DNA of 63,966 nucleotides from positions 1 to 63,966 of IMG/VR virus record IMGVR_UViG_3300033112_000364, one strand, 5' to 3'. Both the position numbers and the translations under genes were made by a program. The first letter of the stretch is position 1, and the number at the start of each line of letters is the position of its first letter. Positions 1-63,966 of this stretch are shown here, piece after piece. Source of the DNA: a virus. The notes beneath the pieces were generated by a model, which was not told the origin of the DNA, made no database searches, and worked only from the letters and a program-made list of their open reading frames with translations.

Positions 1-55
1 TGTATTTGCTTCTGAACTTGTATCAGGAGTGTCGTATCTACCTTCAAGTTGTTCT
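1..55. repeat. Terminal overlap: bases 1-55 are identical to 63912-63966, a circular-closure signature (unique length 63,911 bp)
   Basis: Base-by-base comparison of both window ends. The reading frame of the flanking minus-strand ORF is preserved across the join. Confidence 0.95.
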
Positions 56-3000
56 TCTAATATGCTTGTAGTAACCCCATCACCAACGCCTCGATCTTCC
101 AGTTCTTGAATAAGATTAGAAATTCCACCCCATATAATTTCAAGTCCACCTAAATCAAGAACAAATGGATTTAGTTCCAATTCTCCTTCTTCAACCCTAA
201 CCAACGCCAATGACAATTCTTCTTCTATTTCTCGGAGTGTATCCAAATCCCAATCACCAGGCATATTAGGTAATTCTAAACTTGAATCTAAACCCGAATT
301 TTCAAGTGCATTTTGTGCGTCTCTAATTTGCCCAACTTCATTTTCTGTGAGATTACTCCAAAATGGTTCTCTATCTCGGATTATTTGCATTATGCGAGAA
401 TTCAATCTATCGCGAGTTTCGGGACCGGCATTAACGCTCTGATACATTCTATCCATTAAGTCCCAAAAGTTTTCTATTCTGCTTATGTGGAAATCATCAG
501 GGGTTAAATCCGCATATTCACGCAGATGACGCGTCAAATCAGTGCCAAGATGATCAGCTATAATTTCCAGTTCTGCTAAAACTGAATCACCTCGCTCTGC
601 TGGTTCGGTTTGTGTAGGTGAGGACAAGCTCTCATCGTTGAGAGATTCAACGTTGAGAGCTTCAACAACAACTTCTACTATTCTGTCAGCTCTGACCCGC
701 ATATTAGCATTTGTGGAAAGACTACGAAAAAGATCAATAACCCCACCCCAAGTAAATGTCCCATCTTCACCAAACCTCTCAATCAGATTGGAACGGTGAG
801 CTTCTGCTGCTATCAGCTCAGGCAACCAATAATCGACATAAGCCGTAGCGTTTTCTCTCGTCACATTTCCAACTACCAACTCGCCAGCATAGTTTCTTTG
901 TTGTTGTGTAAGTTCGCTTTCTGCTATGGTAGGGGGTGAGCCTTCCATTTCCTCAAGGGTTCTATCAATCGCATTAGATGCATTGTATAAGTTTTCATCG
1001 TCGAGATATTCACTTGCTTGTTCCCACGTTTCAATTGTATGGATCGTATTACTATTTTCTGCGTAATCTTCTCCAACACGATCTATTATGTACGCTTGAG
1101 GATTACTCCATGCCATTCCCCCTACATTCAGAGAACCTGTTGTGCCTTCGATATCAGGTGTAGGGACACCTTCTGCTTCGAATCTTGTTATCATAGGTTC
1201 TATATTTTCTCTGATAGTTTCAAGTTGATCCATGTAGTGAATATGTTGAAGACTCTCTCTACCACCGACAAAACGGTTGATTACATGAGTGCGATCTCGT
1301 TCAGGAACATTTGTGGTTTCAAAAAATGCAGCTAATTGCTCTCCAATATCTTGGAAGTGAACAAGTGGTAGCAACTCCAATTGGAACTCTGTGCGAAGAT
1401 AATTGCGTATGATATTTTCATAACGAGCTTCTGGCGTTTCTAATGAGATATGATGATCAATAACCTCACCAATTCTGCGGAGTGCGTTAAGATTTACGTC
1501 TTGGTTTCGCATCCTACTTACTTCTAAATCAGCAAGCCACCCTACCGCTTCAAGTGCATGCATAATATTAGACTGATCAGTTTCTGTGATGTGTCCCCAG
1601 AGGCTGTCAGGAGGGCTGGGTTCTGAATCTCTATAATATGGACGCTCTATGTAATCTACTATATCAATATCGGTCAAATCAGAATAGCTACTTTGGTCAA
1701 TATATGATTCACGCAAAAGGTCTATTACATTATCATAAAGACCATCCACATCGTAGTCATAACCGAATTGTTCGCCATAGTTGGTGAATAATTCCTGAAC
1801 CCTGTCTCCAATTGTGTTAACCATGTCTTCAAGTTCATCCTGAACTTCTTGACGTTGTTCTATGGCATGCTCTATATCCAATTCGCCATGATCTATGATG
1901 TATTGGTGAGAGTCGCGTTCAGATTCCAATTCTTCTAATTCTTCTCGAAGTTCTTCAATTGCAGCTTGAGTGTCATCGTATTCTGCCTGAAGTGCCTCTG
2001 CGGTATCACTATCGGGATCAAGGTCTGATAATTGTTCTTCTCTGCTATTTTGTAATGATTCCGAGTCTTCAATTCTGTCCTCTAATTCTTGTATTTCTTC
2101 TTCAAGAGGTTGTATGACATTTTCATATTCATGTTGTGCTTCACTGTCATAAATAACTTCATCGTCTCCGAATTGATCAATCCTGTCTTGGATTTCATCT
2201 AAATCTGATTCCCATGAATGCATGCGATCAAGAACTGCTTGGAAAGTAGTAGATTCATCTACTTCAGAAGTTCTATTGATACCGTCCGCGTCTACGTTGG
2301 GATCTGCGTCTGGAGTAGATGAACGCTCTGATGAGCGTTCTGTGATTTCTGCTTCATCTAACGCGTCCATGACAATTTCATTCAGTTCCACAACAAGCCT
2401 GAGGAATTCAGTTGGCAAATTCTGATAGTCAATAAGACTATCAACTCTATTCATGACTGTTTCCATGAATGGATTTTCACTCTCCATTTCAACATTAGTA
2501 GGGGGTCTACCAACTATATATTGAAATCGGTCACGTGCATAATCGTAGACATACTCGTTGAGATGCATTCTTGTATTATGTTCTTCTTCTTGTGCTTGAA
2601 TGCCTTCAATCCCACTGCTTTCATCCCCACTTTCAACCATTTCAATCCAACTCTCATAAACATCTATGAGGTTTTGTGCAGCTCTGCCTTGCACGGTTGT
2701 TCTAACAACTTCTGGTGTAGTTTGTCCTGGTGTGGTTGTTTGCGTAGCGGGTTGTGTAACGGGGCGTGTGGCTGGTTGTGTAAATTCAGGTGTTATACTA
2801 TCTGGTAATTGCCGTTGCAACACATCTAACAATTCTACTAAATTGTCATACAATTCAATTGCTTCATCATATCTCGTAGAACTGATTTCTGAAGTAGCTA
2901 AATCGCTTGACGCAAGTTCACGAGTTGCATGATCAGCTTCTTCATTGAAATACTCTATAAATCTATTTACAAGTTGATCTATAAAATTTATATTCCAAAG

Positions 3001-5775
3001 TGATGTATCTGTCCAACTTGGATCACCAAACGCATTCGCATTCAAGAATTGAACAGCTTCGTTGATTGTAGATAAATGCACATCAGAAAGCCCCTCATCG
3101 AGTTGACTTTCTCTATTAAATCCTTCAGGAGCTGAGCGAGGCGTGTCTGGTTCTTGATTCCATTCGTTCATTAAATTTTCAAATATAGTTTGTCGGGCTT
3201 CTATGGCATCAAAATTATTATTAGCCATATCTGCTTCTGCCAACTCAGTCTCTCTCTGATTCACTAAATCAATAAGTTCTTGCATTGACATTAAAACAGG
3301 TCTACCTCTACGGTGATCTGTAAAACGCTCGGTATCAGTATTAAATCTGCTACCGCTCATTCGCTCAAACCTATTAGACAAATCGTAAGTGTCAATGACA
3401 CTATTGAGTGTTCTTCTTGTTACGCCATGCGCGCCAGTTAGATGCAGTTCTGTATCAGCAGTAACAAAAAATGGATTATCAGGATGTGTTTGTTGAATAG
3501 GAACTCGGATTTCTCCTTCTCTGCGAAGTCTTTCTTGATCACCTTGAACGATCCTACGCACTTCGTTCATACTGCGGCTCGGGCGATATGTGCTTCCACC
3601 TTCACTTGCTGCGCCTCTTTCCCTTCCTCCCCTACTCTCTGCTATAATAAACTCATGCAGAAAATTTTCATGAGTAATGTAACGGTTCATCAAACCGAAC
3701 AAATGTTGTAGTCCTTCAGGAAAGCGTATGAAACCAGATGGAAGTCCGTGCCTCGATGGAGTTGTAGGAAATGGGGGACTGTCATCATCAGGATCATCAC
3801 TTATTGCTTTATTCAACTCTGTGGTGACAATTTGAAACATGTTGAGATGCCATTTCGAGATTGCATCCTTTATATTATTTATCTCTCTATTATCAGAGAT
3901 GTTTGTGATGTATTCTGGATACGGTATATTGATTTCACCTGAATTGATACCTCTAATAACTCTGTCTAATTCTTCAAGTAATCGGGTTTGTGCTTGGTCT
4001 CTGTTTCGCTCCATCGTTTGACGTGTAATTTCTTCACCCATTTGACGTGTAATTTCTTCACCCTCTCCTAACTGATCTCCATCTTCGGGGTCACCACCGT
4101 GAGACATCGGTGGTTCTTCCCATTCTGGTGCGGGGGGCGGCAATTCAGGATTTAGAGATCGTGTCAGATTTGAAATAAATTGCCCGTAGGATACACCTTC
4201 ATCAATCTGAACATCAGCTATATCGCGAGGAATATCAGCAATATCAGGGAAGCCTGGATCAGTATATGGATTTTCAGGTTCTGTTCTACGCATCGGATTC
4301 GCCCGTGGTGACGTTTCTGGTGGGTCTGATATATTGAATAGGGATTGAGCCTCAGGTGTTAGGTGAGGTCTCAAAACCTCGCTATCCTGACCACGCACAG
4401 TTGATTCAACCTTCTGACCGAACTCACTTTGGTCAAATGTGCCTGGTCTTTGCCACCTGTTATCCACATATTTTCTTTCATACCAGTCTCTGAAACCTTC
4501 ATAAGCCCGTCCCCCGATTTCAAATGGAAGTTGTTCGGGGTTCACATAGTCCGCAAACTTACCCATCGCACTCAAACCTTTTTGAAGTCTACCGAGTGTT
4601 TGTGGAGATGTTCCTTCACCTCGAAGTCCCTGTTTAATCCGAGTTCGGGCAATACCACTTGCCCCTGTCTGTCCGAGCATGCCAGCTGCATCGAGAGCAT
4701 GCACATAAACATCAAACGGGCGTTCTTCTAAAGTTTGTGCAAAAGTTTCGGGATCAAGCCACGCTGATGAAAATGATTCATAGTAGTATTGTAGAAGTGG
4801 TAGTAATGTGGGGGTGTTTTCTCTTGCCCATGCCAGGCGTGTGTTGAGTTGGTTGATCAATACCTGTTCATGTTCCAGTGAGTTTTCGCCATATTTTGCA
4901 ACCACCTTACCTACTTCCTGATCTTCTCGTTCCGCCATATCGCCAGTTCTGCGTAGACGCGTTCCAGTTGGAATACTCAACTGACCGAAAGGCGTACCAA
5001 CACTTCTAATATCGCCTACTTCTACACCGATGCCAAATTGTTCTTGAAATAATGCGATTTCTTTTAGAAGTGTTGGGGATTGCAATGCGAGAACTGGCAA
5101 TCCGATGACGGCATCTCCAAGCCCGGCTACAAAACTATCTGCTAATGCTCGTGGATCAGTGATTCCACGCCCGAAAGCGGCACCAAGACTAACAGATTTT
5201 CGCATACCATATTCGTCAAAAAGTTTATCGTAGGCTTCTTGTGTTTGTCCTCTTTTTCGTTTATATCCAGCCAACAGCTTTGCTTCTTCAGATTGATCGC
5301 GTAGATTTTCTCTGCGGAGCCTCATCGCATTTTCCCAATACTTCTGTCTGCTCTTGAGAGCATAATTTTGTGGACGCATGGGCGCGCCTTGCCACGGGAC
5401 ATCATGAGATCGTTCTTCTAAAGGCAGTTTGAGTTGGGCATCTATATGATCAAGGTAGGATTGATATTGTTTTGTTTTATCATCGCTATGTTCGCGATTC
5501 ACTTGTTCTGTTAATTGTGCTATTGTGTGATCGTAATATTCAAGAAAATCCAACAAGTCTTGACGTTGATTACCTCTTGACTTCAAACGCTCTTGGATAA
5601 GTTCCTGTAACCACAGATCATAATCCATGATCCGTTCTTCAGATTTGTCTGTATCGTATTGATCAAAGCGAACAGGGGCATCAGATTGCATCTTGCGTGC
5701 TGATCTACCAGATGCAATACTTGATGACCCACGTGGTTGAAATGGGTTGATTGAAGATGAGAAAGGATTTCTCAC
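1..5775 (-). CDS. Giant virion-module protein, N-terminal ~1,925 codons. The ORF runs off base 1 and continues at 63911 across the circular junction. Total is ~2,694 aa from GTG 5775, or ~2,666 aa from ATG 5691.
   Basis: I translated the minus-strand frame whose codons start at positions divisible by 3 and found no stop from 5790 down to base 1. The ORF track lists no minus ORF in 1-5700, as expected if the frame never closes inside the window. GTG 5775 overlaps the stop of ORF 5772..6218 (GTGA). The translation is acidic, looks helix-rich, and shows no catalytic motif I recognise. Confidence 0.8.
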   Translation of the reverse strand, partial: MRNPFSSSINPFQPRGSSSIASGRSARKMQSDAPVRFDQYDTDKSEERIMDYDLWLQELIQERLKSRGNQRQDLLDFLEYYDHTIAQLTEQVNREHSDDKTKQYQSYLDHIDAQLKLPLEERSHDVPWQGAPMRPQNYALKSRQKYWENAMRLRRENLRDQSEEAKLLAGYKRKRGQTQEAYDKLFDEYGMRKSVSLGAAFGRGITDPRALADSFVAGLGDAVIGLPVLALQSPTLLKEIALFQEQFGIGVEVGDIRSVGTPFGQLSIPTGTRLRRTGDMAEREDQEVGKVVAKYGENSLEHEQVLINQLNTRLAWARENTPTLLPLLQYYYESFSSAWLDPETFAQTLEERPFDVYVHALDAAGMLGQTGASGIARTRIKQGLRGEGTSPQTLGRLQKGLSAMGKFADYVNPEQLPFEIGGRAYEGFRDWYERKYVDNRWQRPGTFDQSEFGQKVESTVRGQDSEVLRPHLTPEAQSLFNISDPPETSPRANPMRRTEPENPYTDPGFPDIADIPRDIADVQIDEGVSYGQFISNLTRSLNPELPPPAPEWEEPPMSHGGDPEDGDQLGEGEEITRQMGEEITRQTMERNRDQAQTRLLEELDRVIRGINSGEINIPYPEYITNISDNREINNIKDAISKWHLNMFQIVTTELNKAISDDPDDDSPPFPTTPSRHGLPSGFIRFPEGLQHLFGLMNRYITHENFLHEFIIAESRGGRERGAASEGGSTYRPSRSMNEVRRIVQGDQERLRREGEIRVPIQQTHPDNPFFVTADTELHLTGAHGVTRRTLNSVIDTYDLSNRFERMSGSRFNTDTERFTDHRRGRPVLMSMQELIDLVNQRETELAEADMANNNFDAIEARQTIFENLMNEWNQEPDTPRSAPEGFNRESQLDEGLSDVHLSTINEAVQFLNANAFGDPSWTDTSLWNINFIDQLVNRFIEYFNEEADHATRELASSDLATSEISSTRYDEAIELYDNLVELLDVLQRQLPDSITPEFTQPATRPVTQPATQTTTPGQTTPEVVRTTVQGRAAQNLIDVYESWIEMVESGDESSGIEGIQAQEEEHNTRMHLNEYVYDYARDRFQYIVGRPPTNVEMESENPFMETVMNRVDSLIDYQNLPTEFLRLVVELNEIVMDALDEAEITERSSERSSTPDADPNVDADGINRTSEVDESTTFQAVLDRMHSWESDLDEIQDRIDQFGDDEVIYDSEAQHEYENVIQPLEEEIQELEDRIEDSESLQNSREEQLSDLDPDSDTAEALQAEYDDTQAAIEELREELEELESERDSHQYIIDHGELDIEHAIEQRQEVQDELEDMVNTIGDRVQELFTNYGEQFGYDYDVDGLYDNVIDLLRESYIDQSSYSDLTDIDIVDYIERPYYRDSEPSPPDSLWGHITETDQSNIMHALEAVGWLADLEVSRMRNQDVNLNALRRIGEVIDHHISLETPEARYENIIRNYLRTEFQLELLPLVHFQDIGEQLAAFFETTNVPERDRTHVINRFVGGRESLQHIHYMDQLETIRENIEPMITRFEAEGVPTPDIEGTTGSLNVGGMAWSNPQAYIIDRVGEDYAENSNTIHTIETWEQASEYLDDENLYNASNAIDRTLEEMEGSPPTIAESELTQQQRNYAGELVVGNVTRENATAYVDYWLPELIAAEAHRSNLIERFGEDGTFTWGGVIDLFRSLSTNANMRVRADRIVEVVVEALNVESLNDESLSSPTQTEPAERGDSVLAELEIIADHLGTDLTRHLREYADLTPDDFHISRIENFWDLMDRMYQSVNAGPETRDRLNSRIMQIIRDREPFWSNLTENEVGQIRDAQNALENSGLDSSLELPNMPGDWDLDTLREIEEELSLALVRVEEGELELNPFVLDLGGLEIIWGGISNLIQELEDRGVGDGVTTSILEEQLEGRYDTPDTSSEANT
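4017..4063 (-). repeat. In-frame 24-bp tandem duplication inside the giant gene (peptide GEEITRQM/GEEITRQT)
   Basis: tttgacgtgtaatttcttcaccc occurs twice with a 24-bp period (4017-4039 and 4041-4063). Confidence 0.9.
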
Positions 5776-6218
5776 GCTTGTGTTTTGCCCTCAACCCCTC
5801 TATTCTCTCTGTCTTTTTTCCTATCTTCAAGCCACCGCAAACCTGTTTCGAAATGCGTTCTCGCAACAGTGGTATATCGTGAAGGAAAGTTACCAGATTC
5901 AAAGCCACGCATTCTATGCACAAGAATTCTCGCGAGGTCTTCATCTGTCATGCCGTTGACAGGGTTTTCTTTACGCGGTCCCTCTTGCATGTCTACTTGA
6001 CCATGAACAACAAAGCTCGTTTCAACTTCAACTTCGGCTTCTTCATTAGCCTCTACTTGCTCTTTTGTCCTGCGTTTCTTTTTTTCTTTAGATTCTACCT
6101 TTCTAACTATATAGTGGTGACAGGCACCAGAAACGGCATCTGGTGGGTCTGTTGCTACAAGCTGAGTGTATTCATCTTCATGTAAAATTTCTTCATGATT
6201 AGTTTCTTGATCTTGCAT
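5772..6218 (-). CDS. hypothetical protein (148 aa)
   Basis: TAGGAG lies upstream of ATG 6218 and the stop overlaps the GTG of the giant ORF. It has an acidic N-terminus, a KEKKKRRTKE linker and a helical-looking C-terminus. No motif recognised. Confidence 0.7.
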   Translation of the reverse strand: MQDQETNHEEILHEDEYTQLVATDPPDAVSGACHHYIVRKVESKEKKKRRTKEQVEANEEAEVEVETSFVVHGQVDMQEGPRKENPVNGMTDEDLARILVHRMRGFESGNFPSRYTTVARTHFETGLRWLEDRKKDRENRGVEGKTQA

Positions 6219-6289
6219 TTTGTTCTCCTAATATGATAGCACATATCCGATAACGCATAATGCTATTAAAATCAAAAGTCCTATTTCTA

Positions 6290-8767
6290 TCATCGTAAAG
6301 GTTCAACTCTCCGAAATGGATTATCAACTCCAAATGGATTATTGGAATCAAAAATCGGTTTTGGTTTGTTTTGTTCACGCCTACCACGTTCTGTTGAGCG
6401 AGATGTTCGCATTGCTGCGCGAACTCCTACTTTCGGTCTAAATTTATTTTCTTTCATAAATGGAATTACCATGTATTCATTAGCTATCTTAAAATCTTCA
6501 GGAGTGACGGTTACCACCGTGCCATCCCTTTTTACAACATCCCAGCTATGCCCTTCTAACATCCATTTTCTACTTGCATCCGATTTAAGATAGTTATTCC
6601 ACCAACGCTCTCCAACAAATGCTGTTGTCATACCTGCGATTAGTGCAGCGTCTGTAAGCGAAAAAGTCCCCATGCCGACTTTGATACCACCATATCCACC
6701 GCCCATGAATGGAAGCATTGTGCTGATGTGATTCAGTAGTGATAGAAAACTCGGACTATGGACTAATCTATTTACAAATCCAGTAGGTGAGCCTTTTGTC
6801 CACCTACCTTCTTCAGAGAATTTTAATGCAAATTCACCAAGTGATGCAAGTTCTTTCGCCAATTCATCACCAAACAGATGTCGTAACCGATTTTTGTTAA
6901 CTTTATTGAGAGCTGCAATTTCAGATTTCAAACCACCCCAGCGAAAATGTTTTGTGCTACCATTCGCTTTATCGAGAAAACTCATAAGTAGACCTGGTTT
7001 GACCAAATCCCAACCGTTTTTACCCAAGATCACTTTCATATCTTGAATAAAAAACTTTGAAGTATTTTTGTTCAAGAGTTTATTTACAATGTTGTGAGGT
7101 GTGTCTAAATTTCTTCGGATGAATTTGCCAGCGGGTTTATCTTCCAAAATCAATGTTTCTGCATACTCTTTTTTCGCATCTTTGATTGTTTGTGTAAAAT
7201 CTGCTGGGAAATCTGATGGGTTCAGTGCATGTTCTGTTTCTACTAAATCGTAAAAATCCTCTGTTAATGTCTGATAAAGTCGCGACACAGGATCACCACT
7301 TCCGATCGGTTTTAGCCCAGCCTGATGAATTGCTTCCTCAAACTTTTGTCTGAACTCTGTACGAAACTGGTCAAAGTCTCTAATTGTCAATCCATCATTG
7401 GACAATCTGGCAAATGCTTCGCTCAACACTTGCTCTGCTATTTGAATAGATTGACGCGGACCTGAAGAAAGACGAGAGTGGTCATTTTTCAATTTATCCA
7501 ACTCGGCACGTGTTTTAGAAAGCAAAGGAAAAGTGTCAGGATCAATACGTAATTCAACATCTAATGTTTGTGCTATGTCCCCAAACATTTTTCTGAAGCT
7601 CGCATTTTTCCCAGTTTGCCAATTTTGGTATCGCTGTCTGATCGCCCCCCCAACCTCATCAATATCAAAAGTGTTGTTGACGGCAGAATCAAGACCACGT
7701 GCAATATCAATTTCACGATTTGTTATATCATCAAGTGTTTCAGAATATGCTTTTTCAGACCTCTCAAATCTTTGTTGAACAGGTATTGAATCTTCACCAC
7801 CCGTTTGGTGTCGTATCATCTCATTATGTTTTACTGTGGGATTTTCTGATAAAACAATAGCGGGCGTTTGATCTGCTACTGTACCGATTTTATCTGCCAT
7901 CTCTACTGGCGTTTGTGTGGTTTTTAATTTATCGCCAGTCTGCGTATCTCTACCATACACAGCGTTAAAAGGTTTGTTATAGTCTTCTTTAGCGAGATTG
8001 CGATTTTTCCACTTTGCCACTGCTTTTCCAAGCAGACCGCCAGCAACGAAAGGTGCTTCAACTGGATCAGTGTATGGCAAGATCATACCCGCTCTACGAG
8101 TTGCTCTTGCTGCTTTTCCAGTTCCTTTGATTTTCTGAAGGTGTTTGGTATAAGGTAGAACGGTAGAAAGAACACGAAAAGGACGCTCATATAAGGTATT
8201 GAGCAGTTTATCACTGTCTCCCCAAACTGAATATGATTCCCAAAGTATGTTGCCCAGCGTTGGTGCTTCTTCTGCTAATTTCTTGTATGCCTCATCACGC
8301 TGTTTGTAAATGTTTTTGAGAGTAGGATCATCCTTTCTATTTTGCCCAAGAAAACCAGTGCGAGTTCTGTAATGACTTTCAAGCTCCAAGACTTTTGTTA
8401 GAGCTTTGAAAATACCGCCCGGATTGTAGTTTATTTCAGTTATCATTTCTTCTGCAGCATGACCGAGATTGGCTTTTCTAATATCATCTAATTCTTCCCA
8501 AAAAGAGTTCCAAGCGTTTATTGTCCACCTTCCAAATGTTTTCTTTTCAGGGGTTCTTTGGGCATCAGGTATAGCACGGGATACCTTCTCATCTAAAAGT
8601 TGTTGAGTTGCATCGTCAATAGATGTATCTGTTTGTTCAGGTAAGGTGGGAACTTCTGAATCAGGGCGTGCAGCGGGCGTAGGTTGATTTTCGTTTGGCA
8701 CTGGAAGCGTTGGAACACCTTCAATATCTTTTAATAACTCATCAGTAAGATTGTCTATATCGTTCAT
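6290..8767 (-). CDS. large virion-module protein (825 aa), possible internal/ejection protein
   Basis: 4-nt overlap with the upstream ORF. Gly-rich hydrophobic stretches lie near the C-terminus (MLPFMGGGYGGIKVGMGTF, AALIAGMTTAFVG). The C-terminus carries tandem NPF (NNPFGVDNPFRRVEPLR). Confidence 0.5.
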   Translation of the reverse strand: MNDIDNLTDELLKDIEGVPTLPVPNENQPTPAARPDSEVPTLPEQTDTSIDDATQQLLDEKVSRAIPDAQRTPEKKTFGRWTINAWNSFWEELDDIRKANLGHAAEEMITEINYNPGGIFKALTKVLELESHYRTRTGFLGQNRKDDPTLKNIYKQRDEAYKKLAEEAPTLGNILWESYSVWGDSDKLLNTLYERPFRVLSTVLPYTKHLQKIKGTGKAARATRRAGMILPYTDPVEAPFVAGGLLGKAVAKWKNRNLAKEDYNKPFNAVYGRDTQTGDKLKTTQTPVEMADKIGTVADQTPAIVLSENPTVKHNEMIRHQTGGEDSIPVQQRFERSEKAYSETLDDITNREIDIARGLDSAVNNTFDIDEVGGAIRQRYQNWQTGKNASFRKMFGDIAQTLDVELRIDPDTFPLLSKTRAELDKLKNDHSRLSSGPRQSIQIAEQVLSEAFARLSNDGLTIRDFDQFRTEFRQKFEEAIHQAGLKPIGSGDPVSRLYQTLTEDFYDLVETEHALNPSDFPADFTQTIKDAKKEYAETLILEDKPAGKFIRRNLDTPHNIVNKLLNKNTSKFFIQDMKVILGKNGWDLVKPGLLMSFLDKANGSTKHFRWGGLKSEIAALNKVNKNRLRHLFGDELAKELASLGEFALKFSEEGRWTKGSPTGFVNRLVHSPSFLSLLNHISTMLPFMGGGYGGIKVGMGTFSLTDAALIAGMTTAFVGERWWNNYLKSDASRKWMLEGHSWDVVKRDGTVVTVTPEDFKIANEYMVIPFMKENKFRPKVGVRAAMRTSRSTERGRREQNKPKPIFDSNNPFGVDNPFRRVEPLR

Positions 8768-10398
8768 CTGATTAGAGTCCTTTTTCTCCGCAGACTGTCT
8801 ATAAACTCTTGAGCCGTTGTGCCGGGTCTCCGCTCTTTCATTTCTTCAAACATTCCATCAAATTGTGCTTGCGAAATATATCTGATATATTCTTGAGGAG
8901 CAACTTCACCTAAATCAAATTTGAGATTAGTAGTGTAATTTCCCCAATCCTCGCCCATATTCTTCACAAACGTGTCTTTGAGACCTCTCAAAACATTTGT
9001 CATCAAACCGTCTATAATAGCAGTATTCAGCTTATAGTCATTACCGATTTGAGCGAAAATTTGAGTATACATCTCACGTTCTGATTCAGTAACCTGCGCG
9101 CCTGAACGCAATGCGATAAATTCAGTAACAAGGAATTTGATGTCTGAAAACAAAGAGGCGACTTCAGGATCATTAGGTATTATGTCACCCCCAGTTCTCC
9201 TTGCAATTGCCTCAACAAATGCTGTCAGCTTACCCAAATCTTTACCTTGAGATTGTAAAAGATCAATTCTTTTTTGAATTTCAGGAAGATGCACTTGAAG
9301 TATTTCACGAGCGAGCAGATTTCTTTTAGCGATTTCTCCACCAGGTGCATTTTCAAAAATCTCATCTGCTGCTAAAAAAGCAACTGCTTTTTTGTTCTGC
9401 GGATCAGATGCCATCTGTTCAAAAGTTCTACCTCTTAAAAAACTATCAATATCGTGGGCCCACGCTTTTCTGTTACCAACCGGCATCATACTACCGATTT
9501 TACGAATCATGTAGTTATTAGAAAAATCATCTTTGTATTTATTGAAGATTTCCTCTGCTCTCTGCGTGTCTGTTATGCTACCTGGCGAAGGTTCTTTTTG
9601 TAAGATGCGAGGTGAGGTTTTACCGCCAGCGATTTCTGCTTTTTGCTGGTTTTTCCAAGCTTCCCATTCCTCATCTTTCATACCAGCAGGCTTTTCAAGT
9701 GCATCAATAATGTTTGTTTTTGCACCAAGCTCTTGCTCGGTTGTTTCTTCAGGTGTTTTCTGTTCTGGCTTTTCTGTGGTATCACGCATGAACGCTGCAG
9801 CAGGATCAACATTTGAATCAATTTCTTCATTCATTTGTATTGCACGTTGTTCAGGCGTTTGTGCTTTTCCAGTCGTTCTTTCTTGCTGGCGAATTTGTTT
9901 TGGTGTCATTTCCAATTCAGTAGCAAAACTACTGGATTGCACATCATCAGAAGCACCTAATAAAGCAAGTTTGGCAGTCTCAGGAGTTGACGAAGACGCA
10001 GCTTCACGAAAATCCTTTGTTTTGTTGTATAAATCAGGATCAATATCTTTTATGATAGCTGCGAGATAGTCAACAGTTGTATAGTCCTTGTCTTTGACTG
10101 CTGCCACATAAGCATTTTTGAGCCAATGCGATTGTCCCATCTCAACGAGTTGTAGTGCCTGTTCGTGTAGTTTTTCTTTTAGTTTGATTTGTTCTTCTAC
10201 ATTTTTTTTCTGTTCCTTGAGCAAATCCCCCTTCGCTGCCATTTCTGCACGTAGCAAGGCAGCCTCTTGACCAGAGACATCACCATTACCTTTCGCAAAG
10301 TGGGCGTTCATCAGTTCGGTGACGAGATCAGTTGCTGGTTTCGGAGTGGTATCTGCAGCTTGATTACCAGATTGTAATGTGCCTGCTATACTTTGCAT
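8764..10398 (-). CDS. hypothetical virion-module protein (544 aa)
   Basis: Long ORF coupled to its neighbours. The N-terminal half is Lys/Glu-rich and coiled-coil-like. No catalytic motif seen. Confidence 0.5.
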   Translation of the reverse strand: MQSIAGTLQSGNQAADTTPKPATDLVTELMNAHFAKGNGDVSGQEAALLRAEMAAKGDLLKEQKKNVEEQIKLKEKLHEQALQLVEMGQSHWLKNAYVAAVKDKDYTTVDYLAAIIKDIDPDLYNKTKDFREAASSSTPETAKLALLGASDDVQSSSFATELEMTPKQIRQQERTTGKAQTPEQRAIQMNEEIDSNVDPAAAFMRDTTEKPEQKTPEETTEQELGAKTNIIDALEKPAGMKDEEWEAWKNQQKAEIAGGKTSPRILQKEPSPGSITDTQRAEEIFNKYKDDFSNNYMIRKIGSMMPVGNRKAWAHDIDSFLRGRTFEQMASDPQNKKAVAFLAADEIFENAPGGEIAKRNLLAREILQVHLPEIQKRIDLLQSQGKDLGKLTAFVEAIARRTGGDIIPNDPEVASLFSDIKFLVTEFIALRSGAQVTESEREMYTQIFAQIGNDYKLNTAIIDGLMTNVLRGLKDTFVKNMGEDWGNYTTNLKFDLGEVAPQEYIRYISQAQFDGMFEEMKERRPGTTAQEFIDSLRRKRTLIR

Positions 10399-10405
10399 AT
10401 TTCAC

Positions 10406-11251
10406 CTATGGAAGTTGGAAAGCATCTATAAGCCATTGCGCGCCAAATGCTTGTTCTAATAATCCCATTTGCTGTGGGTTGCCCATATACATCTTACCCA
10501 AACGACTCCCCTCGTGAATCTTGTGTTGTGTGATATGTTGTTTTATTTCTTCTTTTGAACTGTTGGCAGTCAACCCAGCAGACATAGATGCATCAGTTCC
10601 TTGCGTAGTTTGCGTGGTTTCTGGTGTTACGACTTTCCCTTCTGCGTCAAATTGAACTTTGCCGAACTGGGTTGGTACGGTAGTGTTCTTGGGGGGTTGA
10701 CCTTCAGTCATCTGATCTTTGCTACCACCACTTTCGTCCTTGTCACCAATACCAAGTGCTTTCCGCAGAGGTGAATCCGTTGTAGCTACATTGAACGCAG
10801 TTGAGGTAACAGCATTTCCTAAAGATGACCAATCTTTCTGTTCTTCTGCTCTATTTGCTTGATCTGTCCAAGCTTCTGCATGAGCGATGTTGTCTTCCAG
10901 TTCTGCTTCTCTATCATCAAGCCAATCGTCTGCTCGTTGACGGACGGCTCTCTCTTGACCACTACTTACTGACTCCGAAAACTCACCACCCAAACCTTTC
11001 GCAGCCATACTCGCAGCTAAAGAATTCCGAACCTCTGCTCCACTCCGTCTCGCTCGTCTACGAGTTGTTCGGGCGGTTCGTTGGAAAGCATCTCGAAACG
11101 GATTAGGATCAAACTTGAATGGATTATCGTCTTGTAATGCTCCAACTATACCACCACCAATTGTTGCGGCTCCAATAAGAAAGGGATTAGCTGATGGTGC
11201 AGCTGCTAATCCGCCCGCAACGCCAGTTGTAAATGCTTTTCTAACTCCCAT
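10406..11251 (-). CDS. Gly/Ala-rich membrane-segment protein (281 aa), possible internal/ejection protein
   Basis: N-terminal segment GVAGGLAAAPSANPFLIGAATIGGGIVGAL is followed by DDNPFKFDPNPF and an Arg-rich patch (RTTRRRARRSG). Confidence 0.5.
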   Translation of the reverse strand: MGVRKAFTTGVAGGLAAAPSANPFLIGAATIGGGIVGALQDDNPFKFDPNPFRDAFQRTARTTRRRARRSGAEVRNSLAASMAAKGLGGEFSESVSSGQERAVRQRADDWLDDREAELEDNIAHAEAWTDQANRAEEQKDWSSLGNAVTSTAFNVATTDSPLRKALGIGDKDESGGSKDQMTEGQPPKNTTVPTQFGKVQFDAEGKVVTPETTQTTQGTDASMSAGLTANSSKEEIKQHITQHKIHEGSRLGKMYMGNPQQMGLLEQAFGAQWLIDAFQLP

Positions 11252-11501
11252 CAGATTCTCCTATATCTAACTTGTTTGTTACCAATGTGTCGTTTTCTTT
11301 AAAACATGAATTACACCGAAAAATAAAGCTCGGTTGCTTTTCTGGTGTAATATATTCTGAAAATGGTAGTCTAATCTTTATACCTTCAAGATCGGTAAAC
11401 ATACATTTGCAGTCTTCACAATGAAACACTTTCCTGTATTCTTGAAGCATTATGTTAAGTTGTTCTTCTGAATAAACCCTTTTTCTTTTTACTCTTGTCA
11501 T
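11241..11501 (-). CDS. small zinc-ribbon-like protein (86 aa)
   Basis: Cys pairs CEDCKC ... CNSC. Confidence 0.55.
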   Translation of the reverse strand: MTRVKRKRVYSEEQLNIMLQEYRKVFHCEDCKCMFTDLEGIKIRLPFSEYITPEKQPSFIFRCNSCFKENDTLVTNKLDIGESDGS

Positions 11502-11787
11502 AGTCTTTTATTTTACCATGCCGTTTCGCATGGCACTCCCCACATAGTGAAATTAAATCTTCCATGTTTTCACGGAAGATACGGTCATAGGTTAGGTGAT
11601 GCACTTGCTTTGCTGGCTTTCCACAATCTTGACAAACTCCCTTATCACGCTTTAGAACCGCCCTACGTATCTCATGCCACTTGCCAGAACGAATGTAAGA
11701 AGCATAGATAGCTGGATTATAGGGAACTCTCGGAGTTCTCGGTAATCTCCGTTTGTTTGTCTTGAGCCAAGGGCGAAGTTTGCTCAT
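11455..11787 (-). CDS. HNH endonuclease
   Basis: CQDCG..VHHLTYDR..LISLCGECHAKRH matches the HNH / Cys-box signature. Confidence 0.85.
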   Translation of the reverse strand: MSKLRPWLKTNKRRLPRTPRVPYNPAIYASYIRSGKWHEIRRAVLKRDKGVCQDCGKPAKQVHHLTYDRIFRENMEDLISLCGECHAKRHGKIKDYDKSKKKKGLFRRTT

Positions 11788-12023
11788 TTTTTCGCACTGC
11801 GGTTTCGCATGATGTAAGGTAATGGTCTACGGTTAGAAGGTGTTCGTTTCTTCTTCTTTTCGTCAGAAAGACGTTGCAAGGGGCGGTTGTAAGTTTCCAC
11901 CTTGACACCTTTCTTCTTATCCTTTAGCGAAACGAATTTACCTGTCTTTTCATCTCTACCGATTGAAAAAGGGTTGCCGTTATTTTTAGGATTCATTTTC
12001 ATCATAGTTCTCCAATGCGTCAT
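11784..12023 (-). CDS. small very basic protein (79 aa)
   Basis: K/R-rich ORF coupled to the HNH gene. It competes with the overlapping ORF 11717..11908. Confidence 0.45.
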   Translation of the reverse strand: MTHWRTMMKMNPKNNGNPFSIGRDEKTGKFVSLKDKKKGVKVETYNRPLQRLSDEKKKKRTPSNRRPLPYIMRNRSAKK

Positions 12024-12516
12024 TTATAATGTCTAATATCCACCCACGCGTATTTTGTAGATGAGTTAATGCTAAAGAAAAAGACCTACCTAAAGGAACA
12101 TAGGATACCAAAGAGGTACCTAACAAATAGCAAGCAGATGAGGTTTGATGACAGAGCATCTCTCGTTGAGAAGCATTGTCAGGGAGTTCCGCAGGATATT
12201 CTAAATCTGTTATGTCAATAGGTTTATATTCTTTGTAATCATTAGCAATCGCTGTGTTGCACCAGCGTTCTGTTTCTCGTAACGAAACAATATAAGCATC
12301 ATAATCCCAGTTATTACCAACGATTTCTTCTGTCAGATGTATCTGATTCACCATCTGAAAAACTTCTCTGATTTTGCTTCTGAAATCATCAAAATCAGAT
12401 TTGACAAGTTTCCAAAGCTTGACTTGTCCTGATTCGTTTGGCGGCTTATAGGTCAAATCGTGCTGCACTCTTGCGAGTAGATTTTCTCGCGCTGTGTTCT
12501 CATTCTGTTCATTCAT
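11986..12516 (-). CDS. hypothetical protein (176 aa)
   Basis: Long ORF in the same-strand array. No motif recognised. Confidence 0.7.
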   Translation of the reverse strand: MNEQNENTARENLLARVQHDLTYKPPNESGQVKLWKLVKSDFDDFRSKIREVFQMVNQIHLTEEIVGNNWDYDAYIVSLRETERWCNTAIANDYKEYKPIDITDLEYPAELPDNASQREMLCHQTSSACYLLGTSLVSYVPLGRSFSLALTHLQNTRGWILDIINDALENYDENES

Positions 12517-12791
12517 ATATCATTCTCCAATTCAATGAGAGGTTCTTTCAAACCTTTCGTGAGTTTACAATGTAAAGTTTTTTTGTAATGCATTTTAACT
12601 GCGTCTACAGCTTCCATATAAGAATTATACTGACATTCAAAATGAATAAAATCCATTTGAAATTGATAAGATTCAGTAAATCGCAACCAGAAAATCCCTA
12701 ACACACGATGCTCAACTAAAAACCTTGTGTTCTGTTTCCATCGCACTACAGGAATAATACGGTACCTTTTTCTCATTGTTTTATTGTCCAA
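12513..12791 (-). CDS. hypothetical protein (92 aa)
   Basis: ORF overlaps its neighbours by a few nt (coupled). Confidence 0.6.
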   Translation of the reverse strand: MDNKTMRKRYRIIPVVRWKQNTRFLVEHRVLGIFWLRFTESYQFQMDFIHFECQYNSYMEAVDAVKMHYKKTLHCKLTKGLKEPLIELENDI

Positions 12792-13240
12792 TTTTCACTT
12801 TGCCTAATTTGATCAATGAGTGGTGTGTCAGGATTAAGTCCGCTTACCCAGCTTGATGAATGTGCTTCTATCCATTCGGTAGTTGGAAAAGTTCCCTCAA
12901 ATCTATAGGCACGGTCATCTATATAGAGAATAGCTGGCGGCTTGGAACTGGGAAACTCTAATCTTCCTATCAGTTCAAAATCTGGTAGTTCAAATGTTCT
13001 GATTCTCTTTCTCCACTCTTGGTCTGCTTTCTCTATGAATGCTTTCATAGCTTCTATGCCACCAGGTTGACCACTTCTTGCTGAATAGACAGCAACCCTG
13101 TAATTTGCGAGGTAGTAGTATAATTGAGATATAGCGTGCGGCACAATAGGGTCTGGTATTACATCAGCACCTTGCCACCCTGAGAGGTAACTATGAATTA
13201 CACCGTCAAAATCTACGCAGATCGTTTTTTTTACTTCCAT
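12773..13240 (-). CDS. HAD-superfamily phosphatase (nucleotidase-like)
   Basis: HAD motif I is DFDGV, motif II is YSARS, a Lys lies in SSKPPA, and motif IV is YIDDRA. Confidence 0.6.
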   Translation of the reverse strand: MEVKKTICVDFDGVIHSYLSGWQGADVIPDPIVPHAISQLYYYLANYRVAVYSARSGQPGGIEAMKAFIEKADQEWRKRIRTFELPDFELIGRLEFPSSKPPAILYIDDRAYRFEGTFPTTEWIEAHSSSWVSGLNPDTPLIDQIRQSENWTIKQ

Positions 13241-13258
13241 TCTTTCTCCCCTTTATTA

Positions 13259-13681
13259 TTACCCAGAGTCTATCACTTCATCATGAAGTTCTATTTTAGA
13301 TAGATCATTAGCAACGTGTATGCCTAAAATAATTTTTTCAAAATTCATGGTGATAGCAATGTCAGCATCTCGGAATAATACTTTGATTTCTCCAAATTCT
13401 TTCAATTGACATTTATACCAAGTTCGTTTCATATTAAGCATTCTTGAGTCTAATCCATCATTCGTAATACTGAAAATACCATTTATATTTAGATTGGTGT
13501 AAATGTGGAATTTCTCAATGTGGGATTCCTCCCAATCTTCCCAATCTTCTCTATTTTCACAATTATCAGAGTCTCTTTGTGGAATCAATTCATGGCATTC
13601 CTCAAGTGTTTTGAAGTCATGCCGTTGCACTTCTTCTATACTCATAATAATTGATTCAGTAAAATTTTCAATAATTTTCAT
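13259..13681 (-). CDS. hypothetical protein (140 aa)
   Basis: ORF in the array with an acidic W/E-rich stretch. Confidence 0.6.
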   Translation of the reverse strand: MKIIENFTESIIMSIEEVQRHDFKTLEECHELIPQRDSDNCENREDWEDWEESHIEKFHIYTNLNINGIFSITNDGLDSRMLNMKRTWYKCQLKEFGEIKVLFRDADIAITMNFEKIILGIHVANDLSKIELHDEVIDSG

Positions 13682-14523
13682 TTGATTCCTGCAAATAGTG
13701 ATAGTTGTTTCGGTTTACACTGCGATATATGCACAATATCAGGACTAAATATCAACACTTCCTCTTTCTTTCTTATATTCCCATCGCCAAGTCTTTTGAG
13801 ATGTAGTTTGGCGAAATCTTCGTAAAGCTCGCGAACGAAAGGCACATCGTTGTAACTCAACATCCATCGTTTACGATCCTTTAACAAATTGAATAAATCG
13901 CGGTGCTTGAAATCTGCATGGTATTCTTTTGAGTTCCCATAAAGACAATCTCGTAGTTGTGAATAAGGTGGATCAAGATACAATAAATGATCGGGGTGTC
14001 TGGCGATGGTATCAAACGCATCACTCACCTGAACTGAAAACCCAGTTATATCAAATTTGGAAACACGATCCAAGACGCCTGGTGTAAGTCGGTCTTTAAA
14101 GTTGGAGCGGAGACTATAATCATTGAATGCAATTGAGCGAAAAGACATTCGGGTTAAAAGGAAGTATAACAATGCACGCTTGTAATTGCACTCTTCTTTG
14201 AAATAGTCTCCGTTATGGATACCAGTGAAATACTCACGTGATTCACTTTTCAACAACTCCACAACATCAACAACAAATTGATTTGGCGATTTTGGGAAAA
14301 CATTCCAAAAATTCACAACAGGTTCAAACTTATCATATCCGATCACCTTGACACCACGAGAGGCAAGATTCAATTCAATCGCACCTCCCCCGAAAAAAGG
14401 TGATACCACCTCTTTTGTGTGAATTGGGAAATACTGCATAAATGTTCTAAATAGCCAGAACTTCCCACCAACGTATTGAATAGGTGAATTCAAAACTTTC
14501 ATCAATTTTAGCTGGGTTCGCAT
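13678..14523 (-). CDS. dam: Dam-type N6-adenine DNA methyltransferase (D12/alpha class)
   Basis: YVGGK near the N-terminus, SAM motif PFFGGGA, catalytic motif LDPPY. Motif order is I then IV. Confidence 0.85.
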   Translation of the reverse strand: MRTQLKLMKVLNSPIQYVGGKFWLFRTFMQYFPIHTKEVVSPFFGGGAIELNLASRGVKVIGYDKFEPVVNFWNVFPKSPNQFVVDVVELLKSESREYFTGIHNGDYFKEECNYKRALLYFLLTRMSFRSIAFNDYSLRSNFKDRLTPGVLDRVSKFDITGFSVQVSDAFDTIARHPDHLLYLDPPYSQLRDCLYGNSKEYHADFKHRDLFNLLKDRKRWMLSYNDVPFVRELYEDFAKLHLKRLGDGNIRKKEEVLIFSPDIVHISQCKPKQLSLFAGIK

Positions 14524-14711
14524 ATTGTCTCAACAATTACAATACCACATTGTTGTAGTTCACATTTCCAAATTTGATATTCAGCAACGTCAATCTCGCG
14601 AGAAAAGTCAACTTTCATCTCTTTTTCTAACTCACGTAATACATCTAAACGGTGATTCCATTCCTCTAAATCACTATGTGGTAGGAAGCGATCAGGATAA
14701 CGAGTAGACAT
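14508..14711 (-). CDS. hypothetical protein (67 aa)
   Basis: Short coupled ORF. Confidence 0.5.
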   Translation of the reverse strand: MSTRYPDRFLPHSDLEEWNHRLDVLRELEKEMKVDFSREIDVAEYQIWKCELQQCGIVIVETICEPS

Positions 14712-14717
14712 TTTTTT

Positions 14718-15044
14718 TTACAACGGGACTTTATCTAAAATGGTTTCAGATACTTTTATGTGATTTACGAGCCACGGGACTCGTATTTTCACATAGTCTT
14801 CACAAATCTGAACAACACTGACAATTTGACCAACACGCAGATTTACTGCTCTATGTGTTCTGGTTTGCTGAATAAAATGATCTTCTGTAATACGAGCATT
14901 ATCACCATCTTTCAACTGAATCTCTTTGAGCCATCGACTTACTGTAGATTTATGCACACCATAATAGTCAGCTGTTTTTCGCTCACTATCAAATTCGCGA
15001 TAGCGTTGCATTAAGTCAAAAGGTATTGGAATCTTTTCTCTCAT
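14718..15044 (-). CDS. helix-turn-helix DNA-binding protein (108 aa)
   Basis: ADYYGVHKSTVSRWLKE is a typical HTH segment. Confidence 0.5.
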   Translation of the reverse strand: MREKIPIPFDLMQRYREFDSERKTADYYGVHKSTVSRWLKEIQLKDGDNARITEDHFIQQTRTHRAVNLRVGQIVSVVQICEDYVKIRVPWLVNHIKVSETILDKVPL

Positions 15045-15071
15045 CTCTATCCTCTAATTTTGATAAAATCA

Positions 15072-15380
15072 TTACCTGTATTCTGATATAGCAGACTGAA
15101 TATTCTTTAGATCGGTTTTTGTGCGAGACAATTCTCTTGTCAGTAACTCAACCCTTGAGCGAAGTTTTTTGTTTTCTACTTCAAGTTGATCTATACCACG
15201 AGAATCACGAATCACTTGCAGTTCTTTCTCTTTCGCTTCCAAACGTTCTCTTATCGTGGTCACTTCATCACGCAGTTTGTTTATCTCTTTTTCTTGGCTA
15301 TCTAAAAGAGACGCTACTTTTTGTGACGTTGTAATAACGTGTTTCTTCTCAGGGTTTCTGTTTCGCAACTTTTCTCGCAT
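15072..15380 (-). CDS. coiled-coil protein (102 aa)
   Basis: Heptad-like E/K/L/R-rich sequence throughout. Confidence 0.55.
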   Translation of the reverse strand: MREKLRNRNPEKKHVITTSQKVASLLDSQEKEINKLRDEVTTIRERLEAKEKELQVIRDSRGIDQLEVENKKLRSRVELLTRELSRTKTDLKNIQSAISEYR

Positions 15381-15546
15381 TTCGTGACCTTTTCTTACGT
15401 TTGCGTTCCCTTTTGGCTGCTGCCCGCTTTAGATAGTATTCACGAGATTCAGCACTTTGTTCACGTTCTTTTTCTTTCGGAAGTGTCGGTGTCATGTAAT
15501 GTGCAGCAGCACCTATGAACAAAAAAAATAAATCGTCTTTTCTCAT
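15349..15546 (-). CDS. small membrane protein with a basic tail; candidate lysis-cassette component
   Basis: Hydrophobic N-terminus (LFFLFIGAAAHYM) followed by a K/R-rich tail. It lies downstream of the endolysin. Confidence 0.35.
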   Translation of the reverse strand: MRKDDLFFLFIGAAAHYMTPTLPKEKEREQSAESREYYLKRAAAKRERKRKKRSRNARKVAKQKP

Positions 15547-15555
15547 AATAATTGT

Positions 15556-15798
15556 TCATTCTACCATCAGATTTAACATTTTCTCACAAGCAAGTCGGAA
15601 ATCATGAAGTTTCGCAAGAGCATTATGCTTAGCTTTTTCAAGATCAGCAGCGTTTTCAGGAATTTCGTCTTGAATCAATTTTTGTGCATTATGAACCCTT
15701 CTCTCAATGGAGACACGGATTTTCTGTGCTGGTAGTGCGTCCTCTACGGCATTCTTCTCATCGTCATGATGATGTGTAATCTTATCTATAATATTCAT
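15556..15798 (-). CDS. hypothetical protein (80 aa)
   Basis: ORF in the array. Confidence 0.55.
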   Translation of the reverse strand: MNIIDKITHHHDDEKNAVEDALPAQKIRVSIERRVHNAQKLIQDEIPENAADLEKAKHNALAKLHDFRLACEKMLNLMVE

Positions 15799-15835
15799 TT
15801 GTTTCCTTCCTTTCAGCGTTGATAAACTTTTCTAA

Positions 15836-16588
15836 TCATGGTTTCAGGTCATTATCCACAACAGATTCTTCTCCAAGAATACTTGATACGTGTGTGTTAT
15901 GTTCTTTCAAATACATTCTCAACATCTGATTAACACTCTTGCGTGTGCCTTGTAGTTCTGTACCTGTTCCGGGATAAAAGTCCAGCCGTTGATCAAGTGG
16001 CATGCTACGCGGATACACATAGAGTTCTACGCTATTGGGATTATCGTGAATATCGATATGCCAGATAGCATTATCATCGGGTAAAGTTTCGTGAGTGTCT
16101 GGTGTTAGATTAGAGACATGCACAACATGATCAGCTTCCGTTTGTGTTTCCGCAGGTATTGGATGCACAGTGCCACTGGAATGACTAACGGCTTCAGCGA
16201 CAATCAAAGATGCAGCAGCTGTAGGTTTCTCTGCTTTGTGTTCAATGAAACTGAACTCATACACGTGAACAATAGTGGTTGTTCCGTCTCTGCCCGGCAG
16301 TCCCGGTGGACCCATATTACCGTCTGTGCCATCGCGACCATCTTTACCGTCTGTGCCATCGCGACCATCTTTACCGTCTGTGCCATCTGCCCCTGTAGGA
16401 CCCGGCACAAGTTGAACGCAAATACTATCAAATCCATCTTGTAGACAGACTGTATCCTCACCTGTACTGTTAAGGTATCTATCCACATCGTCAACCGTTA
16501 ACATGGGGCCCGTATATGGCACATCAGAACAGGCGAACACCAAGAACATCATGAACAAAAGCAAAACACTGATGAGTTTCATAATCAA
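15836..16588 (-). CDS. secreted lipoprotein with a collagen-like G-X-Y repeat
   Basis: Signal peptide plus a lipobox-like LVFAC. It contains GPTGADGTDGKDGRDGTDGKDGRDGTDGNMGPPGLPGRDG. Confidence 0.7.
   Translation of the reverse strand: MIMKLISVLLLFMMFLVFACSDVPYTGPMLTVDDVDRYLNSTGEDTVCLQDGFDSICVQLVPGPTGADGTDGKDGRDGTDGKDGRDGTDGNMGPPGLPGRDGTTTIVHVYEFSFIEHKAEKPTAAASLIVAEAVSHSSGTVHPIPAETQTEADHVVHVSNLTPDTHETLPDDNAIWHIDIHDNPNSVELYVYPRSMPLDQRLDFYPGTGTELQGTRKSVNQMLRMYLKEHNTHVSSILGEESVVDNDLKP
16319..16388. repeat. Perfect 27-bp tandem repeat (2.6 copies) encoding the collagen-like GTDGKDGRD units
   Basis: accgtctgtgccatcgcgaccatcttt repeats head to tail. Confidence 0.95.
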
Positions 16589-16644
16589 ATTCCTTATGTG
16601 AAGTTTGCGGGTGGTAACAGATACCGTCCATTTATTAAAGAGAG

Positions 16645-17439
16645 TTAATCAACATAAAAATACTTTTCTTCTCCAGTATCTATTACAAGAGCAATGTGTC
16701 TATACCTTGAATAGTTTGTTTTAGCAGCATTTGATAACAATAATTCGTTTGATGCTACTTCCCAGTTTTGACATTTTACTGCATCTATAAAATTTACAAA
16801 TTTTTTGAAATGAGGTAAACCAAGATTGAACAGCACATCAACAATAGCTTCTTTTCTAACTTCATCAATTTTATACCATACATCGTCACCCAATATTGAT
16901 ATAGCTGAGTTGACTGTTTCTTTCAGATCGTGTGCCAACAGCAATTCTATATCGTGATTTGAGAGTGGATTAGAAAATATTTGATTAGCAACATCTAATC
17001 TGTTTATATAAACCCTTTGCTGCTTTATCATCGTATTTTCCATAATATATCGTAAGTCTGTATTCGGAACTATTGACAAAAGTTCATCTATTGAAATTCC
17101 GTTGGTTTGGAGTGATCTGCCAACCCCGATTGTAAGAATACCCAACTTGTCTTTATACACTACATTTTTGATACCTTCCTCTACTGACATCAATTTTGTC
17201 AATCTTGATAAAGGTAATTGGGCTTCAACCTCATATTTATCTATATGATAAATATGAGGTGATTCTGTTTCAGGATTAATCTCTATTTCTGCAGAATCAG
17301 GCCCTTGGTCTAATCTATTCAAAATATTATTGATGTTTTGAGCTTCATTTAAGTTTAATATAATAAGAACAGTACTCAACCCTATCACCGTTATTATTAT
17401 TATTATTAAAGAATAATGCCCAATACCTAAATTTTTCAC
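16645..17439 (-). CDS. T4-lysozyme-type (GH24) endolysin with an N-terminal transmembrane/signal-anchor segment
   Basis: EEGIKNVVYKDKLGILTIGVGR aligns with the T4 lysozyme core [21 protein letters not shown]. The N-terminus is YSLIIIIITVIGLSTVLIILNL. Confidence 0.85.
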   Translation of the reverse strand: MKNLGIGHYSLIIIIITVIGLSTVLIILNLNEAQNINNILNRLDQGPDSAEIEINPETESPHIYHIDKYEVEAQLPLSRLTKLMSVEEGIKNVVYKDKLGILTIGVGRSLQTNGISIDELLSIVPNTDLRYIMENTMIKQQRVYINRLDVANQIFSNPLSNHDIELLLAHDLKETVNSAISILGDDVWYKIDEVRKEAIVDVLFNLGLPHFKKFVNFIDAVKCQNWEVASNELLLSNAAKTNYSRYRHIALVIDTGEEKYFYVD

Positions 17440-17447
17440 TGTTTACA

Positions 17448-18149
17448 CTATAAATCTTCATCAGATGAATCATCTCTATCATCAGATGAATCATCTCTAT
17501 CATCAGATGAATCATCTCTATCATCAGTTCCATTAGAACTGTCGTCATCTTCTTCTTGTTCGGGACTTCCGTAGATGCTATTAATGATCTGTTGAGCGAG
17601 CGACATATTCATATCTAAACTCATATCCAGATACTTTGCACCTGCATCAATAAGCATCATAATGCCTTCTGGGGGCAATTGTCGTTTTACAAGGACACGC
17701 CATTTTACGCCTGACCGTGCATCTGTGGAACGTCTTCGCTCATCAGATATAGATGCTTTACCATGAACTTTCACTTTACACGATATAGGACCGTAACCGA
17801 TTTTTGCCTCACCTTCAAATCCAGACTCAGCTGCAGTCTTTGTAGTTTGCTCAGAAGATGTATGCACATCCATGTGTCCTTCTACTTCCCCTTCATCACA
17901 AAGAAAAGGATGCATATTCCGTGCCATATAGCGCGGATATTTTATTTCGAAAGGCAGTACAACTCCCGTATTACCAAGAGGTTGAGATAAATCAAAATCA
18001 AAAGTTCCTGCTTCAAATGCAGCTTTTGTTTTTGCTTCATGAAGGTCTTCGAGGTGTGTCTCACCTTCTGCAAGACTTTCCAAAAACGCTTTGATTTGAT
18101 TACCCATCGTGTTCGCATAATCATTCTGAATTGTGTTGGCTTCATTCAT
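17448..18149 (-). CDS. hypothetical protein (233 aa), paralog of 18173..18613, with an Asp/Ser-rich repeat tail
   Basis: ATG 18149 has AAGGAG upstream; the track start at 18176 overlaps the upstream stop. It shares the motif KRQLPPEGIMMLIDAGAKYL with its neighbour. The C-terminus is DDRDDSS x3. Confidence 0.6.
   Translation of the reverse strand: MNEANTIQNDYANTMGNQIKAFLESLAEGETHLEDLHEAKTKAAFEAGTFDFDLSQPLGNTGVVLPFEIKYPRYMARNMHPFLCDEGEVEGHMDVHTSSEQTTKTAAESGFEGEAKIGYGPISCKVKVHGKASISDERRRSTDARSGVKWRVLVKRQLPPEGIMMLIDAGAKYLDMSLDMNMSLAQQIINSIYGSPEQEEDDDSSNGTDDRDDSSDDRDDSSDDRDDSSDEDL
17459..17527. repeat. 21-bp tandem repeat (3.3 copies) encoding the DDRDDSS units
   Basis: catcagatgaatcatctctat repeats head to tail. 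Confidence 0.95.
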
Positions 18150-18172
18150 CTTTTTTCTCCTTTTAAATAAAA

Positions 18173-18613
18173 TCAACCATCAAGTTGCCTATGAAGTTTT
18201 AGGCACTGTTCGTCTATAAGCATCGCCAGTCCCTCTGGCAATTCCGCTTGTTTCATTAACATCCTGATTTTGATGTGAGACCTCTCTTTAAATATGCCCT
18301 TCTTATTGAATGAGATTTCAACATCACCATCGCCATCTGTATCACCGATAAAATCACAAGGTGTTTCAATTTCAAATTCAAGTTCCGCTGGTAGAAGTGT
18401 GCTTATAGCTCGTAGTATTAAATCTACTGCCGTAATCTCCTTTCCATCGAAACTGACAAATTTGAATTCCTTGAGTTTTTTCACATTTGGATCATCTGTT
18501 TCCTCGAAAAATTGCATTATCTTTTCGTGAAACATATTTGACATGTGATGAGCAAGCTCATTTGGAATATCACCTATTTCACTTGCTACAAAATCCCTTA
18601 GATTTATCGGCAT
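18173..18613 (-). CDS. hypothetical protein (146 aa), paralog of 17448..18149
   Basis: C-terminal IKIRMLMKQAELPEGLAMLIDEQCLKL matches VKWRVLVKRQLPPEGIMMLIDAGAKYL in the neighbour. It also has a DTDGDGD loop. Confidence 0.6.
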   Translation of the reverse strand: MPINLRDFVASEIGDIPNELAHHMSNMFHEKIMQFFEETDDPNVKKLKEFKFVSFDGKEITAVDLILRAISTLLPAELEFEIETPCDFIGDTDGDGDVEISFNKKGIFKERSHIKIRMLMKQAELPEGLAMLIDEQCLKLHRQLDG

Positions 18614-18873
18614 TATATTTTAAACTCCTTTTTCTTTGCTACACGTGATTTATCCAATTTAGACTTATAAACCATGCGCGATGCATAAAATTTAATATCC
18701 GTTAGTGGTGACTCGTTCAATATCCTTTCAAGCTCTACCAGCTCATCTGGATTACCTGTTAGAGTAATATAAGATTTTTCATCTAATAAAACACCATTCA
18801 ATATTCCAATGACATTCACAGAAATCTGATTTTGCAACCTCTTTATTTTTTTTTGATCTCGTATAAATCTCAT
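18613..18873 (-). CDS. hypothetical protein (86 aa)
   Basis: Coupled ORF; its stop shares 1 nt with the next start. Confidence 0.55.
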   Translation of the reverse strand: MRFIRDQKKIKRLQNQISVNVIGILNGVLLDEKSYITLTGNPDELVELERILNESPLTDIKFYASRMVYKSKLDKSRVAKKKEFKI

Positions 18874-19136
18874 TTTACATCCTTGTTATTTTCCTCTATA
18901 CGGTCAATACGTTCAAGAGCTTGCAGTATACCTGGCAAAGCTTGTGCTATATGCCATAAAGCTAATAAACTCATACTGTGCTGAATATCAAAAAACAAAC
19001 CATCAAATAATATCGTAAACAACAATAATAAACCGATACATAATTGAATGTAAGCATTATTTACGATCTGCATGATTACACTATGTCGTTGACGGCCCGT
19101 GTTCATTATCTTCACTTGTTCCTTTGATAAATCCAC
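18870..19136 (-). CDS. small two-helix membrane protein; holin candidate
   Basis: Two hydrophobic stretches (IQLCIGLLLLFTILFDGLFF and LLALWHIAQALPGIL). It lies upstream of the endolysin. Confidence 0.35.
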   Translation of the reverse strand: MDLSKEQVKIMNTGRQRHSVIMQIVNNAYIQLCIGLLLLFTILFDGLFFDIQHSMSLLALWHIAQALPGILQALERIDRIEENNKDVK

Positions 19137-19464
19137 ACCAGATTATTGTAATAAACATGCCAATAAGAGGTATGTAATTGAGAAGGGCAAACCAACCCGG
19201 TCTACTCATATCATGCCAACGCTTAACATTGAGCGATACATGTATCCAGATATACAAAATACCTAAAAGTAAACCAATAGTGAGTTGTTTTGCGTTAAAT
19301 ATCTCTCCAAAAGTAAAATCATGAGGAATACTATAATGCGTAAGGATTATTAACAATTTTGTAACAATAAACGCCAATAAATGCCCGGTCCACCAATCGA
19401 ATCTATTAATTCTTCCATGATGGCTAAACAACAATTTCTCTAAAGGCATGTCTTTTGATTTCAT
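19081..19464 (-). CDS. DUF805-like inner-membrane protein
   Basis: GRINRFDWW ... VKRWHDMSRPGWFALLNYIPLIGMF matches the DUF805 (YhaH/YhaI-type) pattern as I remember it. Confidence 0.6.
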   Translation of the reverse strand: MKSKDMPLEKLLFSHHGRINRFDWWTGHLLAFIVTKLLIILTHYSIPHDFTFGEIFNAKQLTIGLLLGILYIWIHVSLNVKRWHDMSRPGWFALLNYIPLIGMFITIIWCGFIKGTSEDNEHGPSTT

Positions 19465-19473
19465 TTTATCTCC

Positions 19474-20217
19474 TTAAAAACTAAAATTAAGAGCGTTCTT
19501 CCAATGCCAGTTCCACGGTTCAATATCAACATGATGTGTGATATTATCATATTGTATTTCACCAGATATTTCTAAGGCAACAAGATTAATAATTGAAATT
19601 TTGGAAATAGGTAAAATAAGAATTGGTAATACACGTACTTGAAAGTTGTTAAATCTGTGTGTAGGCAAGAATTCTGTTAAAACAGATATGTACGGAAATT
19701 GTAATTCAATATGTGCCTGTGGCCCCCATTCCATATCTGTGTTAACATTGAAATCGGCATGTAGCTCTTCTTGTGCTAACCAAGTGCCAACTCCACCATT
19801 CAATTTAATTGTAGGTTGGTTAATAATATCTACATGGAAAAACATCCCGCCATGAAAAAGTGATTCTTGTTCTGACAAAGTTTTTTTTCCATAACGACTA
19901 TAAAGACGCAATCCAAACATTCCTCGATGATAACCACCTTCTATCCTTGCGCGAATATAATCGTGATGATCGGGTGCTTCATCTCTAAAATGTATCCATT
20001 CCACACCAGCATATCCATTAATAAAATCCAGAGGATATGTTGCTGATAATGTCATTGTTTGTTTGTCATTGTTACCGTGCGTAGATACAGAAAAATTAGG
20101 TCTGTCTTCTACCGAATATTCTGCAAACGCTGGTTGTGATATAACGCCAACAACAAAGGAAAAAACTATAAATATAACACAAAATATAATTTTGAAAAGG
20201 GTTTCACTTAATTTCAT
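19474..20217 (-). CDS. secreted outer-membrane beta-barrel-like protein
   Basis: Signal peptide ends in AFA/EY. The sequence shows an alternating beta-strand pattern. The C-terminal ALNFSF ends in Phe, the OMP beta-signal. Confidence 0.5.
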   Translation of the reverse strand: MKLSETLFKIIFCVIFIVFSFVVGVISQPAFAEYSVEDRPNFSVSTHGNNDKQTMTLSATYPLDFINGYAGVEWIHFRDEAPDHHDYIRARIEGGYHRGMFGLRLYSRYGKKTLSEQESLFHGGMFFHVDIINQPTIKLNGGVGTWLAQEELHADFNVNTDMEWGPQAHIELQFPYISVLTEFLPTHRFNNFQVRVLPILILPISKISIINLVALEISGEIQYDNITHHVDIEPWNWHWKNALNFSF

Positions 20218-20229
20218 AATAAACCTCTT

Positions 20230-21063
20230 TTAGAGTCTAAAACCTATACTACGAAACCATTTTATCATATCTTTATCAGGTATTAGATCGTCTAACATAG
20301 ATATAAATTCTTCATTAGATAAAGTTGAATGGGAATGAACATTATCAAAGACTTTCGCAAATGTGCCTTCCCAGTTGGTTTCAATATATTTGACAATTGT
20401 ATGTGAATAGCGATAACACCATATTGTCAATTCATAATCAGAATAAATTCCAAAACCTTCCGTCCAGTGTTGGACAGCGTTGATTTGATTTTGATCCATT
20501 CGTAAATCTTTTTCAAAAGAATCAAAAACAGGATGCCTCTCTGTATCTGAATAATAGTTTTCATTTAATACAGCGAATCCTTCGTCTGCCCAGGTTGGCA
20601 GAAAAAAAGGAGCAATAAAAGCATGCGTTAGCTCATGTGCGCGTACGTATTCTTTCTTAAACATTTCATAAGGAAAATGCATGGACAATTTGACTATACG
20701 ACCTATTCCTTCAAATGTTTTAGTTGTATAAGCAGAATTTTTACCACCATTTACATACTCAGAAATAGTCACATGTATTTTATGATCTGGTTTAAATCTA
20801 TATCGTTTGTAAAATTCATCAAACAATTTTTCCATGTTAGTTAACGCAATTTTTCTATATGTATCACGCTTTTTCTGTGTATTAAATAGTATATCAGATT
20901 TTATATCATTAGCAAATTCAAAATTAAAATGGATTCGCTCACTATTGCTATTTTCTGATACATCAAGATGTACATCTTTGTCTTGTGATAATATCACAAT
21001 TAATGAAATTAATACAAACAAAAATAATAGCAATACAAATAAAATATATTTTGGGCGTTTCAC
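20230..21063 (-). CDS. membrane-anchored HExxH zinc metallopeptidase-like protein
   Basis: N-terminal TM segment (YILFVLLLFLFVLISLIVIL) and HELTH followed by WADEGFAVLNE. The start codon is GTG. Confidence 0.5.
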   Translation of the reverse strand: MKRPKYILFVLLLFLFVLISLIVILSQDKDVHLDVSENSNSERIHFNFEFANDIKSDILFNTQKKRDTYRKIALTNMEKLFDEFYKRYRFKPDHKIHVTISEYVNGGKNSAYTTKTFEGIGRIVKLSMHFPYEMFKKEYVRAHELTHAFIAPFFLPTWADEGFAVLNENYYSDTERHPVFDSFEKDLRMDQNQINAVQHWTEGFGIYSDYELTIWCYRYSHTIVKYIETNWEGTFAKVFDNVHSHSTLSNEEFISMLDDLIPDKDMIKWFRSIGFRL

Positions 21064-21111
21064 AATAAACTCCTTGTAATGTAATTTTTCAAATATTATG
21101 AAAATAGTTCA

Positions 21112-22179
21112 TTATTCTATTTGTTGGGCTTCTAATACTCCGTATCTTCCCCCATCATCTGATGTTCTGTCATGAATCCACCATAAATTACCTGTTGTTG
21201 GGTTGTAGGTAAGCCCTGCTGGTGGATTGTCGTCTATTTCTATGTCCCTTGATCTTACACGATTTCCTGATGTATCACAACAAAATATCCAAGTCTCTGC
21301 TGAAATATGTGCTTGTAGAATCCAGAAATGACTGTCAGCATAAGTGAGTCCATGTTGTGCATCTGAAAAATAATATCCACTATAATCTCCAGTGTGCTGA
21401 GCTCTTGGTAGTGAGATTGCACCTGACTGCTCCACACCACTTGTTGAGAACTTTCGCAACTGATAATTCCGTATATCCAATCCCCAAATATAAGTGCCAT
21501 CAAATGTTAAAGACTCAATGTAAATCGGATTCTGACTAATCGTATAATCATCAACCAATTCACCCGAACTATTGACCTTGTTCAGATAAGCTTCCGTCCG
21601 ATTATTATTGCCACCACACCACCACCAGTTTGTGCCATCAAAACAGCCCCCCGATGGTCGGATCGGTGATCCATCTGATGAATTAAAACTTTCTAATAAC
21701 TGCTCTACACCTGATATATTGAATGAATTAATATAATCCACTCTCGGAGTTATTCCAACATCTGTAGTATTAAAAATATAGACGCGTTGTGTGGATTGAT
21801 TAAAACCTAAACCCAAAACAATCCGATTCGGAATAAGATTCTCCTGAAAAGCGTGCCTACGTGTAATAGAGAACTCATTAGAATTTACATCTGGCACACC
21901 TTCTTTGTTCGCTGTATATTTTACCGCGATGGTTTGTCCGAGTATTGCTTGATACCGCAGAACACCACCCCTTCTGATACTCCATCCACTTGGGAGTGTG
22001 TATTCTGATGCTAATGAAAAATAAGTCTCATTTCTTGGTTCATTGACATAGTTTCTTGCTCTAACCTGACGATTATTAGAATCTTCGAGTTCTAAATCTG
22101 GTAACTCCTGCCACTCAATTGGAACAGGTGGAGCATCAGATTCCACACGAAGTTCACAAACATCGAAGTAATCTGGCAT
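21112..22179 (-). CDS. tail appendage / receptor-binding candidate with beta-propeller-like C-terminal repeats
   Basis: The N-terminus MPDYFDVCELRVE is shared with the next gene. Repeated W/Y-rich blades follow (YIWGLD.., HFWILQ.., NLWWIHD..). Confidence 0.45.
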   Translation of the reverse strand: MPDYFDVCELRVESDAPPVPIEWQELPDLELEDSNNRQVRARNYVNEPRNETYFSLASEYTLPSGWSIRRGGVLRYQAILGQTIAVKYTANKEGVPDVNSNEFSITRRHAFQENLIPNRIVLGLGFNQSTQRVYIFNTTDVGITPRVDYINSFNISGVEQLLESFNSSDGSPIRPSGGCFDGTNWWWCGGNNNRTEAYLNKVNSSGELVDDYTISQNPIYIESLTFDGTYIWGLDIRNYQLRKFSTSGVEQSGAISLPRAQHTGDYSGYYFSDAQHGLTYADSHFWILQAHISAETWIFCCDTSGNRVRSRDIEIDDNPPAGLTYNPTTGNLWWIHDRTSDDGGRYGVLEAQQIE

Positions 22180-22180
22180 A

Positions 22181-23659
22181 TTACGGGTCCGGTGATATTA
22201 TGTCTTGATCCATATAAAAACGAGGATACCATCTATGAACTAATGGACTATCTGGCACATTAGGTGTAACAATTGTTGCTGTCCCCGTTTTTTGTGCTGT
22301 TTGATCACCCGTATTATCATAAGCTGAAAGCGTGATACGAGGATCATTAGACTCCATAACAGGATTACGGTTGTTATCTGCATCTGCCTGACTTTCATGT
22401 ATAGATACACCAAAACCCCTTGCCGCTGGTACACCTCTCGTATAGGTGAACATCACCATCATTGTTGAATTTTCATTCATGGTGATAACTTCTTGCACAT
22501 CTATTTGAGCAGGAACACGATTCAGAATATCAATATAGAAAACTGATTGCCAATATTCCCAACCAGTATCCGCAAGATTTCTGCGGGAGATGCGAGCTAA
22601 ACCCCATACGCGTTTATCAGCATTTACATAAGGTAGAGTCAAATAAAGAAAACCATTATTAGAACCTGTTCGCTGTTGAGGTGTTGCTGGCGACCACCTT
22701 ATATTATTTGGAATACCATCAGCACTTCCCAATCTATTCCTATTATTCTGTGCATCTGACCGTGAATTATACCAACCAACAAGTTCAAATCTTACCGCAT
22801 AAGGCGCGCCAGACATATAAGAAAAATTTAACACTGAATTCGTGCCTTCTATACCGTATCCACCAGCTAAAAAGATACTGGGTGTAACAGCATTCAGAAT
22901 TGTTAAAGTATAAGTAGCACTATCAACAACAGCATTGTTCTGAACAATTTCTACGCGACCATACCATCTCGTGTCTGCACTAACTGAAGGAAGATTCGTG
23001 CTATACCTTAAACTGCCAGTTCTTTCACGAATAGGTTGGTTCAATAAACCTGCCAAAGTTGATGAGCTCGGTGTAACAACAATTGAAGGTCTATTTGAAG
23101 TAATTGGATTTCTATCAGCTCGCGCATCTGAAAGAGAATTATGAAATGAATGTCTAATCGCTGTTGCAACAGGTGAACCAGCATTATACATCATATTGTT
23201 TATAGAAAATGCTGTGTTTTCATAAGCAGATACATTTTCAGGTATGCTAATTGTTGCTGCAACGGATTGATAAACGCGAACACGTGTCGTTGCTGTAGCA
23301 CTTCCATACGAACTTGTTACTGTCCAAACAATATACCAATCAACATAAGTAGGACTGTCTCCTGATAATGTTGGCATGACAATCGTAACAGGTTGTAATC
23401 CACCACTGTTCGCGGGCCATGTAGACCAGTCTCTTTCATTATAACTTATGTCAGGATTGCTTCCACCTTCGTTTACTGATTGCCTTGAATTGCTTTGTAG
23501 CTGATGTGAGAAATCATTCATTATCGGATAACCGACAACAACACTCACATTTATGTTTATAGATTGACCTTCATAAGCAGTAATATTAGCAGGAGCATAC
23601 ACCTCAGGTCTTCTATTAGCTCTAACGTCCAATCGGACAACATCAACATAATCAGGCAT
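22181..23659 (-). CDS. tail appendage protein with four tandem ~115-aa repeat domains
   Basis: N-terminus is MPDYVDVVRLDVRA. The repeats are marked by SDARADRNP, SDAQNNRNR and ADADNNRNP. Confidence 0.5.
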   Translation of the reverse strand: MPDYVDVVRLDVRANRRPEVYAPANITAYEGQSININVSVVVGYPIMNDFSHQLQSNSRQSVNEGGSNPDISYNERDWSTWPANSGGLQPVTIVMPTLSGDSPTYVDWYIVWTVTSSYGSATATTRVRVYQSVAATISIPENVSAYENTAFSINNMMYNAGSPVATAIRHSFHNSLSDARADRNPITSNRPSIVVTPSSSTLAGLLNQPIRERTGSLRYSTNLPSVSADTRWYGRVEIVQNNAVVDSATYTLTILNAVTPSIFLAGGYGIEGTNSVLNFSYMSGAPYAVRFELVGWYNSRSDAQNNRNRLGSADGIPNNIRWSPATPQQRTGSNNGFLYLTLPYVNADKRVWGLARISRRNLADTGWEYWQSVFYIDILNRVPAQIDVQEVITMNENSTMMVMFTYTRGVPAARGFGVSIHESQADADNNRNPVMESNDPRITLSAYDNTGDQTAQKTGTATIVTPNVPDSPLVHRWYPRFYMDQDIISPDP

Positions 23660-23951
23660 TGTAAATAAACCTATTACTTTGTGTATTCGGTTGATTATTC
23701 ACGCTCATAACGACACCCGATGGAACATAAATTTGCATGCTATTATCTGTAGTAACAGTCACGCAAAATTCTGTTCCATTCCCTATAAAATTGGCAATCG
23801 TTCCCCCAGAAAATTGAATCATATTTTCTGAGAAATTTATTACCCTTTCAGAAAATGTAATTACAATGATATTGTCTCGCAAAACAGATATTATGCAAGA
23901 TGGTATAGGATAAACTACTTGAAAAACAATTGGTATAAAAACATTGTGCAT
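23652..23951 (-). CDS. small Ig-like-domain protein (99 aa)
   Basis: ITFSERVINFSENMIQFSGGTIANFIGNGTEFCVTVT resembles the bacterial Ig-like adhesin domain pattern. Confidence 0.4.
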   Translation of the reverse strand: MHNVFIPIVFQVVYPIPSCIISVLRDNIIVITFSERVINFSENMIQFSGGTIANFIGNGTEFCVTVTTDNSMQIYVPSGVVMSVNNQPNTQSNRFIYNA

Positions 23952-24310
23952 TATGTGCCTTGTTCCACAACAAGATTACCGTATAGAGTCCTTGCTGGCA
24001 CATCAGCATTGACTGTTATATTGATAATTGCTGTGCCTGCTTCCATATCTATATCACGAAATTCGTGAATAAATGAATCTTCATCATTTGCTCCAAGACG
24101 ATCTGTTCGTGCAGCGTCAGTAAACAACTGTAATTGAGAATTTCTAATTTGTGCTTCTGTTATTGGGGGGCCACCTCGCACAAAAGTGCAATTAAACTCA
24201 ACTCCTTGACCAATATAAATTTCAAGATTATTGTCTCCATCAATCGTCAATGTAGGATCAGAAGTCTCTACGATACTAAATTGAACAGGAATAAGGTTTT
24301 GTTCTGGCAT
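23951..24310 (-). CDS. single-copy member of the tail repeat-domain family (119 aa)
   Basis: LQLFTDAARTDRLGAND motif with the same flanking strand pattern as the repeats in 22181..23659. Confidence 0.5.
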   Translation of the reverse strand: MPEQNLIPVQFSIVETSDPTLTIDGDNNLEIYIGQGVEFNCTFVRGGPPITEAQIRNSQLQLFTDAARTDRLGANDEDSFIHEFRDIDMEAGTAIINITVNADVPARTLYGNLVVEQGT

Positions 24311-24322
24311 TTTATGTTCTCC

Positions 24323-25246
24323 TTAAGAAGTCCAGTACTCTGATAGAGGATTGTAGTCATTTGGAATGTTGCTTTTTATTCTATGTGCCATATCACTATG
24401 TGTTAGAATACTTGTTACTACATTAGGCACACGCGAGACATCATCTGCGGTTGAAGTTCCCGTCAAAGACCACCAATCTACCCATATTACACCGAAGGTC
24501 GGTCCTGTCGGAAAACTTGATATGGCAGTTTTTAGATTCATAAAAAACTCTATGTTATATGCACCATCACCATCAGGGTCTAATGTTGATGGGCCCTTAA
24601 TTGCCTCATCAATTACTGCTTCAAGAACAGACCAATCATAAGTTGTTGTTCCAGCAACCTTTTCGTCCCAAAGCAGTTTTATTGTATAGTCCGCAGATTT
24701 CAACCAATACCCTAAGTGTGTTAGAATATCTGGCACTAACGCTGCGTAAGTTGGTGATTCAAATAACCAAGTTTTTACCTGATCTCGCCACTTCTTTATT
24801 TTAGAAATAACGCGTTCTTTTTTCTGTAATTCAGTCAATGCGGTAGGTATCCAACTCGGTGGTGAAGCTGATGCTGTTTCAAGATCACTTGTTTCACCAG
24901 TTGCCAAAAAGACTGAAGCCATAGCGTCATACGTTAATTCTTGGTAGTCAGGAGTTGGTATACCAGTATTTTCTGGCACAAAACAAGCAATCCAAAGATG
25001 CAGATGTTCATTATCTACCATATATCGATATACTAAATCGTCATATCCGTTTGGCGTGACTTCTGAAATCCCTGTTACTGGAGCAGATGAAAAATCGTAG
25101 TCTACTGATAGTATTTGACCACCAGTGGAATACTTTATCTGTAAATTGCGATCCGATCGCAACAATATTTTTCTTACCGTCACACTGATGTTCTGCTCTG
25201 AAATATCATAGTTTCGCAAATAGTTGATATAGAGTTTCGTTGCCAT
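24323..25246 (-). CDS. hypothetical virion-module protein (307 aa)
   Basis: Coupled ORF inside the tail block. Confidence 0.5.
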   Translation of the reverse strand: MATKLYINYLRNYDISEQNISVTVRKILLRSDRNLQIKYSTGGQILSVDYDFSSAPVTGISEVTPNGYDDLVYRYMVDNEHLHLWIACFVPENTGIPTPDYQELTYDAMASVFLATGETSDLETASASPPSWIPTALTELQKKERVISKIKKWRDQVKTWLFESPTYAALVPDILTHLGYWLKSADYTIKLLWDEKVAGTTTYDWSVLEAVIDEAIKGPSTLDPDGDGAYNIEFFMNLKTAISSFPTGPTFGVIWVDWWSLTGTSTADDVSRVPNVVTSILTHSDMAHRIKSNIPNDYNPLSEYWTS

Positions 25247-26412
25247 TATACACCTTTGTATCCTTGAATCTTCCGAAGTAAAATACTACCTGTCACTACA
25301 CCTAATTCAAAAGAGGTATCACTTACATGTCTAATAGTGATATGATTTTTTTTATTGGATACTTCAACATAGGAAAGTTGATGCCACAACTTTCGCGGAA
25401 CTGTCCATAGATTCCTCTTATTTGATCCTGAGTAATTAAAAATAATATGTGAATAATCAGAGAACTTTTTGCCAGCATTCAAGTTGTTAACTGTTTCTAC
25501 CGAAGAAACACCCAGTGTGCCTTCCCACAAAGGGTCTATACTATCTTCGGGATCATGTGCTATAGGCAAGAGAGCATCATTGAGTTTCAGAAACCTACCA
25601 AATCCAGCATTGTTCCTCACTAACACATTAGATTTTTTAATATGACGGACAGTCCAACTTCCATCAAAATCTGCAACATCAAATGTTTCAGTCCAAGTTC
25701 CTGTAAATGTCCATGTGCCATTATTACGGACACCAACAGAGCTGATCTCAAATGCATTCAATTCTCCAAACTGGATACGATCACCAATACCAATACTCGC
25801 TAAATCTGAGCGTTTGTCTGTGCTATCAGAATTGATCTCATTGATTCTGATAGAACCTAACTGAACATACACCTGACCTGTTACAGGTGTGCTTTGTGCA
25901 GTATTTAACCATGAACCGAATGTCTGATATACTCCAATGTCAATGTTAACAGAACCGCTTTCGCCAGATGGCAGATTCTTAACTGAAGATGCGTCTAACC
26001 TTTCTTCACCTTCTAACGATGCCAAGAATGAAACAATATCACGAGCTGTAAGTTTATCTTTTAAAATATTATAAGACAAACGCTCATCATCTTCCAATGT
26101 TGCGAGTAATGTTGCAATCTGTTGAGCAGTAAGCGTGTTACCACCTATTCTTTGCCAATCATCTCCAGCTGCTGATACAAAATCTGCCCCTGTCTCTGTG
26201 TTAATCCAATATTGAGTTAAACCATCAACCTGATCTGTATCAGTTGGATCACGGTCTCTGGCTTGAATAATTGCTTTGGAGAGAGCATTACGAAAAATTA
26301 TAGATGCAATATCGCGAAATCTATTAGTAACAGAGAGTTGAATATTTACTCCACTATTAAAAAGTATATCTTCTGAAATGTCTACAACATCTTCAAGTCT
26401 TCGTTCTGGCAT
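25246..26412 (-). CDS. tail fibre-like protein (388 aa)
   Basis: Short internal repeats (QQIATLLATLEDDERLSYNILKD and RDIVSFLASLEGEERLDASSVKN) and a beta-rich C-terminus. Confidence 0.45.
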   Translation of the reverse strand: MPERRLEDVVDISEDILFNSGVNIQLSVTNRFRDIASIIFRNALSKAIIQARDRDPTDTDQVDGLTQYWINTETGADFVSAAGDDWQRIGGNTLTAQQIATLLATLEDDERLSYNILKDKLTARDIVSFLASLEGEERLDASSVKNLPSGESGSVNIDIGVYQTFGSWLNTAQSTPVTGQVYVQLGSIRINEINSDSTDKRSDLASIGIGDRIQFGELNAFEISSVGVRNNGTWTFTGTWTETFDVADFDGSWTVRHIKKSNVLVRNNAGFGRFLKLNDALLPIAHDPEDSIDPLWEGTLGVSSVETVNNLNAGKKFSDYSHIIFNYSGSNKRNLWTVPRKLWHQLSYVEVSNKKNHITIRHVSDTSFELGVVTGSILLRKIQGYKGV

Positions 26413-27146
26413 CAGATTACCTCTACAAGTCTATTGCCATATCCATCAATTAATCCATACCCATCATCATCTGTCAAGAATGATAATTGTTCTGCAGCAG
26501 AAACAAGCATTACTCCATCTGCATCAATAAGATGATTGCCTTCTACATCAACGACATAAGGTCGTATAGAAGCATCAGGTTCACCTTGCTGACCATCAGG
26601 AATCGGGTCTGTAATAAAAGCAACATAATGCTCACCTTCAAAACGTGGTGTAAAGATTAGATGAAAGAAATGTTTACCTTCTGTTTCAGCTAAATAAGGT
26701 GGATTTATACTAACATCTTGTGGTGTTTGATCCCTTGAAAGAACAGGTGTACCTGCTGTTAACGCTGCAATAGAGGCAAACCACTTCACCCCCCATTCTA
26801 TACCCGGACGACCTAAACCACCTATATTATATTCAAATGGAAGATCATGTTCTATAGGATCACCATTTCTATCTGTGATACCTTGAATTTCCACCTTACG
26901 AATATAGGTTACATCTAATGGAACAACGGCTTCAGTTGAATAGACATTCGTAATATTATAGACTTGTCTATCATTTTTTGACCGTTGTCGTGATAAACGC
27001 TCAAAAGCACGTTTATAAGCTTGTGTTCCTTGTTGGCTTTGAATATAAGATAATGGCTCGCCAAAATACCGGGCAGCTGATGCAGTATCGTGTCCTTCAA
27101 GAAGAATTAACCGAGCAAGGTTATCTACCGAATATGGACGTGGCAT
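26412..27146 (-). CDS. hypothetical virion-module protein (244 aa)
   Basis: Coupled ORF sharing 1 nt with the next gene. Confidence 0.5.
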   Translation of the reverse strand: MPRPYSVDNLARLILLEGHDTASAARYFGEPLSYIQSQQGTQAYKRAFERLSRQRSKNDRQVYNITNVYSTEAVVPLDVTYIRKVEIQGITDRNGDPIEHDLPFEYNIGGLGRPGIEWGVKWFASIAALTAGTPVLSRDQTPQDVSINPPYLAETEGKHFFHLIFTPRFEGEHYVAFITDPIPDGQQGEPDASIRPYVVDVEGNHLIDADGVMLVSAAEQLSFLTDDDGYGLIDGYGNRLVEVI

Positions 27147-27148
27147 CC

Positions 27149-28210
27149 CTAATTACCTCGTTTCAGATATAATGTGCTGGTAATAATAGTTGATGATTGA
27201 GCCTCTAATGTTATCTCAAACATTTCGTGAAGTTCACCATCAGGCATAATACCTTTTAGGTGTGTCCCATCTGTCCTCAGAAAATCAGGTATGTTTACAC
27301 CTTTAACGAAGCCGTTTGCTAATTCGCCTAAATTAATATCTATCGTATCACCTGCTGCGTATTGCAAAAATTCGCAATTTAGAACTGGTTTTTGAATTCC
27401 AACTCCACTCGCTTTCGGTATCTGTCTTAGCGATTTGATTTCTTTTACTGATTTATTTAATCTTACCGAATCTCTAACTGATTTGCGTGGTGATGGAATG
27501 CGTTTCGCTATATCATCAATATCACACAATATTTGGTTTACACACAAAAGCCCAAAAGCTAACGAGTAAGGGTTTTGACCATCAGGACAAAATACTCGCA
27601 AAACACCTTCTTGAAGTGTTTCTGGTTCAGAATTCCAATTAGGCACAGATGGAAAAAACTCTACACGTGGCAATCTTGTTGTATCTGTTAGCATGTTGAG
27701 TCGTAGCTTCGCATCTAACCGAGTAGGATACCACTCTACGTGAAACTCCGTTATTGGTGGATGACCAATTGCATAACGATACATATAATCAATATAGGGT
27801 TCAAGTCTTGGAATAGTTATCTCATCTTCAACAAGATAAATACGCGGTTCAATAGACTCTGTATCTTGAACTATATCTATAACACCTACAGGATTTTCAT
27901 ACCCACCACTCTGTGGTGATGTCAGTCTTACATTGCCATTTTGTAGAATATCAGACTTTGCCAATTTATCTGGCACAGTAGGATTGAATAACGCAACGGG
28001 CAATCTCTCTATATCTGTTAGAGGATTGATGCGTGCATCGGCATCCGAACGGTTCGCGAACCATAACATACGGAAACTTTTTGCCGAAGGATTCCCACGC
28101 TCGTAATGCATAGGAAAAAATCGTGTTTCACCCGGTGTAAGAGGTGCTTCCTCTGGTGACACCACAAAAAACGCACGAGCATAATGTGTTTGACTAATCC
28201 TTGTCAACAT
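27149..28210 (-). CDS. tail protein with two copies of the repeat domain (353 aa)
   Basis: WFANRSDADARINPLTDIERLP and WYPTRLDAKLRLNMLTDTTRLP. Confidence 0.5.
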   Translation of the reverse strand: MLTRISQTHYARAFFVVSPEEAPLTPGETRFFPMHYERGNPSAKSFRMLWFANRSDADARINPLTDIERLPVALFNPTVPDKLAKSDILQNGNVRLTSPQSGGYENPVGVIDIVQDTESIEPRIYLVEDEITIPRLEPYIDYMYRYAIGHPPITEFHVEWYPTRLDAKLRLNMLTDTTRLPRVEFFPSVPNWNSEPETLQEGVLRVFCPDGQNPYSLAFGLLCVNQILCDIDDIAKRIPSPRKSVRDSVRLNKSVKEIKSLRQIPKASGVGIQKPVLNCEFLQYAAGDTIDINLGELANGFVKGVNIPDFLRTDGTHLKGIMPDGELHEMFEITLEAQSSTIITSTLYLKRGN

Positions 28211-28669
28211 CTAAACACCTTGATTATAGGCAAGCACTCCACCCAACAAAGGATTAAACCTTGCACTACCCTCACGCCCTAATCCTATCAATGTGCTGAA
28301 CGCATCCTCATCATTTGTAAACACTAACATCGCAGAATAAGTTGCCATAAGCACAGCAGCAGGTGTTTGGGTCACATCAGGCATTGGTGGTGTAAATGTT
28401 CCGCTCTCAACAGATACACCATTAGCTAAAACACCTTGCGGATCGCGGTCTGTAGGATACGATGCAGAAAATCCGAAATCATCATGTGCTGTATCGTAGT
28501 CCGTACCTAAAATATAGATAAAATCAATTGTAAATGGTATACGCACCCCGCGTCTTGCATGAAATGTTTTGCGTTCATCATCCGCATCAATTTCCAAGTG
28601 ACAAGGTGCGTACATCAAGAGTTCCAAAACAAATATGTCATCACATATTTTTGGCTCTAAAGTTGCCAT
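28211..28669 (-). CDS. hypothetical virion-module protein (152 aa), MAxxxxIC..F N-terminal family
   Basis: N-terminus is MATLEPKICDDIFVLELLMYAPCHL. Compare the next two family members. Confidence 0.5.
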   Translation of the reverse strand: MATLEPKICDDIFVLELLMYAPCHLEIDADDERKTFHARRGVRIPFTIDFIYILGTDYDTAHDDFGFSASYPTDRDPQGVLANGVSVESGTFTPPMPDVTQTPAAVLMATYSAMLVFTNDEDAFSTLIGLGREGSARFNPLLGGVLAYNQGV

Positions 28670-28683
28670 CAGACATTCCTCTA

Positions 28684-29160
28684 TTATGGTGTTCCTGTAT
28701 CCATTGTTAGCGTTCCGCCGATTGTTTCACTGCGTGCTTCCGTATTTTGTGTTCCATAAGTAACGCTTGCGTTTGCATTACAAGCGTAGGAAAGCGTTCC
28801 TGTTTTGAGAGTGCTGGGTCCGCCTGAGAAATCGGGTTTCGTTGGATTGATGATTGGCGCGCCGATGCTCATATTCGCCTGATTGCCCGCATGTAGCACA
28901 CCGTTCATAATTGTTGCACTAAACGATGAATTAGGTTCATGCCCGCCTATCCCAACATAATACTCAAATGCAAAGATAAGTTCTGCACTATTGCCCGGAG
29001 ACAACTCAAATTCTCTATTATCTGTGCCTTGTTCATAATTCACTGTATCTGTACTTGCAGCAGATACACCTCTGACTTCATCTGTGTAATCTACAAAAGC
29101 GAGGTGACAATCTAAAGCTGCAATAATTTCTATCGTAAATGCATCTGTACAAATAGCCAT
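28684..29160 (-). CDS. hypothetical virion-module protein (158 aa), MAIC N-terminal family
   Basis: N-terminus is MAICTDAFTIEIIAALDCHL. Confidence 0.5.
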   Translation of the reverse strand: MAICTDAFTIEIIAALDCHLAFVDYTDEVRGVSAASTDTVNYEQGTDNREFELSPGNSAELIFAFEYYVGIGGHEPNSSFSATIMNGVLHAGNQANMSIGAPIINPTKPDFSGGPSTLKTGTLSYACNANASVTYGTQNTEARSETIGGTLTMDTGTP

Positions 29161-29172
29161 TTTATTTGACTC

Positions 29173-29613
29173 CTATTTTAATTCTATTCCTATGAGTTCT
29201 TTTCTGAGGATTTTACCCTCAAGTTGTTGTTCGGGATCATAATAAGCACACGCAATTGCCATGCGTTGCTTGCCTTTATGGTGAACATCTATGATTTTGT
29301 ACACTTTCATTAACATTCGGATTTGTATATGTGTAAGTTGTTCAGATAACAGAACACATAATTGGTCTTCAAGGAAATCACCTAATACAGGATTGTCTCC
29401 TTCTGCTAACCATGTATTCATCGTTTCGTTGCCGTCAAAATTTACTATCGGGTCTTGTTTACGAAGATTGGGTATTATACCCTTGTTCAATTTACCATCA
29501 TGTTGTATCACAAACACATGGTATCTTTCGGTTAATGTGCCTATATGTTTGACACTCAAGCGAGGATTGAGAAGTAAACATAAAACTCGTGTTGTTTCGT
29601 TTTTTTGCATCAT
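29173..29613 (-). CDS. hypothetical protein (146 aa)
   Basis: Coupled ORF. No motif recognised. Confidence 0.55.
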   Translation of the reverse strand: MMQKNETTRVLCLLLNPRLSVKHIGTLTERYHVFVIQHDGKLNKGIIPNLRKQDPIVNFDGNETMNTWLAEGDNPVLGDFLEDQLCVLLSEQLTHIQIRMLMKVYKIIDVHHKGKQRMAIACAYYDPEQQLEGKILRKELIGIELK

Positions 29614-31028
29614 GCGGGTCCTACTCCTGTTTCTTGTTGTCCAACGCGGAATATACGCGTTATTGTTTCGCCATAGAGCCGAATATCTCCATCTCCCTCT
29701 ACGGTAACAGCACGTGCTTCAATCTGATATACGCCATCAACGAGCGGATACTCATTACCAAACGGATAACACCGTAGCTGATGATAGGGTGATGCATACA
29801 GTTGATCGGGCCATTCAACGTTTGTAGTTACTATATCCACGTTGCTATTCCAATTACTCCACGCTGCATTGCCTCTCTTGGTTCGGAATTCGTAATAATC
29901 AATTTGTAATGCCGATTCAGTTGGTTGTGTAATAGGCACACCATTCCGATATTCAGGTTGGGGCCAATAGTTATGAAAGAAACCATTTGGCACCGTCGGA
30001 TCGCCTAACCAAAAAGGTTGTTCCCATTGCAACCGCCATCGTTCATCTAAAAAATTGGGATCAAAAGGTATTCTCGTGCTATAAACAGACAGATCAAGCT
30101 GTACATTACGCGGATTAGGTATAGGTCTATCTGCTTCTTCTAACACCTCTACGGGCCATGCCAGTCTGATGTTTGTACTGTCCCTGTTCCATACCGTTCT
30201 TTCTTCTTGTGTAGAACCAGGTTTTATCTGAATACCAACACTGAATTCATCATATTCATTCCAAAATACGACGGGTTGTTCACCTTCCTGTTCAATTACA
30301 GGTTGCAGATCACTAATAATTCGTTGTCCTCGTTCAACTGGAATAATCGTTTTGAGTAAATCCCAAAAAACACCGATATTCTCTACAACACGACCTGGAT
30401 ACTCTTTGACTGCTCCTGGAATTCGGTCATATATTTCTGAACCTTCCTCTCGTAAGCGTGACACGATAATTCGTATATCTACTGGCATCTTATTGCCTTC
30501 ATCATCTTCAGGCAAATCCCACTCTACAACCCAGCCATTTCCTAACTTGCGTGCTGTAAGATTAGCAATGACTGCCTCTGGTGTGGTAAAGATAATAAGA
30601 TCAGGTTCAGGTGTAGGCACTTCACCGCGAACAGGTTGATATGCACTTACATCCATCCATACATAATAAAAATCATCACTATCTTCTTCCCATCTTGGCA
30701 CATGTCCATTGATAACGGCTGTAACAACAACATCTTGCTCCTCATCTGCTTCGACATTCACAAGATTCGGTGATTCAGGTGAAATACTAACGACGCGCGC
30801 ACCGCGAGGCACGATATGTCCTTGATTTCCTTCAAATTTCACCTTGAACGGTGCATCTACAAAAGGCGGTTCACCTATAATATATTTTCCACGTGCAGTA
30901 AATTCTTGACCAATTTGCACATCAATTCTATTCGGTTGCATTGGCGTAATATAGGCTTCAACTGGGTCTGCTTCAGACAACGCTCCCACAGAAATATCAA
31001 TGTAAAAATCGTATTCACATATTGCCAT
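29610..31028 (-). CDS. virion-module protein (472 aa), MAIC N-terminal family
   Basis: N-terminus is MAICEYDFYIDISVG, followed by beta-rich, W-rich domains. Confidence 0.5.
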   Translation of the reverse strand: MAICEYDFYIDISVGALSEADPVEAYITPMQPNRIDVQIGQEFTARGKYIIGEPPFVDAPFKVKFEGNQGHIVPRGARVVSISPESPNLVNVEADEEQDVVVTAVINGHVPRWEEDSDDFYYVWMDVSAYQPVRGEVPTPEPDLIIFTTPEAVIANLTARKLGNGWVVEWDLPEDDEGNKMPVDIRIIVSRLREEGSEIYDRIPGAVKEYPGRVVENIGVFWDLLKTIIPVERGQRIISDLQPVIEQEGEQPVVFWNEYDEFSVGIQIKPGSTQEERTVWNRDSTNIRLAWPVEVLEEADRPIPNPRNVQLDLSVYSTRIPFDPNFLDERWRLQWEQPFWLGDPTVPNGFFHNYWPQPEYRNGVPITQPTESALQIDYYEFRTKRGNAAWSNWNSNVDIVTTNVEWPDQLYASPYHQLRCYPFGNEYPLVDGVYQIEARAVTVEGDGDIRLYGETITRIFRVGQQETGVGPA

Positions 31029-31036
31029 GTCAAACC

Positions 31037-31222
31037 TTAATATGTGCTTGAAGGTGAATCATCATCATAATCTATAGCAGACGTATCTATTGCAATTAAC
31101 CATCTGCCAACACGGACAGGCATTAACCTAATAAGATTAGGATTTGAATTTATTCTGATAGCAGTTTTCAGCCCGTTCAGTGTTTTTTTCTTATTAAACC
31201 TTATTGGTTTCATTGAACACAA
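31037..31222 (-). CDS. hypothetical small protein (61 aa)
   Basis: Short ORF filling a gap; weak evidence. Confidence 0.3.
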   Translation of the reverse strand: MCSMKPIRFNKKKTLNGLKTAIRINSNPNLIRLMPVRVGRWLIAIDTSAIDYDDDSPSSTY

Positions 31223-31602
31223 CCAATCAGTAAAGTCTCATTACACGCATTAACGAGACTTTCAGATATATTGTAAAGAAACTCGTATATTTCCAACACG
31301 TCTTTATCAACCATTTTAAGAAAAGGTTGGTTTACAAGAAAATATTCAATATCATCAAGATTTTCAATTATATCAGATGGAATCAGATATGTGTCGTTCG
31401 CAACGTGGATAGCATCCGCAGGCGATTCTGCTACGTGCAAGATAAGCAGTGGCATTTGATTCAAGAACTGACTTTCCAAAACACGCTGTCCATCAAACAA
31501 GGAATCTTTGACCTGTTCTTTAATTGGTTTAATTCCAACAAGATAAGAATCATTCATGAGATCAGATTGTCTGTGCTGAAAATATGTGATTTTATCTATC
31601 AT
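31210..31602 (-). CDS. hypothetical protein (130 aa)
   Basis: Coupled ORF downstream of the glycosyltransferase cassette. Confidence 0.55.
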   Translation of the reverse strand: MIDKITYFQHRQSDLMNDSYLVGIKPIKEQVKDSLFDGQRVLESQFLNQMPLLILHVAESPADAIHVANDTYLIPSDIIENLDDIEYFLVNQPFLKMVDKDVLEIYEFLYNISESLVNACNETLLIGCVQ

Positions 31603-32582
31603 TAGCGTAGTACTCCTGTGAATTGTTTTAGAAATGCTTCATAGCTGACATTATCTTTCACCCATTTTCTGTTCCATGTAGCGATAGCAGCGTATTCTTC
31701 TTCTTCTGCTATCATCAGATCAATGTCGTCAGAACTTGTGCTGCAATGCCGTTCTGCTTTCAATCCGTGTTTACCAGCAATCACAGGTAAGCCTGTTGCC
31801 ATCATTTCAGCGTATGCTTGACCGAAACACTCATGCGTTGCCAGCCACAACCCAAACATGTTTTTTTGCATAGTGCGTGCAACTTCCATTTGAGATAAAC
31901 TCGGATAAAAATTGTCTGTTACACTTTTGAGTTCAGTTTCAAGCTGAACTGAAGGATCACTTTTATCAGGTTTTGACCACAAGCCCGCAGAACCGATATA
32001 AGTTGTTGAAATTCCTTTGTCTTGGAATGTCTTGAAAGCATCAATAACTGCCTTAACATTCTTGATCCAACTAACATGCCCCGTAGCAACGATGGAATTC
32101 TCTTTGACTGGATCATGCGGTGGCATAAACACGTCCATTGGAACTGGATCGCATAGGATAGCATCGGGTGTAATATCGTAATAAGAAAAGATATTTGCTT
32201 GATACTGGCAGTTGCAGGTGATTTTATCAAAAGTGTTTAGCACAGCATCTCTAAACTTTGCTTCCCACCGCATCACTTCAAATTCAGAACAGACGAGAAT
32301 AAGCATCCGATTGTTAAGCTTACCGATCTCCGTTATCTTCTCCCAATGCTCGTTGTCATCTTCGTTATACAACTTGAACCACAACGGCTCTACCAAAACA
32401 ACAGGTGCATCAATATCATTTGGATCATCGGTGAGTTGTGTGTAGTATTGCTGACCTAATGCTTCTACAATGCGTTGCGTTTTGACTGCCATACCGCCAC
32501 CGAAGCCTTGATGTTCAGGGCGTTGATGTAGGTTATAGTCGTGCCATTTCTTGCATGTGACGTAAGATACCATATAGTTCAT
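31602..32582 (-). CDS. GT-B (GT1/GT4-type) glycosyltransferase
   Basis: ECFGQAYAEMMATGLPVIA matches the E-x7-E motif. ATG 32582 makes an ATGA overlap with the upstream stop and GGAG lies upstream. The track start is 32600. Confidence 0.7.
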   Translation of the reverse strand: MNYMVSYVTCKKWHDYNLHQRPEHQGFGGGMAVKTQRIVEALGQQYYTQLTDDPNDIDAPVVLVEPLWFKLYNEDDNEHWEKITEIGKLNNRMLILVCSEFEVMRWEAKFRDAVLNTFDKITCNCQYQANIFSYYDITPDAILCDPVPMDVFMPPHDPVKENSIVATGHVSWIKNVKAVIDAFKTFQDKGISTTYIGSAGLWSKPDKSDPSVQLETELKSVTDNFYPSLSQMEVARTMQKNMFGLWLATHECFGQAYAEMMATGLPVIAGKHGLKAERHCSTSSDDIDLMIAEEEEYAAIATWNRKWVKDNVSYEAFLKQFTGVLR

Positions 32583-33283
32583 CTTGAGTTCTCCAACCAA
32601 TGCGTTTTATACCATTCATGCCGTATTACCGATGGATACAAGGAATAGACACCATCTCCTTGCATTTTTTTGATACCTTGTTCCATCAACCAATATCCAG
32701 TAGACTTTGCTTCTGCAAGCAGCATTGTTGCCCCCGCAGGTGTAATAAGTGTGCCATAATCGCCAAATGCAATTTCTTGTGTGATGCGTGTAAATACATG
32801 GTGCGTATCTTTCAGCGTAACAGGCACAGGTTTCTCAAATCTGTGTGTTGCTGGTGTATACCTACCAAGCTGAACAATCCTCATGTCCTGTTTATGTTGA
32901 TACAAGAGTGCATGTGCCACAGCTTCTAAATCCCAAAAATCAATGTTCAACATACAATCATCGAGAATGAACAACGCACAGGTCTGTATCTCATCGCGAA
33001 TAGTGCGAATAAGCGAAAGATAGCTCCACATGATAGCGACTTCAATGGCGATATTGGGATGTTTCCAGTCGTCAGCGTAATGAAACTCACCAAAATGCTC
33101 AAAACCATCGGCAACAGCAGCTTCCGTAATCTCTTTCAGGGGTTTGTTGCGTCCATCTTTGGCAGGATAAAGTGTGATTATTTCCTCTGGCACATTCTGC
33201 GTTAGTAAATTACCGATTGTGATACCTGCCCGCATCACTTGATCTTCAAGGTTCAGGATAAAGACTTTTTCTATAGCTGGCAT
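32579..33283 (-). CDS. GT25-like (LPS-type) glycosyltransferase, paralog of 34253..35035
   Basis: The N-terminus EKVFILNLEDQVMR resembles the GT25 start. It shares AAVADGFEHF with AAIADGFPSF in the paralog. Confidence 0.5.
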   Translation of the reverse strand: MPAIEKVFILNLEDQVMRAGITIGNLLTQNVPEEIITLYPAKDGRNKPLKEITEAAVADGFEHFGEFHYADDWKHPNIAIEVAIMWSYLSLIRTIRDEIQTCALFILDDCMLNIDFWDLEAVAHALLYQHKQDMRIVQLGRYTPATHRFEKPVPVTLKDTHHVFTRITQEIAFGDYGTLITPAGATMLLAEAKSTGYWLMEQGIKKMQGDGVYSLYPSVIRHEWYKTHWLENSR

Positions 33284-34287
33284 ATTGCTTCCGCCCTTTT
33301 TCTTCCAATTGTTGTATTTCCGAATGCTGAAGAAAGCACATCAAGACAATCCTGATGCCATTCCTTTTCCCAATCAAATCCATTTGTGGTGTAGATATGT
33401 GATAGTGTGGACTCATGATCCCAATCTTCATATACCCACAATGTTTTGGGATCAAACCCGTGTAATCGTGTAGATGTTCCCAAAAGAAATATTTCTAAAA
33501 TCGTTGTTTCTAAAGATGAATATTTTGCGAGTTTGAAAAACATATCGTGAAAGTCTTTATTGTTTCGCAAACTCTTTGGAAATCCAACGAACCATCCGCC
33601 AATCACAGGGCTTTCTTTTGTGTTATCTAACATTGTATCTTTTATTTTTTTATCAGGATATATTTGTTCTGTAGTATCCCAGAATTGGTCGTAAGTTTTC
33701 AGATAACGTTCCATGTGTTCAATCGCCCATATAGGTGGGCGATCTTCTTTTAAATATGGTGGGTTTGCTGTGTAAATTTTATCCTCCATATTTTGTTGTT
33801 GAAGTTTTTGAAAAAGTCTGTATTTTTCTTTGCCTAAAAATGGATAAGAATCCACATCTAAAACAAGTAATGAATCGTAATCGTTGAAAACTTCCTCAAA
33901 TATACCAGCCCATTTTACTGCAAATTGCATAGGTTCAGGCTGAGAGTAAATCACACGTAAATGCAAAGGAACATTCGCTTTGTCAAAAATATCCATAACG
34001 ACTGAGGCATTCTTTTCTCCAATCAGAAAATATGTGGGAATACCTTCTTCTATAGCGTCAGTTGCTTGGATATATTTTAAAGCTGTCCAGACAGATGCGC
34101 GAGCCCACATAGCATGATTATGACATGCAGTGTCGCTTGCATCTATGAGAAAAATAGGCAGAGCGACTGCAATAGTATTCTTATATTCATAATCAAAGCA
34201 ATCTGAAACACTTTCTGTTATTTCAGGCAATCGTGATATATGTGCTCTATGTTCAACGTTGTTCATGTTCACCCATCCGATAAACAC
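33271..34287 (-). CDS. putative transferase of the glycosylation cassette (338 aa)
   Basis: LLVLDVDSYPF is a DxD-like motif. The gene sits between glycosyltransferase genes. The start is uncertain (34287 or 34266). Confidence 0.4.
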   Translation of the reverse strand: MFIGWVNMNNVEHRAHISRLPEITESVSDCFDYEYKNTIAVALPIFLIDASDTACHNHAMWARASVWTALKYIQATDAIEEGIPTYFLIGEKNASVVMDIFDKANVPLHLRVIYSQPEPMQFAVKWAGIFEEVFNDYDSLLVLDVDSYPFLGKEKYRLFQKLQQQNMEDKIYTANPPYLKEDRPPIWAIEHMERYLKTYDQFWDTTEQIYPDKKIKDTMLDNTKESPVIGGWFVGFPKSLRNNKDFHDMFFKLAKYSSLETTILEIFLLGTSTRLHGFDPKTLWVYEDWDHESTLSHIYTTNGFDWEKEWHQDCLDVLSSAFGNTTIGRKRAEAICQL

Positions 34288-35035
34288 TTAAATGTTCAAA
34301 ACCTCTAAAACCACCAAAATCATCATACCCTTTAGCATGTGTAGTCATACTGGTCGAATGAGGGATATACGTCACAGAAAGTTCTTCGGGTAACGTCCAA
34401 ATACCTTCCACATCTTTCCACTTAGAAAATCTTGGATCAGACTCTATCTCAACAAAGAAAGTGTCCAGTCCAGTAAATTCGTCTGCATAAGGCGATGCCA
34501 TGATCCAGTCGACAAATCGTGGGGTAATAATTATTGCCTGATCATAGTTGTGATTGGTAATGCCTTTGAAGATCATGTGATTGAAATTACCATAGCCATC
34601 TCTATTCCAATCTTTGAGGCTGGTATAAGATAATAAGTTTAACAAACGCCATTCTTCATCAAATCCATCTAATCTACCTGTAATGTGTTCATACCTATCA
34701 AACTTCATACGCAACAACACATCGTCATGAATGATCATCGCACATTCACCATTTTCTTTGATCTTTCGCCAGAGATGCATGTATGCCCATTGCTGTGCAA
34801 CACATCTGAAAGTCCAACTTTGCGATTCGTTTTTGTTCACATTTTCAAATGATGGGAATCCATCTGCGATGGCAGCATCACAAAGATCGTTGATGTTGCC
34901 ATAATCCTCAAAATCAGCACCATAGAAAATCTCTATACGATCTATCGGAACACCCATCGTAAATAATCCACCCAAACAGATTAGCATCCGATCGCGTGCA
35001 CGGTCTATTGTGAATATATAAACTTTATCTATCAT
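34253..35035 (-). CDS. GT25-like glycosyltransferase
   Basis: IDKVYIFTIDRARDR at the N-terminus, an IIHDDVLL motif, and paralogy with 32579..33283. Confidence 0.5.
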   Translation of the reverse strand: MIDKVYIFTIDRARDRMLICLGGLFTMGVPIDRIEIFYGADFEDYGNINDLCDAAIADGFPSFENVNKNESQSWTFRCVAQQWAYMHLWRKIKENGECAMIIHDDVLLRMKFDRYEHITGRLDGFDEEWRLLNLLSYTSLKDWNRDGYGNFNHMIFKGITNHNYDQAIIITPRFVDWIMASPYADEFTGLDTFFVEIESDPRFSKWKDVEGIWTLPEELSVTYIPHSTSMTTHAKGYDDFGGFRGFEHLSVYRMGEHEQR

Positions 35036-36042
35036 GATAACTCCAATGCTCTAACAGCGTATTTCGCTGTTTGTTGATGTTGATATGTTTCAGAATTGAC
35101 ATGTGATACAATGTCTCGGTCAGTCAGTTCATTGAGTTGGGGTGCAAGCGATTTACCATAACCACCGATGACAAGAATCTGTTCATCATGAGGCACTTTC
35201 ATAACATCAAGAGCCTTGAGAATAGAAAGCATATCCTGCTGTGTTATCGGATTAGAAACTTTCATTACCATCTGTTTATGAAAACCACCGTTTGCCGTAA
35301 TCGTCCAACGCACACCAGCAAGTGCTTCCAATTCGCTTGGTATGAAATCAATCTCAGGGTAACTAATCACTAACCATGTACCAGCAATGATAATAGGTTT
35401 GGGATCAAAGACAGAAATACAACTATGATCATGCCCACCAGCAAACACTCTTACACCCTCTTTTGTTTTGCCAACAATCGTGCTTGGACTGATAAACTTA
35501 TCTGAAAACGGCAATGTGTTAAAACACGGCAGATAACTGGCTTTGTAGGTATCAAACACTTGCATTGCCCATTCCCGTTGTCTCAGATTAAAGAGACCGC
35601 TATTCGCTGCGTGTGTTAACTCCCATGTATCGATAGATACATCACAGAGTTCACTCGCAATATATGTGGAAACAGGTAAAACAGTTAATAAATCATAGTA
35701 ATTGAAAGTCAGTAGCGTTTGAAAAACAGAACCGATGTCACGATCTATATGTGTTGGTGTGCCTGTTATCTGATAGAAGTTTTCACGCACTGGTGTCAAA
35801 GCGTATCTCGGACTGTAAACAACGTTATCGTAAATGATGCTCTCACCGAAACTGATAGGGAATATAGCCTCATAACGAAACTTATCAAAGTGAGAGATAA
35901 CTTCTCGTACGCATGCTTTCAGTTTCTCAGCAGACCGAATGTCCGTAGGCACTTTGTAATCAGCAATTAGGTGCAACGATGCATCAAATAGATAGCCTTT
36001 CGTATACGAGCAGCCGATGTCAAGTATCAATACTTTCTTCAT
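35032..36042 (-). CDS. FGGY-family-like carbohydrate/polyol kinase
   Basis: ILDIGCSYTKG (phosphate-1), AGGHDHSCIS, AGTWLVIS and VIGGYGKS, in FGGY/ASKHA order. Confidence 0.65.
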   Translation of the reverse strand: MKKVLILDIGCSYTKGYLFDASLHLIADYKVPTDIRSAEKLKACVREVISHFDKFRYEAIFPISFGESIIYDNVVYSPRYALTPVRENFYQITGTPTHIDRDIGSVFQTLLTFNYYDLLTVLPVSTYIASELCDVSIDTWELTHAANSGLFNLRQREWAMQVFDTYKASYLPCFNTLPFSDKFISPSTIVGKTKEGVRVFAGGHDHSCISVFDPKPIIIAGTWLVISYPEIDFIPSELEALAGVRWTITANGGFHKQMVMKVSNPITQQDMLSILKALDVMKVPHDEQILVIGGYGKSLAPQLNELTDRDIVSHVNSETYQHQQTAKYAVRALELS

Positions 36043-36499
36043 ACAGCATTCCTATTTTCTTGAGGTATCCTGATGTAGAAATATACTGTTCACTGAGTCT
36101 TTCTAATAACACTCTTTGAATACCATATTTTTCCAAAACACCTTCAAGTGGACAAGTTTTATCTTGTCCTTGTGCCAAGATATGAGGACGAACCTTATCA
36201 ATAAGTTCTATTTGTGCCAAGTCGTTGTGTTCAATACACACTTCTATTGGAACATTTGCAGGATCAGGACATTTTAATCCGTAAATATGAACCTTATTCA
36301 CGTGACGATTAGATTCAATAATTTTCTTGCGATGCTCAGCAGGAAATATCGGTTCACGTTTCTTGTAAGCTCTCAAGATATTGTCACTCGCAACACCGAC
36401 TGTCAAGTGTGTGCCTAATTTAGAAGCCTGTTCATATAAATCGCAATGTCCTAAATGGTAAAGATCAAAACAACCTACAACAAGTATTCGCTTTTTCAT
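36020..36499 (-). CDS. cytidylyltransferase-family nucleotidyltransferase (TagD / RfaE-domain-II-like)
   Basis: GCFDLYHLGH is the HxGH motif. LYEQASKLGTHLTVGVASD, EHRKKIIESNRHVNKV and ISTS align along the B. subtilis TagD sequence as I remember it. Confidence 0.8.
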   Translation of the reverse strand: MKKRILVVGCFDLYHLGHCDLYEQASKLGTHLTVGVASDNILRAYKKREPIFPAEHRKKIIESNRHVNKVHIYGLKCPDPANVPIEVCIEHNDLAQIELIDKVRPHILAQGQDKTCPLEGVLEKYGIQRVLLERLSEQYISTSGYLKKIGMLYEESIDT

Positions 36500-36573
36500 T
36501 ATTTCAAAAAAATAGAATATATGACAAAAATGATTATAACAAAATATGTCCCATAAACAATCCCTTTAAACAT
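36499..36573 (-). CDS. possible 24-aa hydrophobic micro-protein (MFKGIVYGTYFVIIIFVIYSIFLK)
   Basis: ATG 36573 has AGGAG/TAGGA upstream. Its TAA stop shares 1 nt with the cytidylyltransferase ATG (TAATG). It is below the size cut-off of the ORF track. Confidence 0.3.
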   Translation of the reverse strand: MFKGIVYGTYFVIIIFVIYSIFLK

Positions 36574-36585
36574 TCCTAATGTCTC

Positions 36586-36984
36586 CTAATGCTCATTCCA
36601 CGGTGGACAGTCAGCGTTAGTAGGATAAAAATTTAGAGTAGTTCCATCACGTCTTGTTATAATGAAGTAATTCCTACCTTCATCATCTGTTTCAGATGGT
36701 GGTAAAGAGGTATGATGATATGCTACTAAAAATACCCATACAGTTCGAAGAGCATCAGATGATCCAGATGACATTGCCTCTTGAAAATTAGAGTCCATCT
36801 GATTAGCTGCTCGGGTTAATTTGTTTGTGAGGCTGCCACCAGTTATTGCAGGATTAAATCGTGCAACAAGTGAATTAACTTCATCAATCACATTAGGATT
36901 TAAAGCTTGATTTTCCAATATTGAATTTATAACAGTTACAGTAAAATCTGCTACTGCTTGCCCATTGTCATTTGAAGCCGCCAT
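36586..36984 (-). CDS. hypothetical protein (132 aa)
   Basis: ORF in the array. Confidence 0.6.
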   Translation of the reverse strand: MAASNDNGQAVADFTVTVINSILENQALNPNVIDEVNSLVARFNPAITGGSLTNKLTRAANQMDSNFQEAMSSGSSDALRTVWVFLVAYHHTSLPPSETDDEGRNYFIITRRDGTTLNFYPTNADCPPWNEH

Positions 36985-37005
36985 AAAAGTTAATTCTCCT
37001 TAATA

Positions 37006-37209
37006 TTAAATTTCGCCCCAGAAGTCTCCGGGACAACTGCTGATATTGTGCATTGTTTGAACTTCATCATTCATAGACGCTAATTTAGACATTATCTGTT
37101 CATCAAGAGTCAATCGACAATCCCCGTCAATGTCCCAATACTCGTCAGCAGAAACATAACGCTGTTCTTTGAATGACCACATCATTCCTGATTCTTGATT
37201 TTTATGCAT
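37006..37209 (-). CDS. small protein with an EF-hand-like loop (67 aa)
   Basis: DIDGDCRLTLDE fits the 1-3-5-12 positions of an EF-hand loop. Confidence 0.45.
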   Translation of the reverse strand: MHKNQESGMMWSFKEQRYVSADEYWDIDGDCRLTLDEQIMSKLASMNDEVQTMHNISSCPGDFWGEI

Positions 37210-39389
37210 TAATTTACTCCTATATATAAATCATTAAATCTCGGTATTTCTTCAGTTCCTTTGATATGAACCCGAACTCGAACATCAGCTTGAACGAATG
37301 TGCCAAGCCTGAATTTGTTTCCCGCAGAAACTGAATATTCTTTCCAATCTGACATCCCTCGTTCTGTTTCTACCCGCATTTCTACGGTCTGCGGGCTATC
37401 TTCTGGATGTGCCAAAACAACTTCAGAAACGCGAGAATAGCGAGGTAATTCCACATAGTTTGTTACCCACAACCATTCTGTTTCATCAGAAGCTTCTCCG
37501 TTATACAATTCTACAACTTGATTGTCAACAAGAGCGTATAAAATATCTTCATCACCATCACCCCCGACGCTATGTAAGATTGAAGTTATGGCTACATCCC
37601 AAATTGTCCAATAGTTTCTTTGTAAATCAAGAATGTATGTGCGATCACCGAGCATGAGATGATAACGAGATTGCCATATTTCTGCACGTGCTGCCCTAAT
37701 TTCATCATCAGTGGCTTCATCTAAAAAAGGTTGAATGCTCAAAGACATTTCTTCTGTTTGTAGGGCGTGGTCACCACCGAGAGAATAAACTCTGCGATCA
37801 GTGTCAAGATAAAATGTCATAGAACCAAAGGAAACGATACTATGAGGTGAGCGAGTGCCTTTTCCATTGATCCCACCAGAAGCGTCAATATCAGTTTCTG
37901 GACTAATTTCTAACTGGAAAATACCCGTGATAATCTGTTGTCCTTTTATTGTCCTTATCGCGTGAGGGAAAAAGACGTAGATGCCCCCGCTTGGTGGAAT
38001 AACGTGCATCGCTTGCACGCGAGCATTCCAACTTCCCAGTATGCGAATTGCGTGAGGCAACCTGTGATCGTCATAGGGCATTACTTCAGGACGATCAATA
38101 TAACTAAATCGGATTACGTGCAAATCTGCATCATAACCCCAAATTCTGCCCGCATAAGCCAGAATATGACGCAAGCCTCGTTGGTCTGGTTCGGTGTGAA
38201 ATTCCTTTGTCCGCAGGTAGTCGAAAGGGTCTGCGGGACGCTCATCAGTCCATGAGAAAGTTGAAGGTATCGTAAAACTCAAACTCAATCGCTTTGCAGC
38301 GTTGATGTATGTGAAATCAAAGGGAATGTCTTTAGGCTCTTTGACATTAGTTCTACTGCCCAAACGCTTGGCATAAAATCGAATTTGATCACACCAAGTT
38401 GGAATGTCTTCAGAATAGCCAGTAATGTTTATTGTTGCATCGGTTCTGGTTGGCAAGTTCAAATTTGTAGATGCTACAACTCGGATTTGAGAAATCGGTG
38501 AGGGTGGTGATTCAATTCCATGCTTGCTGGAAGCATAGGTATAACAAATCGCATAAATACCACGTCTAAAACCTTGACCTTCTATCAAATCCCCACCGTC
38601 AATGATGTCTTCTACGAATTCTTCTTCTTCATCGAGATCATCTATAAGGGTGACTTCTTGAACATCAAAAACTTGTGCTTCGTCATCACTATCCAAATAG
38701 GATACTGACGGAAAATAACCAGCTTGAGCAACTTGCTCACCTACATCGTTATTACCATCCCAAACAAATTCGCTGTTGCCAGTCGGTAGAGTGTAAAATC
38801 CTTCATGTCCTTCTACAGCTTCAGGGTTTTCATTAGGTAAAAGTGTTCTTACCAAAATGCCAGCAGAGTTGAAAATCTGAACGCGAACTCTGCTGTTTGT
38901 AGCACAAGCAATCCGAACTGATCCACCATCTTCATTGAAACGAGTAGGATCAAGTTGAACTGCTACAATACCAGTTACACCCTGACGACTAATAACTAAA
39001 GAAAGGTTGGGAGCTGATTCGGGTTGTGGTAGTTCCCAATCATATTCAGTATTTGAATCGGCGTCGAACCACCCATTTCGTGAGGATTGACTGGGATCAG
39101 CGATAAATAGTCTTCTACCAAACAGAGCGTATGTGGCTTGCGTATCTATGCGTTTGTAGCGTGATACGCCGTCGTAATGTCTATCACCTACAAAATGAGC
39201 AACAACCAACTGACCACGAGTCCCTTCAAATCGCTGGGAACTGGAGATATATCCTTTCCGCAGAACAGAGCGACCTTCGTTGTTGATCTCAACATTCACA
39301 AGTTTGTAAGGTGCGAGGCGATTACCTTGAAAGCCAGCAGACGCTTCAAGACCATATCGCAATTCACTCGCTTTTATCGGTGTTGCCAT
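37209..39389 (-). CDS. large virion structural protein (726 aa) with a FlgD-type Ig-like insertion
   Basis: VRVQIFNSAGILVRTL...GNSEFVWDGNNDVGEQVAQAGYF matches the FlgD_ig pattern. The gene lies after terL. Confidence 0.5.
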   Translation of the reverse strand: MATPIKASELRYGLEASAGFQGNRLAPYKLVNVEINNEGRSVLRKGYISSSQRFEGTRGQLVVAHFVGDRHYDGVSRYKRIDTQATYALFGRRLFIADPSQSSRNGWFDADSNTEYDWELPQPESAPNLSLVISRQGVTGIVAVQLDPTRFNEDGGSVRIACATNSRVRVQIFNSAGILVRTLLPNENPEAVEGHEGFYTLPTGNSEFVWDGNNDVGEQVAQAGYFPSVSYLDSDDEAQVFDVQEVTLIDDLDEEEEFVEDIIDGGDLIEGQGFRRGIYAICYTYASSKHGIESPPSPISQIRVVASTNLNLPTRTDATINITGYSEDIPTWCDQIRFYAKRLGSRTNVKEPKDIPFDFTYINAAKRLSLSFTIPSTFSWTDERPADPFDYLRTKEFHTEPDQRGLRHILAYAGRIWGYDADLHVIRFSYIDRPEVMPYDDHRLPHAIRILGSWNARVQAMHVIPPSGGIYVFFPHAIRTIKGQQIITGIFQLEISPETDIDASGGINGKGTRSPHSIVSFGSMTFYLDTDRRVYSLGGDHALQTEEMSLSIQPFLDEATDDEIRAARAEIWQSRYHLMLGDRTYILDLQRNYWTIWDVAITSILHSVGGDGDEDILYALVDNQVVELYNGEASDETEWLWVTNYVELPRYSRVSEVVLAHPEDSPQTVEMRVETERGMSDWKEYSVSAGNKFRLGTFVQADVRVRVHIKGTEEIPRFNDLYIGVN

Positions 39390-39405
39390 CTTATTATCAT
39401 TTTCG

Positions 39406-39801
39406 TTAATAGTGATTGACCTCTAATCTAAAGTATTTGCCAATCGGATTATACCAGATACCTGTTACCGTCTGTTTTCGCTCTTTTGTTTCACCGTTAT
39501 CTTCTTGCACAGCAACACCCATAGGATACACTGAATCTTCGTTACACTTCTTGATCAGTTTGTCTATGGTCTCTGTGGTAGGTGATAAGTCAAACTCACT
39601 ACCTTTCACAACCACTCCATTCTCTTTCACATAAGAGTTGAAGGGGTTGTGATTACGCATCACGATGTCGTATGTGCCGTCGGGAGCGGTGCTGCGGACA
39701 TCTAACTCCATGTCCTCTCTATCGGTGTCAGGTGGATAGTCGTAGAGCATGATCCCCCAGTCAACAGGTAAATCCATGTCTTCATATTCTTTTATCGTCA
39801 T
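39406..39801 (-). CDS. hypothetical protein (131 aa)
   Basis: ORF following the terL stem-loops. Confidence 0.6.
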   Translation of the reverse strand: MTIKEYEDMDLPVDWGIMLYDYPPDTDREDMELDVRSTAPDGTYDIVMRNHNPFNSYVKENGVVVKGSEFDLSPTTETIDKLIKKCNEDSVYPMGVAVQEDNGETKERKQTVTGIWYNPIGKYFRLEVNHY

Positions 39802-39815
39802 TTTTCACCCCGGCC

Positions 39816-39853
39816 CTGAGTAAGACAATTGGGGAGTAAATGGTCTTACTCAG
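39816..39853 (-). other. Perfect 11-bp stem-loop (ctgagtaagac / gtcttactcag, 16-nt loop)
   Basis: Inverted repeat read directly. No U-tract follows on either strand. Confidence 0.8.
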
Positions 39854-39860
39854 AGTTGGT

Positions 39861-39892
39861 AGGGAAAGATGAGGGGTTGACTCCCTTTCCCT
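39861..39892 (-). other. Second stem-loop (agggaaag..ctttccct, with an inner gag/ctc extension)
   Basis: Inverted repeat read directly, immediately downstream of the terL stop. Confidence 0.7.
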
Positions 39893-39900
39893 ATAAGATG

Positions 39901-41814
39901 TTAAAATTCATCAAGGTTTATACCTAATCCTTCAAAAGCGTCAAAACCGAACCCCAAGCCACCATGTTGCTCATGTTGTTCAGGATATAAAATCGCATGA
40001 TCTGTCTGTTCCTGTTCAATCCGTTTTTCGCGAGCAGTTTTGGGATCAGATAATGCGAGATGTCCTAAAATTGCACTGCCAAGAGCGATAACCCTATCAT
40101 CGTAGAAACCTAACTCGCTATCTCCAGGCTTGCGAGTTTGACCCTTTCGTTTTGCCATCGCCCGGACATTACCCTCACTCACACCAGTACCTTCAGTTTT
40201 TTTCCAAATATACTGGTTCATTTCACGAATGGTTTCAATGTCAAATAACCGAATTGTTTTGTTGAGTATCTGATACCGCATTTTTTCAACCATGTCTATG
40301 TGCGTTCTCGGATTGTTGTTCCAACCATAGTCTTTGTTGGTATCTCCTGAATTTGGGAATATCGCATCATGTGTTAGGATACTGTGCGCGCCCCAGCGAA
40401 GCAACGAATCAATCACGGTAATACCAGCATCGTTATTCTCAATAACCCAAAATCCCTCGTTATACCATTTCCAAAGCATGAACGCTTGCTCTGCGAACTG
40501 AACGGGAATGAGGTTGCGAGACTCATATCCACGCAATACTGCTACCTGTTTGAATGGATTGCGTTTTATGACCTGGAGAGAACAATAACTATCTTTACCA
40601 CGACTGGTATCAACACCTAACACATAATCACCGTCTGGATCGGGTTCTTCTTTCACCCTGATGATGCCAGGTTTTACATTCAAAAATAATGGCGATTTGT
40701 CCTCAAATGCGGGTTTGTCAATGTCCATTTCCCCTTCGAGAATTGGATCACTGACATCTTTTTCATGATACCACTTCAAAACAATCGGATCAAACACATT
40801 TTTATCAGTGTGTAAAAATGCTTCTTCCGCAGTTGATGGATACTCTCTGTAGAAATCCAAAAGTGTGATTGAGTTGAGTTTCCATCTTCGCCACTTCAAA
40901 TTTTCAAGTTCAATCTTATAGTGAGTATCACCAACAGAAACCCCATCAAGATTTAGCAGTTCTTGTTCGTTTCCCCAGCGCGGATGCTCATTTTGTGTAA
41001 CACTCATCTGAAATTCACGTTTTTCTTTTTCATTCTCAAATTCATGCCAGTAGTTCGGATGTAGATACCACGCGAGAAATAATGATTGGAATATATCATC
41101 GCCTTCCTCTGCTCGTTGCCAACGCCTATGAAAATCATCATCGTAGGCTTGAGCTGTGGTTTCCATAAAAATACCTGAATTTGCTACTTCGGGAATTGTA
41201 GGTGAAATCGCACCCATAAACTTTGGCAGGTCTTTGTAATACGCAGCTTCAGAGAGATGAAGATAATCCATCGCCCGTCCACGTATCTCTTTTTCGTGTT
41301 CACAAGCCAGAAATGAATTTGTCGCGAGCAGCCTGTGTCCACCCCTTTCATTTCTTTTCTTTGCGAGAGACTGCAACTCTTTTGGCAACATTTGTAGAAA
41401 TGTCAAATAATACTCATAGATATGTTCTGATGAACCCTCTTTCTCATGTGCGGCGACAGCACATCTCAAGTGAGGCTTCATGAACATTAGAACCGTCAAA
41501 ATCGCAGCTATTAGACAAGAAATCCCCAATTGACGGGCTTTCAAGATAATAATGCGAACTGGAAGTCCCGCACGAATCATCGCAAAAAACTGCATCAATA
41601 ACAATTTTTGACCAGGTGTCAGTATGAGGGGACCAAACTCGTTACCACCGTATAGCTGCACTTTAAAGAAATTATTAAGAATCGCTTCAAATACATCTAT
41701 ATCTTCAAGTATTATAGGATCGCGAGCGAGAAGGAGTTCAATAAGATCAGAGAGAAATTCTATCTGCTCATCAGAAAGCTCATCTGAGTCGAACCCATTG
41801 CGGATCACTAACAT
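39901..41814 (-). CDS. terL: terminase large subunit
   Basis: Walker A-like ILKARQLGIS, Walker B-like DYLHLSEA, and nuclease-domain VLGVDTSRGKD. The size is 637 aa. Confidence 0.85.
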   Translation of the reverse strand: MLVIRNGFDSDELSDEQIEFLSDLIELLLARDPIILEDIDVFEAILNNFFKVQLYGGNEFGPLILTPGQKLLLMQFFAMIRAGLPVRIIILKARQLGISCLIAAILTVLMFMKPHLRCAVAAHEKEGSSEHIYEYYLTFLQMLPKELQSLAKKRNERGGHRLLATNSFLACEHEKEIRGRAMDYLHLSEAAYYKDLPKFMGAISPTIPEVANSGIFMETTAQAYDDDFHRRWQRAEEGDDIFQSLFLAWYLHPNYWHEFENEKEKREFQMSVTQNEHPRWGNEQELLNLDGVSVGDTHYKIELENLKWRRWKLNSITLLDFYREYPSTAEEAFLHTDKNVFDPIVLKWYHEKDVSDPILEGEMDIDKPAFEDKSPLFLNVKPGIIRVKEEPDPDGDYVLGVDTSRGKDSYCSLQVIKRNPFKQVAVLRGYESRNLIPVQFAEQAFMLWKWYNEGFWVIENNDAGITVIDSLLRWGAHSILTHDAIFPNSGDTNKDYGWNNNPRTHIDMVEKMRYQILNKTIRLFDIETIREMNQYIWKKTEGTGVSEGNVRAMAKRKGQTRKPGDSELGFYDDRVIALGSAILGHLALSDPKTAREKRIEQEQTDHAILYPEQHEQHGGLGFGFDAFEGLGINLDEF

Positions 41815-43099
41815 AATCTATGTAATCTCCGTCTAAATCAATGTCAACAATTCCACTTTCATCGCGAGAGCTGAGGTTCATTTTGATATTAGTGATGTCT
41901 CTTTCAAATCTGGCATCTAACTGCGGAGAAACACCCTCAGGGTTTAATTTATCATGCAGGTATATTTTACCGCGAGAATAAACTGCCTCAAGATATTCGT
42001 TGGGGAACTCACAAATAGTTTGATCGTTTTTCAACTTGCGAGGAGTGCGAGCATAAGTGTTAAGCATTCGGTCACGACGCTGCGTAGATAAACGCACTTG
42101 AGAAATCGGAAATACTGAACCATCATCACGAACTGCTTGCACCTGATAGGGAATGTTCTGTTTAAACTGGACAGGAAAATTGTATCCTGTATCACTGATT
42201 TTCAAAGGATTCCAACCTTCACGAATACCATCGCGACCAATCTCACTGGGACCGAAAGCGTTCATCACAAGCATACCATCTTCAAATACACGAAATAAAA
42301 TCACCTCGTCATCTTCATAATCCGACGGCACCTCATTTATTTTTATACTCATACCGCGAGTATTCACCACATCATCAGCATTGACCATGAAATTATCAGG
42401 CTCGCCATTATAGATTATCTTGTCGGTTGTTGTTACGCGAGGATAGGTTTGCAATGCCCACCGATTTTCCTCTTGAGTTGCAATACCATAAGAATCATTA
42501 CGAACAAACGCATTGCTTCGCCCCCCCTGCAATCCATCTACTACAACACGCCCAGATTCAAATGAAACAACCTCGCCTTGAGAATCATCTGTGATATTGT
42601 GGACAATATCGCCAACGCGCACGCGAGAGAAATCCCCATTCGCATCTATCAAAATGTTCTCGTTGCTCTCCTCAACAGCACCTTCCGAAATGTAAACTGA
42701 AGTCATACCTTGATAATCATAATACTGAATCACCCCACCAGAAATCGGTCTATCAATATGTCCACGCACCGATTTGATTGTGCTGCGTTTCATTGGATAG
42801 GTTTGAGAACCCCGAACATAACGCAACTCCTCAACAGCGATAAAATCTTCTTCCAAAGCATATATGTTTTGACCAGATATAACAGGAATTTCGGAGTCTA
42901 ATCGAATAAGTGGATAGGTCTCGGGATTGTAAATCAGTAATGAAACTTGATATTGAGCATCATTCAACGCTTCAAGAAGTTCATCATAAAGTTCGTTTTC
43001 ACGATTTTCTTGATACTTGTATTTTCCCCAAGTCCCCTCAAGCGGTTCACCCATTCTACGCCGCAATCCATTCTTCATTTGACGTGCTGTTGTTGCCAT
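41780..43099 (-). CDS. virion-module protein (439 aa)
   Basis: ATG 43099 has an AGGGGA RBS and lies 11 nt after the upstream stop. The track start at 43321 adds 74 implausible residues that overlap the upstream gene. Confidence 0.55.
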   Translation of the reverse strand: MATTARQMKNGLRRRMGEPLEGTWGKYKYQENRENELYDELLEALNDAQYQVSLLIYNPETYPLIRLDSEIPVISGQNIYALEEDFIAVEELRYVRGSQTYPMKRSTIKSVRGHIDRPISGGVIQYYDYQGMTSVYISEGAVEESNENILIDANGDFSRVRVGDIVHNITDDSQGEVVSFESGRVVVDGLQGGRSNAFVRNDSYGIATQEENRWALQTYPRVTTTDKIIYNGEPDNFMVNADDVVNTRGMSIKINEVPSDYEDDEVILFRVFEDGMLVMNAFGPSEIGRDGIREGWNPLKISDTGYNFPVQFKQNIPYQVQAVRDDGSVFPISQVRLSTQRRDRMLNTYARTPRKLKNDQTICEFPNEYLEAVYSRGKIYLHDKLNPEGVSPQLDARFERDITNIKMNLSSRDESGIVDIDLDGDYIDYVSDPQWVRLR

Positions 43100-43109
43100 A
43101 CTATGTCCC

Positions 43110-43577
43110 CTATGTGCCTGGTGCTTGATACAATTCAATAGCGAATGTTGTATCTTGTAAATTATTATTTGAATTTGTAGCACAAAAAAAGATATTATAT
43201 AGAATGTGTTTACCGTTTGCCTCATCATACATAAGTGGATGTGTGATATTGATTTGCCCAGCTTCTTCAAAATCAAATGAACCACCAATATGTTGAAGTT
43301 GCCTTGTAGCACCAGAACCAATAACCTTCAAGTGATCTTTTTCATAAGCATAGTGAACAAAGCAATTTCTACCTAAACAATGAATTTTCCAACCCGTTAT
43401 ACCTGTGTCAAATCTCCAATCTTCAGTAACATTCTCTGCCACCATTACAGATGCTAAACTACCAATTATTTTTTCCGCTGCTTCTTCATTCGTATCTGCC
43501 GACACAATCTCTTGTGTCGTTACTTTGCCAATACGACCACGAGTTGGTCTACTATGACCAAAATTTGTAACTGCCAT
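43110..43577 (-). CDS. hypothetical head-module protein (155 aa)
   Basis: ATG 43577 lies just downstream of the hairpin at 43588-43612. Confidence 0.55.
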   Translation of the reverse strand: MAVTNFGHSRPTRGRIGKVTTQEIVSADTNEEAAEKIIGSLASVMVAENVTEDWRFDTGITGWKIHCLGRNCFVHYAYEKDHLKVIGSGATRQLQHIGGSFDFEEAGQINITHPLMYDEANGKHILYNIFFCATNSNNNLQDTTFAIELYQAPGT

Positions 43578-43587
43578 AATTAAAATT

Positions 43588-43612
43588 ATAGGGGACAAAA
43601 TGTGTCCCCTAT
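43588..43612 (-). terminator. 10-bp perfect hairpin after the capsid-region gene; possible partial terminator
   Basis: ataggggaca-aaatg-tgtcccctat, followed on the minus strand by AATTTTAATT. Confidence 0.45.
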
Positions 43613-43624
43613 ATCCTCTTTACT

Positions 43625-44434
43625 TTACATTTCTGTGGGAATTGTCCACTCAACTGGCATAATACCACTATCAGTGAGGTCTTGACCTTCTTTGATCAGA
43701 TGAGCGACAACTGGTTTGGGATTAATTGTAGATGAACCACTCTCAACAATATCAGGCATTAATGCCAATTCACCATCAGCCGCTTGGATAAATGGTGTAC
43801 CATCTTGAAGATCTGTCCCACCACTATCACTACCATCAACAGCCGTAGATGATATACCAGGACCGATGCCCCATGATTGCAGCCATCCATATTTGCCTGA
43901 CGTGATTGTCTCAACCTGAGATGCACCAACGGCAATAGAAGCCCCAGCAGTGCCAACCACACAATTCATATATTTATGACCAATCATCATCACAGTATTT
44001 GAAGCAGCAAATGAAAATTTGATGGGTCGATCTAACATCACTTTTACTTTGTGTGACGCGTCTTTCGCTTCATTTGAATAAATATAGAAACGTTGACCAG
44101 CACCAGGACCCGATGTCACCAAGAGAATTCCGCGAGCAAAGTCATCTTTTGCCACAGTATCAGTAGATTCTACTGTGAGAGTCAATTCTTGCTGCCCACT
44201 TGAACCACCATCTGCAGTCGTTGCTTGAAACTTTTTGCGAGATGTGTCCCAAAGTTGACCTACACCTTTCGTTGATGCAGCACTAAAACGACATAAACGG
44301 TAAGCAGCGAAACGATTATAATCCTTTACCAGCGATCCAACAACTGAGCCATTTGGGGCGCTGTCGTGGAGCTGATATAAACCCTCGTAAAATTCGTCAG
44401 GAAGTCCACGTCCGAGGTCTGCTATTTGAATCAT
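43625..44434 (-). CDS. second capsid-region protein (269 aa): decoration or alternative shell protein
   Basis: ATG 44434 has a perfect AAGGAG upstream and lies 11 nt after the upstream stop. The protein is Gly/Ser/Thr-rich and beta-rich. Confidence 0.4.
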   Translation of the reverse strand: MIQIADLGRGLPDEFYEGLYQLHDSAPNGSVVGSLVKDYNRFAAYRLCRFSAASTKGVGQLWDTSRKKFQATTADGGSSGQQELTLTVESTDTVAKDDFARGILLVTSGPGAGQRFYIYSNEAKDASHKVKVMLDRPIKFSFAASNTVMMIGHKYMNCVVGTAGASIAVGASQVETITSGKYGWLQSWGIGPGISSTAVDGSDSGGTDLQDGTPFIQAADGELALMPDIVESGSSTINPKPVVAHLIKEGQDLTDSGIMPVEWTIPTEM

Positions 44435-44445
44435 CGTATATCTCC

Positions 44446-45573
44446 TTATGCACCAAGACCTTGAGTCGTGGTAATGCGTCCAGTTGAACAACGCTGAGTA
44501 CATAGATACTGATATTCTATTTCAGCGGTCACCTTCAGAATCTTTTGATTCCAAGAGCGAGTAATGTCAAGCAAATCAGGAAATCCATGCTTATACTGCA
44601 TACGTTTCTTGACAACACCTTGCTTCCAAAAATAAACTGTTTTGTCATCCGTGAAAGTTGGATCAGTGTAAAACTTCAAGCGTAAACGCCTATGGACAAA
44701 TTGATCTGTAGCACCTAACTCAACATCAGAAGCACTATTACGTCTGCGTTGGGATGAACCAGTATCTCCGCCTTGATCAGCAAACTCTGCAGCCATTGTG
44801 GGCCATTCCAACGTTTGCGTATAACGATTTCTACTCATCAGAAAGATTGTCCACGGACGATTACTCATCGGTTTCTCTGCCATCTGTTCCATAGCAGCAA
44901 TGTCATCGCCAGCAGCAATATAATCTTGAAGTGAAATGTCACGAGTAAGATGCTTATGTAGAGGATTCCACAGATATGGGAATATTCCCATCAACGCTGA
45001 CTTCCAGTCTGCTATCTCCAATTCGTTATATGAAAGATTAGCATATTCTGTGTCAGGTTGTGTGATGATGTCAATCCCTTGTGGACTTTCACGACCTTCC
45101 TCGTCAGTGAGGTGATTGAAAAAATGCCTCGCACAATTTTTGATCAACGTTCTTCGCATGTTGCGAAAACGAGGTGCAAGCATATTGACAAGCGTGTTAC
45201 GCGAACCCGAAGGCACATTCCGCAGCACATCATTACGTTGTTCTAAATCTGAAATCTGAAACCTTCCCAAGTTTCGCTGAATTTCGCGTGCTGCAAGGTT
45301 TAGGTAAGTGAGAGAATACGCCCAAGGTAACTCAAAATGTTCGTAAGGATCGAGAAACTCGTCACCGATTGTGTCCCGTGAGCCAGGATCACCAAGCTGG
45401 AACATCTCGTCCTTATGTAAAACCGAACCACTCGCTACGTCACCAGGCTCGACCATCATGTTTTCATCACGATCAAACATAGTCCACGTTGGTGTGCCGA
45501 TTGTGTGAATATCTTCATTCAGATCACGCGCACCATTCGCGATGGTATATTTGGCAAGACTATTCAATGCCAT
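44446..45573 (-). CDS. major capsid protein candidate (375 aa)
   Basis: It lies directly downstream of the scaffold-like gene and is preceded by a structured leader. I saw no diagnostic motif by eye. Confidence 0.5.
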   Translation of the reverse strand: MALNSLAKYTIANGARDLNEDIHTIGTPTWTMFDRDENMMVEPGDVASGSVLHKDEMFQLGDPGSRDTIGDEFLDPYEHFELPWAYSLTYLNLAAREIQRNLGRFQISDLEQRNDVLRNVPSGSRNTLVNMLAPRFRNMRRTLIKNCARHFFNHLTDEEGRESPQGIDIITQPDTEYANLSYNELEIADWKSALMGIFPYLWNPLHKHLTRDISLQDYIAAGDDIAAMEQMAEKPMSNRPWTIFLMSRNRYTQTLEWPTMAAEFADQGGDTGSSQRRRNSASDVELGATDQFVHRRLRLKFYTDPTFTDDKTVYFWKQGVVKKRMQYKHGFPDLLDITRSWNQKILKVTAEIEYQYLCTQRCSTGRITTTQGLGA

Positions 45574-45619
45574 TGTTTGTTCTCCTAATAGGATTGAATA
45601 ACCAAGCTTACAGACGGAA

Positions 45620-45647
45620 GCAAGCAGAGCTGTAAGTCTCTGCCTGC
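45620..45647 (-). other. 10-bp stem-loop (one G-U pair) in the leader of the capsid candidate, with an alternative overlapping 7-bp pairing (45607-45613 with 45630-45636)
   Basis: gcaagcagag / ctctgcctgc and cttacag / ctgtaag, read directly. Confidence 0.6.
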
Positions 45648-45669
45648 ATCCCAGTGGTCTAATTGTAAA

Positions 45670-46590
45670 TTATGAAACGGGTGAAGGTAACGTCATCTCC
45701 TCAGCGATATTAGCATCAAAGGTTTCCCATATCTCGTTTGCCACCGCATCCCGCTCTTTCTCGGATTTAGCGTTGTCAAACTTATCTTGGAGTGTGTCCC
45801 TTAATGATTTACGCCTTGAAGTCGGCGGTGAGTCAGGCGAACCATTAGGAATATAACCGCTGTCATCAGAAAGGGTAGCACTGCGTTCCTGTCTCCGACG
45901 GTGTGCAGATGAATGGATAGTCAAGATTTTGTGCGCGCCGATCTCATCACCAGAATCCATCTTCTCACGATACTGATCGTATTGCTCGCGATTTAGTCCA
46001 TAAGTAGTTGCATACTGCTGGTAGCGATCATCGTCTGCTTTCAATCTTCTGTTCTCCGCTTCGGATGCTCTCAACTGTTGTTCAACAGACTTTGAATGTT
46101 TGACAGTCCTACTTGTAGCGTCATACATACGCTCAAATGCCTTGCGAGCATTCGGATCAAGTTTTGTCATATCAATGTCTGAGAAGTCGACATCCTCTAA
46201 ATCAAATGTATTATCGTCATCGTCAGGCTCATCAGTGTTACGACGGGTTCTACGGCTTGTTTGATCATCTTGATCATCCCCTTGCTTACGAGCTTTGAGG
46301 CGTTCGTTTTCTTCCTCAAGTTCTCGTATGCGTCTGCCGTCTTGAGAGATTTTATCATCAGCTGATTTTTTCCTGTCTCGGTATTCAGCTTCTATCTCCT
46401 CTAATTCCTTACGTTCTGCTTTGGTGTATCCTTCATCATCTGGCTCGTCATCATCATCGGGGTCAGCGTCATCGACGGTGTCCGAATCATCAGAATCGGG
46501 AGTGTCCAAATCATCAGAATCATCGGGGTCAGCGTCATCGACGGTGTCCAAATCATCATCAAATTCGGGGTCAGTCCTACGGTTCTTCAT
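45670..46590 (-). CDS. scaffolding-like protein (306 aa) with an extreme poly-acidic N-terminus
   Basis: Asp-rich repeats (TVDDADPDDSDD / TVDDADPDDDDE) and a charged coiled-coil body. The gene lies immediately upstream of the capsid candidate. Confidence 0.5.
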   Translation of the reverse strand: MKNRRTDPEFDDDLDTVDDADPDDSDDLDTPDSDDSDTVDDADPDDDDEPDDEGYTKAERKELEEIEAEYRDRKKSADDKISQDGRRIRELEEENERLKARKQGDDQDDQTSRRTRRNTDEPDDDDNTFDLEDVDFSDIDMTKLDPNARKAFERMYDATSRTVKHSKSVEQQLRASEAENRRLKADDDRYQQYATTYGLNREQYDQYREKMDSGDEIGAHKILTIHSSAHRRRQERSATLSDDSGYIPNGSPDSPPTSRRKSLRDTLQDKFDNAKSEKERDAVANEIWETFDANIAEEMTLPSPVS

Positions 46591-46623
46591 TTAATTTCTC
46601 CTTCTTGAAATTATATGATAATT

Positions 46624-46652
46624 AGTGTAAAACAAGAAAATATGTTTGTCAA
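46624..46652 (-). promoter_or_regulatory. sigma70-like promoter (TTGACA, 17-nt spacer, TACACT) upstream of the scaffold-like gene
   Basis: The reverse complement of 46647-46652 is TTGACA and that of 46624-46629 is TACACT. It shares the TTGACAAACA box with the promoter at 48 kb. Confidence 0.5.
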
Positions 46653-46660
46653 GTAAAAAA

Positions 46661-47146
46661 TTACTCTTGTTCTAAATCGGGGTTGTCAACCTCTTTATCA
46701 GGTTGCGGAATGGGGGCTTGCACGGGTTGTTCTGGTGGTTCGGGCAATGGCACATAAACACCTATCAGTTGGAGTGAGTGTTCATTCTGAAGTGTTCTCA
46801 AGTTGATAGACTCACATATCCTCGTTATGATGTCTGCTTCAGAGAATACACCGGTCGCTACGCCAAAGAAGTCCTTCAGCAATTCATTACAAAAGATGAT
46901 AGCATTCGGTGTACCAACACTCTCTGCGGAAAGAAAGAATGTGTCCTGAAACACTACATCTTGACTTGAATACTCCACAGGGATTACCAGGCGAGGATAC
47001 TCTGGCAAGTAATCACTCATTGATACATAAGCGTCAATCAACGCCACTTGGTAGAACTGTAGACATTGTAAATCACGGGCGATAAGGATAAACTGGTTGT
47101 CTCTATCCTTGTCGTTGAGGGTCATAAGTATTTGTGCTTCTATCAT
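46661..47146 (-). CDS. hypothetical protein (161 aa)
   Basis: ORF in the array. Confidence 0.6.
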   Translation of the reverse strand: MIEAQILMTLNDKDRDNQFILIARDLQCLQFYQVALIDAYVSMSDYLPEYPRLVIPVEYSSQDVVFQDTFFLSAESVGTPNAIIFCNELLKDFFGVATGVFSEADIITRICESINLRTLQNEHSLQLIGVYVPLPEPPEQPVQAPIPQPDKEVDNPDLEQE

Positions 47147-47412
47147 TTTCTAAAGTGTATCGGTTCGCCTTTTTGGACTTTACCAGTGAACACCTTTACA
47201 GGCAGTCCAAGCATATCGGCAATCGTTGTGTTGTTCTCTTGTGCTACTTTGAACAGTGCTTCTGCGGAAGGTGGAGTTAGCCCGTGTTCAGGCAATCCAT
47301 ACCAAGACGAGCAAACACCACGCTCGGTATCAGCAAAGAAACCGCTATCAATGTTGTTTAGTTCCCACGCAGTTTGGTAGTGAACAATTCTATCAAAATA
47401 AACTCTTATCAT
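47143..47412 (-). CDS. hypothetical protein (89 aa)
   Basis: Coupled ORF. Confidence 0.55.
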   Translation of the reverse strand: MIRVYFDRIVHYQTAWELNNIDSGFFADTERGVCSSWYGLPEHGLTPPSAEALFKVAQENNTTIADMLGLPVKVFTGKVQKGEPIHFRK

Positions 47413-47458
47413 TGTTTTTCACCAATCCATAGCCAAAAATAGTGTTGTATAATAACAT

Positions 47459-47938
47459 TTATATAACACTATCGCCCGCACCTTTGACTTTCTCAAGATT
47501 TTGTTTGACACGATTACGAGCAATCGCAACCTTGTCAACATCTACTGACACGGGCGTGTCAACATCTTCAACTACATCTTGAACTTGTTTGCGATAGCGT
47601 CCGTAGCGTTCAGGATAGCGTCTCTCCAAGAACCAAGCAGCAGCTTGCCAAGTGCCGTCATCTGCCGCGGTCTGAATGCGTGCGATCATTCGTTCTTCAA
47701 CCTTTGCTTGTGCTTCATTATCACGATGATAGAACACAACACACAACTCATCGTAAGTGGACAACTCATTCTCTTTCCAAGTGCCGTCGTCGAGGTTCTC
47801 AATCACACGCTGGGCATTATCACGCCAGCGAATGCGAGATGTCCGATGAATACCTGAAGCACCGCAAGCACCTTCATAGCTGAGACCTTTCTCAATGCCC
47901 GCACAATAGGTCTCAATCAATTCATTTGAGAGTTTCAT
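47459..47938 (-). CDS. terminase small subunit candidate (HTH protein, 159 aa)
   Basis: N-terminal HTH-like segment (ACGASGIHRTSRIRW) and WQAAAWFLERRYPERYGR, a motif I associate with small terminases. It is the first gene after a strong promoter. Confidence 0.5.
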   Translation of the reverse strand: MKLSNELIETYCAGIEKGLSYEGACGASGIHRTSRIRWRDNAQRVIENLDDGTWKENELSTYDELCVVFYHRDNEAQAKVEERMIARIQTAADDGTWQAAAWFLERRYPERYGRYRKQVQDVVEDVDTPVSVDVDKVAIARNRVKQNLEKVKGAGDSVI

Positions 47939-47979
47939 TGTTTATTCCTTTTTTTTGCAATTAGTGATGTATTTGACCT

Positions 47980-48009
47980 ATTTTACACCAATTTTAGAGT
48001 GTTTGTCAA
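47980..48009 (-). promoter_or_regulatory. sigma70-like promoter (TTGACA, 18-nt spacer, TAAAAT)
   Basis: The reverse complement of 48004-48009 is TTGACA and that of 47980-47985 is TAAAAT. Confidence 0.6.
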
Positions 48010-48036
48010 AACATTTTTGATAATACCTGACAAACA
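48000..48036. promoter_or_regulatory. 9-bp perfect inverted repeat (TGTTTGTCA, 19-nt spacer, TGACAAACA) overlapping the -35 box; candidate operator
   Basis: Both arms were read directly. Confidence 0.5.
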
Positions 48037-48083
48037 TAGACTATGACTAAATTAAACCACAGGTATACATTTTCAGTTTGACG

Positions 48084-48485
48084 CTACACATTGGCATTGT
48101 GTGATTTTCTATATTGATCAAGTAATTCTAATACTTGATGTGGTTTAGCATACATTGTGTGAATGTTCATATCTTTCGCTTTCTTGATTTCTTCTTGAAC
48201 GCCAACTGACTCTTTCCAGCCGTCCATTTGAACGACAAGCAGAGCATCACAACAAAATAAGAATGTCATATCAAAGTGTATCCAATTTACTTCTCGCTCA
48301 AGTTCTTGTGCGAGAACGTGTGTGTAGGTGATTGGTGTGTACGGCACAACATCAACAAATGCGTTAATAATCTTTCTTGTGATGTTTGTGATTTCTTGGT
48401 AGCGTTGCTCTTGGACTGCCTCGTCTTTGTGTGTGTATGGTGAGGCAACATAAACTAATTTGGCTGTTTCAGGTCTTGAATTCAT
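48084..48485 (-). CDS. DUF1937 / nucleoside 2-deoxyribosyltransferase-like protein
   Basis: VYVASPYTHKD ... QMDGWKESVGVQEEI fits the DUF1937 pattern as I remember it. Confidence 0.5.
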   Translation of the reverse strand: MNSRPETAKLVYVASPYTHKDEAVQEQRYQEITNITRKIINAFVDVVPYTPITYTHVLAQELEREVNWIHFDMTFLFCCDALLVVQMDGWKESVGVQEEIKKAKDMNIHTMYAKPHQVLELLDQYRKSHNANV

Positions 48486-48497
48486 TATATCTCCTCA

Positions 48498-49364
48498 TTA
48501 AAACATTTTGATTTGTTGTAGGTTTAGTCGTTCCTTACAGAGTTCTATAGCTTCTGGCTTTTCATCAATGCCAATATATCTACGGTTGAGCATATCAGCT
48601 GCGATGATTGTTGTGCCGCTACCACAGAACGGGTCTAATACAAGGTCATTTTCCGCAGAAGATGACCTGATCATTCTCGCATATAATGCGAGTGGCTTTT
48701 GAGTTGGATAATCAACTCGCTCTTTTGATTTGACAAATTCAATTGTCCACACCGTTCGTTGTCTCATGAGCGTTCCTTTCTCACATTCAAGTTTGAGATT
48801 GTGTAACGCTTCATCGTTGTGTTGAACATACTTTGTATAGAATAGAATAGTATTGTGATTGACTGTGAACCGTCGTTTTGTACATGGCATTGGTATTTTA
48901 TTTGGATAGTGCCAAATAATTTCAGAGTTGAACGCACCTTTATCTTTGAAGATTTTATTGAGTATAATACGCCACACGTGCGTTGTTCTGTAATCAATGT
49001 GCCAATAAAACCCACCGCCCCATTTGAGTACACGATACAACTCACGGACAGTTGGTATCATTTGCATAAAATAAAATAGTTCCTTCGGACTACAAAAATG
49101 ATGTAGGAAATAGAACTCATCATCTTCATATTTTTTGTGAAATGCTTCAACAGCATCAAACCATTTAGACTTATCGTTAGTATAGTCTCCAGTTTCGAGA
49201 AAATCATCTTGATATGTGACTCCGCTTGGTTGTCTCCAAGACAGCAACGCCCTATTTTGAATCCGTCCTGTGTTGAACGGTGGGTCTGTGCATATTAGGT
49301 CTACACTCTCGTCCGACATATTTACTAACACATCAAGATTATTTGCTACAAGTAAATTATTCAT
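48498..49364 (-). CDS. beta-class N6-adenine / N4-cytosine DNA methyltransferase
   Basis: The catalytic motif TDPPF lies near the N-terminus and the SAM motif LDPFCGSGTT near the C-terminus (order IV then I). Confidence 0.85.
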   Translation of the reverse strand: MNNLLVANNLDVLVNMSDESVDLICTDPPFNTGRIQNRALLSWRQPSGVTYQDDFLETGDYTNDKSKWFDAVEAFHKKYEDDEFYFLHHFCSPKELFYFMQMIPTVRELYRVLKWGGGFYWHIDYRTTHVWRIILNKIFKDKGAFNSEIIWHYPNKIPMPCTKRRFTVNHNTILFYTKYVQHNDEALHNLKLECEKGTLMRQRTVWTIEFVKSKERVDYPTQKPLALYARMIRSSSAENDLVLDPFCGSGTTIIAADMLNRRYIGIDEKPEAIELCKERLNLQQIKMF

Positions 49365-49953
49365 AAATCCGTGACCACCGCTCTGGATGTTCCTTTTTTA
49401 GTTTTTTCATTCTTTGCTCGTCTTCATCTCGTATGTGCTGTTCCCATTTGTCCGCAGGAATGATGTCGATTGTCACCAGTTTGTAATTGATGATACAAAC
49501 TTCTTTGGCGGGTGTCTCACCGTGTATGTATTCATATATTTTATTGAATACATACTGGCTCGTAATGACAGCAAATATCTTGCCATCTTTAATAACACAA
49601 TGTGAGAAATGTAAATCAGGGTAACACAAACCGTATGGAAACGGCCCTCCTCTTTGTTCAAGTTCCTCAAGTAGAGTTGCTAAATGTTTATCAGGAATTT
49701 GGTGATACTTTGCCTCATTCCAGTTGATTGTAGTGTTCATTTGCGTTTGGTTGCGATGTATCCATTCCTCTCTTACTTTAGGATCAAGAGTTCTTGGCAT
49801 TACATATTTCCACTTGCCTTGCGATCGGAAACTATCTGCTGCAGAGCAAGTGTCAAAATGTGATGTGCCGTCAACATTGAACGGATGTCGTTTACCGAAT
49901 TTGAAATCCCAGTAAATAGGTTTCTTACAACCTTTGCAGTTAGTTGTTTTCAT
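49357..49953 (-). CDS. zinc-ribbon-containing protein (198 aa)
   Basis: ATG 49953 has GAGGTG upstream. It contains CKGCKK...HFDTC. Confidence 0.55.
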   Translation of the reverse strand: MKTTNCKGCKKPIYWDFKFGKRHPFNVDGTSHFDTCSAADSFRSQGKWKYVMPRTLDPKVREEWIHRNQTQMNTTINWNEAKYHQIPDKHLATLLEELEQRGGPFPYGLCYPDLHFSHCVIKDGKIFAVITSQYVFNKIYEYIHGETPAKEVCIINYKLVTIDIIPADKWEQHIRDEDEQRMKKLKKEHPERWSRIYE

Positions 49954-49961
49954 TGTCCACC

Positions 49962-50273
49962 TCACATAAAATGACGCATATCATACGACTCAAGCATCCA
50001 TTCGTATTGAATTGGGAAATAAGCCAATTTTTCTATTTCTTCTCGTATGACATCAAGGTTCGGTTCTCCGTGCTTCTCTGACATATACCAAAGCACCTTT
50101 TGTTGTTCAGTCTCAGACAATGACTCCCAGTCAACGAGCCACATCAATTTTTGTTCGCCAGCAATGTTTGCTGAAACGGGAGTATACTGTCGTAATGGAA
50201 TAAGTTCAGGATTGTCAAAAATATGTCCTATTTTTTTTTTTCCATCTTCTGTTAATGGACGAAAATGAGCCAT
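49962..50273 (-). CDS. hypothetical protein (103 aa) containing an A11 coding homopolymer
   Basis: ORF after the iteron region. There is a T11 run on the plus strand at 50231-50241. Confidence 0.6.
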   Translation of the reverse strand: MAHFRPLTEDGKKKIGHIFDNPELIPLRQYTPVSANIAGEQKLMWLVDWESLSETEQQKVLWYMSEKHGEPNLDVIREEIEKLAYFPIQYEWMLESYDMRHFM

Positions 50274-50431
50274 AATTTACCTCTTTTGAAATTAAAAATT
50301 TAAATTGCTGATTCCTTGTTTCATAGTTGTTTAATCTTGTTGTTTAAGAGTTGTACAAGGGGGTGAAATTGACGAATTGCCCCCGCACCAGTCCACGACT
50401 GCTCTAATCGGTGTTGGGAAAAATCTTTAGG

Positions 50432-50565
50432 GTTGCGAAATGTGTATATATGTGCGAAATTTCAACGCTAACAGGGTTTTGCGTTGCGAAATGTGTATAT
50501 ATGTGCGAAATTTCAACACCCCCTTCCAGAGTTGCGAAATGTCAACGCTGTTGCGAAATGTCAAC
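50432..50565. repeat. Iteron array: 35-bp unit x2 (50432-50466, 50483-50517) and 16-bp unit x2 (50531-50546, 50550-50565); candidate replication origin or operator set
   Basis: gttgcgaaatgtgtatatatgtgcgaaatttcaac x2 and gttgcgaaatgtcaac x2. The GCGAAAT core occurs 6 times. An AT-rich tract lies at 50291-50306. Confidence 0.7.
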
Positions 50566-50589
50566 ATCAATGCCATATTGTGAAAATGT

Positions 50590-50913
50590 TTATTCCTGCC
50601 CGTTCTTGAAATGTTTTACGAAAACAACATTTCCAACGATTTGCTCAAGGACGTGTGTTTCCAATAATCCATGTTCATTGAGTGTATCTACCGCTCGCTT
50701 CACACCCGATTTTGATGCTCCAAGCCTTTTAGCGATAGACGTATAGTTCATAATATCCTCGCCAATCTTTCTTTTGATTGAGCCATTATCAACCTCAATG
50801 TTGAGCTTGATAAACAGATAAACTTGCATTGTAAGTCCTGAAGCATTAATTTTTGCAAGTTTCTGTAGTTCCTTCTCATCATAAGTTCCATACCTCATAT
50901 TTGAGAATTTCAC
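50590..50913 (-). CDS. winged-helix DNA-binding protein (107 aa); candidate iteron-binding initiator or regulator
   Basis: YTSIAKRLGASKSGVKRAVDTLNEHGLLE is wHTH-like. The gene ends where the iteron array begins. Confidence 0.4.
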   Translation of the reverse strand: MKFSNMRYGTYDEKELQKLAKINASGLTMQVYLFIKLNIEVDNGSIKRKIGEDIMNYTSIAKRLGASKSGVKRAVDTLNEHGLLETHVLEQIVGNVVFVKHFKNGQE

Positions 50914-51407
50914 CCGCCATCTCCTTCTAACCAGTTATCCACACTTTCATAGTCTGGATTGATTTCTTGAGATGCTTCCTCTCGCTCGCGTTCAAAGATG
51001 TCCTGATTAGATTTTACTCTCTCAATCATTTCTTTTACATCTTCTCTATTTGCGAAAAGTGGAAGTTTACCAGTGAATTCTTCAATTTTTATCGCTGACT
51101 TGGCGAGAGATACTAAATTTGATTTCATCGCGCGTTTATGAGTGCGTGTTTTCTCATTGTATTTGAATTCGTAATGTTTCCAAAACTTTCCTGATCCCTG
51201 ACGCATCGTAAACTGCCCTTCGATTCTGTCGTTGACATATCCGAGCAAGTCGTTCACAAGAAAGAATAGGTCTGAGCCTGGATAAATTGTTTCTTGTACG
51301 TTATCGGGAAACTCACAGGATAACGCTGTTATTACTCTCCGAATCACGTGACACATCTCTTTGAAAGAGTATGCTTCATCATCATTAATTGGCACATAGT
51401 TATTCAT
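50910..51407 (-). CDS. hypothetical protein (165 aa)
   Basis: Coupled ORF. No NTPase motif seen. Confidence 0.6.
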   Translation of the reverse strand: MNNYVPINDDEAYSFKEMCHVIRRVITALSCEFPDNVQETIYPGSDLFFLVNDLLGYVNDRIEGQFTMRQGSGKFWKHYEFKYNEKTRTHKRAMKSNLVSLAKSAIKIEEFTGKLPLFANREDVKEMIERVKSNQDIFEREREEASQEINPDYESVDNWLEGDGG

Positions 51408-51427
51408 AGTATGTATCTCCTACATTA

Positions 51428-51685
51428 TTAGAGTTTGATCTTGGTAATATCTTGGTCAAAATAAGCAATCGGTATTTGATAGTATTCAGACAAGATCAAG
51501 AGTGATTCATAGCTGGGAAACCTTTTAGCATTTTCCCATCTCGACAAAGCACTTTCACTCAACCCTGTCTTTTTTGAAATTTCAACATTGGTGACATTTT
51601 TCTGTTTTCTCAAAAATATCAGGTTTGTCGCCATCATCTTTTTACGCGTTCTTGTTACTCTCATTCGTTTGGAACTTTTAGACAT
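51428..51685 (-). CDS. XRE/Cro-type helix-turn-helix regulator
   Basis: VTNVEISKKTGLSESALSRWENAKRFPSYESLLILSEYY. Confidence 0.75.
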   Translation of the reverse strand: MSKSSKRMRVTRTRKKMMATNLIFLRKQKNVTNVEISKKTGLSESALSRWENAKRFPSYESLLILSEYYQIPIAYFDQDITKIKL

Positions 51686-52382
51686 TTTCTCTCCTTATCT
51701 GCGGTATTGCTTGTTGAGCAATGTATTTTGAATAGGGTGGTGGCACAGCCTCACCCACTTCAGAATATGTAAATTGATATTTGAAAGGAATACCCATAAC
51801 CCATTTTGATTTCCACAATGGAGGTCTCCCTTTCAGTCCCATACGCTTTCTTCTGTAAAAATGTGTGTTGCTACACATTGATTTTGTCACCGTGATGCAA
51901 CTGCTCGGTGTGTTCCCAAGAGGGAGTCCCCAGCACCAAAACGATAACTCAAAATGCCGCCTTCGCCACAACCTATGAAGTCCTAATGTGCCAGCAAAAG
52001 CCTGACCAGTTAGGATTAGGTCTGGGCGGATGGGTGCTTGTGGCACATTCTCAATAATTGTGATTGGGTGTGGGAGCAATAAATCTCGCGTTTGTGGTAT
52101 GAAATTCATATCTTTATATTTCTCTCGGTTTCTCTGCGATCCAGTCCCTTTAGAGAATAACTGACATGGTGGTGATGCCCAAACGAGATCAAAATCTGAT
52201 AACTTTACTGGCGGATTGAGAGCATCACCTAAAATGAAGTTGCCTGGATAATGTTTATGCATTTTATTATCTATACCAACCACTTCAAATCCAGCTTGCA
52301 TCAGACCGATAGCAGCACCACCACCACCACAAAATAAATCAAGAGCGAGTAATTTATTTGAGTTCATCACGGATTTTCTCAA
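51678..52382 (-). CDS. DNA cytosine-C5 methyltransferase (compact, 234 aa)
   Basis: Motif I DLFCGGGG, motif IV SPPCQ, motif VI ENV. Confidence 0.85.
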   Translation of the reverse strand: MRKSVMNSNKLLALDLFCGGGGAAIGLMQAGFEVVGIDNKMHKHYPGNFILGDALNPPVKLSDFDLVWASPPCQLFSKGTGSQRNREKYKDMNFIPQTRDLLLPHPITIIENVPQAPIRPDLILTGQAFAGTLGLHRLWRRRHFELSFWCWGLPLGNTPSSCITVTKSMCSNTHFYRRKRMGLKGRPPLWKSKWVMGIPFKYQFTYSEVGEAVPPPYSKYIAQQAIPQIRRENV

Positions 52383-52803
52383 GTGTTTTCATTTCAAAGT
52401 CGGACACATTGAGGTTAATAGATACACCTTTCCCGTACGGGTGGTTTGTAGTTCCATGCCACGAGCAGATAAAAACTTCATAGTTCCAAGTGCCTTTAAC
52501 ACCAGCGAAGCGAATATCAAACCCTTTTTTGATTAGATACTCTGCCTTTTCGTAATCGGACATATCATCGGACAAATGAACATCAAGACCTTCAAGTTCA
52601 ACAATACGCCTGTCAATAGCAGCTATTCTTTTCCTGAACTTTGTTATCTGCTTGTGGTTTCCGTGCTTCATTACCTCTTGTAATGCGAATGATTCAATTG
52701 AGCGTTCATCAAGTAGTTCCATCAATTTCTGCTCATCTTCTTCAAGCATCTCCTGAAGTTGTTTGGCAGCTTCATCAATGTGGGGTGTAAGTTCATCTAA
52801 CAT
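52354..52803 (-). CDS. hypothetical protein (149 aa)
   Basis: ORF in the array with a coiled-coil N-terminus. Confidence 0.6.
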   Translation of the reverse strand: MLDELTPHIDEAAKQLQEMLEEDEQKLMELLDERSIESFALQEVMKHGNHKQITKFRKRIAAIDRRIVELEGLDVHLSDDMSDYEKAEYLIKKGFDIRFAGVKGTWNYEVFICSWHGTTNHPYGKGVSINLNVSDFEMKTLEKIRDELK

Positions 52804-52939
52804 AATGACTTTTCTTTCCTTTTCTTATTGAGAAAATTCTATCTGCTATCTCTTGCCACGCAAATATACATTCAAATTTTGTCATTCCATTTTGCATGCA
52901 AAAAACAACAAATGCTTTGTAAATATTCCCTGTATTCAT
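52793..52939 (-). CDS. possible 48-aa small protein (below the track cut-off)
   Basis: ATG 52939 lies 1 nt after the upstream stop with AGGA upstream. Its stop overlaps the next gene start by 11 nt. I translated it by hand: MNTGNIYKAFVVFCMQNG... Confidence 0.35.
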   Translation of the reverse strand: MNTGNIYKAFVVFCMQNGMTKFECIFAWQEIADRIFSIRKGKKSHYVR

Positions 52940-52940
52940 A

Positions 52941-53225
52941 CTATCCTATCATATAATAGCACATCGTTGAGACGCGGCGGTTCGGAAACTTGATAAGAGA
53001 AGATGTAATCACCTTCTCTTGCTTCAACAAATTTATTTGAGCTTGAATGCGTCTGAATGACGAAGCTGGTATTTGATTCTTGAAGCCCAAATACTCAACG
53101 ATTTGCTGGGTTGTAAATAGAACTGGACACATCAACGCCAGCTCACTATGTATCAATACCTGTGCTTTGACGAACATTGAGGATATTTTTTCCTTCAATT
53201 CTTCATCTGTCAATTCATTTATCAT
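52941..53225 (-). CDS. hypothetical protein (94 aa)
   Basis: Coupled ORF. Confidence 0.6.
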   Translation of the reverse strand: MINELTDEELKEKISSMFVKAQVLIHSELALMCPVLFTTQQIVEYLGFKNQIPASSFRRIQAQINLLKQEKVITSSLIKFPNRRVSTMCYYMIG

Positions 53226-53500
53226 ACTTCACCTTCAACAAAAAGAAGGATAAATGGAGAATAAGGTTTTGAGTTATCTTGTTTTTTGTAAACCCTACCT
53301 TTTAGTTGTCCAGGCTCTTTCTCCATCTTCTCGATGACCCACTCACCGGGTATCATCTCTCCATCAATTGTTGCTCTGTGAGTTGCCATCTTTTTGAACA
53401 TTCCTATCACATCTGTACCTTCAAAAACACCATCGCCACACTTCACATGCCTCTGAACAGAAACATTATATTTGTAAACTTCCCACCTATATTTCCACAT
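53222..53500 (-). CDS. hypothetical protein (92 aa)
   Basis: Coupled ORF. Confidence 0.6.
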   Translation of the reverse strand: MWKYRWEVYKYNVSVQRHVKCGDGVFEGTDVIGMFKKMATHRATIDGEMIPGEWVIEKMEKEPGQLKGRVYKKQDNSKPYSPFILLFVEGEV

Positions 53501-53781
53501 TACATCACCTCAACTAACTCAAATTCAATGAAATAGTGTTTACGTTGCGTGTCATTCCAGTTATGCAAATTGAGAGAATGATACACATTGTAAAATTCGT
53601 TCCAGGAATAAAAGCCCTCTTTATTTGCTATTACGTCTTTTGTCTCACGATCCATGTGAATAGGCTTTGTATTTGGTAAGTGCCACGTTGTGATTGTTTC
53701 ACTTCCATTCCAAATCCACACATTAAGAATACGCAGTTTAGCAAAGCGAGTCTCTTTCCTTCGCCCGCTCGCAGCATACAC
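53500..53781 (-). CDS. hypothetical protein (93 aa)
   Basis: ORF in the array. Confidence 0.55.
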   Translation of the reverse strand: MYAASGRRKETRFAKLRILNVWIWNGSETITTWHLPNTKPIHMDRETKDVIANKEGFYSWNEFYNVYHSLNLHNWNDTQRKHYFIEFELVEVM

Positions 53782-53811
53782 AATCGCACCGACTTCGGAC
53801 GGTTTTCTACG

Positions 53812-53967
53812 CTACAAGCGAGCTGTCATTGTCTTAAGACGCTTTACGATTTTTTCTGGTGTGTCTCCTGTGAACTGTAGCGGTTGCCCTGTAGTTACTT
53901 CTACAGAGCAGCCGCTTGGCTTGCCGTCACAGTAGCGTTGAAATGCATCCCATTTATTCATCGTCAT
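53812..53967 (-). CDS. possible 51-aa small protein (below the track cut-off)
   Basis: Hand translation MTMNKWDAFQRYCDGKPSGCSVEV... fills an otherwise empty 172-nt gap. Its start overlaps the end of the upstream gene. Confidence 0.35.
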   Translation of the reverse strand: MTMNKWDAFQRYCDGKPSGCSVEVTTGQPLQFTGDTPEKIVKRLKTMTARL

Positions 53968-54175
53968 ATCCTAATTTTATTTCAGGTAGTTCAGGTTCTA
54001 AAGTAAATTTCCCACACCATTCTGTTTTACTAACTTCAGGAAATCTGGTCACCAGCCCAAGGTCACCAGGATCACGCGAAAATTCAACAAAGGTTGGTGG
54101 ATTGATCCTACATTCACCGAGTTCACCAGTTCTGTGGTGAAAATACTTGCAACTTTTACATGTCCTTTTTGCCAT
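53954..54175 (-). CDS. small Cys-rich (zinc-binding-like) protein (73 aa)
   Basis: CKSCKYF...ECRINPP...WCGKF. Confidence 0.55.
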   Translation of the reverse strand: MAKRTCKSCKYFHHRTGELGECRINPPTFVEFSRDPGDLGLVTRFPEVSKTEWCGKFTLEPELPEIKLGYDDE

Positions 54176-54204
54176 AATAAAATCAAGGGAGGTTGCCCTC
54201 CCTT
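54176..54204 (-). terminator. GC-rich 8-bp hairpin plus U-tract; possible intrinsic terminator or translational control element
   Basis: aagggagg-ttgc-cctccctt, followed on the minus strand by GATTTTATT. It abuts the start of the next gene. Confidence 0.45.
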
Positions 54205-54213
54205 GTCCTTTTG

Positions 54214-54492
54214 TTACGCACTTGGCGTGCGTTGACCTTGATCGTCATCTTCTTCTTCAAGTTTGAAACCCAACTGCGTTCCAGGCTTCCTCTCATCATC
54301 TTTCAGTTTTGAAATATGCAAAGAAACCTGTTTGTCTCTCAAAAGATCAAACAGAGCGATGATAGCATCTTCATCATCATCGTCTGTAATCGGAACGTTG
54401 ATGTTGATAGCAGCATACCGATCATGCGACATATCGCCATCTTTGTTATACTTCGCAGATTTAATAAGCACCTGCTTCAGTTCAGCAATCAT
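54214..54492 (-). CDS. acidic hypothetical protein (92 aa)
   Basis: ORF in the array. Confidence 0.6.
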   Translation of the reverse strand: MIAELKQVLIKSAKYNKDGDMSHDRYAAININVPITDDDDEDAIIALFDLLRDKQVSLHISKLKDDERKPGTQLGFKLEEEDDDQGQRTPSA

Positions 54493-54497
54493 TGTGA

Positions 54498-55001
54498 TTA
54501 CTCCTTGCCATTATAGACATTGACAGCACGAGTTTTGAGTAAACCAGCAATCGCAGTTGCACCAGCATCAGCAACGTGCCAGTTCATCACCTTTGTGCCA
54601 GTTAGTTTAAAAACAAAACTGCTCACTGTACGCTTATCAGCTTTGCCACCACACCCACACGCAGCTTTGACCTGTTGAGGTGTGAAAAAATCGGTTGGCA
54701 ATCCCAATTGTTCAGCGGCAAGTGAGCAGATATAACATACTCCCGCAGTTGTGAGGCAGCTCGACGGATTATTATTGAAAAAGACCCGTTCCACTGCCAC
54801 GATGTCAAGTTGGTGCTTGTGTATAACTTCAACAACAGATGAATAAATCTCTTGCATCCGCTTGGGTTCGGTATCTTCACCATTCGTTTTGATGATACCA
54901 GAATCAATCATATCAAAAGCACCACGACTACTACGAGAGACTATTGCCCAGCCCGTATTTGCAAGGCCTGGGTCAATACCCAAAGCTTTCATTGTCTTCA
55001 T
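54498..55001 (-). CDS. ruvC: RuvC-type Holliday junction resolvase
   Basis: LGIDPGLANTGWAIV, VAVERVFF and HVADAGATAIAG align with the catalytic Asp/Glu/Asp blocks of RuvC. Confidence 0.85.
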   Translation of the reverse strand: MKTMKALGIDPGLANTGWAIVSRSSRGAFDMIDSGIIKTNGEDTEPKRMQEIYSSVVEVIHKHQLDIVAVERVFFNNNPSSCLTTAGVCYICSLAAEQLGLPTDFFTPQQVKAACGCGGKADKRTVSSFVFKLTGTKVMNWHVADAGATAIAGLLKTRAVNVYNGKE

Positions 55002-55226
55002 TTATTCTCCATAGCGAATTAGATTATACAATCTTTCAAGGACTGCTTCTTCTAATATGGTTGCAACATTTTCAGATTTGATGACATCTAATACTTCATC
55101 ACAAGCACTATCAACATCTTCAAAATCAGAAATGATTCCTGCGATCTCGTTCATAAAATCATATTCGGAGAGTTCCATTGCTCCAATATCTCCGACAATG
55201 ATGTTTTCAAGTTCTTTGACGTGCAT
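55002..55226 (-). CDS. acidic hypothetical protein (74 aa)
   Basis: Coupled ORF. Confidence 0.55.
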   Translation of the reverse strand: MHVKELENIIVGDIGAMELSEYDFMNEIAGIISDFEDVDSACDEVLDVIKSENVATILEEAVLERLYNLIRYGE

Positions 55227-55235
55227 TGTGTTCTC

Positions 55236-55607
55236 CTAAATTGGATGATCCTCGTTATCGTCTTCAACTACATAGTCTTCAATTTCATGAGTATGAGTAA
55301 ATGTGAAATCATACTCGCCAGAGAGGATATTAGCAAGCACACGCCTACATTCCTCTTTAGTTCCAGTATGTAACTTATCACGAGAATCTACCGCTGGGTA
55401 GTCAATAAATGACCCAGAGAACCCATAACCCCAATATACATAGAGTTCATAGACATCATCATCATCTGTGAAATAATAACTCCTACCGTCACTATATTCA
55501 GAATGCTTCTTTTCAACCTTGTAATACTTGTCGTGTGGTCTAAACACGAAACCACCGATTTCTGCCCAGCAATCGTAGGTGGTGTCAAAATCAATTTTAT
55601 CTTTCAT
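55236..55607 (-). CDS. hypothetical protein (123 aa)
   Basis: ATG 55607 forms an ATGA overlap with the upstream stop. The track start is 55622. Confidence 0.6.
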   Translation of the reverse strand: MKDKIDFDTTYDCWAEIGGFVFRPHDKYYKVEKKHSEYSDGRSYYFTDDDDVYELYVYWGYGFSGSFIDYPAVDSRDKLHTGTKEECRRVLANILSGEYDFTFTHTHEIEDYVVEDDNEDHPI

Positions 55608-55951
55608 ACTACACTTCTCCACTTCTTGAGCATCTCAATGACATACTCAAGATCGGTTAGTTTGTTGTTTTGCCACATTCTCGTTTGGACACTCTTTCTT
55701 GTGAAAAACTCAAAACTGATACATTTGAGTTTATCAATCTCTTGTGTCCATCTTGGGCGTGAGATCGGGTGAGATCTGCCGTCTGAATTGAGTTGTTTAT
55801 CAGCATATTTGATAAGTTCAACACCAGTCAATTCCATTTTCCAGTATGCCTCAAGGACATCAACCTCAAGGGCTAAAATATCTAAAGCTATAGCAATCAA
55901 CTCATCATACGCTTTTGAAATCTTGAGACGTAATACAGGTTTCAAAGTCAT
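55604..55951 (-). CDS. hypothetical protein (115 aa), first gene of the minus-strand early array
   Basis: AGGAG lies upstream of ATG 55951. It is adjacent to the divergent intergenic region. Confidence 0.6.
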   Translation of the reverse strand: MTLKPVLRLKISKAYDELIAIALDILALEVDVLEAYWKMELTGVELIKYADKQLNSDGRSHPISRPRWTQEIDKLKCISFEFFTRKSVQTRMWQNNKLTDLEYVIEMLKKWRSVV

Positions 55952-56114
55952 TGACTTTCTCCTATGTTTCAGTTAAAATATAAATAGTCAAAAGGTATTT
56001 GCGTGCCATAAGACTATCACACGGGAATCACACCGATTCCCATTTCTTTTAAGTATAACACCACACTTGCCAGTTGTCAAGAGAAAATGTTGATTTTTTT
56101 ATATAGGAGAAAAA

Positions 56115-56900
56115 ATGCGTATATCATTTCTTTCAGATAATCATATTTTACCAAGCATGCATAGCACAGACGAATTGGGACTCACACACAAAATTGTGTT
56201 GGTTGATTTAGACTGGATAACACATGAGCGATTTCTTGAACTTCGAGAATCAAAAAAAATGTGTATTGGCTACATCACCTCACCGAAACTCAACGGTTGG
56301 CATCGGGATCACCGAACTTCTGTATTGGGTTATATGAGCGGCGTTTATGCTGCGAGCGAGTATCTCAAGAATCAACTCGCAACTCTCAATCATGAAATCG
56401 GATTACTCCCATTCCCAGTTTCTGCGGACATACACAAGCCAACAAAGAAAGAGAAAAAGTTATTAGTGGTAGGAGAACCAATCACAGTAAAAGGAAAAGA
56501 AAACCACGCAGAAAACATTGAGCCAGTCCTTCAAATCTTTATAGCACTAAAAGAATTTGGCTTTGAAAACGCCATCGCATCAAATCCAACAGCATACTTA
56601 TTAGCAGAATGTTGGGGGTTTATAGATATGTCCCGCAGTAGCAGATTGCCAACACATTTTATCACTGCGGGAATATGTGGGTGTTGGTGTTTTGTATGGT
56701 CTTATCACGCTTATGCAGACAAATATCCGATTCATCGCTTCGCTAATCCAGAGCATGCAGTTGAACAAATTATGACATGTTATGAAAATTCCGAAGGCAA
56801 AGCCAACATGGATTTTCGCAAGTATATGTCAAAATTACACGGATTTTCAACATTTGAGAAGAACCTAAAAATTATTGTCAACAAAATTATTTTTAATTAA
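56115..56900 (+). CDS. hypothetical protein (261 aa), first gene of the plus-strand operon
   Basis: AGGAG RBS. I could not verify any motif. Confidence 0.65.
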   Translation: MRISFLSDNHILPSMHSTDELGLTHKIVLVDLDWITHERFLELRESKKMCIGYITSPKLNGWHRDHRTSVLGYMSGVYAASEYLKNQLATLNHEIGLLPFPVSADIHKPTKKEKKLLVVGEPITVKGKENHAENIEPVLQIFIALKEFGFENAIASNPTAYLLAECWGFIDMSRSSRLPTHFITAGICGCWCFVWSYHAYADKYPIHRFANPEHAVEQIMTCYENSEGKANMDFRKYMSKLHGFSTFEKNLKIIVNKIIFN

Positions 56901-56913
56901 TTTTTATTTACAC

Positions 56914-56942
56914 TTGACAAATGGCAAGATTTGTGATACAAT
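56914..56942 (+). promoter_or_regulatory. strong sigma70-like promoter (TTGACA, 17-nt spacer, TACAAT, with an extended -10 TG)
   Basis: ttgaca at 56914-56919 and tacaat at 56937-56942, with tg at 56934-56935. Confidence 0.65.
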
Positions 56943-56968
56943 AATTATATAAAAAATTACATAAGAAG

Positions 56969-57172
56969 GTGAAAAGTGTGTTTAGTGGAATAAGAATAAC
57001 AATTAATGAAAATCGTCTATACGAGGTTGAAGTTATGGAAGGTACGTCATATCTTCACATCGGTAACTACGAAACTCGTAAAGAAGCGTTCAGAAAAGCG
57101 AGACAGATTTTTAATGCTGAAGCAGAAGTTGAAAGCATTAGAGAGCAATCGCGTCAAGAACGCGTGAGATAA
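56969..57172 (+). CDS. hypothetical protein (67 aa, GTG start)
   Basis: AAGAAGG lies upstream of the GTG. An imperfect GC hairpin follows at about 57190-57210. Confidence 0.5.
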   Translation: MKSVFSGIRITINENRLYEVEVMEGTSYLHIGNYETRKEAFRKARQIFNAEAEVESIREQSRQERVR

Positions 57173-57228
57173 ACCCCCAAAGGACAGGGGCGGGCAACCG
57201 CCTCTGATAAAAGCAGATAGGAGATACT

Positions 57229-57816
57229 ATGTTTGATTTATTTCTAAATCCCACAATTGATACAGACAGATTATCAGATTTTATTCAGCGGTGCGGTGAT
57301 AAGAACACAGAAGTGTTTTTTTACCATACAGGCAAAAATATTCTTTTGTTCGCTAATTATGTCTCATCAGTTGTAGCTGGTACATCGCACATTACTAATG
57401 TTGTTTTATGCTTTAATCGAGATGTAGGTGTAGTAGAAGCACAAATCGTTCATGATGCTATCCAAAAATGGTTGAACGATTTGGAAAGAGAGATCAAGTT
57501 CAACGCATTCAAGGACATTCCAAACTACATCTACAAAATGGTGGAATTTCAATTTGCACTTGAAGAAGGTGACATCGCTACCGCAGTGCAAACCTGTATT
57601 GATTCAATCAATAAATTGCGTAATCGTTTACCGCGAAAAACCAACCTCGCTCAATACTTTATTGATAAAGTTTCTATTCATCCAGAGACTGCGAAATATC
57701 TCGCTCAACCCCGTGAACCAAAATACCATGCCTACGAAACTTGGAGATTATCAGCACAAGAAACCGAACACTTTACCGTTCTCATCAAAAATCATATCAA
57801 GGAGATACAATCATGA
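57229..57816 (+). CDS. hypothetical protein (195 aa)
   Basis: TAGGAG RBS. Confidence 0.65.
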   Translation: MFDLFLNPTIDTDRLSDFIQRCGDKNTEVFFYHTGKNILLFANYVSSVVAGTSHITNVVLCFNRDVGVVEAQIVHDAIQKWLNDLEREIKFNAFKDIPNYIYKMVEFQFALEEGDIATAVQTCIDSINKLRNRLPRKTNLAQYFIDKVSIHPETAKYLAQPREPKYHAYETWRLSAQETEHFTVLIKNHIKEIQS

Positions 57817-58010
57817 TGAAAGTGTTTCTCAAACCAGGTGAGCCTCTTTTCACATGGAATCACAGAATAGAAGGAGACAAAGTAATAATCACCGTGACAC
57901 AGAAACTACCAAATTGGAAACCTGTAAAGGAGAAAGAAAACGATGAGTGTAGTATTGAGACCACTCCCACAAGCCACAATAGACCATGTAAAGCAGATGA
58001 TAGAGAATAA
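57813..58010 (+). CDS. hypothetical small protein (65 aa)
   Basis: ATGA overlap with the upstream stop and AAGGAG 8 nt upstream. Its 3' end overlaps the next gene by 68 nt. Confidence 0.45.
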   Translation: MMKVFLKPGEPLFTWNHRIEGDKVIITVTQKLPNWKPVKEKENDECSIETTPTSHNRPCKADDRE

Positions 58011-58842
58011 GGAAAAATACCAGATACTCTCGCTGGGTGGGGGTGTGCAATCGTCTGCTTTATGGCTAATGAACATGATGGGACTGATAGAACCTCGGGC
58101 AGAGTTTGCCATCTTCGCAGATACAATGTGGGAACGGCAAGGAACTTATGATTACTTGGACTATCTTGATGAGCAAGCAGAACAATTCGGATTTCCACCG
58201 ATTATGCGTGTGTCAGCTGGGAACATCAGAGACGATATGGTGAACGATGACTCCGCACAACACCAACACATGCCTTTTTATACTGACAGTGGTTCTAAAG
58301 GAGGTGGAATGCTCAATAGGCAATGTTCTGGTATCTATAAAATATCAGTTGTGAAAAGAGAAGTTAGACGCATCTTTGGTATGAAGAAACGAGTCCAATG
58401 GATCGGATTTTCTATGGACGAACTCTCAAGACGCAACGATGAGAACTTCCCACAGTATATACAACCTCGCTACCCACTACTTGATATGCGGTGGGACAGA
58501 GACGCATGCTACAAGTGGTATAAAGACAATGACCACCCCATACCCATCAAAACAAGTTGTGTGGGGTGTCCTTTCCGTTCTGATGGTGAATGGTGGGATA
58601 TGCGAGTAAACCACCCTGAAGAATGGAAAGAAGCTTGTGATTTTGATAATGAAGTCAGACCGAAACACTGCAACAGACCGAGGGTGAAACAACTTCAACT
58701 TGAGATGTTTCCAGATGATGTTGAACCACCTTCGTTTGAGCTATTTATTCACCGTTCTATTTCACCGCTTGAAACTGCAAAACTGAATGCAAGTTGTAGA
58801 GATGGTGACCAGATAGAATGTGGTGGGGGGTGTCACATATAA
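57943..58842 (+). CDS. PAPS-reductase-family (PP-loop ATPase-like) protein
   Basis: LSLGGGVQSSALWLM is PP-loop-like (SGGxDS-type), plus the Cys motifs CVGCPF and CGGGC. Confidence 0.55.
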   Translation: MSVVLRPLPQATIDHVKQMIENKEKYQILSLGGGVQSSALWLMNMMGLIEPRAEFAIFADTMWERQGTYDYLDYLDEQAEQFGFPPIMRVSAGNIRDDMVNDDSAQHQHMPFYTDSGSKGGGMLNRQCSGIYKISVVKREVRRIFGMKKRVQWIGFSMDELSRRNDENFPQYIQPRYPLLDMRWDRDACYKWYKDNDHPIPIKTSCVGCPFRSDGEWWDMRVNHPEEWKEACDFDNEVRPKHCNRPRVKQLQLEMFPDDVEPPSFELFIHRSISPLETAKLNASCRDGDQIECGGGCHI

Positions 58843-59195
58843 TGAAAAAAGTATTTCAAAAGATTAATTGGATAATTAACCGCTTTCGTAAACCCAGCGA
58901 GAACAAATGGGAAAAATATGATGTGCGTCTTATCACTTTTACCGAATTAATGTCTACTGGAAAAAGAATAAATCACCGAATGACAATATCAGGTAATCAG
59001 ATGACATGCTCACTCATAGAACATATTATCAGAAGGCAAAAGTGGATTTCAAAATATGACTCAACAACTTTGAGAACAGAGTCTGAATTTGAGTTGCTGC
59101 GTGGTAGTCCACCAAATAAAATTGACTCTGGTAAATATGCTCAAACGCTATTAGAAGCAGCACAAACCAAGCAGGGATTTGCAACAAAAACTTGA
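58842..59195 (+). CDS. hypothetical protein (117 aa)
   Basis: TAATG overlap with the upstream stop. The alternative track start is 58818. Confidence 0.55.
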   Translation: MKKVFQKINWIINRFRKPSENKWEKYDVRLITFTELMSTGKRINHRMTISGNQMTCSLIEHIIRRQKWISKYDSTTLRTESEFELLRGSPPNKIDSGKYAQTLLEAAQTKQGFATKT

Positions 59196-59246
59196 TTTAA
59201 ATGTGTTAAAGTGCTATGCTATGGGAAAAAATGAAAGGAGATTGAT

Positions 59247-59543
59247 ATGAAAGCCCGAATTTACTTGAAAGGACTTGCAGCAACTATTGCTGGAGACACA
59301 AATTTACCTGTTTCAACAGTAATGCGAGTTTTAAATTCATACCATGATAATGTCATTGATTGTGTATCAGATGGCATTCCAGTACAGATTACTGGGTTTG
59401 GGAAGTTTGATCGGAAACATCGTTCCGCACGGAATGTCCGCAACCCACAAACAGGCGAAATGATGACGGTTGAATCGAAAGACGTGCCACATTTCAGTGC
59501 TGGTAGCGAATTCAAAAAAAGGGTTGACAGCATAGGAGAATAG
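59247..59543 (+). CDS. HU/IHF-family DNA-binding protein
   Basis: GFGKFDRKHRSARNVRNPQTGEMMTVESKDVPHFSAGSEFKKRV matches the HU/IHF arm signature. Confidence 0.9.
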   Translation: MKARIYLKGLAATIAGDTNLPVSTVMRVLNSYHDNVIDCVSDGIPVQITGFGKFDRKHRSARNVRNPQTGEMMTVESKDVPHFSAGSEFKKRVDSIGE

Positions 59544-59635
59544 CGGTATAATAAGAGTCTACATTATTATTGGTGAACATAGAGTGTGAAAAGTTCGGAA
59601 TTCCACAGTGAGCCACTTGGCACAGTATGTATTCT

Positions 59636-61594
59636 CTAACCCACAGGCGTCGGTAGGGCATTCCCTTCCGACGCTTGTTGGTTTTGAGACATTCCTTCTG
59701 TCATCTGTTGTAGCATTCCAAGACCACCCCCACCAGCTTGTTGTATTTCTGCATCCATCTGTGCCATGAGTTCCCTTGCTTGTAGCATCTGTTGGACTTG
59801 TTCCGCAATCGGTATGCCCGGCACTAACGTTTTAGTCATCGCTTCCATTTGTGCCATCCACTCCTCAGGCATCTTATCGCTCATTTCCGTCAACTTCATA
59901 AATGTTGCTGGCGGGATCAATCCCATATTGTACATGATCATATAGATATTCCACTCGCCCGAAACCGTCGTTGACGGCAACATCGCTTTACTATCTATCT
60001 GAACATCAAATTTCAAGTCTGCCATAGCAAGATCAATGTTTGGATACTCATCAAGTCCTAATCGCTCTGAATAAAACTCATTAGCAAAATCTGTGTGTTT
60101 TTGCATCATCATCGTTTCAAGATTCGCAGCGTTCAAGTGTCCAACATCAAGCATGCGAGCATATTCTGCCATCAACGTGTTTGCTGTTTCTAATAAAGTT
60201 TGAGCGTGAATACCAGATTTTACCGAAGACGGAGCGATACCTGATAGGATACCTTGAGGATCACCAGAAAGCTCACGTGTATATGCTACCTCGTTCTGCA
60301 TCAAATTATGAACAGATGATCCCACATCGCCAGGCTCTATCTGTTTGATTCGGTTACGAGAAATAGCGTCATGCTCCACATACATCAAAATGTTAGACTT
60401 CATAGAGAAGTTCTTACCTTGAACTGCTCCACGCTCTGCCATCCATTGAGTGTATGCATTAGCCCTCACATTTTTACCGATTGCGTTGTAGCAAATGTCT
60501 ATGAAATCTTGAGTTCCTATGATAGTATCTACGAGAGAATATCCACCCGCCCTATCACTCATTGGATCATGACAATGACACACGATCGGATACAACCCCA
60601 TCAAGTCGGGGCCCTTGTCTTCCTCTTTCATACCATAAGGGATTGCCCAGTCGTTCACAAGTATGAATAGACGAGCGCGCGTGTCCTTCCTCTGCGGGTT
60701 TTCTCGCATCTCCTCAACATCACCGTCAAAGTTCAAGAGGTCAGGAACGCCTGGATTCCAAAAGAATGCTTTCACTGGATATGCTGGCATCTCCCGTTTG
60801 ACTTCAACCTGATCATCTGCTGCATCGCTCGTTGTCCAATATCTGCGTATCATAGACGCATCATCGAGATAATTCTTTTCAGAATCACCCCCCATATAAT
60901 CTCTCTCTGCGAGACCATATCTTGCATAGATTTCAGCTGCAGACATCTCAGTCTGAACTCTGATATATCTTGAATCCCAAAAAGTAGAAATATCTTTGGC
61001 TGCAGGATCAAGTAAAACCTGATGACGATATGCTAATCTCGGATTGACAACCGTTCCTCGCCACATATCTTGCCTGACACTATAGACGGTAAATGCCATC
61101 CCGTCTATTAGAGACATCTCAACCTGTCTCTTTTTGAGAACTTGCTCTTTCCTCATCTGTCGTTCAAGTTTGACAGCATCATTCAATTTTGTAGCAACAA
61201 CACGATTTTCATAATCATTCTGATAGAACATATCCTCGTATGCGAACTCGCCCATCGCATCGGGACGCAGTGCTTTGATTTGTGCCTCAGGTGCTGCACG
61301 TGAAAGCAGAGCGGTGAATTGCTGCACTTTTGGTTTGATGACATCTTTATGTAGTATTGTGTTGTTTGAATACTGCTCCAGTTTGCCTCGCACATTTCTT
61401 GGAGCATTCCGCAGAAGATGAGGCATATCACCCCGAACATACGAGTGATTGCGAATAGAATTATCAATATCACTTGCAGCTTCTTCTAAAGCCATACCTT
61501 CAAGATGTAGTAGTGCTTGCCGCATATCTTCAACGGTTGTTATTTGTTCGAGTGGTTTACGAATACCATCTCCGTGCGTAACAATACTATGCAT
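59636..61594 (-). CDS. portal protein candidate (652 aa)
   Basis: The size fits, and the Gln/Met/Ala-rich C-terminal tail resembles that of T7-type portals. It starts 7 nt after the giant gene stop. No diagnostic motif was verifiable by eye. Confidence 0.55.
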   Translation of the reverse strand: MHSIVTHGDGIRKPLEQITTVEDMRQALLHLEGMALEEAASDIDNSIRNHSYVRGDMPHLLRNAPRNVRGKLEQYSNNTILHKDVIKPKVQQFTALLSRAAPEAQIKALRPDAMGEFAYEDMFYQNDYENRVVATKLNDAVKLERQMRKEQVLKKRQVEMSLIDGMAFTVYSVRQDMWRGTVVNPRLAYRHQVLLDPAAKDISTFWDSRYIRVQTEMSAAEIYARYGLAERDYMGGDSEKNYLDDASMIRRYWTTSDAADDQVEVKREMPAYPVKAFFWNPGVPDLLNFDGDVEEMRENPQRKDTRARLFILVNDWAIPYGMKEEDKGPDLMGLYPIVCHCHDPMSDRAGGYSLVDTIIGTQDFIDICYNAIGKNVRANAYTQWMAERGAVQGKNFSMKSNILMYVEHDAISRNRIKQIEPGDVGSSVHNLMQNEVAYTRELSGDPQGILSGIAPSSVKSGIHAQTLLETANTLMAEYARMLDVGHLNAANLETMMMQKHTDFANEFYSERLGLDEYPNIDLAMADLKFDVQIDSKAMLPSTTVSGEWNIYMIMYNMGLIPPATFMKLTEMSDKMPEEWMAQMEAMTKTLVPGIPIAEQVQQMLQARELMAQMDAEIQQAGGGGLGMLQQMTEGMSQNQQASEGNALPTPVG

Positions 61595-61601
61595 ATCTCA
61601 C

Positions 61602-63966
61602 CTATGCGAAAGGATTAGCCCTTTGGCTAACCTGTCTATTTTGAATTTGAAATGGATTTTTTGATTGAGTTCGGTCTCCAGCATCAGGCTCACCATCAGT
61701 ATCATCTATAAAACGATGAATGACGCGGTTAAGTAAGTCAGAAAATCTTTGTAGTTCCCCGAACTTTACATCACCCATGTGCCAGTGACCCATAATGTTT
61801 CTACGCAATTCTTCATCTTCTGGCACTTCAACATCTAATAGCATTTCTGCTGGAAATTCAGAAACGATTTCAGGATCACTCACAAGCTGTTCGGTCTTGT
61901 AATCAGAACCTTCAAATTGTGCAGGTGTTCTCGGATTTTTACCTCGCACGACTTGCACAACCTGATCGAAATTTCGGGTTGCGTCTATGATGTCTGATGC
62001 ATCTTTTCCATGAAAAGATGGTAACACATATCTTGCCAAATCGGCAATATCGCGAACCACATAAATTCCGTCAGAACGATAAGAGTCTAATTCTTCACTC
62101 CATGTAATACCTTCATCCTCAAGTATTTCGTGAGTTCGTTGTTCTAACCAAAAATCATCTTCAATGATATAATCATAGAGCATAACTTTTAGTCTTTCTG
62201 GGTCAGGCATATCATTTTCACTGTAACCTTGTTCTTCTAAAAATTCATCAAGTCTGTCTTGATCTGCTAAAAAGTCATTTACTTCACCTATTACAAGCTG
62301 ATCAAACGTATGATCAATATAACTTCTCTCGCCCATCCAGCCTGTTGTTTCCCTTCTGCCTCGCGTATCAATGCGGAAGAAAATGTCCTCTGCGTTGTCC
62401 CACTCGCTCAGCTGAGAACGGGTCACTTCTTCTGTATATGTGCTGGCAGAAGCCCGATCAAATCTGCGTTGCATGACTTCTCCAAGCAGTTTGCTTAAAG
62501 CAGTATAAGCTGGGATTTGTCCTTCGTAAAAAGATTTTCTATCAAGTAAGTCTAAAAACGCTCTGGTTGGTGTATGACTTCTTGGATTAGTATTTAGATA
62601 ATCAGAAATTACACGTAGATCAGGATCACTTGTATCTAACTCGCCAGCATTGAATTGCTCAACAATATCTTTAGCTATCGCTTTCTTCGCGAGTTCTTTG
62701 AATTCTGTGTCCCCAAGTTCTTCTTGGTTCGCGAGTTCGGTTTCCCAAGGGCGGACCCCTTGAGTTTCTTCTGTATCAGCTCGCGTATCGCCTGCTGACG
62801 CGCTCGCTTGACCCGTTCCTGTATTCGCATTTGATCGTTCATTTGTTGTGTCTCCTAATTGGTCTCCATCGGCGGGGTCACCGCCATAAGAGCCTGGTGG
62901 TTCTTCCCAGTCGTCATCATCAAGTCGTGGAACTTCACCAGCAGGAAATCTTTGAGTGAAATTATACGCCATACTTCGTAATCGTTGTTCAATACTCAAA
63001 CTCTCGTCATCGGGAACTGGAACTGTCCTACCAAATGAATTTGAATAATAATAACCATCAGCGCCTTCCCACAGGTCTTGAAGTATTTCAATGTCAAATA
63101 GAACATCTTCAAGTTGTGCGTCTGCGTGTTCGGGGAAAAGTTCTTCAATAACGGACGAAAGTGAATATACTAAATCTTCTAATACTTGATCTTCAAAATT
63201 ATCAGCAATGCTGAATGAGCCATTAGCAGATTGATATTCATTGATCACATCTCGTAGACGCTGCAATCTCTCACGATGTGCTGTCTCTTGATTTGCTCTA
63301 TTTGTTACAGTAGATCGTTCTGATCTTATGCTTTGTATTATGTCTGCTTCATCTGATCTACCTGCTTCATTCAATATGCTTTGTAATTCTGACAGGCTCA
63401 AGAATTCCCAGTTTTCTAATTCTTCGAAATTTCGCACACTTTCGTACATTCTCAAGAGGCGTTGATCTATCAATAGACGAAGTGACGATCTTTGTGGATC
63501 GTCATCTGGTAGGAAGTTGCCAAGAATACGTTGTGCATTGAGAACATCAAAATTGGTTGGCTCTACCATATTTGATTGAATCAATCCAAACCGATTTCGG
63601 TGTTCTCTTACAGAGTCGTTCTGTTCAATAGTATCAAGCACCTCTATGACTCTTGTTAGGTATTCTCCGTCACCTTCGGCAACTTCAGGGCGAGGAAACA
63701 TCTCTAAAAGTCGTCCAGCTGCCATATTAGCAAATCTATGTCCTGATTCTGAATCTGTATCATTGATAAGATAATCAATTATTTCTTGCCAAGTCTGCAT
63801 ATTGTCGGGCAGATTCATTTCTGCTGCCATTTCAGGCGCTGTTGGAGAAGCACCATCACCAAACTGCAAAGCACCACCGTAGCCTACCAGCGTGTGTGTG
63901 TTTGGCGGGAGTGTATTTGCTTCTGAACTTGTATCAGGAGTGTCGTATCTACCTTCAAGTTGTTCT
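61602..63966 (-). CDS. Giant virion-module protein, C-terminal part (770 codons on the circle; continuation of 1..5775)
   Basis: The frame is open from the window end to stop 61602. The track start at 63869 is only the first TTG after the window edge. The upstream residues ...EQLEGRYDTPDTSSEANTLPPNTHTLVGYGGA are in frame with the 1..5775 translation through the 55-bp overlap. Confidence 0.8.
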   Translation of the reverse strand, partial: EQLEGRYDTPDTSSEANTLPPNTHTLVGYGGALQFGDGASPTAPEMAAEMNLPDNMQTWQEIIDYLINDTDSESGHRFANMAAGRLLEMFPRPEVAEGDGEYLTRVIEVLDTIEQNDSVREHRNRFGLIQSNMVEPTNFDVLNAQRILGNFLPDDDPQRSSLRLLIDQRLLRMYESVRNFEELENWEFLSLSELQSILNEAGRSDEADIIQSIRSERSTVTNRANQETAHRERLQRLRDVINEYQSANGSFSIADNFEDQVLEDLVYSLSSVIEELFPEHADAQLEDVLFDIEILQDLWEGADGYYYSNSFGRTVPVPDDESLSIEQRLRSMAYNFTQRFPAGEVPRLDDDDWEEPPGSYGGDPADGDQLGDTTNERSNANTGTGQASASAGDTRADTEETQGVRPWETELANQEELGDTEFKELAKKAIAKDIVEQFNAGELDTSDPDLRVISDYLNTNPRSHTPTRAFLDLLDRKSFYEGQIPAYTALSKLLGEVMQRRFDRASASTYTEEVTRSQLSEWDNAEDIFFRIDTRGRRETTGWMGERSYIDHTFDQLVIGEVNDFLADQDRLDEFLEEQGYSENDMPDPERLKVMLYDYIIEDDFWLEQRTHEILEDEGITWSEELDSYRSDGIYVVRDIADLARYVLPSFHGKDASDIIDATRNFDQVVQVVRGKNPRTPAQFEGSDYKTEQLVSDPEIVSEFPAEMLLDVEVPEDEELRRNIMGHWHMGDVKFGELQRFSDLLNRVIHRFIDDTDGEPDAGDRTQSKNPFQIQNRQVSQRANPFA
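63912..63966. repeat. Terminal overlap, second copy of bases 1-55
   Basis: Exact identity, read directly. Confidence 0.95.

Follow-up and report, generated by a model that had tools for sequence, protein, structure and literature searches.

A nucleotidyltransferase, kinase and glycosyltransferase cassette in a phage linked to Candidatus Poribacteria

Introduction

CDP-glycerol and CDP-alditols are supplied by GlpK and TagD or by a ribulo- or xylulokinase-type kinase together with a cytidylyltransferase and a reductase. Serotype or receptor conversion by prophages involves Gtr clusters (Shigella and Salmonella phages) or TarP (S. aureus prophages), and the GT25 family comprises both the LOS beta-galactosyl/glucosyltransferases Lic2A/LgtB/LpsA and the collagen galactosyltransferase COLGALT1, NDP-hexoses being the usual donors of GT25 and GT4 enzymes. 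T-even and other phages glycosylate their own DNA, and some giant viruses also glycosylate virion proteins. To our knowledge, the virion glycosylation system of mycobacteriophages includes no dedicated kinase and nucleotidyltransferase. Gtp1-3 and CDP-glycerol genes exist in pneumococcal capsule loci (CDP-2-glycerol; PMC1391919). Marine phages are known to bear sets for cell-wall synthesis or modification with TagD-like enzymes and many glycosyltransferases, and the cyanomyovirus S-SCSM2R encodes TagD, KdsA/B and 13 glycosyltransferases (PMC12801897). Here we describe a phage cassette whose context is new: its activation pair is also found in the Poribacteria host, a related prophage contains part of the cassette, and shuffled variants exist in other contigs.

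Results

The window (the whole stretch of DNA analysed, 63,966 nucleotides) is a circular, 63.9-kb phage genome whose hosts are Candidatus Poribacteria, uncultivated symbionts of sponges and corals; its GC content is 40%, that of the Poribacteria loci being 36-43%. Within a late gene run it carries a minus-strand cassette of seven linked genes (31210-36499; Table 1). Six coupled genes had been proposed in the original prediction, and these were retrieved as consecutive minus-strand ORFs within 31602-36499, with the same calls from an independent gene caller on the source contig and successive overlaps of 23, 4, 14, 13 and 4 nt, so that their translation is coupled. The proposed limit at 31602, on the other hand, had to be extended to 31210, since the gene for p130, whose first nucleotide is also the last of the GT4 stop codon, terminates the cassette in every variant. 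An exact TATAAT was read directly in the sequence of the gap preceding the cassette, where a promoter may be located, and the promoter scan of the region around the cassette returned 33 matches against 41.6 expected, that is, not above chance.

Table 1. Positions of the cassette genes and of neighbouring features in the window
Feature	Coordinates	Strand	Remarks
Large terminase	39901..41814	-	Marks where the packaging and morphogenesis region begins, 5' of the cassette
p726, 5' neighbour	37209..39389	-	Sole match FlgD_ig, E 1e-4, under cut-off
Gap 5' of cassette	36500..36585	-	86 nt, sole sizeable gap in the gene run
Nucleotidyltransferase, 159 aa	36020..36499	-	Cytidylyltransferase-like class (TagD/ECT/CCT/HldE-II)
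Compact FGGY-fold kinase, 336 aa	35032..36042	-	AF2 model and Foldseek
GT25-like GT-A paralogue a, 260 aa	34253..35035	-	Paralogy and family profile
Protein X	33271..34266	-	331 aa from ATG at 34266; 338 aa from GTG at 34287
GT25-like GT-A paralogue b, 234 aa	32579..33283	-	Paralogy and family profile
GT4-type GT-B glycosyltransferase	31602..32582	-	326 aa from ATG; 332 aa from TTG at 32600
p130, small acidic protein	31210..31602	-	Seventh cassette member
p472, 3' neighbour	29610..31028	-	No Pfam or PHROG match

The predicted cytidylyltransferase was confirmed as cytidylyltransferase-like by a PF01467 match (E 9e-17, 62 bits vs a cut-off of 21) and by the HxGH motif, present as HLGH at residues 15-18, with ISTS close to the C-terminus. 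Its best PDB sequence matches are ethanolamine-phosphate cytidylyltransferase (3elb, E 2e-14) and TagD (1coz, E 1e-9); it lies far under the NCBIfam equivalog cut-offs for TagD (42 vs 165 bits) and HldE domain II, and in the alignment the Arg of the RTxGxSTT motif is missing from the phage enzyme. Residues H15, G17, H18, K46, R57 and T142 are invariant in the phage and host copies, which share 31-34% identity by tblastn and 35-39% in the MAFFT alignment. As for the FGGY-like kinase, the predicted fold (AF2 model, pLDDT 87) does match FGGY kinases in the PDB: Foldseek retrieved xylulokinase, gluconokinase and glycerol kinase, the best match being xylulokinase 3ll3 (E 8e-17), with TMq values of 0.7-0.79 (glycerol kinases up to 0.79) and TMt of about 0.5. 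The protein has some two thirds of the length of canonical FGGY kinases and scores 22.9 bits with FGGY_N, under the Pfam cut-off of 28.8; the ASKHA columns D8, G10, K15, G202, G203, D205, G221, T222, G293 and G294 show no variation across 26 sequences. Among genomes, its homologues (52-61% identity) occur in Poribacteria only, and the phage kinases form a sister clade to those of Poribacteria.

The two GT25-like proteins are paralogues, as anticipated (25% identity, E 1e-13), and their label holds through family-level matches, but the affinity to GT25 is weak, with marginal E-values (5e-4 and 3e-3). Two of six relatives of the family match PF01755 (E 5e-4), and a 15-sequence profile retrieved the GT25 domain of procollagen galactosyltransferase 1 (COLGALT1) at E 0.003 and, as second structural match, the giant-virus glycosyltransferase R655 of mimivirus (E 0.02). 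Neither window paralogue reaches any Pfam threshold, paralogue a having no Pfam match. The 'I-x-L-x-R-x-x-x-R' N-terminal region and the DD of the family align with the COLGALT1 domain; R16 and D104-D105 of paralogue a are invariant in the 15 sequences, the same R and DD being found in paralogue b. This second paralogue is the most conserved cassette gene (87-90% identity in the relatives L005 and L006 vs 51-83% for its neighbours; dN 0.06-0.08 vs dS 1.3-1.7). The GT-B transferase with an E-x7-E motif proved to be a GT4 enzyme (PF00534, 27.4 bits vs a cut-off of 26.4), HE...E corresponding to that motif. It matches the phrog_2170 glycosyltransferase (E 2e-8) and, far under that family's cut-off, VpsD (E 4e-8); H250, E259, K174 and G168 do not vary among 10 homologues, and all cassette variants contain one or two GT4 copies.

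Protein X, announced as a DxD-containing unknown, has a conserved D137-V-D139 and falls outside described families. It has three close relatives among 5.8 billion proteins and 66 distant ones at E<=1e-3 in an exhaustive HMMER search; none of the 59 family members scanned matches a glycosyltransferase or other shared Pfam family, no PDB sequence match was obtained, and the pLDDT of its AF2 model is 41. The window, L006 and the prophage L005 encode X, which L003, L026, L027 and L028 lack. Homologues of p130, which has no Pfam or PHROG match, lie directly 3' of the last GT4 gene in L003, L005, L006, L026, L027 and L028.

All 20 genome loci with a kinase homologue belong to Poribacteria MAGs or chromosomes, and in 20 of the host loci examined a PF01467 protein is encoded immediately 3' of the kinase. 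Genes for a MurJ-like flippase, two sulfotransferases and a Wzy_C-like protein are conserved around the pair, and one for an LRR/T9SS-sorting protein lies upstream. The kinase-nucleotidyltransferase pair is common to the phage and only this Wzx/Wzy-type, sulfotransferase-rich polysaccharide locus of Poribacteria. The prophage L005 sits in a 5.9-Mb circular chromosome, and a flanking PhyH gene clusters at an identity of at least 90% with named Poribacteria proteins. Its cassette, at the prophage edge, encodes in order a Stf0-like sulfotransferase, protein X (51% identity), GT25-like paralogue b (87%), a secreted-type LRR protein, GT4 (79%) and p130 (66%), followed by the same downstream block as in the window. 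Other phage-like contigs contain shuffled cassettes with a sulfotransferase, a PIG-L deacetylase, or an SDR or aldo-keto reductase; sulfotransferases, deacetylases and reductases are typical tailoring enzymes of polysaccharide loci. The L027 cassette adjoins a lysozyme gene. That of L028 is a separate operon on the strand opposite to its neighbours; therefore, a place beside morphogenesis genes is not obligatory.

These results bear out the presence, in a phage, of an intact cassette in which several glycosyltransferases accompany a kinase-nucleotidyltransferase pair. That the genes might be inactive remnants was checked and does not hold, since the catalytic columns are invariant and dN is far lower than dS (0.06-0.45 vs saturated values >1 in all seven genes); judged from their sequences, all seven are under purifying selection. 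The pathway is, however, not the complete, host-independent one that had been claimed: the cassette contains no flippase, polymerase, priming transferase or NDP-hexose synthesis, and completeness is further contradicted by the L005 cassette, from which kinase and nucleotidyltransferase are both absent. Nor do recognizable structural genes flank it, as p726 and p472 gave no Pfam match above cut-off and no match in PHROGs, PDB sequences or the 50,697 phage genomes with which the flanking ORFs were compared. L026 encodes a p726 homologue (28% identity) some 7 kb upstream of its cassette; p726 was rejected as a portal candidate, the portal being encoded at 59636-61594 (phrog_156, E 5e-16). At the position equivalent to p472, L005 encodes a 381-aa protein with a weak fn3 match, and the genes that follow p472 (p146, p158, p152 and p353) are conserved in this prophage. 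The cassette does lie just downstream of the large terminase gene, at a distance of two to four genes; the terminase has a weak precomputed Pfam match to Terminase_6C, and tblastn aligns it with large terminases annotated in Stx-converting phages (25% identity, 77% coverage, E 2e-18).

Discussion

Our analysis makes it very probable that the cassette works as a module for activation plus glycosyl transfer and that it is linked to Poribacteria. The explanation that we consider best for the whole, namely activation, transfer onto a host envelope glycan and an altered surface, has in our estimation an even chance of being right. The kinase, as its fold and motifs suggest, would phosphorylate a small sugar or polyol, and the nucleotidyltransferase would join the resulting ester to a nucleotide, CMP being the likeliest, to give a CDP-polyol or CDP-ketose-type donor, CDP-glycerol and CDP-pentitol being the leading guesses. 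The two GT25-like proteins, GT4 and protein X may then act in the cytoplasm on an acceptor already in place, lengthening or decorating it; the transferases are assigned by family, their predicted donors being host NDP-hexoses plus the activated compound, whose use by these enzymes is suggested by co-occurrence. The acceptor would most likely be an intermediate of a host envelope glycan, and the outcome a changed surface polysaccharide or LOS of Poribacteria during infection or lysogeny. An envelope altered in this manner could entail receptor masking, superinfection exclusion or changed recognition in the sponge or coral holobiont.

Taken by itself, the host envelope as target is proposed tentatively, at slightly less than even odds, and its remodelling appears preferable to virion glycosylation because the activation pair is common only to the Poribacteria polysaccharide locus, because the integrated relative L005 retains transferases and not this pair, and because the L005 cassette has sulfotransferase and secreted-LRR cargo resembling conversion genes. 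Against this target, none of the seven cassette proteins has membrane segments and, with neither a membrane protein nor a flippase or priming transferase, action on soluble proteins could equally occur. Coupling to a terminase-started gene run probably implies late expression, when the gains of envelope remodelling are less obvious and virion proteins abundant. No integrase or repressor was found among the window ORFs scanned, and the GT25 family also includes a protein glycosyltransferase, procollagen galactosyltransferase, which is with mimivirus R655 the nearest solved relative of the GT25-like proteins and may point to a protein acceptor. The lack of membrane segments and the GT25 relatives would suit soluble transferases that modify proteins of the phage capsid, fibres or decoration while these are still unassembled in the cytoplasm, with an unusual donor provided by the kinase and nucleotidyltransferase and with p130 or the downstream p472, p146, p158, p152 and p353 as candidate substrates. 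That phage-encoded transferases glycosylate virions is established for mycobacteriophages, according to PMC12619734, which cites Freeman et al. 2023; in our phage the cassette genes and those beside them overlap or abut within the long minus-strand run, and the block p130/p146/p158/p152/p353 comes after it in both the window and L005. We nevertheless hold such a role to be rather unlikely in view of flanking genes with no structural-protein match, of the other contexts of the cassette in L028, L027 and L005, and of the very pair and cargo that speak for the host envelope.

It is quite improbable that the kinase and nucleotidyltransferase merely enlarge the precursor pool of the host polysaccharide machinery, the transferases being a separate set. 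The host does own an adjacent kinase-nucleotidyltransferase pair, L005 represents the transferase part devoid of the activation part, and searches with Pfam, NCBIfam and the GT25-like family profile placed no cassette transferase in a family known for CDP-polyol use. However, kinase, nucleotidyltransferase, GT25-like, GT4 and p130 genes occur together in six independent, highly diverged phage-like contigs, and this co-occurrence despite shuffled order argues for a single functional unit; moreover, the phage nucleotidyltransferase is not a simple host copy, given its 31-34% identity to the host enzyme vs 52-61% for the kinase. Least probable is that the transferases glycosylate modified bases of the phage DNA and thereby evade restriction. 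Phages possess diverse DNA-glycosylating GT-B and GT-A enzymes (Pyle et al. 2024, cited in PMC12619734) and this genome does devote genes to DNA modification, namely three DNA methyltransferases, but the scanned ORFs revealed neither a hydroxymethylase nor a thymidylate-synthase-like gene, the cassette follows the terminase at a distance from the genes of DNA metabolism (48-55 kb), the activation pair derives from a polysaccharide locus, and the sulfotransferase and deacetylase partners suit glycans rather than DNA.

Compared with known systems, the preferred envelope pathway resembles CDP-glycerol and CDP-alditol synthesis in that a phosphate-ester kinase is paired with a small HxGH nucleotidyltransferase, TagD being among the PDB matches, and in that some cassette variants include an SDR or aldo-keto reductase; as in teichoic-acid and capsule loci, the host copy of the pair lies within a polysaccharide locus. 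It differs from those pathways in its short kinase (about 330 aa), under the Pfam cut-off, in a nucleotidyltransferase well below the TagD score and devoid of the motif Arg, and in having no TagF-, LicD- or fukutin-type polyol-phosphate transferase. The likeness to GT25 enzymes resides in the regions aligned with COLGALT1 and in the two family members matching PF01755, whereas both window proteins remain under every Pfam threshold with marginal family E-values. Similarly to Gtr and TarP conversion, the temperate relative L005 bears transferases at a prophage edge beside other cargo, but the window cassette is inside a late gene run, not adjoining an integrase, and, unlike Gtr clusters, includes no GtrA/GtrB-type membrane protein or bactoprenol-linked step. 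As with the mycobacteriophage system (Freeman et al. 2023, in the account given by PMC12619734), soluble transferases could modify virion proteins; the present cassette, in contrast, is known from genes alone, its glycan and target being predicted, and showed no sequence similarity to any phage in a search of INPHARED. With S-SCSM2R it has in common a TagD-like enzyme and several host-envelope-type glycosyltransferases in a phage, the target being unproven in both, but it is distinguished by a kinase family confined to one bacterial phylum and its phages, and by its organization as a compact operon of seven coupled genes, met again as a module in a prophage and in several contigs that look unrelated.

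Organization of the cassette and its genomic context

The six consecutive genes running from the nucleotidyltransferase to GT4 overlap their neighbours by 23, 4, 14, 13 and 4 nt and, for this reason, the run is translationally coupled; it carries on downstream of the cassette without real gaps and is preceded by an 86-nt gap 5' of the first gene. The scan for promoters and terminators returned a count not above chance. The GC content of the cassette (0.396) equals that of the genome (0.400), so that composition shows no sign of recent import, and none of the seven proteins contains a membrane segment, as judged by Kyte-Doolittle hydropathy, which exceeds 1.5 in no 19-mer. A second, independent gene caller, applied to the source contig, predicted the same six ORFs. 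The gene anatomy of the original prediction was largely right; the structural genes that it placed on both sides of the cassette are unsupported, since the neighbours p726 and p472 showed no detectable relatives or domains in Pfam, PHROGs, phage-genome and PDB searches, other than a weak FlgD-Ig match in p726.

Positions of the cassette genes and of other features along the phage genome
Feature	Position	Strand	Remarks
Nucleotidyltransferase	36020-36499	minus	159 aa
Kinase	35032-36042	minus	336 aa
GT25-like paralogue a	34253-35035	minus	260 aa
Protein X	33271-34266	minus	331 aa from ATG; 338 aa from upstream GTG
GT25-like paralogue b	32579-33283	minus	234 aa
GT4	31602-32582	minus	326 aa from ATG; 332 aa from TTG
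p130	31210-31602	minus	start overlaps GT4 stop by 1 nt
p726	37209-39389		upstream neighbour
p472	29610-31028		downstream neighbour
p158 and p152	28211-29160		paralogous
Large terminase	39901-41814
Portal	59636-61594	minus	phrog_156, E 5e-16, nearly full length
DNA-metabolism genes	48-55 kb		RuvC, C5 methylase, N6/N4 methylase, Vsr-like protein
Three DNA methyltransferases, DUF559/Vsr-like protein, RuvC resolvase	13678-14523, 48498-49364, 51678-52382, 52354-52803, 54498-55001		methyltransferases of phrog_56, N6/N4 and C5 cytosine type
Collagen-like repeat protein / weak endolysin match	15836-16588 and 16645-17439		many tail-fibre PHROGs, best E 8e-9
Giant junction ORF	5790 to 1 joined to 63911 to 61605	minus	up to 2,699 codons
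Plus-strand island	56115-59195	plus	four ORFs
ORF with weak PAPS-reductase-like match	57943-58842	plus	E 0.006, below cut-off
End repeat	1-55 and 63912-63966		identical over 55 nt

The end repeat indicates that the assembly is a circle of 63,911 bp in which nearly all genes lie on the minus strand and the cassette sits early in the gene run that starts at the terminase. A near-identity DNA search with the 29-40 kb region against 50,697 phage genomes gave no match, and IMG/VR yielded no relatives, either to the kinase and p726 as single-sequence queries or to the kinase alignment as a profile; this phage group thus appears to be absent from IMG/VR. p726 had been guessed to be the portal from its position after the terminase, but it matched nothing in PHROGs, phage genomes or PDB and the true portal gene was found elsewhere; p388, considered as the major capsid protein, likewise went unmatched in both phage genomes and PHROGs. 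The separation of portal and large terminase genes by ~18 kb is unusual. Ten nucleotides before the portal gene ends a giant ORF that crosses the circular junction, of which a linear ORF list shows only a 755-aa tail (61602-63869); it has no Pfam match and a weak one to a PHROG of unknown function only, and its product may be a giant internal, ejection or virion protein. The sole plus-strand island of the genome, in which no integrase was detected, may represent a regulatory or lysogeny module. With three methyltransferases, the investment in DNA methylation is heavy for a 64-kb genome; for the gene at 13678-14523, a search for its context in other genomes returned no exact record. Directly downstream of the cassette, p158 and p152 each match both adjacent genes in the related locus L005 (see below), and the N-terminus of p472 resembles theirs (MAIC..F.I.I); together the three proteins form a small family.

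Activation enzymes

On sequence grounds the nucleotidyltransferase certainly belongs to the cytidylyltransferase-like superfamily (TagD/ECT/CCT/HldE-II class). It passes the Pfam gathering cut-off of PF01467 by a wide margin (62 bits against 21, E 9e-17), its HxGH motif (H15-L-G-H18) is invariant in eight phage and host copies, and, among solved structures, ethanolamine-phosphate cytidylyltransferase and TagD are the closest to it in sequence. It scores far below the models for individual members of the class: 42.4 bits where the TagD equivalog TIGR01518 requires 165.4, in an alignment covering residues 5-70 only, and 59.2 where HldE domain II (TIGR02199) requires 181.5. In the C-terminal RTxGxSTT region it carries I-S-T-S, with T142 invariant, and the arginine is conserved in no phage or host copy. 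The partner enzyme also sets the pair apart from HldE, whose domain I has the PfkB fold, whereas the kinase of the cassette is of the FGGY fold.

The assignment of the kinase comes from its structural model. By sequence, it reached 22.9 bits against the FGGY_N cut-off of 28.8, over residues 121-206 only, and matched neither FGGY_C nor any PDB entry. An AF2 model built on 26 homologues (pLDDT 87) retrieved FGGY kinases as all top 50 Foldseek matches in PDB (TMq 0.65-0.79, TMt 0.44-0.57), among them a xylulokinase (E 8e-17) and glycerol kinases, whose TMq reaches 0.79. The protein is accordingly predicted to adopt the two-domain ASKHA fold of the solved FGGY kinases. Its 336 aa fall short of the canonical length of the family (about 480-520 aa with full inserts) and of the 460-530 aa of the matched targets, and the model depicts a trimmed FGGY version that spans about half to two thirds of the solved enzymes. 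The columns D8-I-G10...K15, G202-G203-x-D205, G221-T222 and G293-G294 are invariant in the 26 sequences and, following the family pattern, would correspond to the phosphate-binding and catalytic-Asp motifs. Foldseek against the viral structures of BFVD gave only generic ASKHA/Hsp70-like and spurious matches, and hence no comparable viral kinase.

Transferases, protein X and selection

The two GT25-like proteins are true paralogues of each other. Neither matches PF01755 at E<=0.01, two of six relatives do so (E 5e-4), and a six-sequence profile found nothing in PDB. A 15-sequence profile recovered the GT25 domain of procollagen galactosyltransferase 1 (COLGALT1; residues ~300-497) with a marginal E of 0.003 and mimivirus R655 with an E of 0.02. 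R16, D104 and D105 are invariant in those 15 sequences and fall on GT25 motifs in the alignment, the 'hDD' matching the 'EDD' of COLGALT1. The GT25 label is therefore reasonable but weakly supported. GT4 lies barely above the PF00534 cut-off (27.4 bits against 26.4) and matches phrog_2170 (E 2e-8); the H250 and E259 of its E-x7-E motif (H250-E251...E259) are invariant in 10 homologues, and a sequence search of PDB gave no match. Protein X has a conserved D-V-D, three close relatives and, by exhaustive HMMER search, 66 distant ones, none of which links it to any Pfam family or solved structure; its AF2 model on a four-sequence alignment reached a pLDDT of 41.

Comparison of the window with the related loci L006, L005 and L003 revealed dS saturated (>1) throughout and low dN: 0.06 for GT25-like paralogue b, 0.11-0.13 for GT4 (against L006 and L005) and 0.20-0.45 in the other comparisons. 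The cassette genes are thus under purifying selection. Inactive remnants with lost catalytic residues would have counted against the original prediction, by its own terms; dN far below dS, together with the invariant catalytic columns, rules this out.

Variants of the cassette and the host locus

Related cassettes were found on otherwise unrelated contigs. GT25-like genes, GT4 genes and p130 are constant in all variants and X is optional; the kinase is present in every free phage-like contig and the nucleotidyltransferase in L006, L003/L004, L027 and L028.

Composition of the cassette in related loci
Locus	Contig	Cassette genes
L006	44 kb	same seven genes, 57-90% identity
L003/L004	70 kb	nucleotidyltransferase, kinase, two GT25-like, 496-aa fusion of two GT25-like domains, SDR reductase, GT4, p130
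L027	circular, 71.5 kb	kinase, three GT25-like, nucleotidyltransferase, fourth GT25-like, Stf0-type sulfotransferase, two GT4, p130-like
L028	68 kb, Tara sample	kinase, nucleotidyltransferase, GT25-like, aldo-keto reductase, GT25-like, two GT4, p130-like
L026	46.7 kb, binned with Poribacteria MAG	kinase, GT25-like, PIG-L deacetylase, Stf0 sulfotransferase, two GT4, p130-like
L005	5.9-Mb circular chromosome, 9405-15132	Stf0-like sulfotransferase, X (51%), GT25b (87%), 679-aa LRR, GT4 (79%), p130 (66%)

A lysozyme gene lies three genes upstream of the cassette in L027, and in L028 the cassette is a separate operon on the strand opposite to its neighbours; the latter contig, whose cassette variant is a distant one, has in addition a gene for a 3,475-aa protein that combines ParB-like, DprA-WH and RadC domains (noted at 18401-21074). 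L005 lacks the kinase and the nucleotidyltransferase. Its p130 is followed by homologues of p146, p158, p152 and p353, the genes downstream of the cassette in the window, and its upstream side consists of host genes for ribosomal proteins, SSB, DnaB and PhyH paralogues. The flanking PhyH gene clusters with named Poribacteria proteins and, together with these host genes, identifies L005 as an integrated relative, at whose edge the cassette lies. The 679-aa LRR protein between its GT25b and GT4 has a dockerin/sorting-type C-terminus and resembles the LRR protein found beside the host kinase; repeat proteins of eukaryote-like type are characteristic of sponge symbionts.

Members of the kinase family sort into three sets. 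Those at 66-73% identity are on three phage-like contigs; some 30 clusters with a BLASTP identity of 54-59% come from contigs reaching 1.6 Mb, one of these bearing the name Candidatus Poribacteria; and distant members (28-31% identity) sit on contigs of 6-71 kb. A scan of GTDB, with one genome per species, located 20 kinase loci, nearly all labelled as Poribacteria MAGs or chromosomes. In a distance tree the clade of the window kinase is sister to the Poribacteria clade, with the distant phage clade as outgroup. In the Poribacteria loci the gene directly after the kinase encodes a 133-aa PF01467 protein that shares 31-34% identity (tblastn) with its phage counterpart, and conserved neighbours include a MurJ-like flippase, at least two sulfotransferases, a Wzy_C-like protein and an LRR protein; no GT25-like, X or GT4 homologues occur in these host loci. 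Immediately upstream of the kinase-cytidylyltransferase pair, at 5175-7496 of the host locus L007 and equivalently in the 20 Poribacteria loci, lies a gene for a 773-aa LRR/dockerin/FlgD-Ig/T9SS-sorting protein, FlgD-Ig being also the domain weakly matched by p726.

Proposed pathway and its target

An FGGY-fold kinase, an HxGH nucleotidyltransferase and several soluble Leloir-type transferases are co-inherited in the phages, the first two also in the host. Substrates of FGGY kinases are C3-C7 sugars or polyols, which they phosphorylate at a primary hydroxyl and not at the anomeric carbon; glycerol-3-phosphate, phosphoethanolamine and phosphocholine are examples of the phosphate esters used by this class of PF01467 enzymes. 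From this chemistry we infer that the pair would most likely make a CDP-polyol or CDP-ketose-type donor, and the reductases of L003 and L028 would fit a ketose-to-alditol step. The cassette contains no TagF-, LicD- or fukutin-type transferase; a GT25-like paralogue, GT4 or p130 would consequently have to use the donor. It also contains no priming phosphoglycosyltransferase, flippase, polymerase or NDP-hexose synthesis, MurJ-like and Wzy_C-like genes being found only in the host locus. Acceptor and donors must therefore come from the cell, and the completeness and host independence originally claimed are not supported.

The host envelope glycan stands at slightly under an even chance of being the target, to judge from gene content and context. 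In the host, the activation pair is part of a surface-polysaccharide locus, and the variable sulfotransferase, deacetylase and reductase genes are typical of such loci, sulfotransferases also filling this one. The integrated L005 keeps transferases along with a secreted-type LRR protein that has the look of conversion cargo, and the position of the cassette is untied to morphogenesis genes in L027 and L028. Modification of virion proteins, which we consider possible but rather unlikely, would be in keeping with the solubility of all cassette proteins, the coupling of the cassette to the late gene run in the window and the same downstream block following it in L005; besides, of the two nearest GT25 relatives with solved structures, one acts on a protein and the other stems from a giant virus. 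A role in boosting precursor supply alone is improbable, and glycosylation of DNA even more so, no hydroxymethylase having been found among the window ORFs scanned.

Returning to the envelope glycan, it is tempting to speculate, doubtful as the scheme is when taken as a whole, that the kinase-nucleotidyltransferase pair represents an undescribed activated-precursor pathway confined to Poribacteria and their phages which, with the GT25-like and GT4 proteins and optional sulfotransferases, would rewrite a (sulfated) surface glycan of a sponge or coral symbiont, changing phage susceptibility and possibly the recognition of the symbiont by the animal.

Comparison with known systems

As symbionts of sponges and corals, the uncultivated Poribacteria are abundant; to our knowledge, almost nothing is known of their phages or surface glycans, and a search of the literature on Poribacteria phages with glycosyltransferases and on sponge viromes yielded no description of this cassette. 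A gene family common only to Poribacteria and phages, plus an integrated relative, provides a concrete phage-host link. The kinase and the nucleotidyltransferase are two small soluble enzymes whose product could be identified by heterologous expression without culturing the host, and the swaps of sulfotransferase, reductase and deacetylase offer a natural comparative series for deducing the glycan. If the target were the cell surface, phages would have a route to alter symbiont recognition in the holobiont; if it were the virion, phage self-glycosylation would extend beyond actinophages.

Serotype-converting prophages are known carriers of phage-borne glycan genes. Set against their modules, the cassette has a relative, L005, integrated in a Poribacteria chromosome, and the window ORFs that were scanned yielded no integrase gene; from a self-sufficient Wzx/Wzy polysaccharide locus it differs in lacking the priming, flipping and polymerizing functions. 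Cell-wall gene sets of cyanophages include TagD-like enzymes (PMC12801897), and both virion glycosylation in mycobacteriophages and glycosylation of phage DNA are already known from works cited in PMC12619734. For the pneumococcal CDP-2-glycerol pathway, the paper retrieved gives gene names and no enzyme families. Phages with glycan-synthesis genes are thus well known as a kind. What is distinct here is the compact seven-gene operon and its modular variation across otherwise unrelated contigs, together with the pairing of a divergent HxGH nucleotidyltransferase with a trimmed FGGY kinase family that, as far as the sequences retrieved suggest, occurs only in Poribacteria and the phages of these bacteria.
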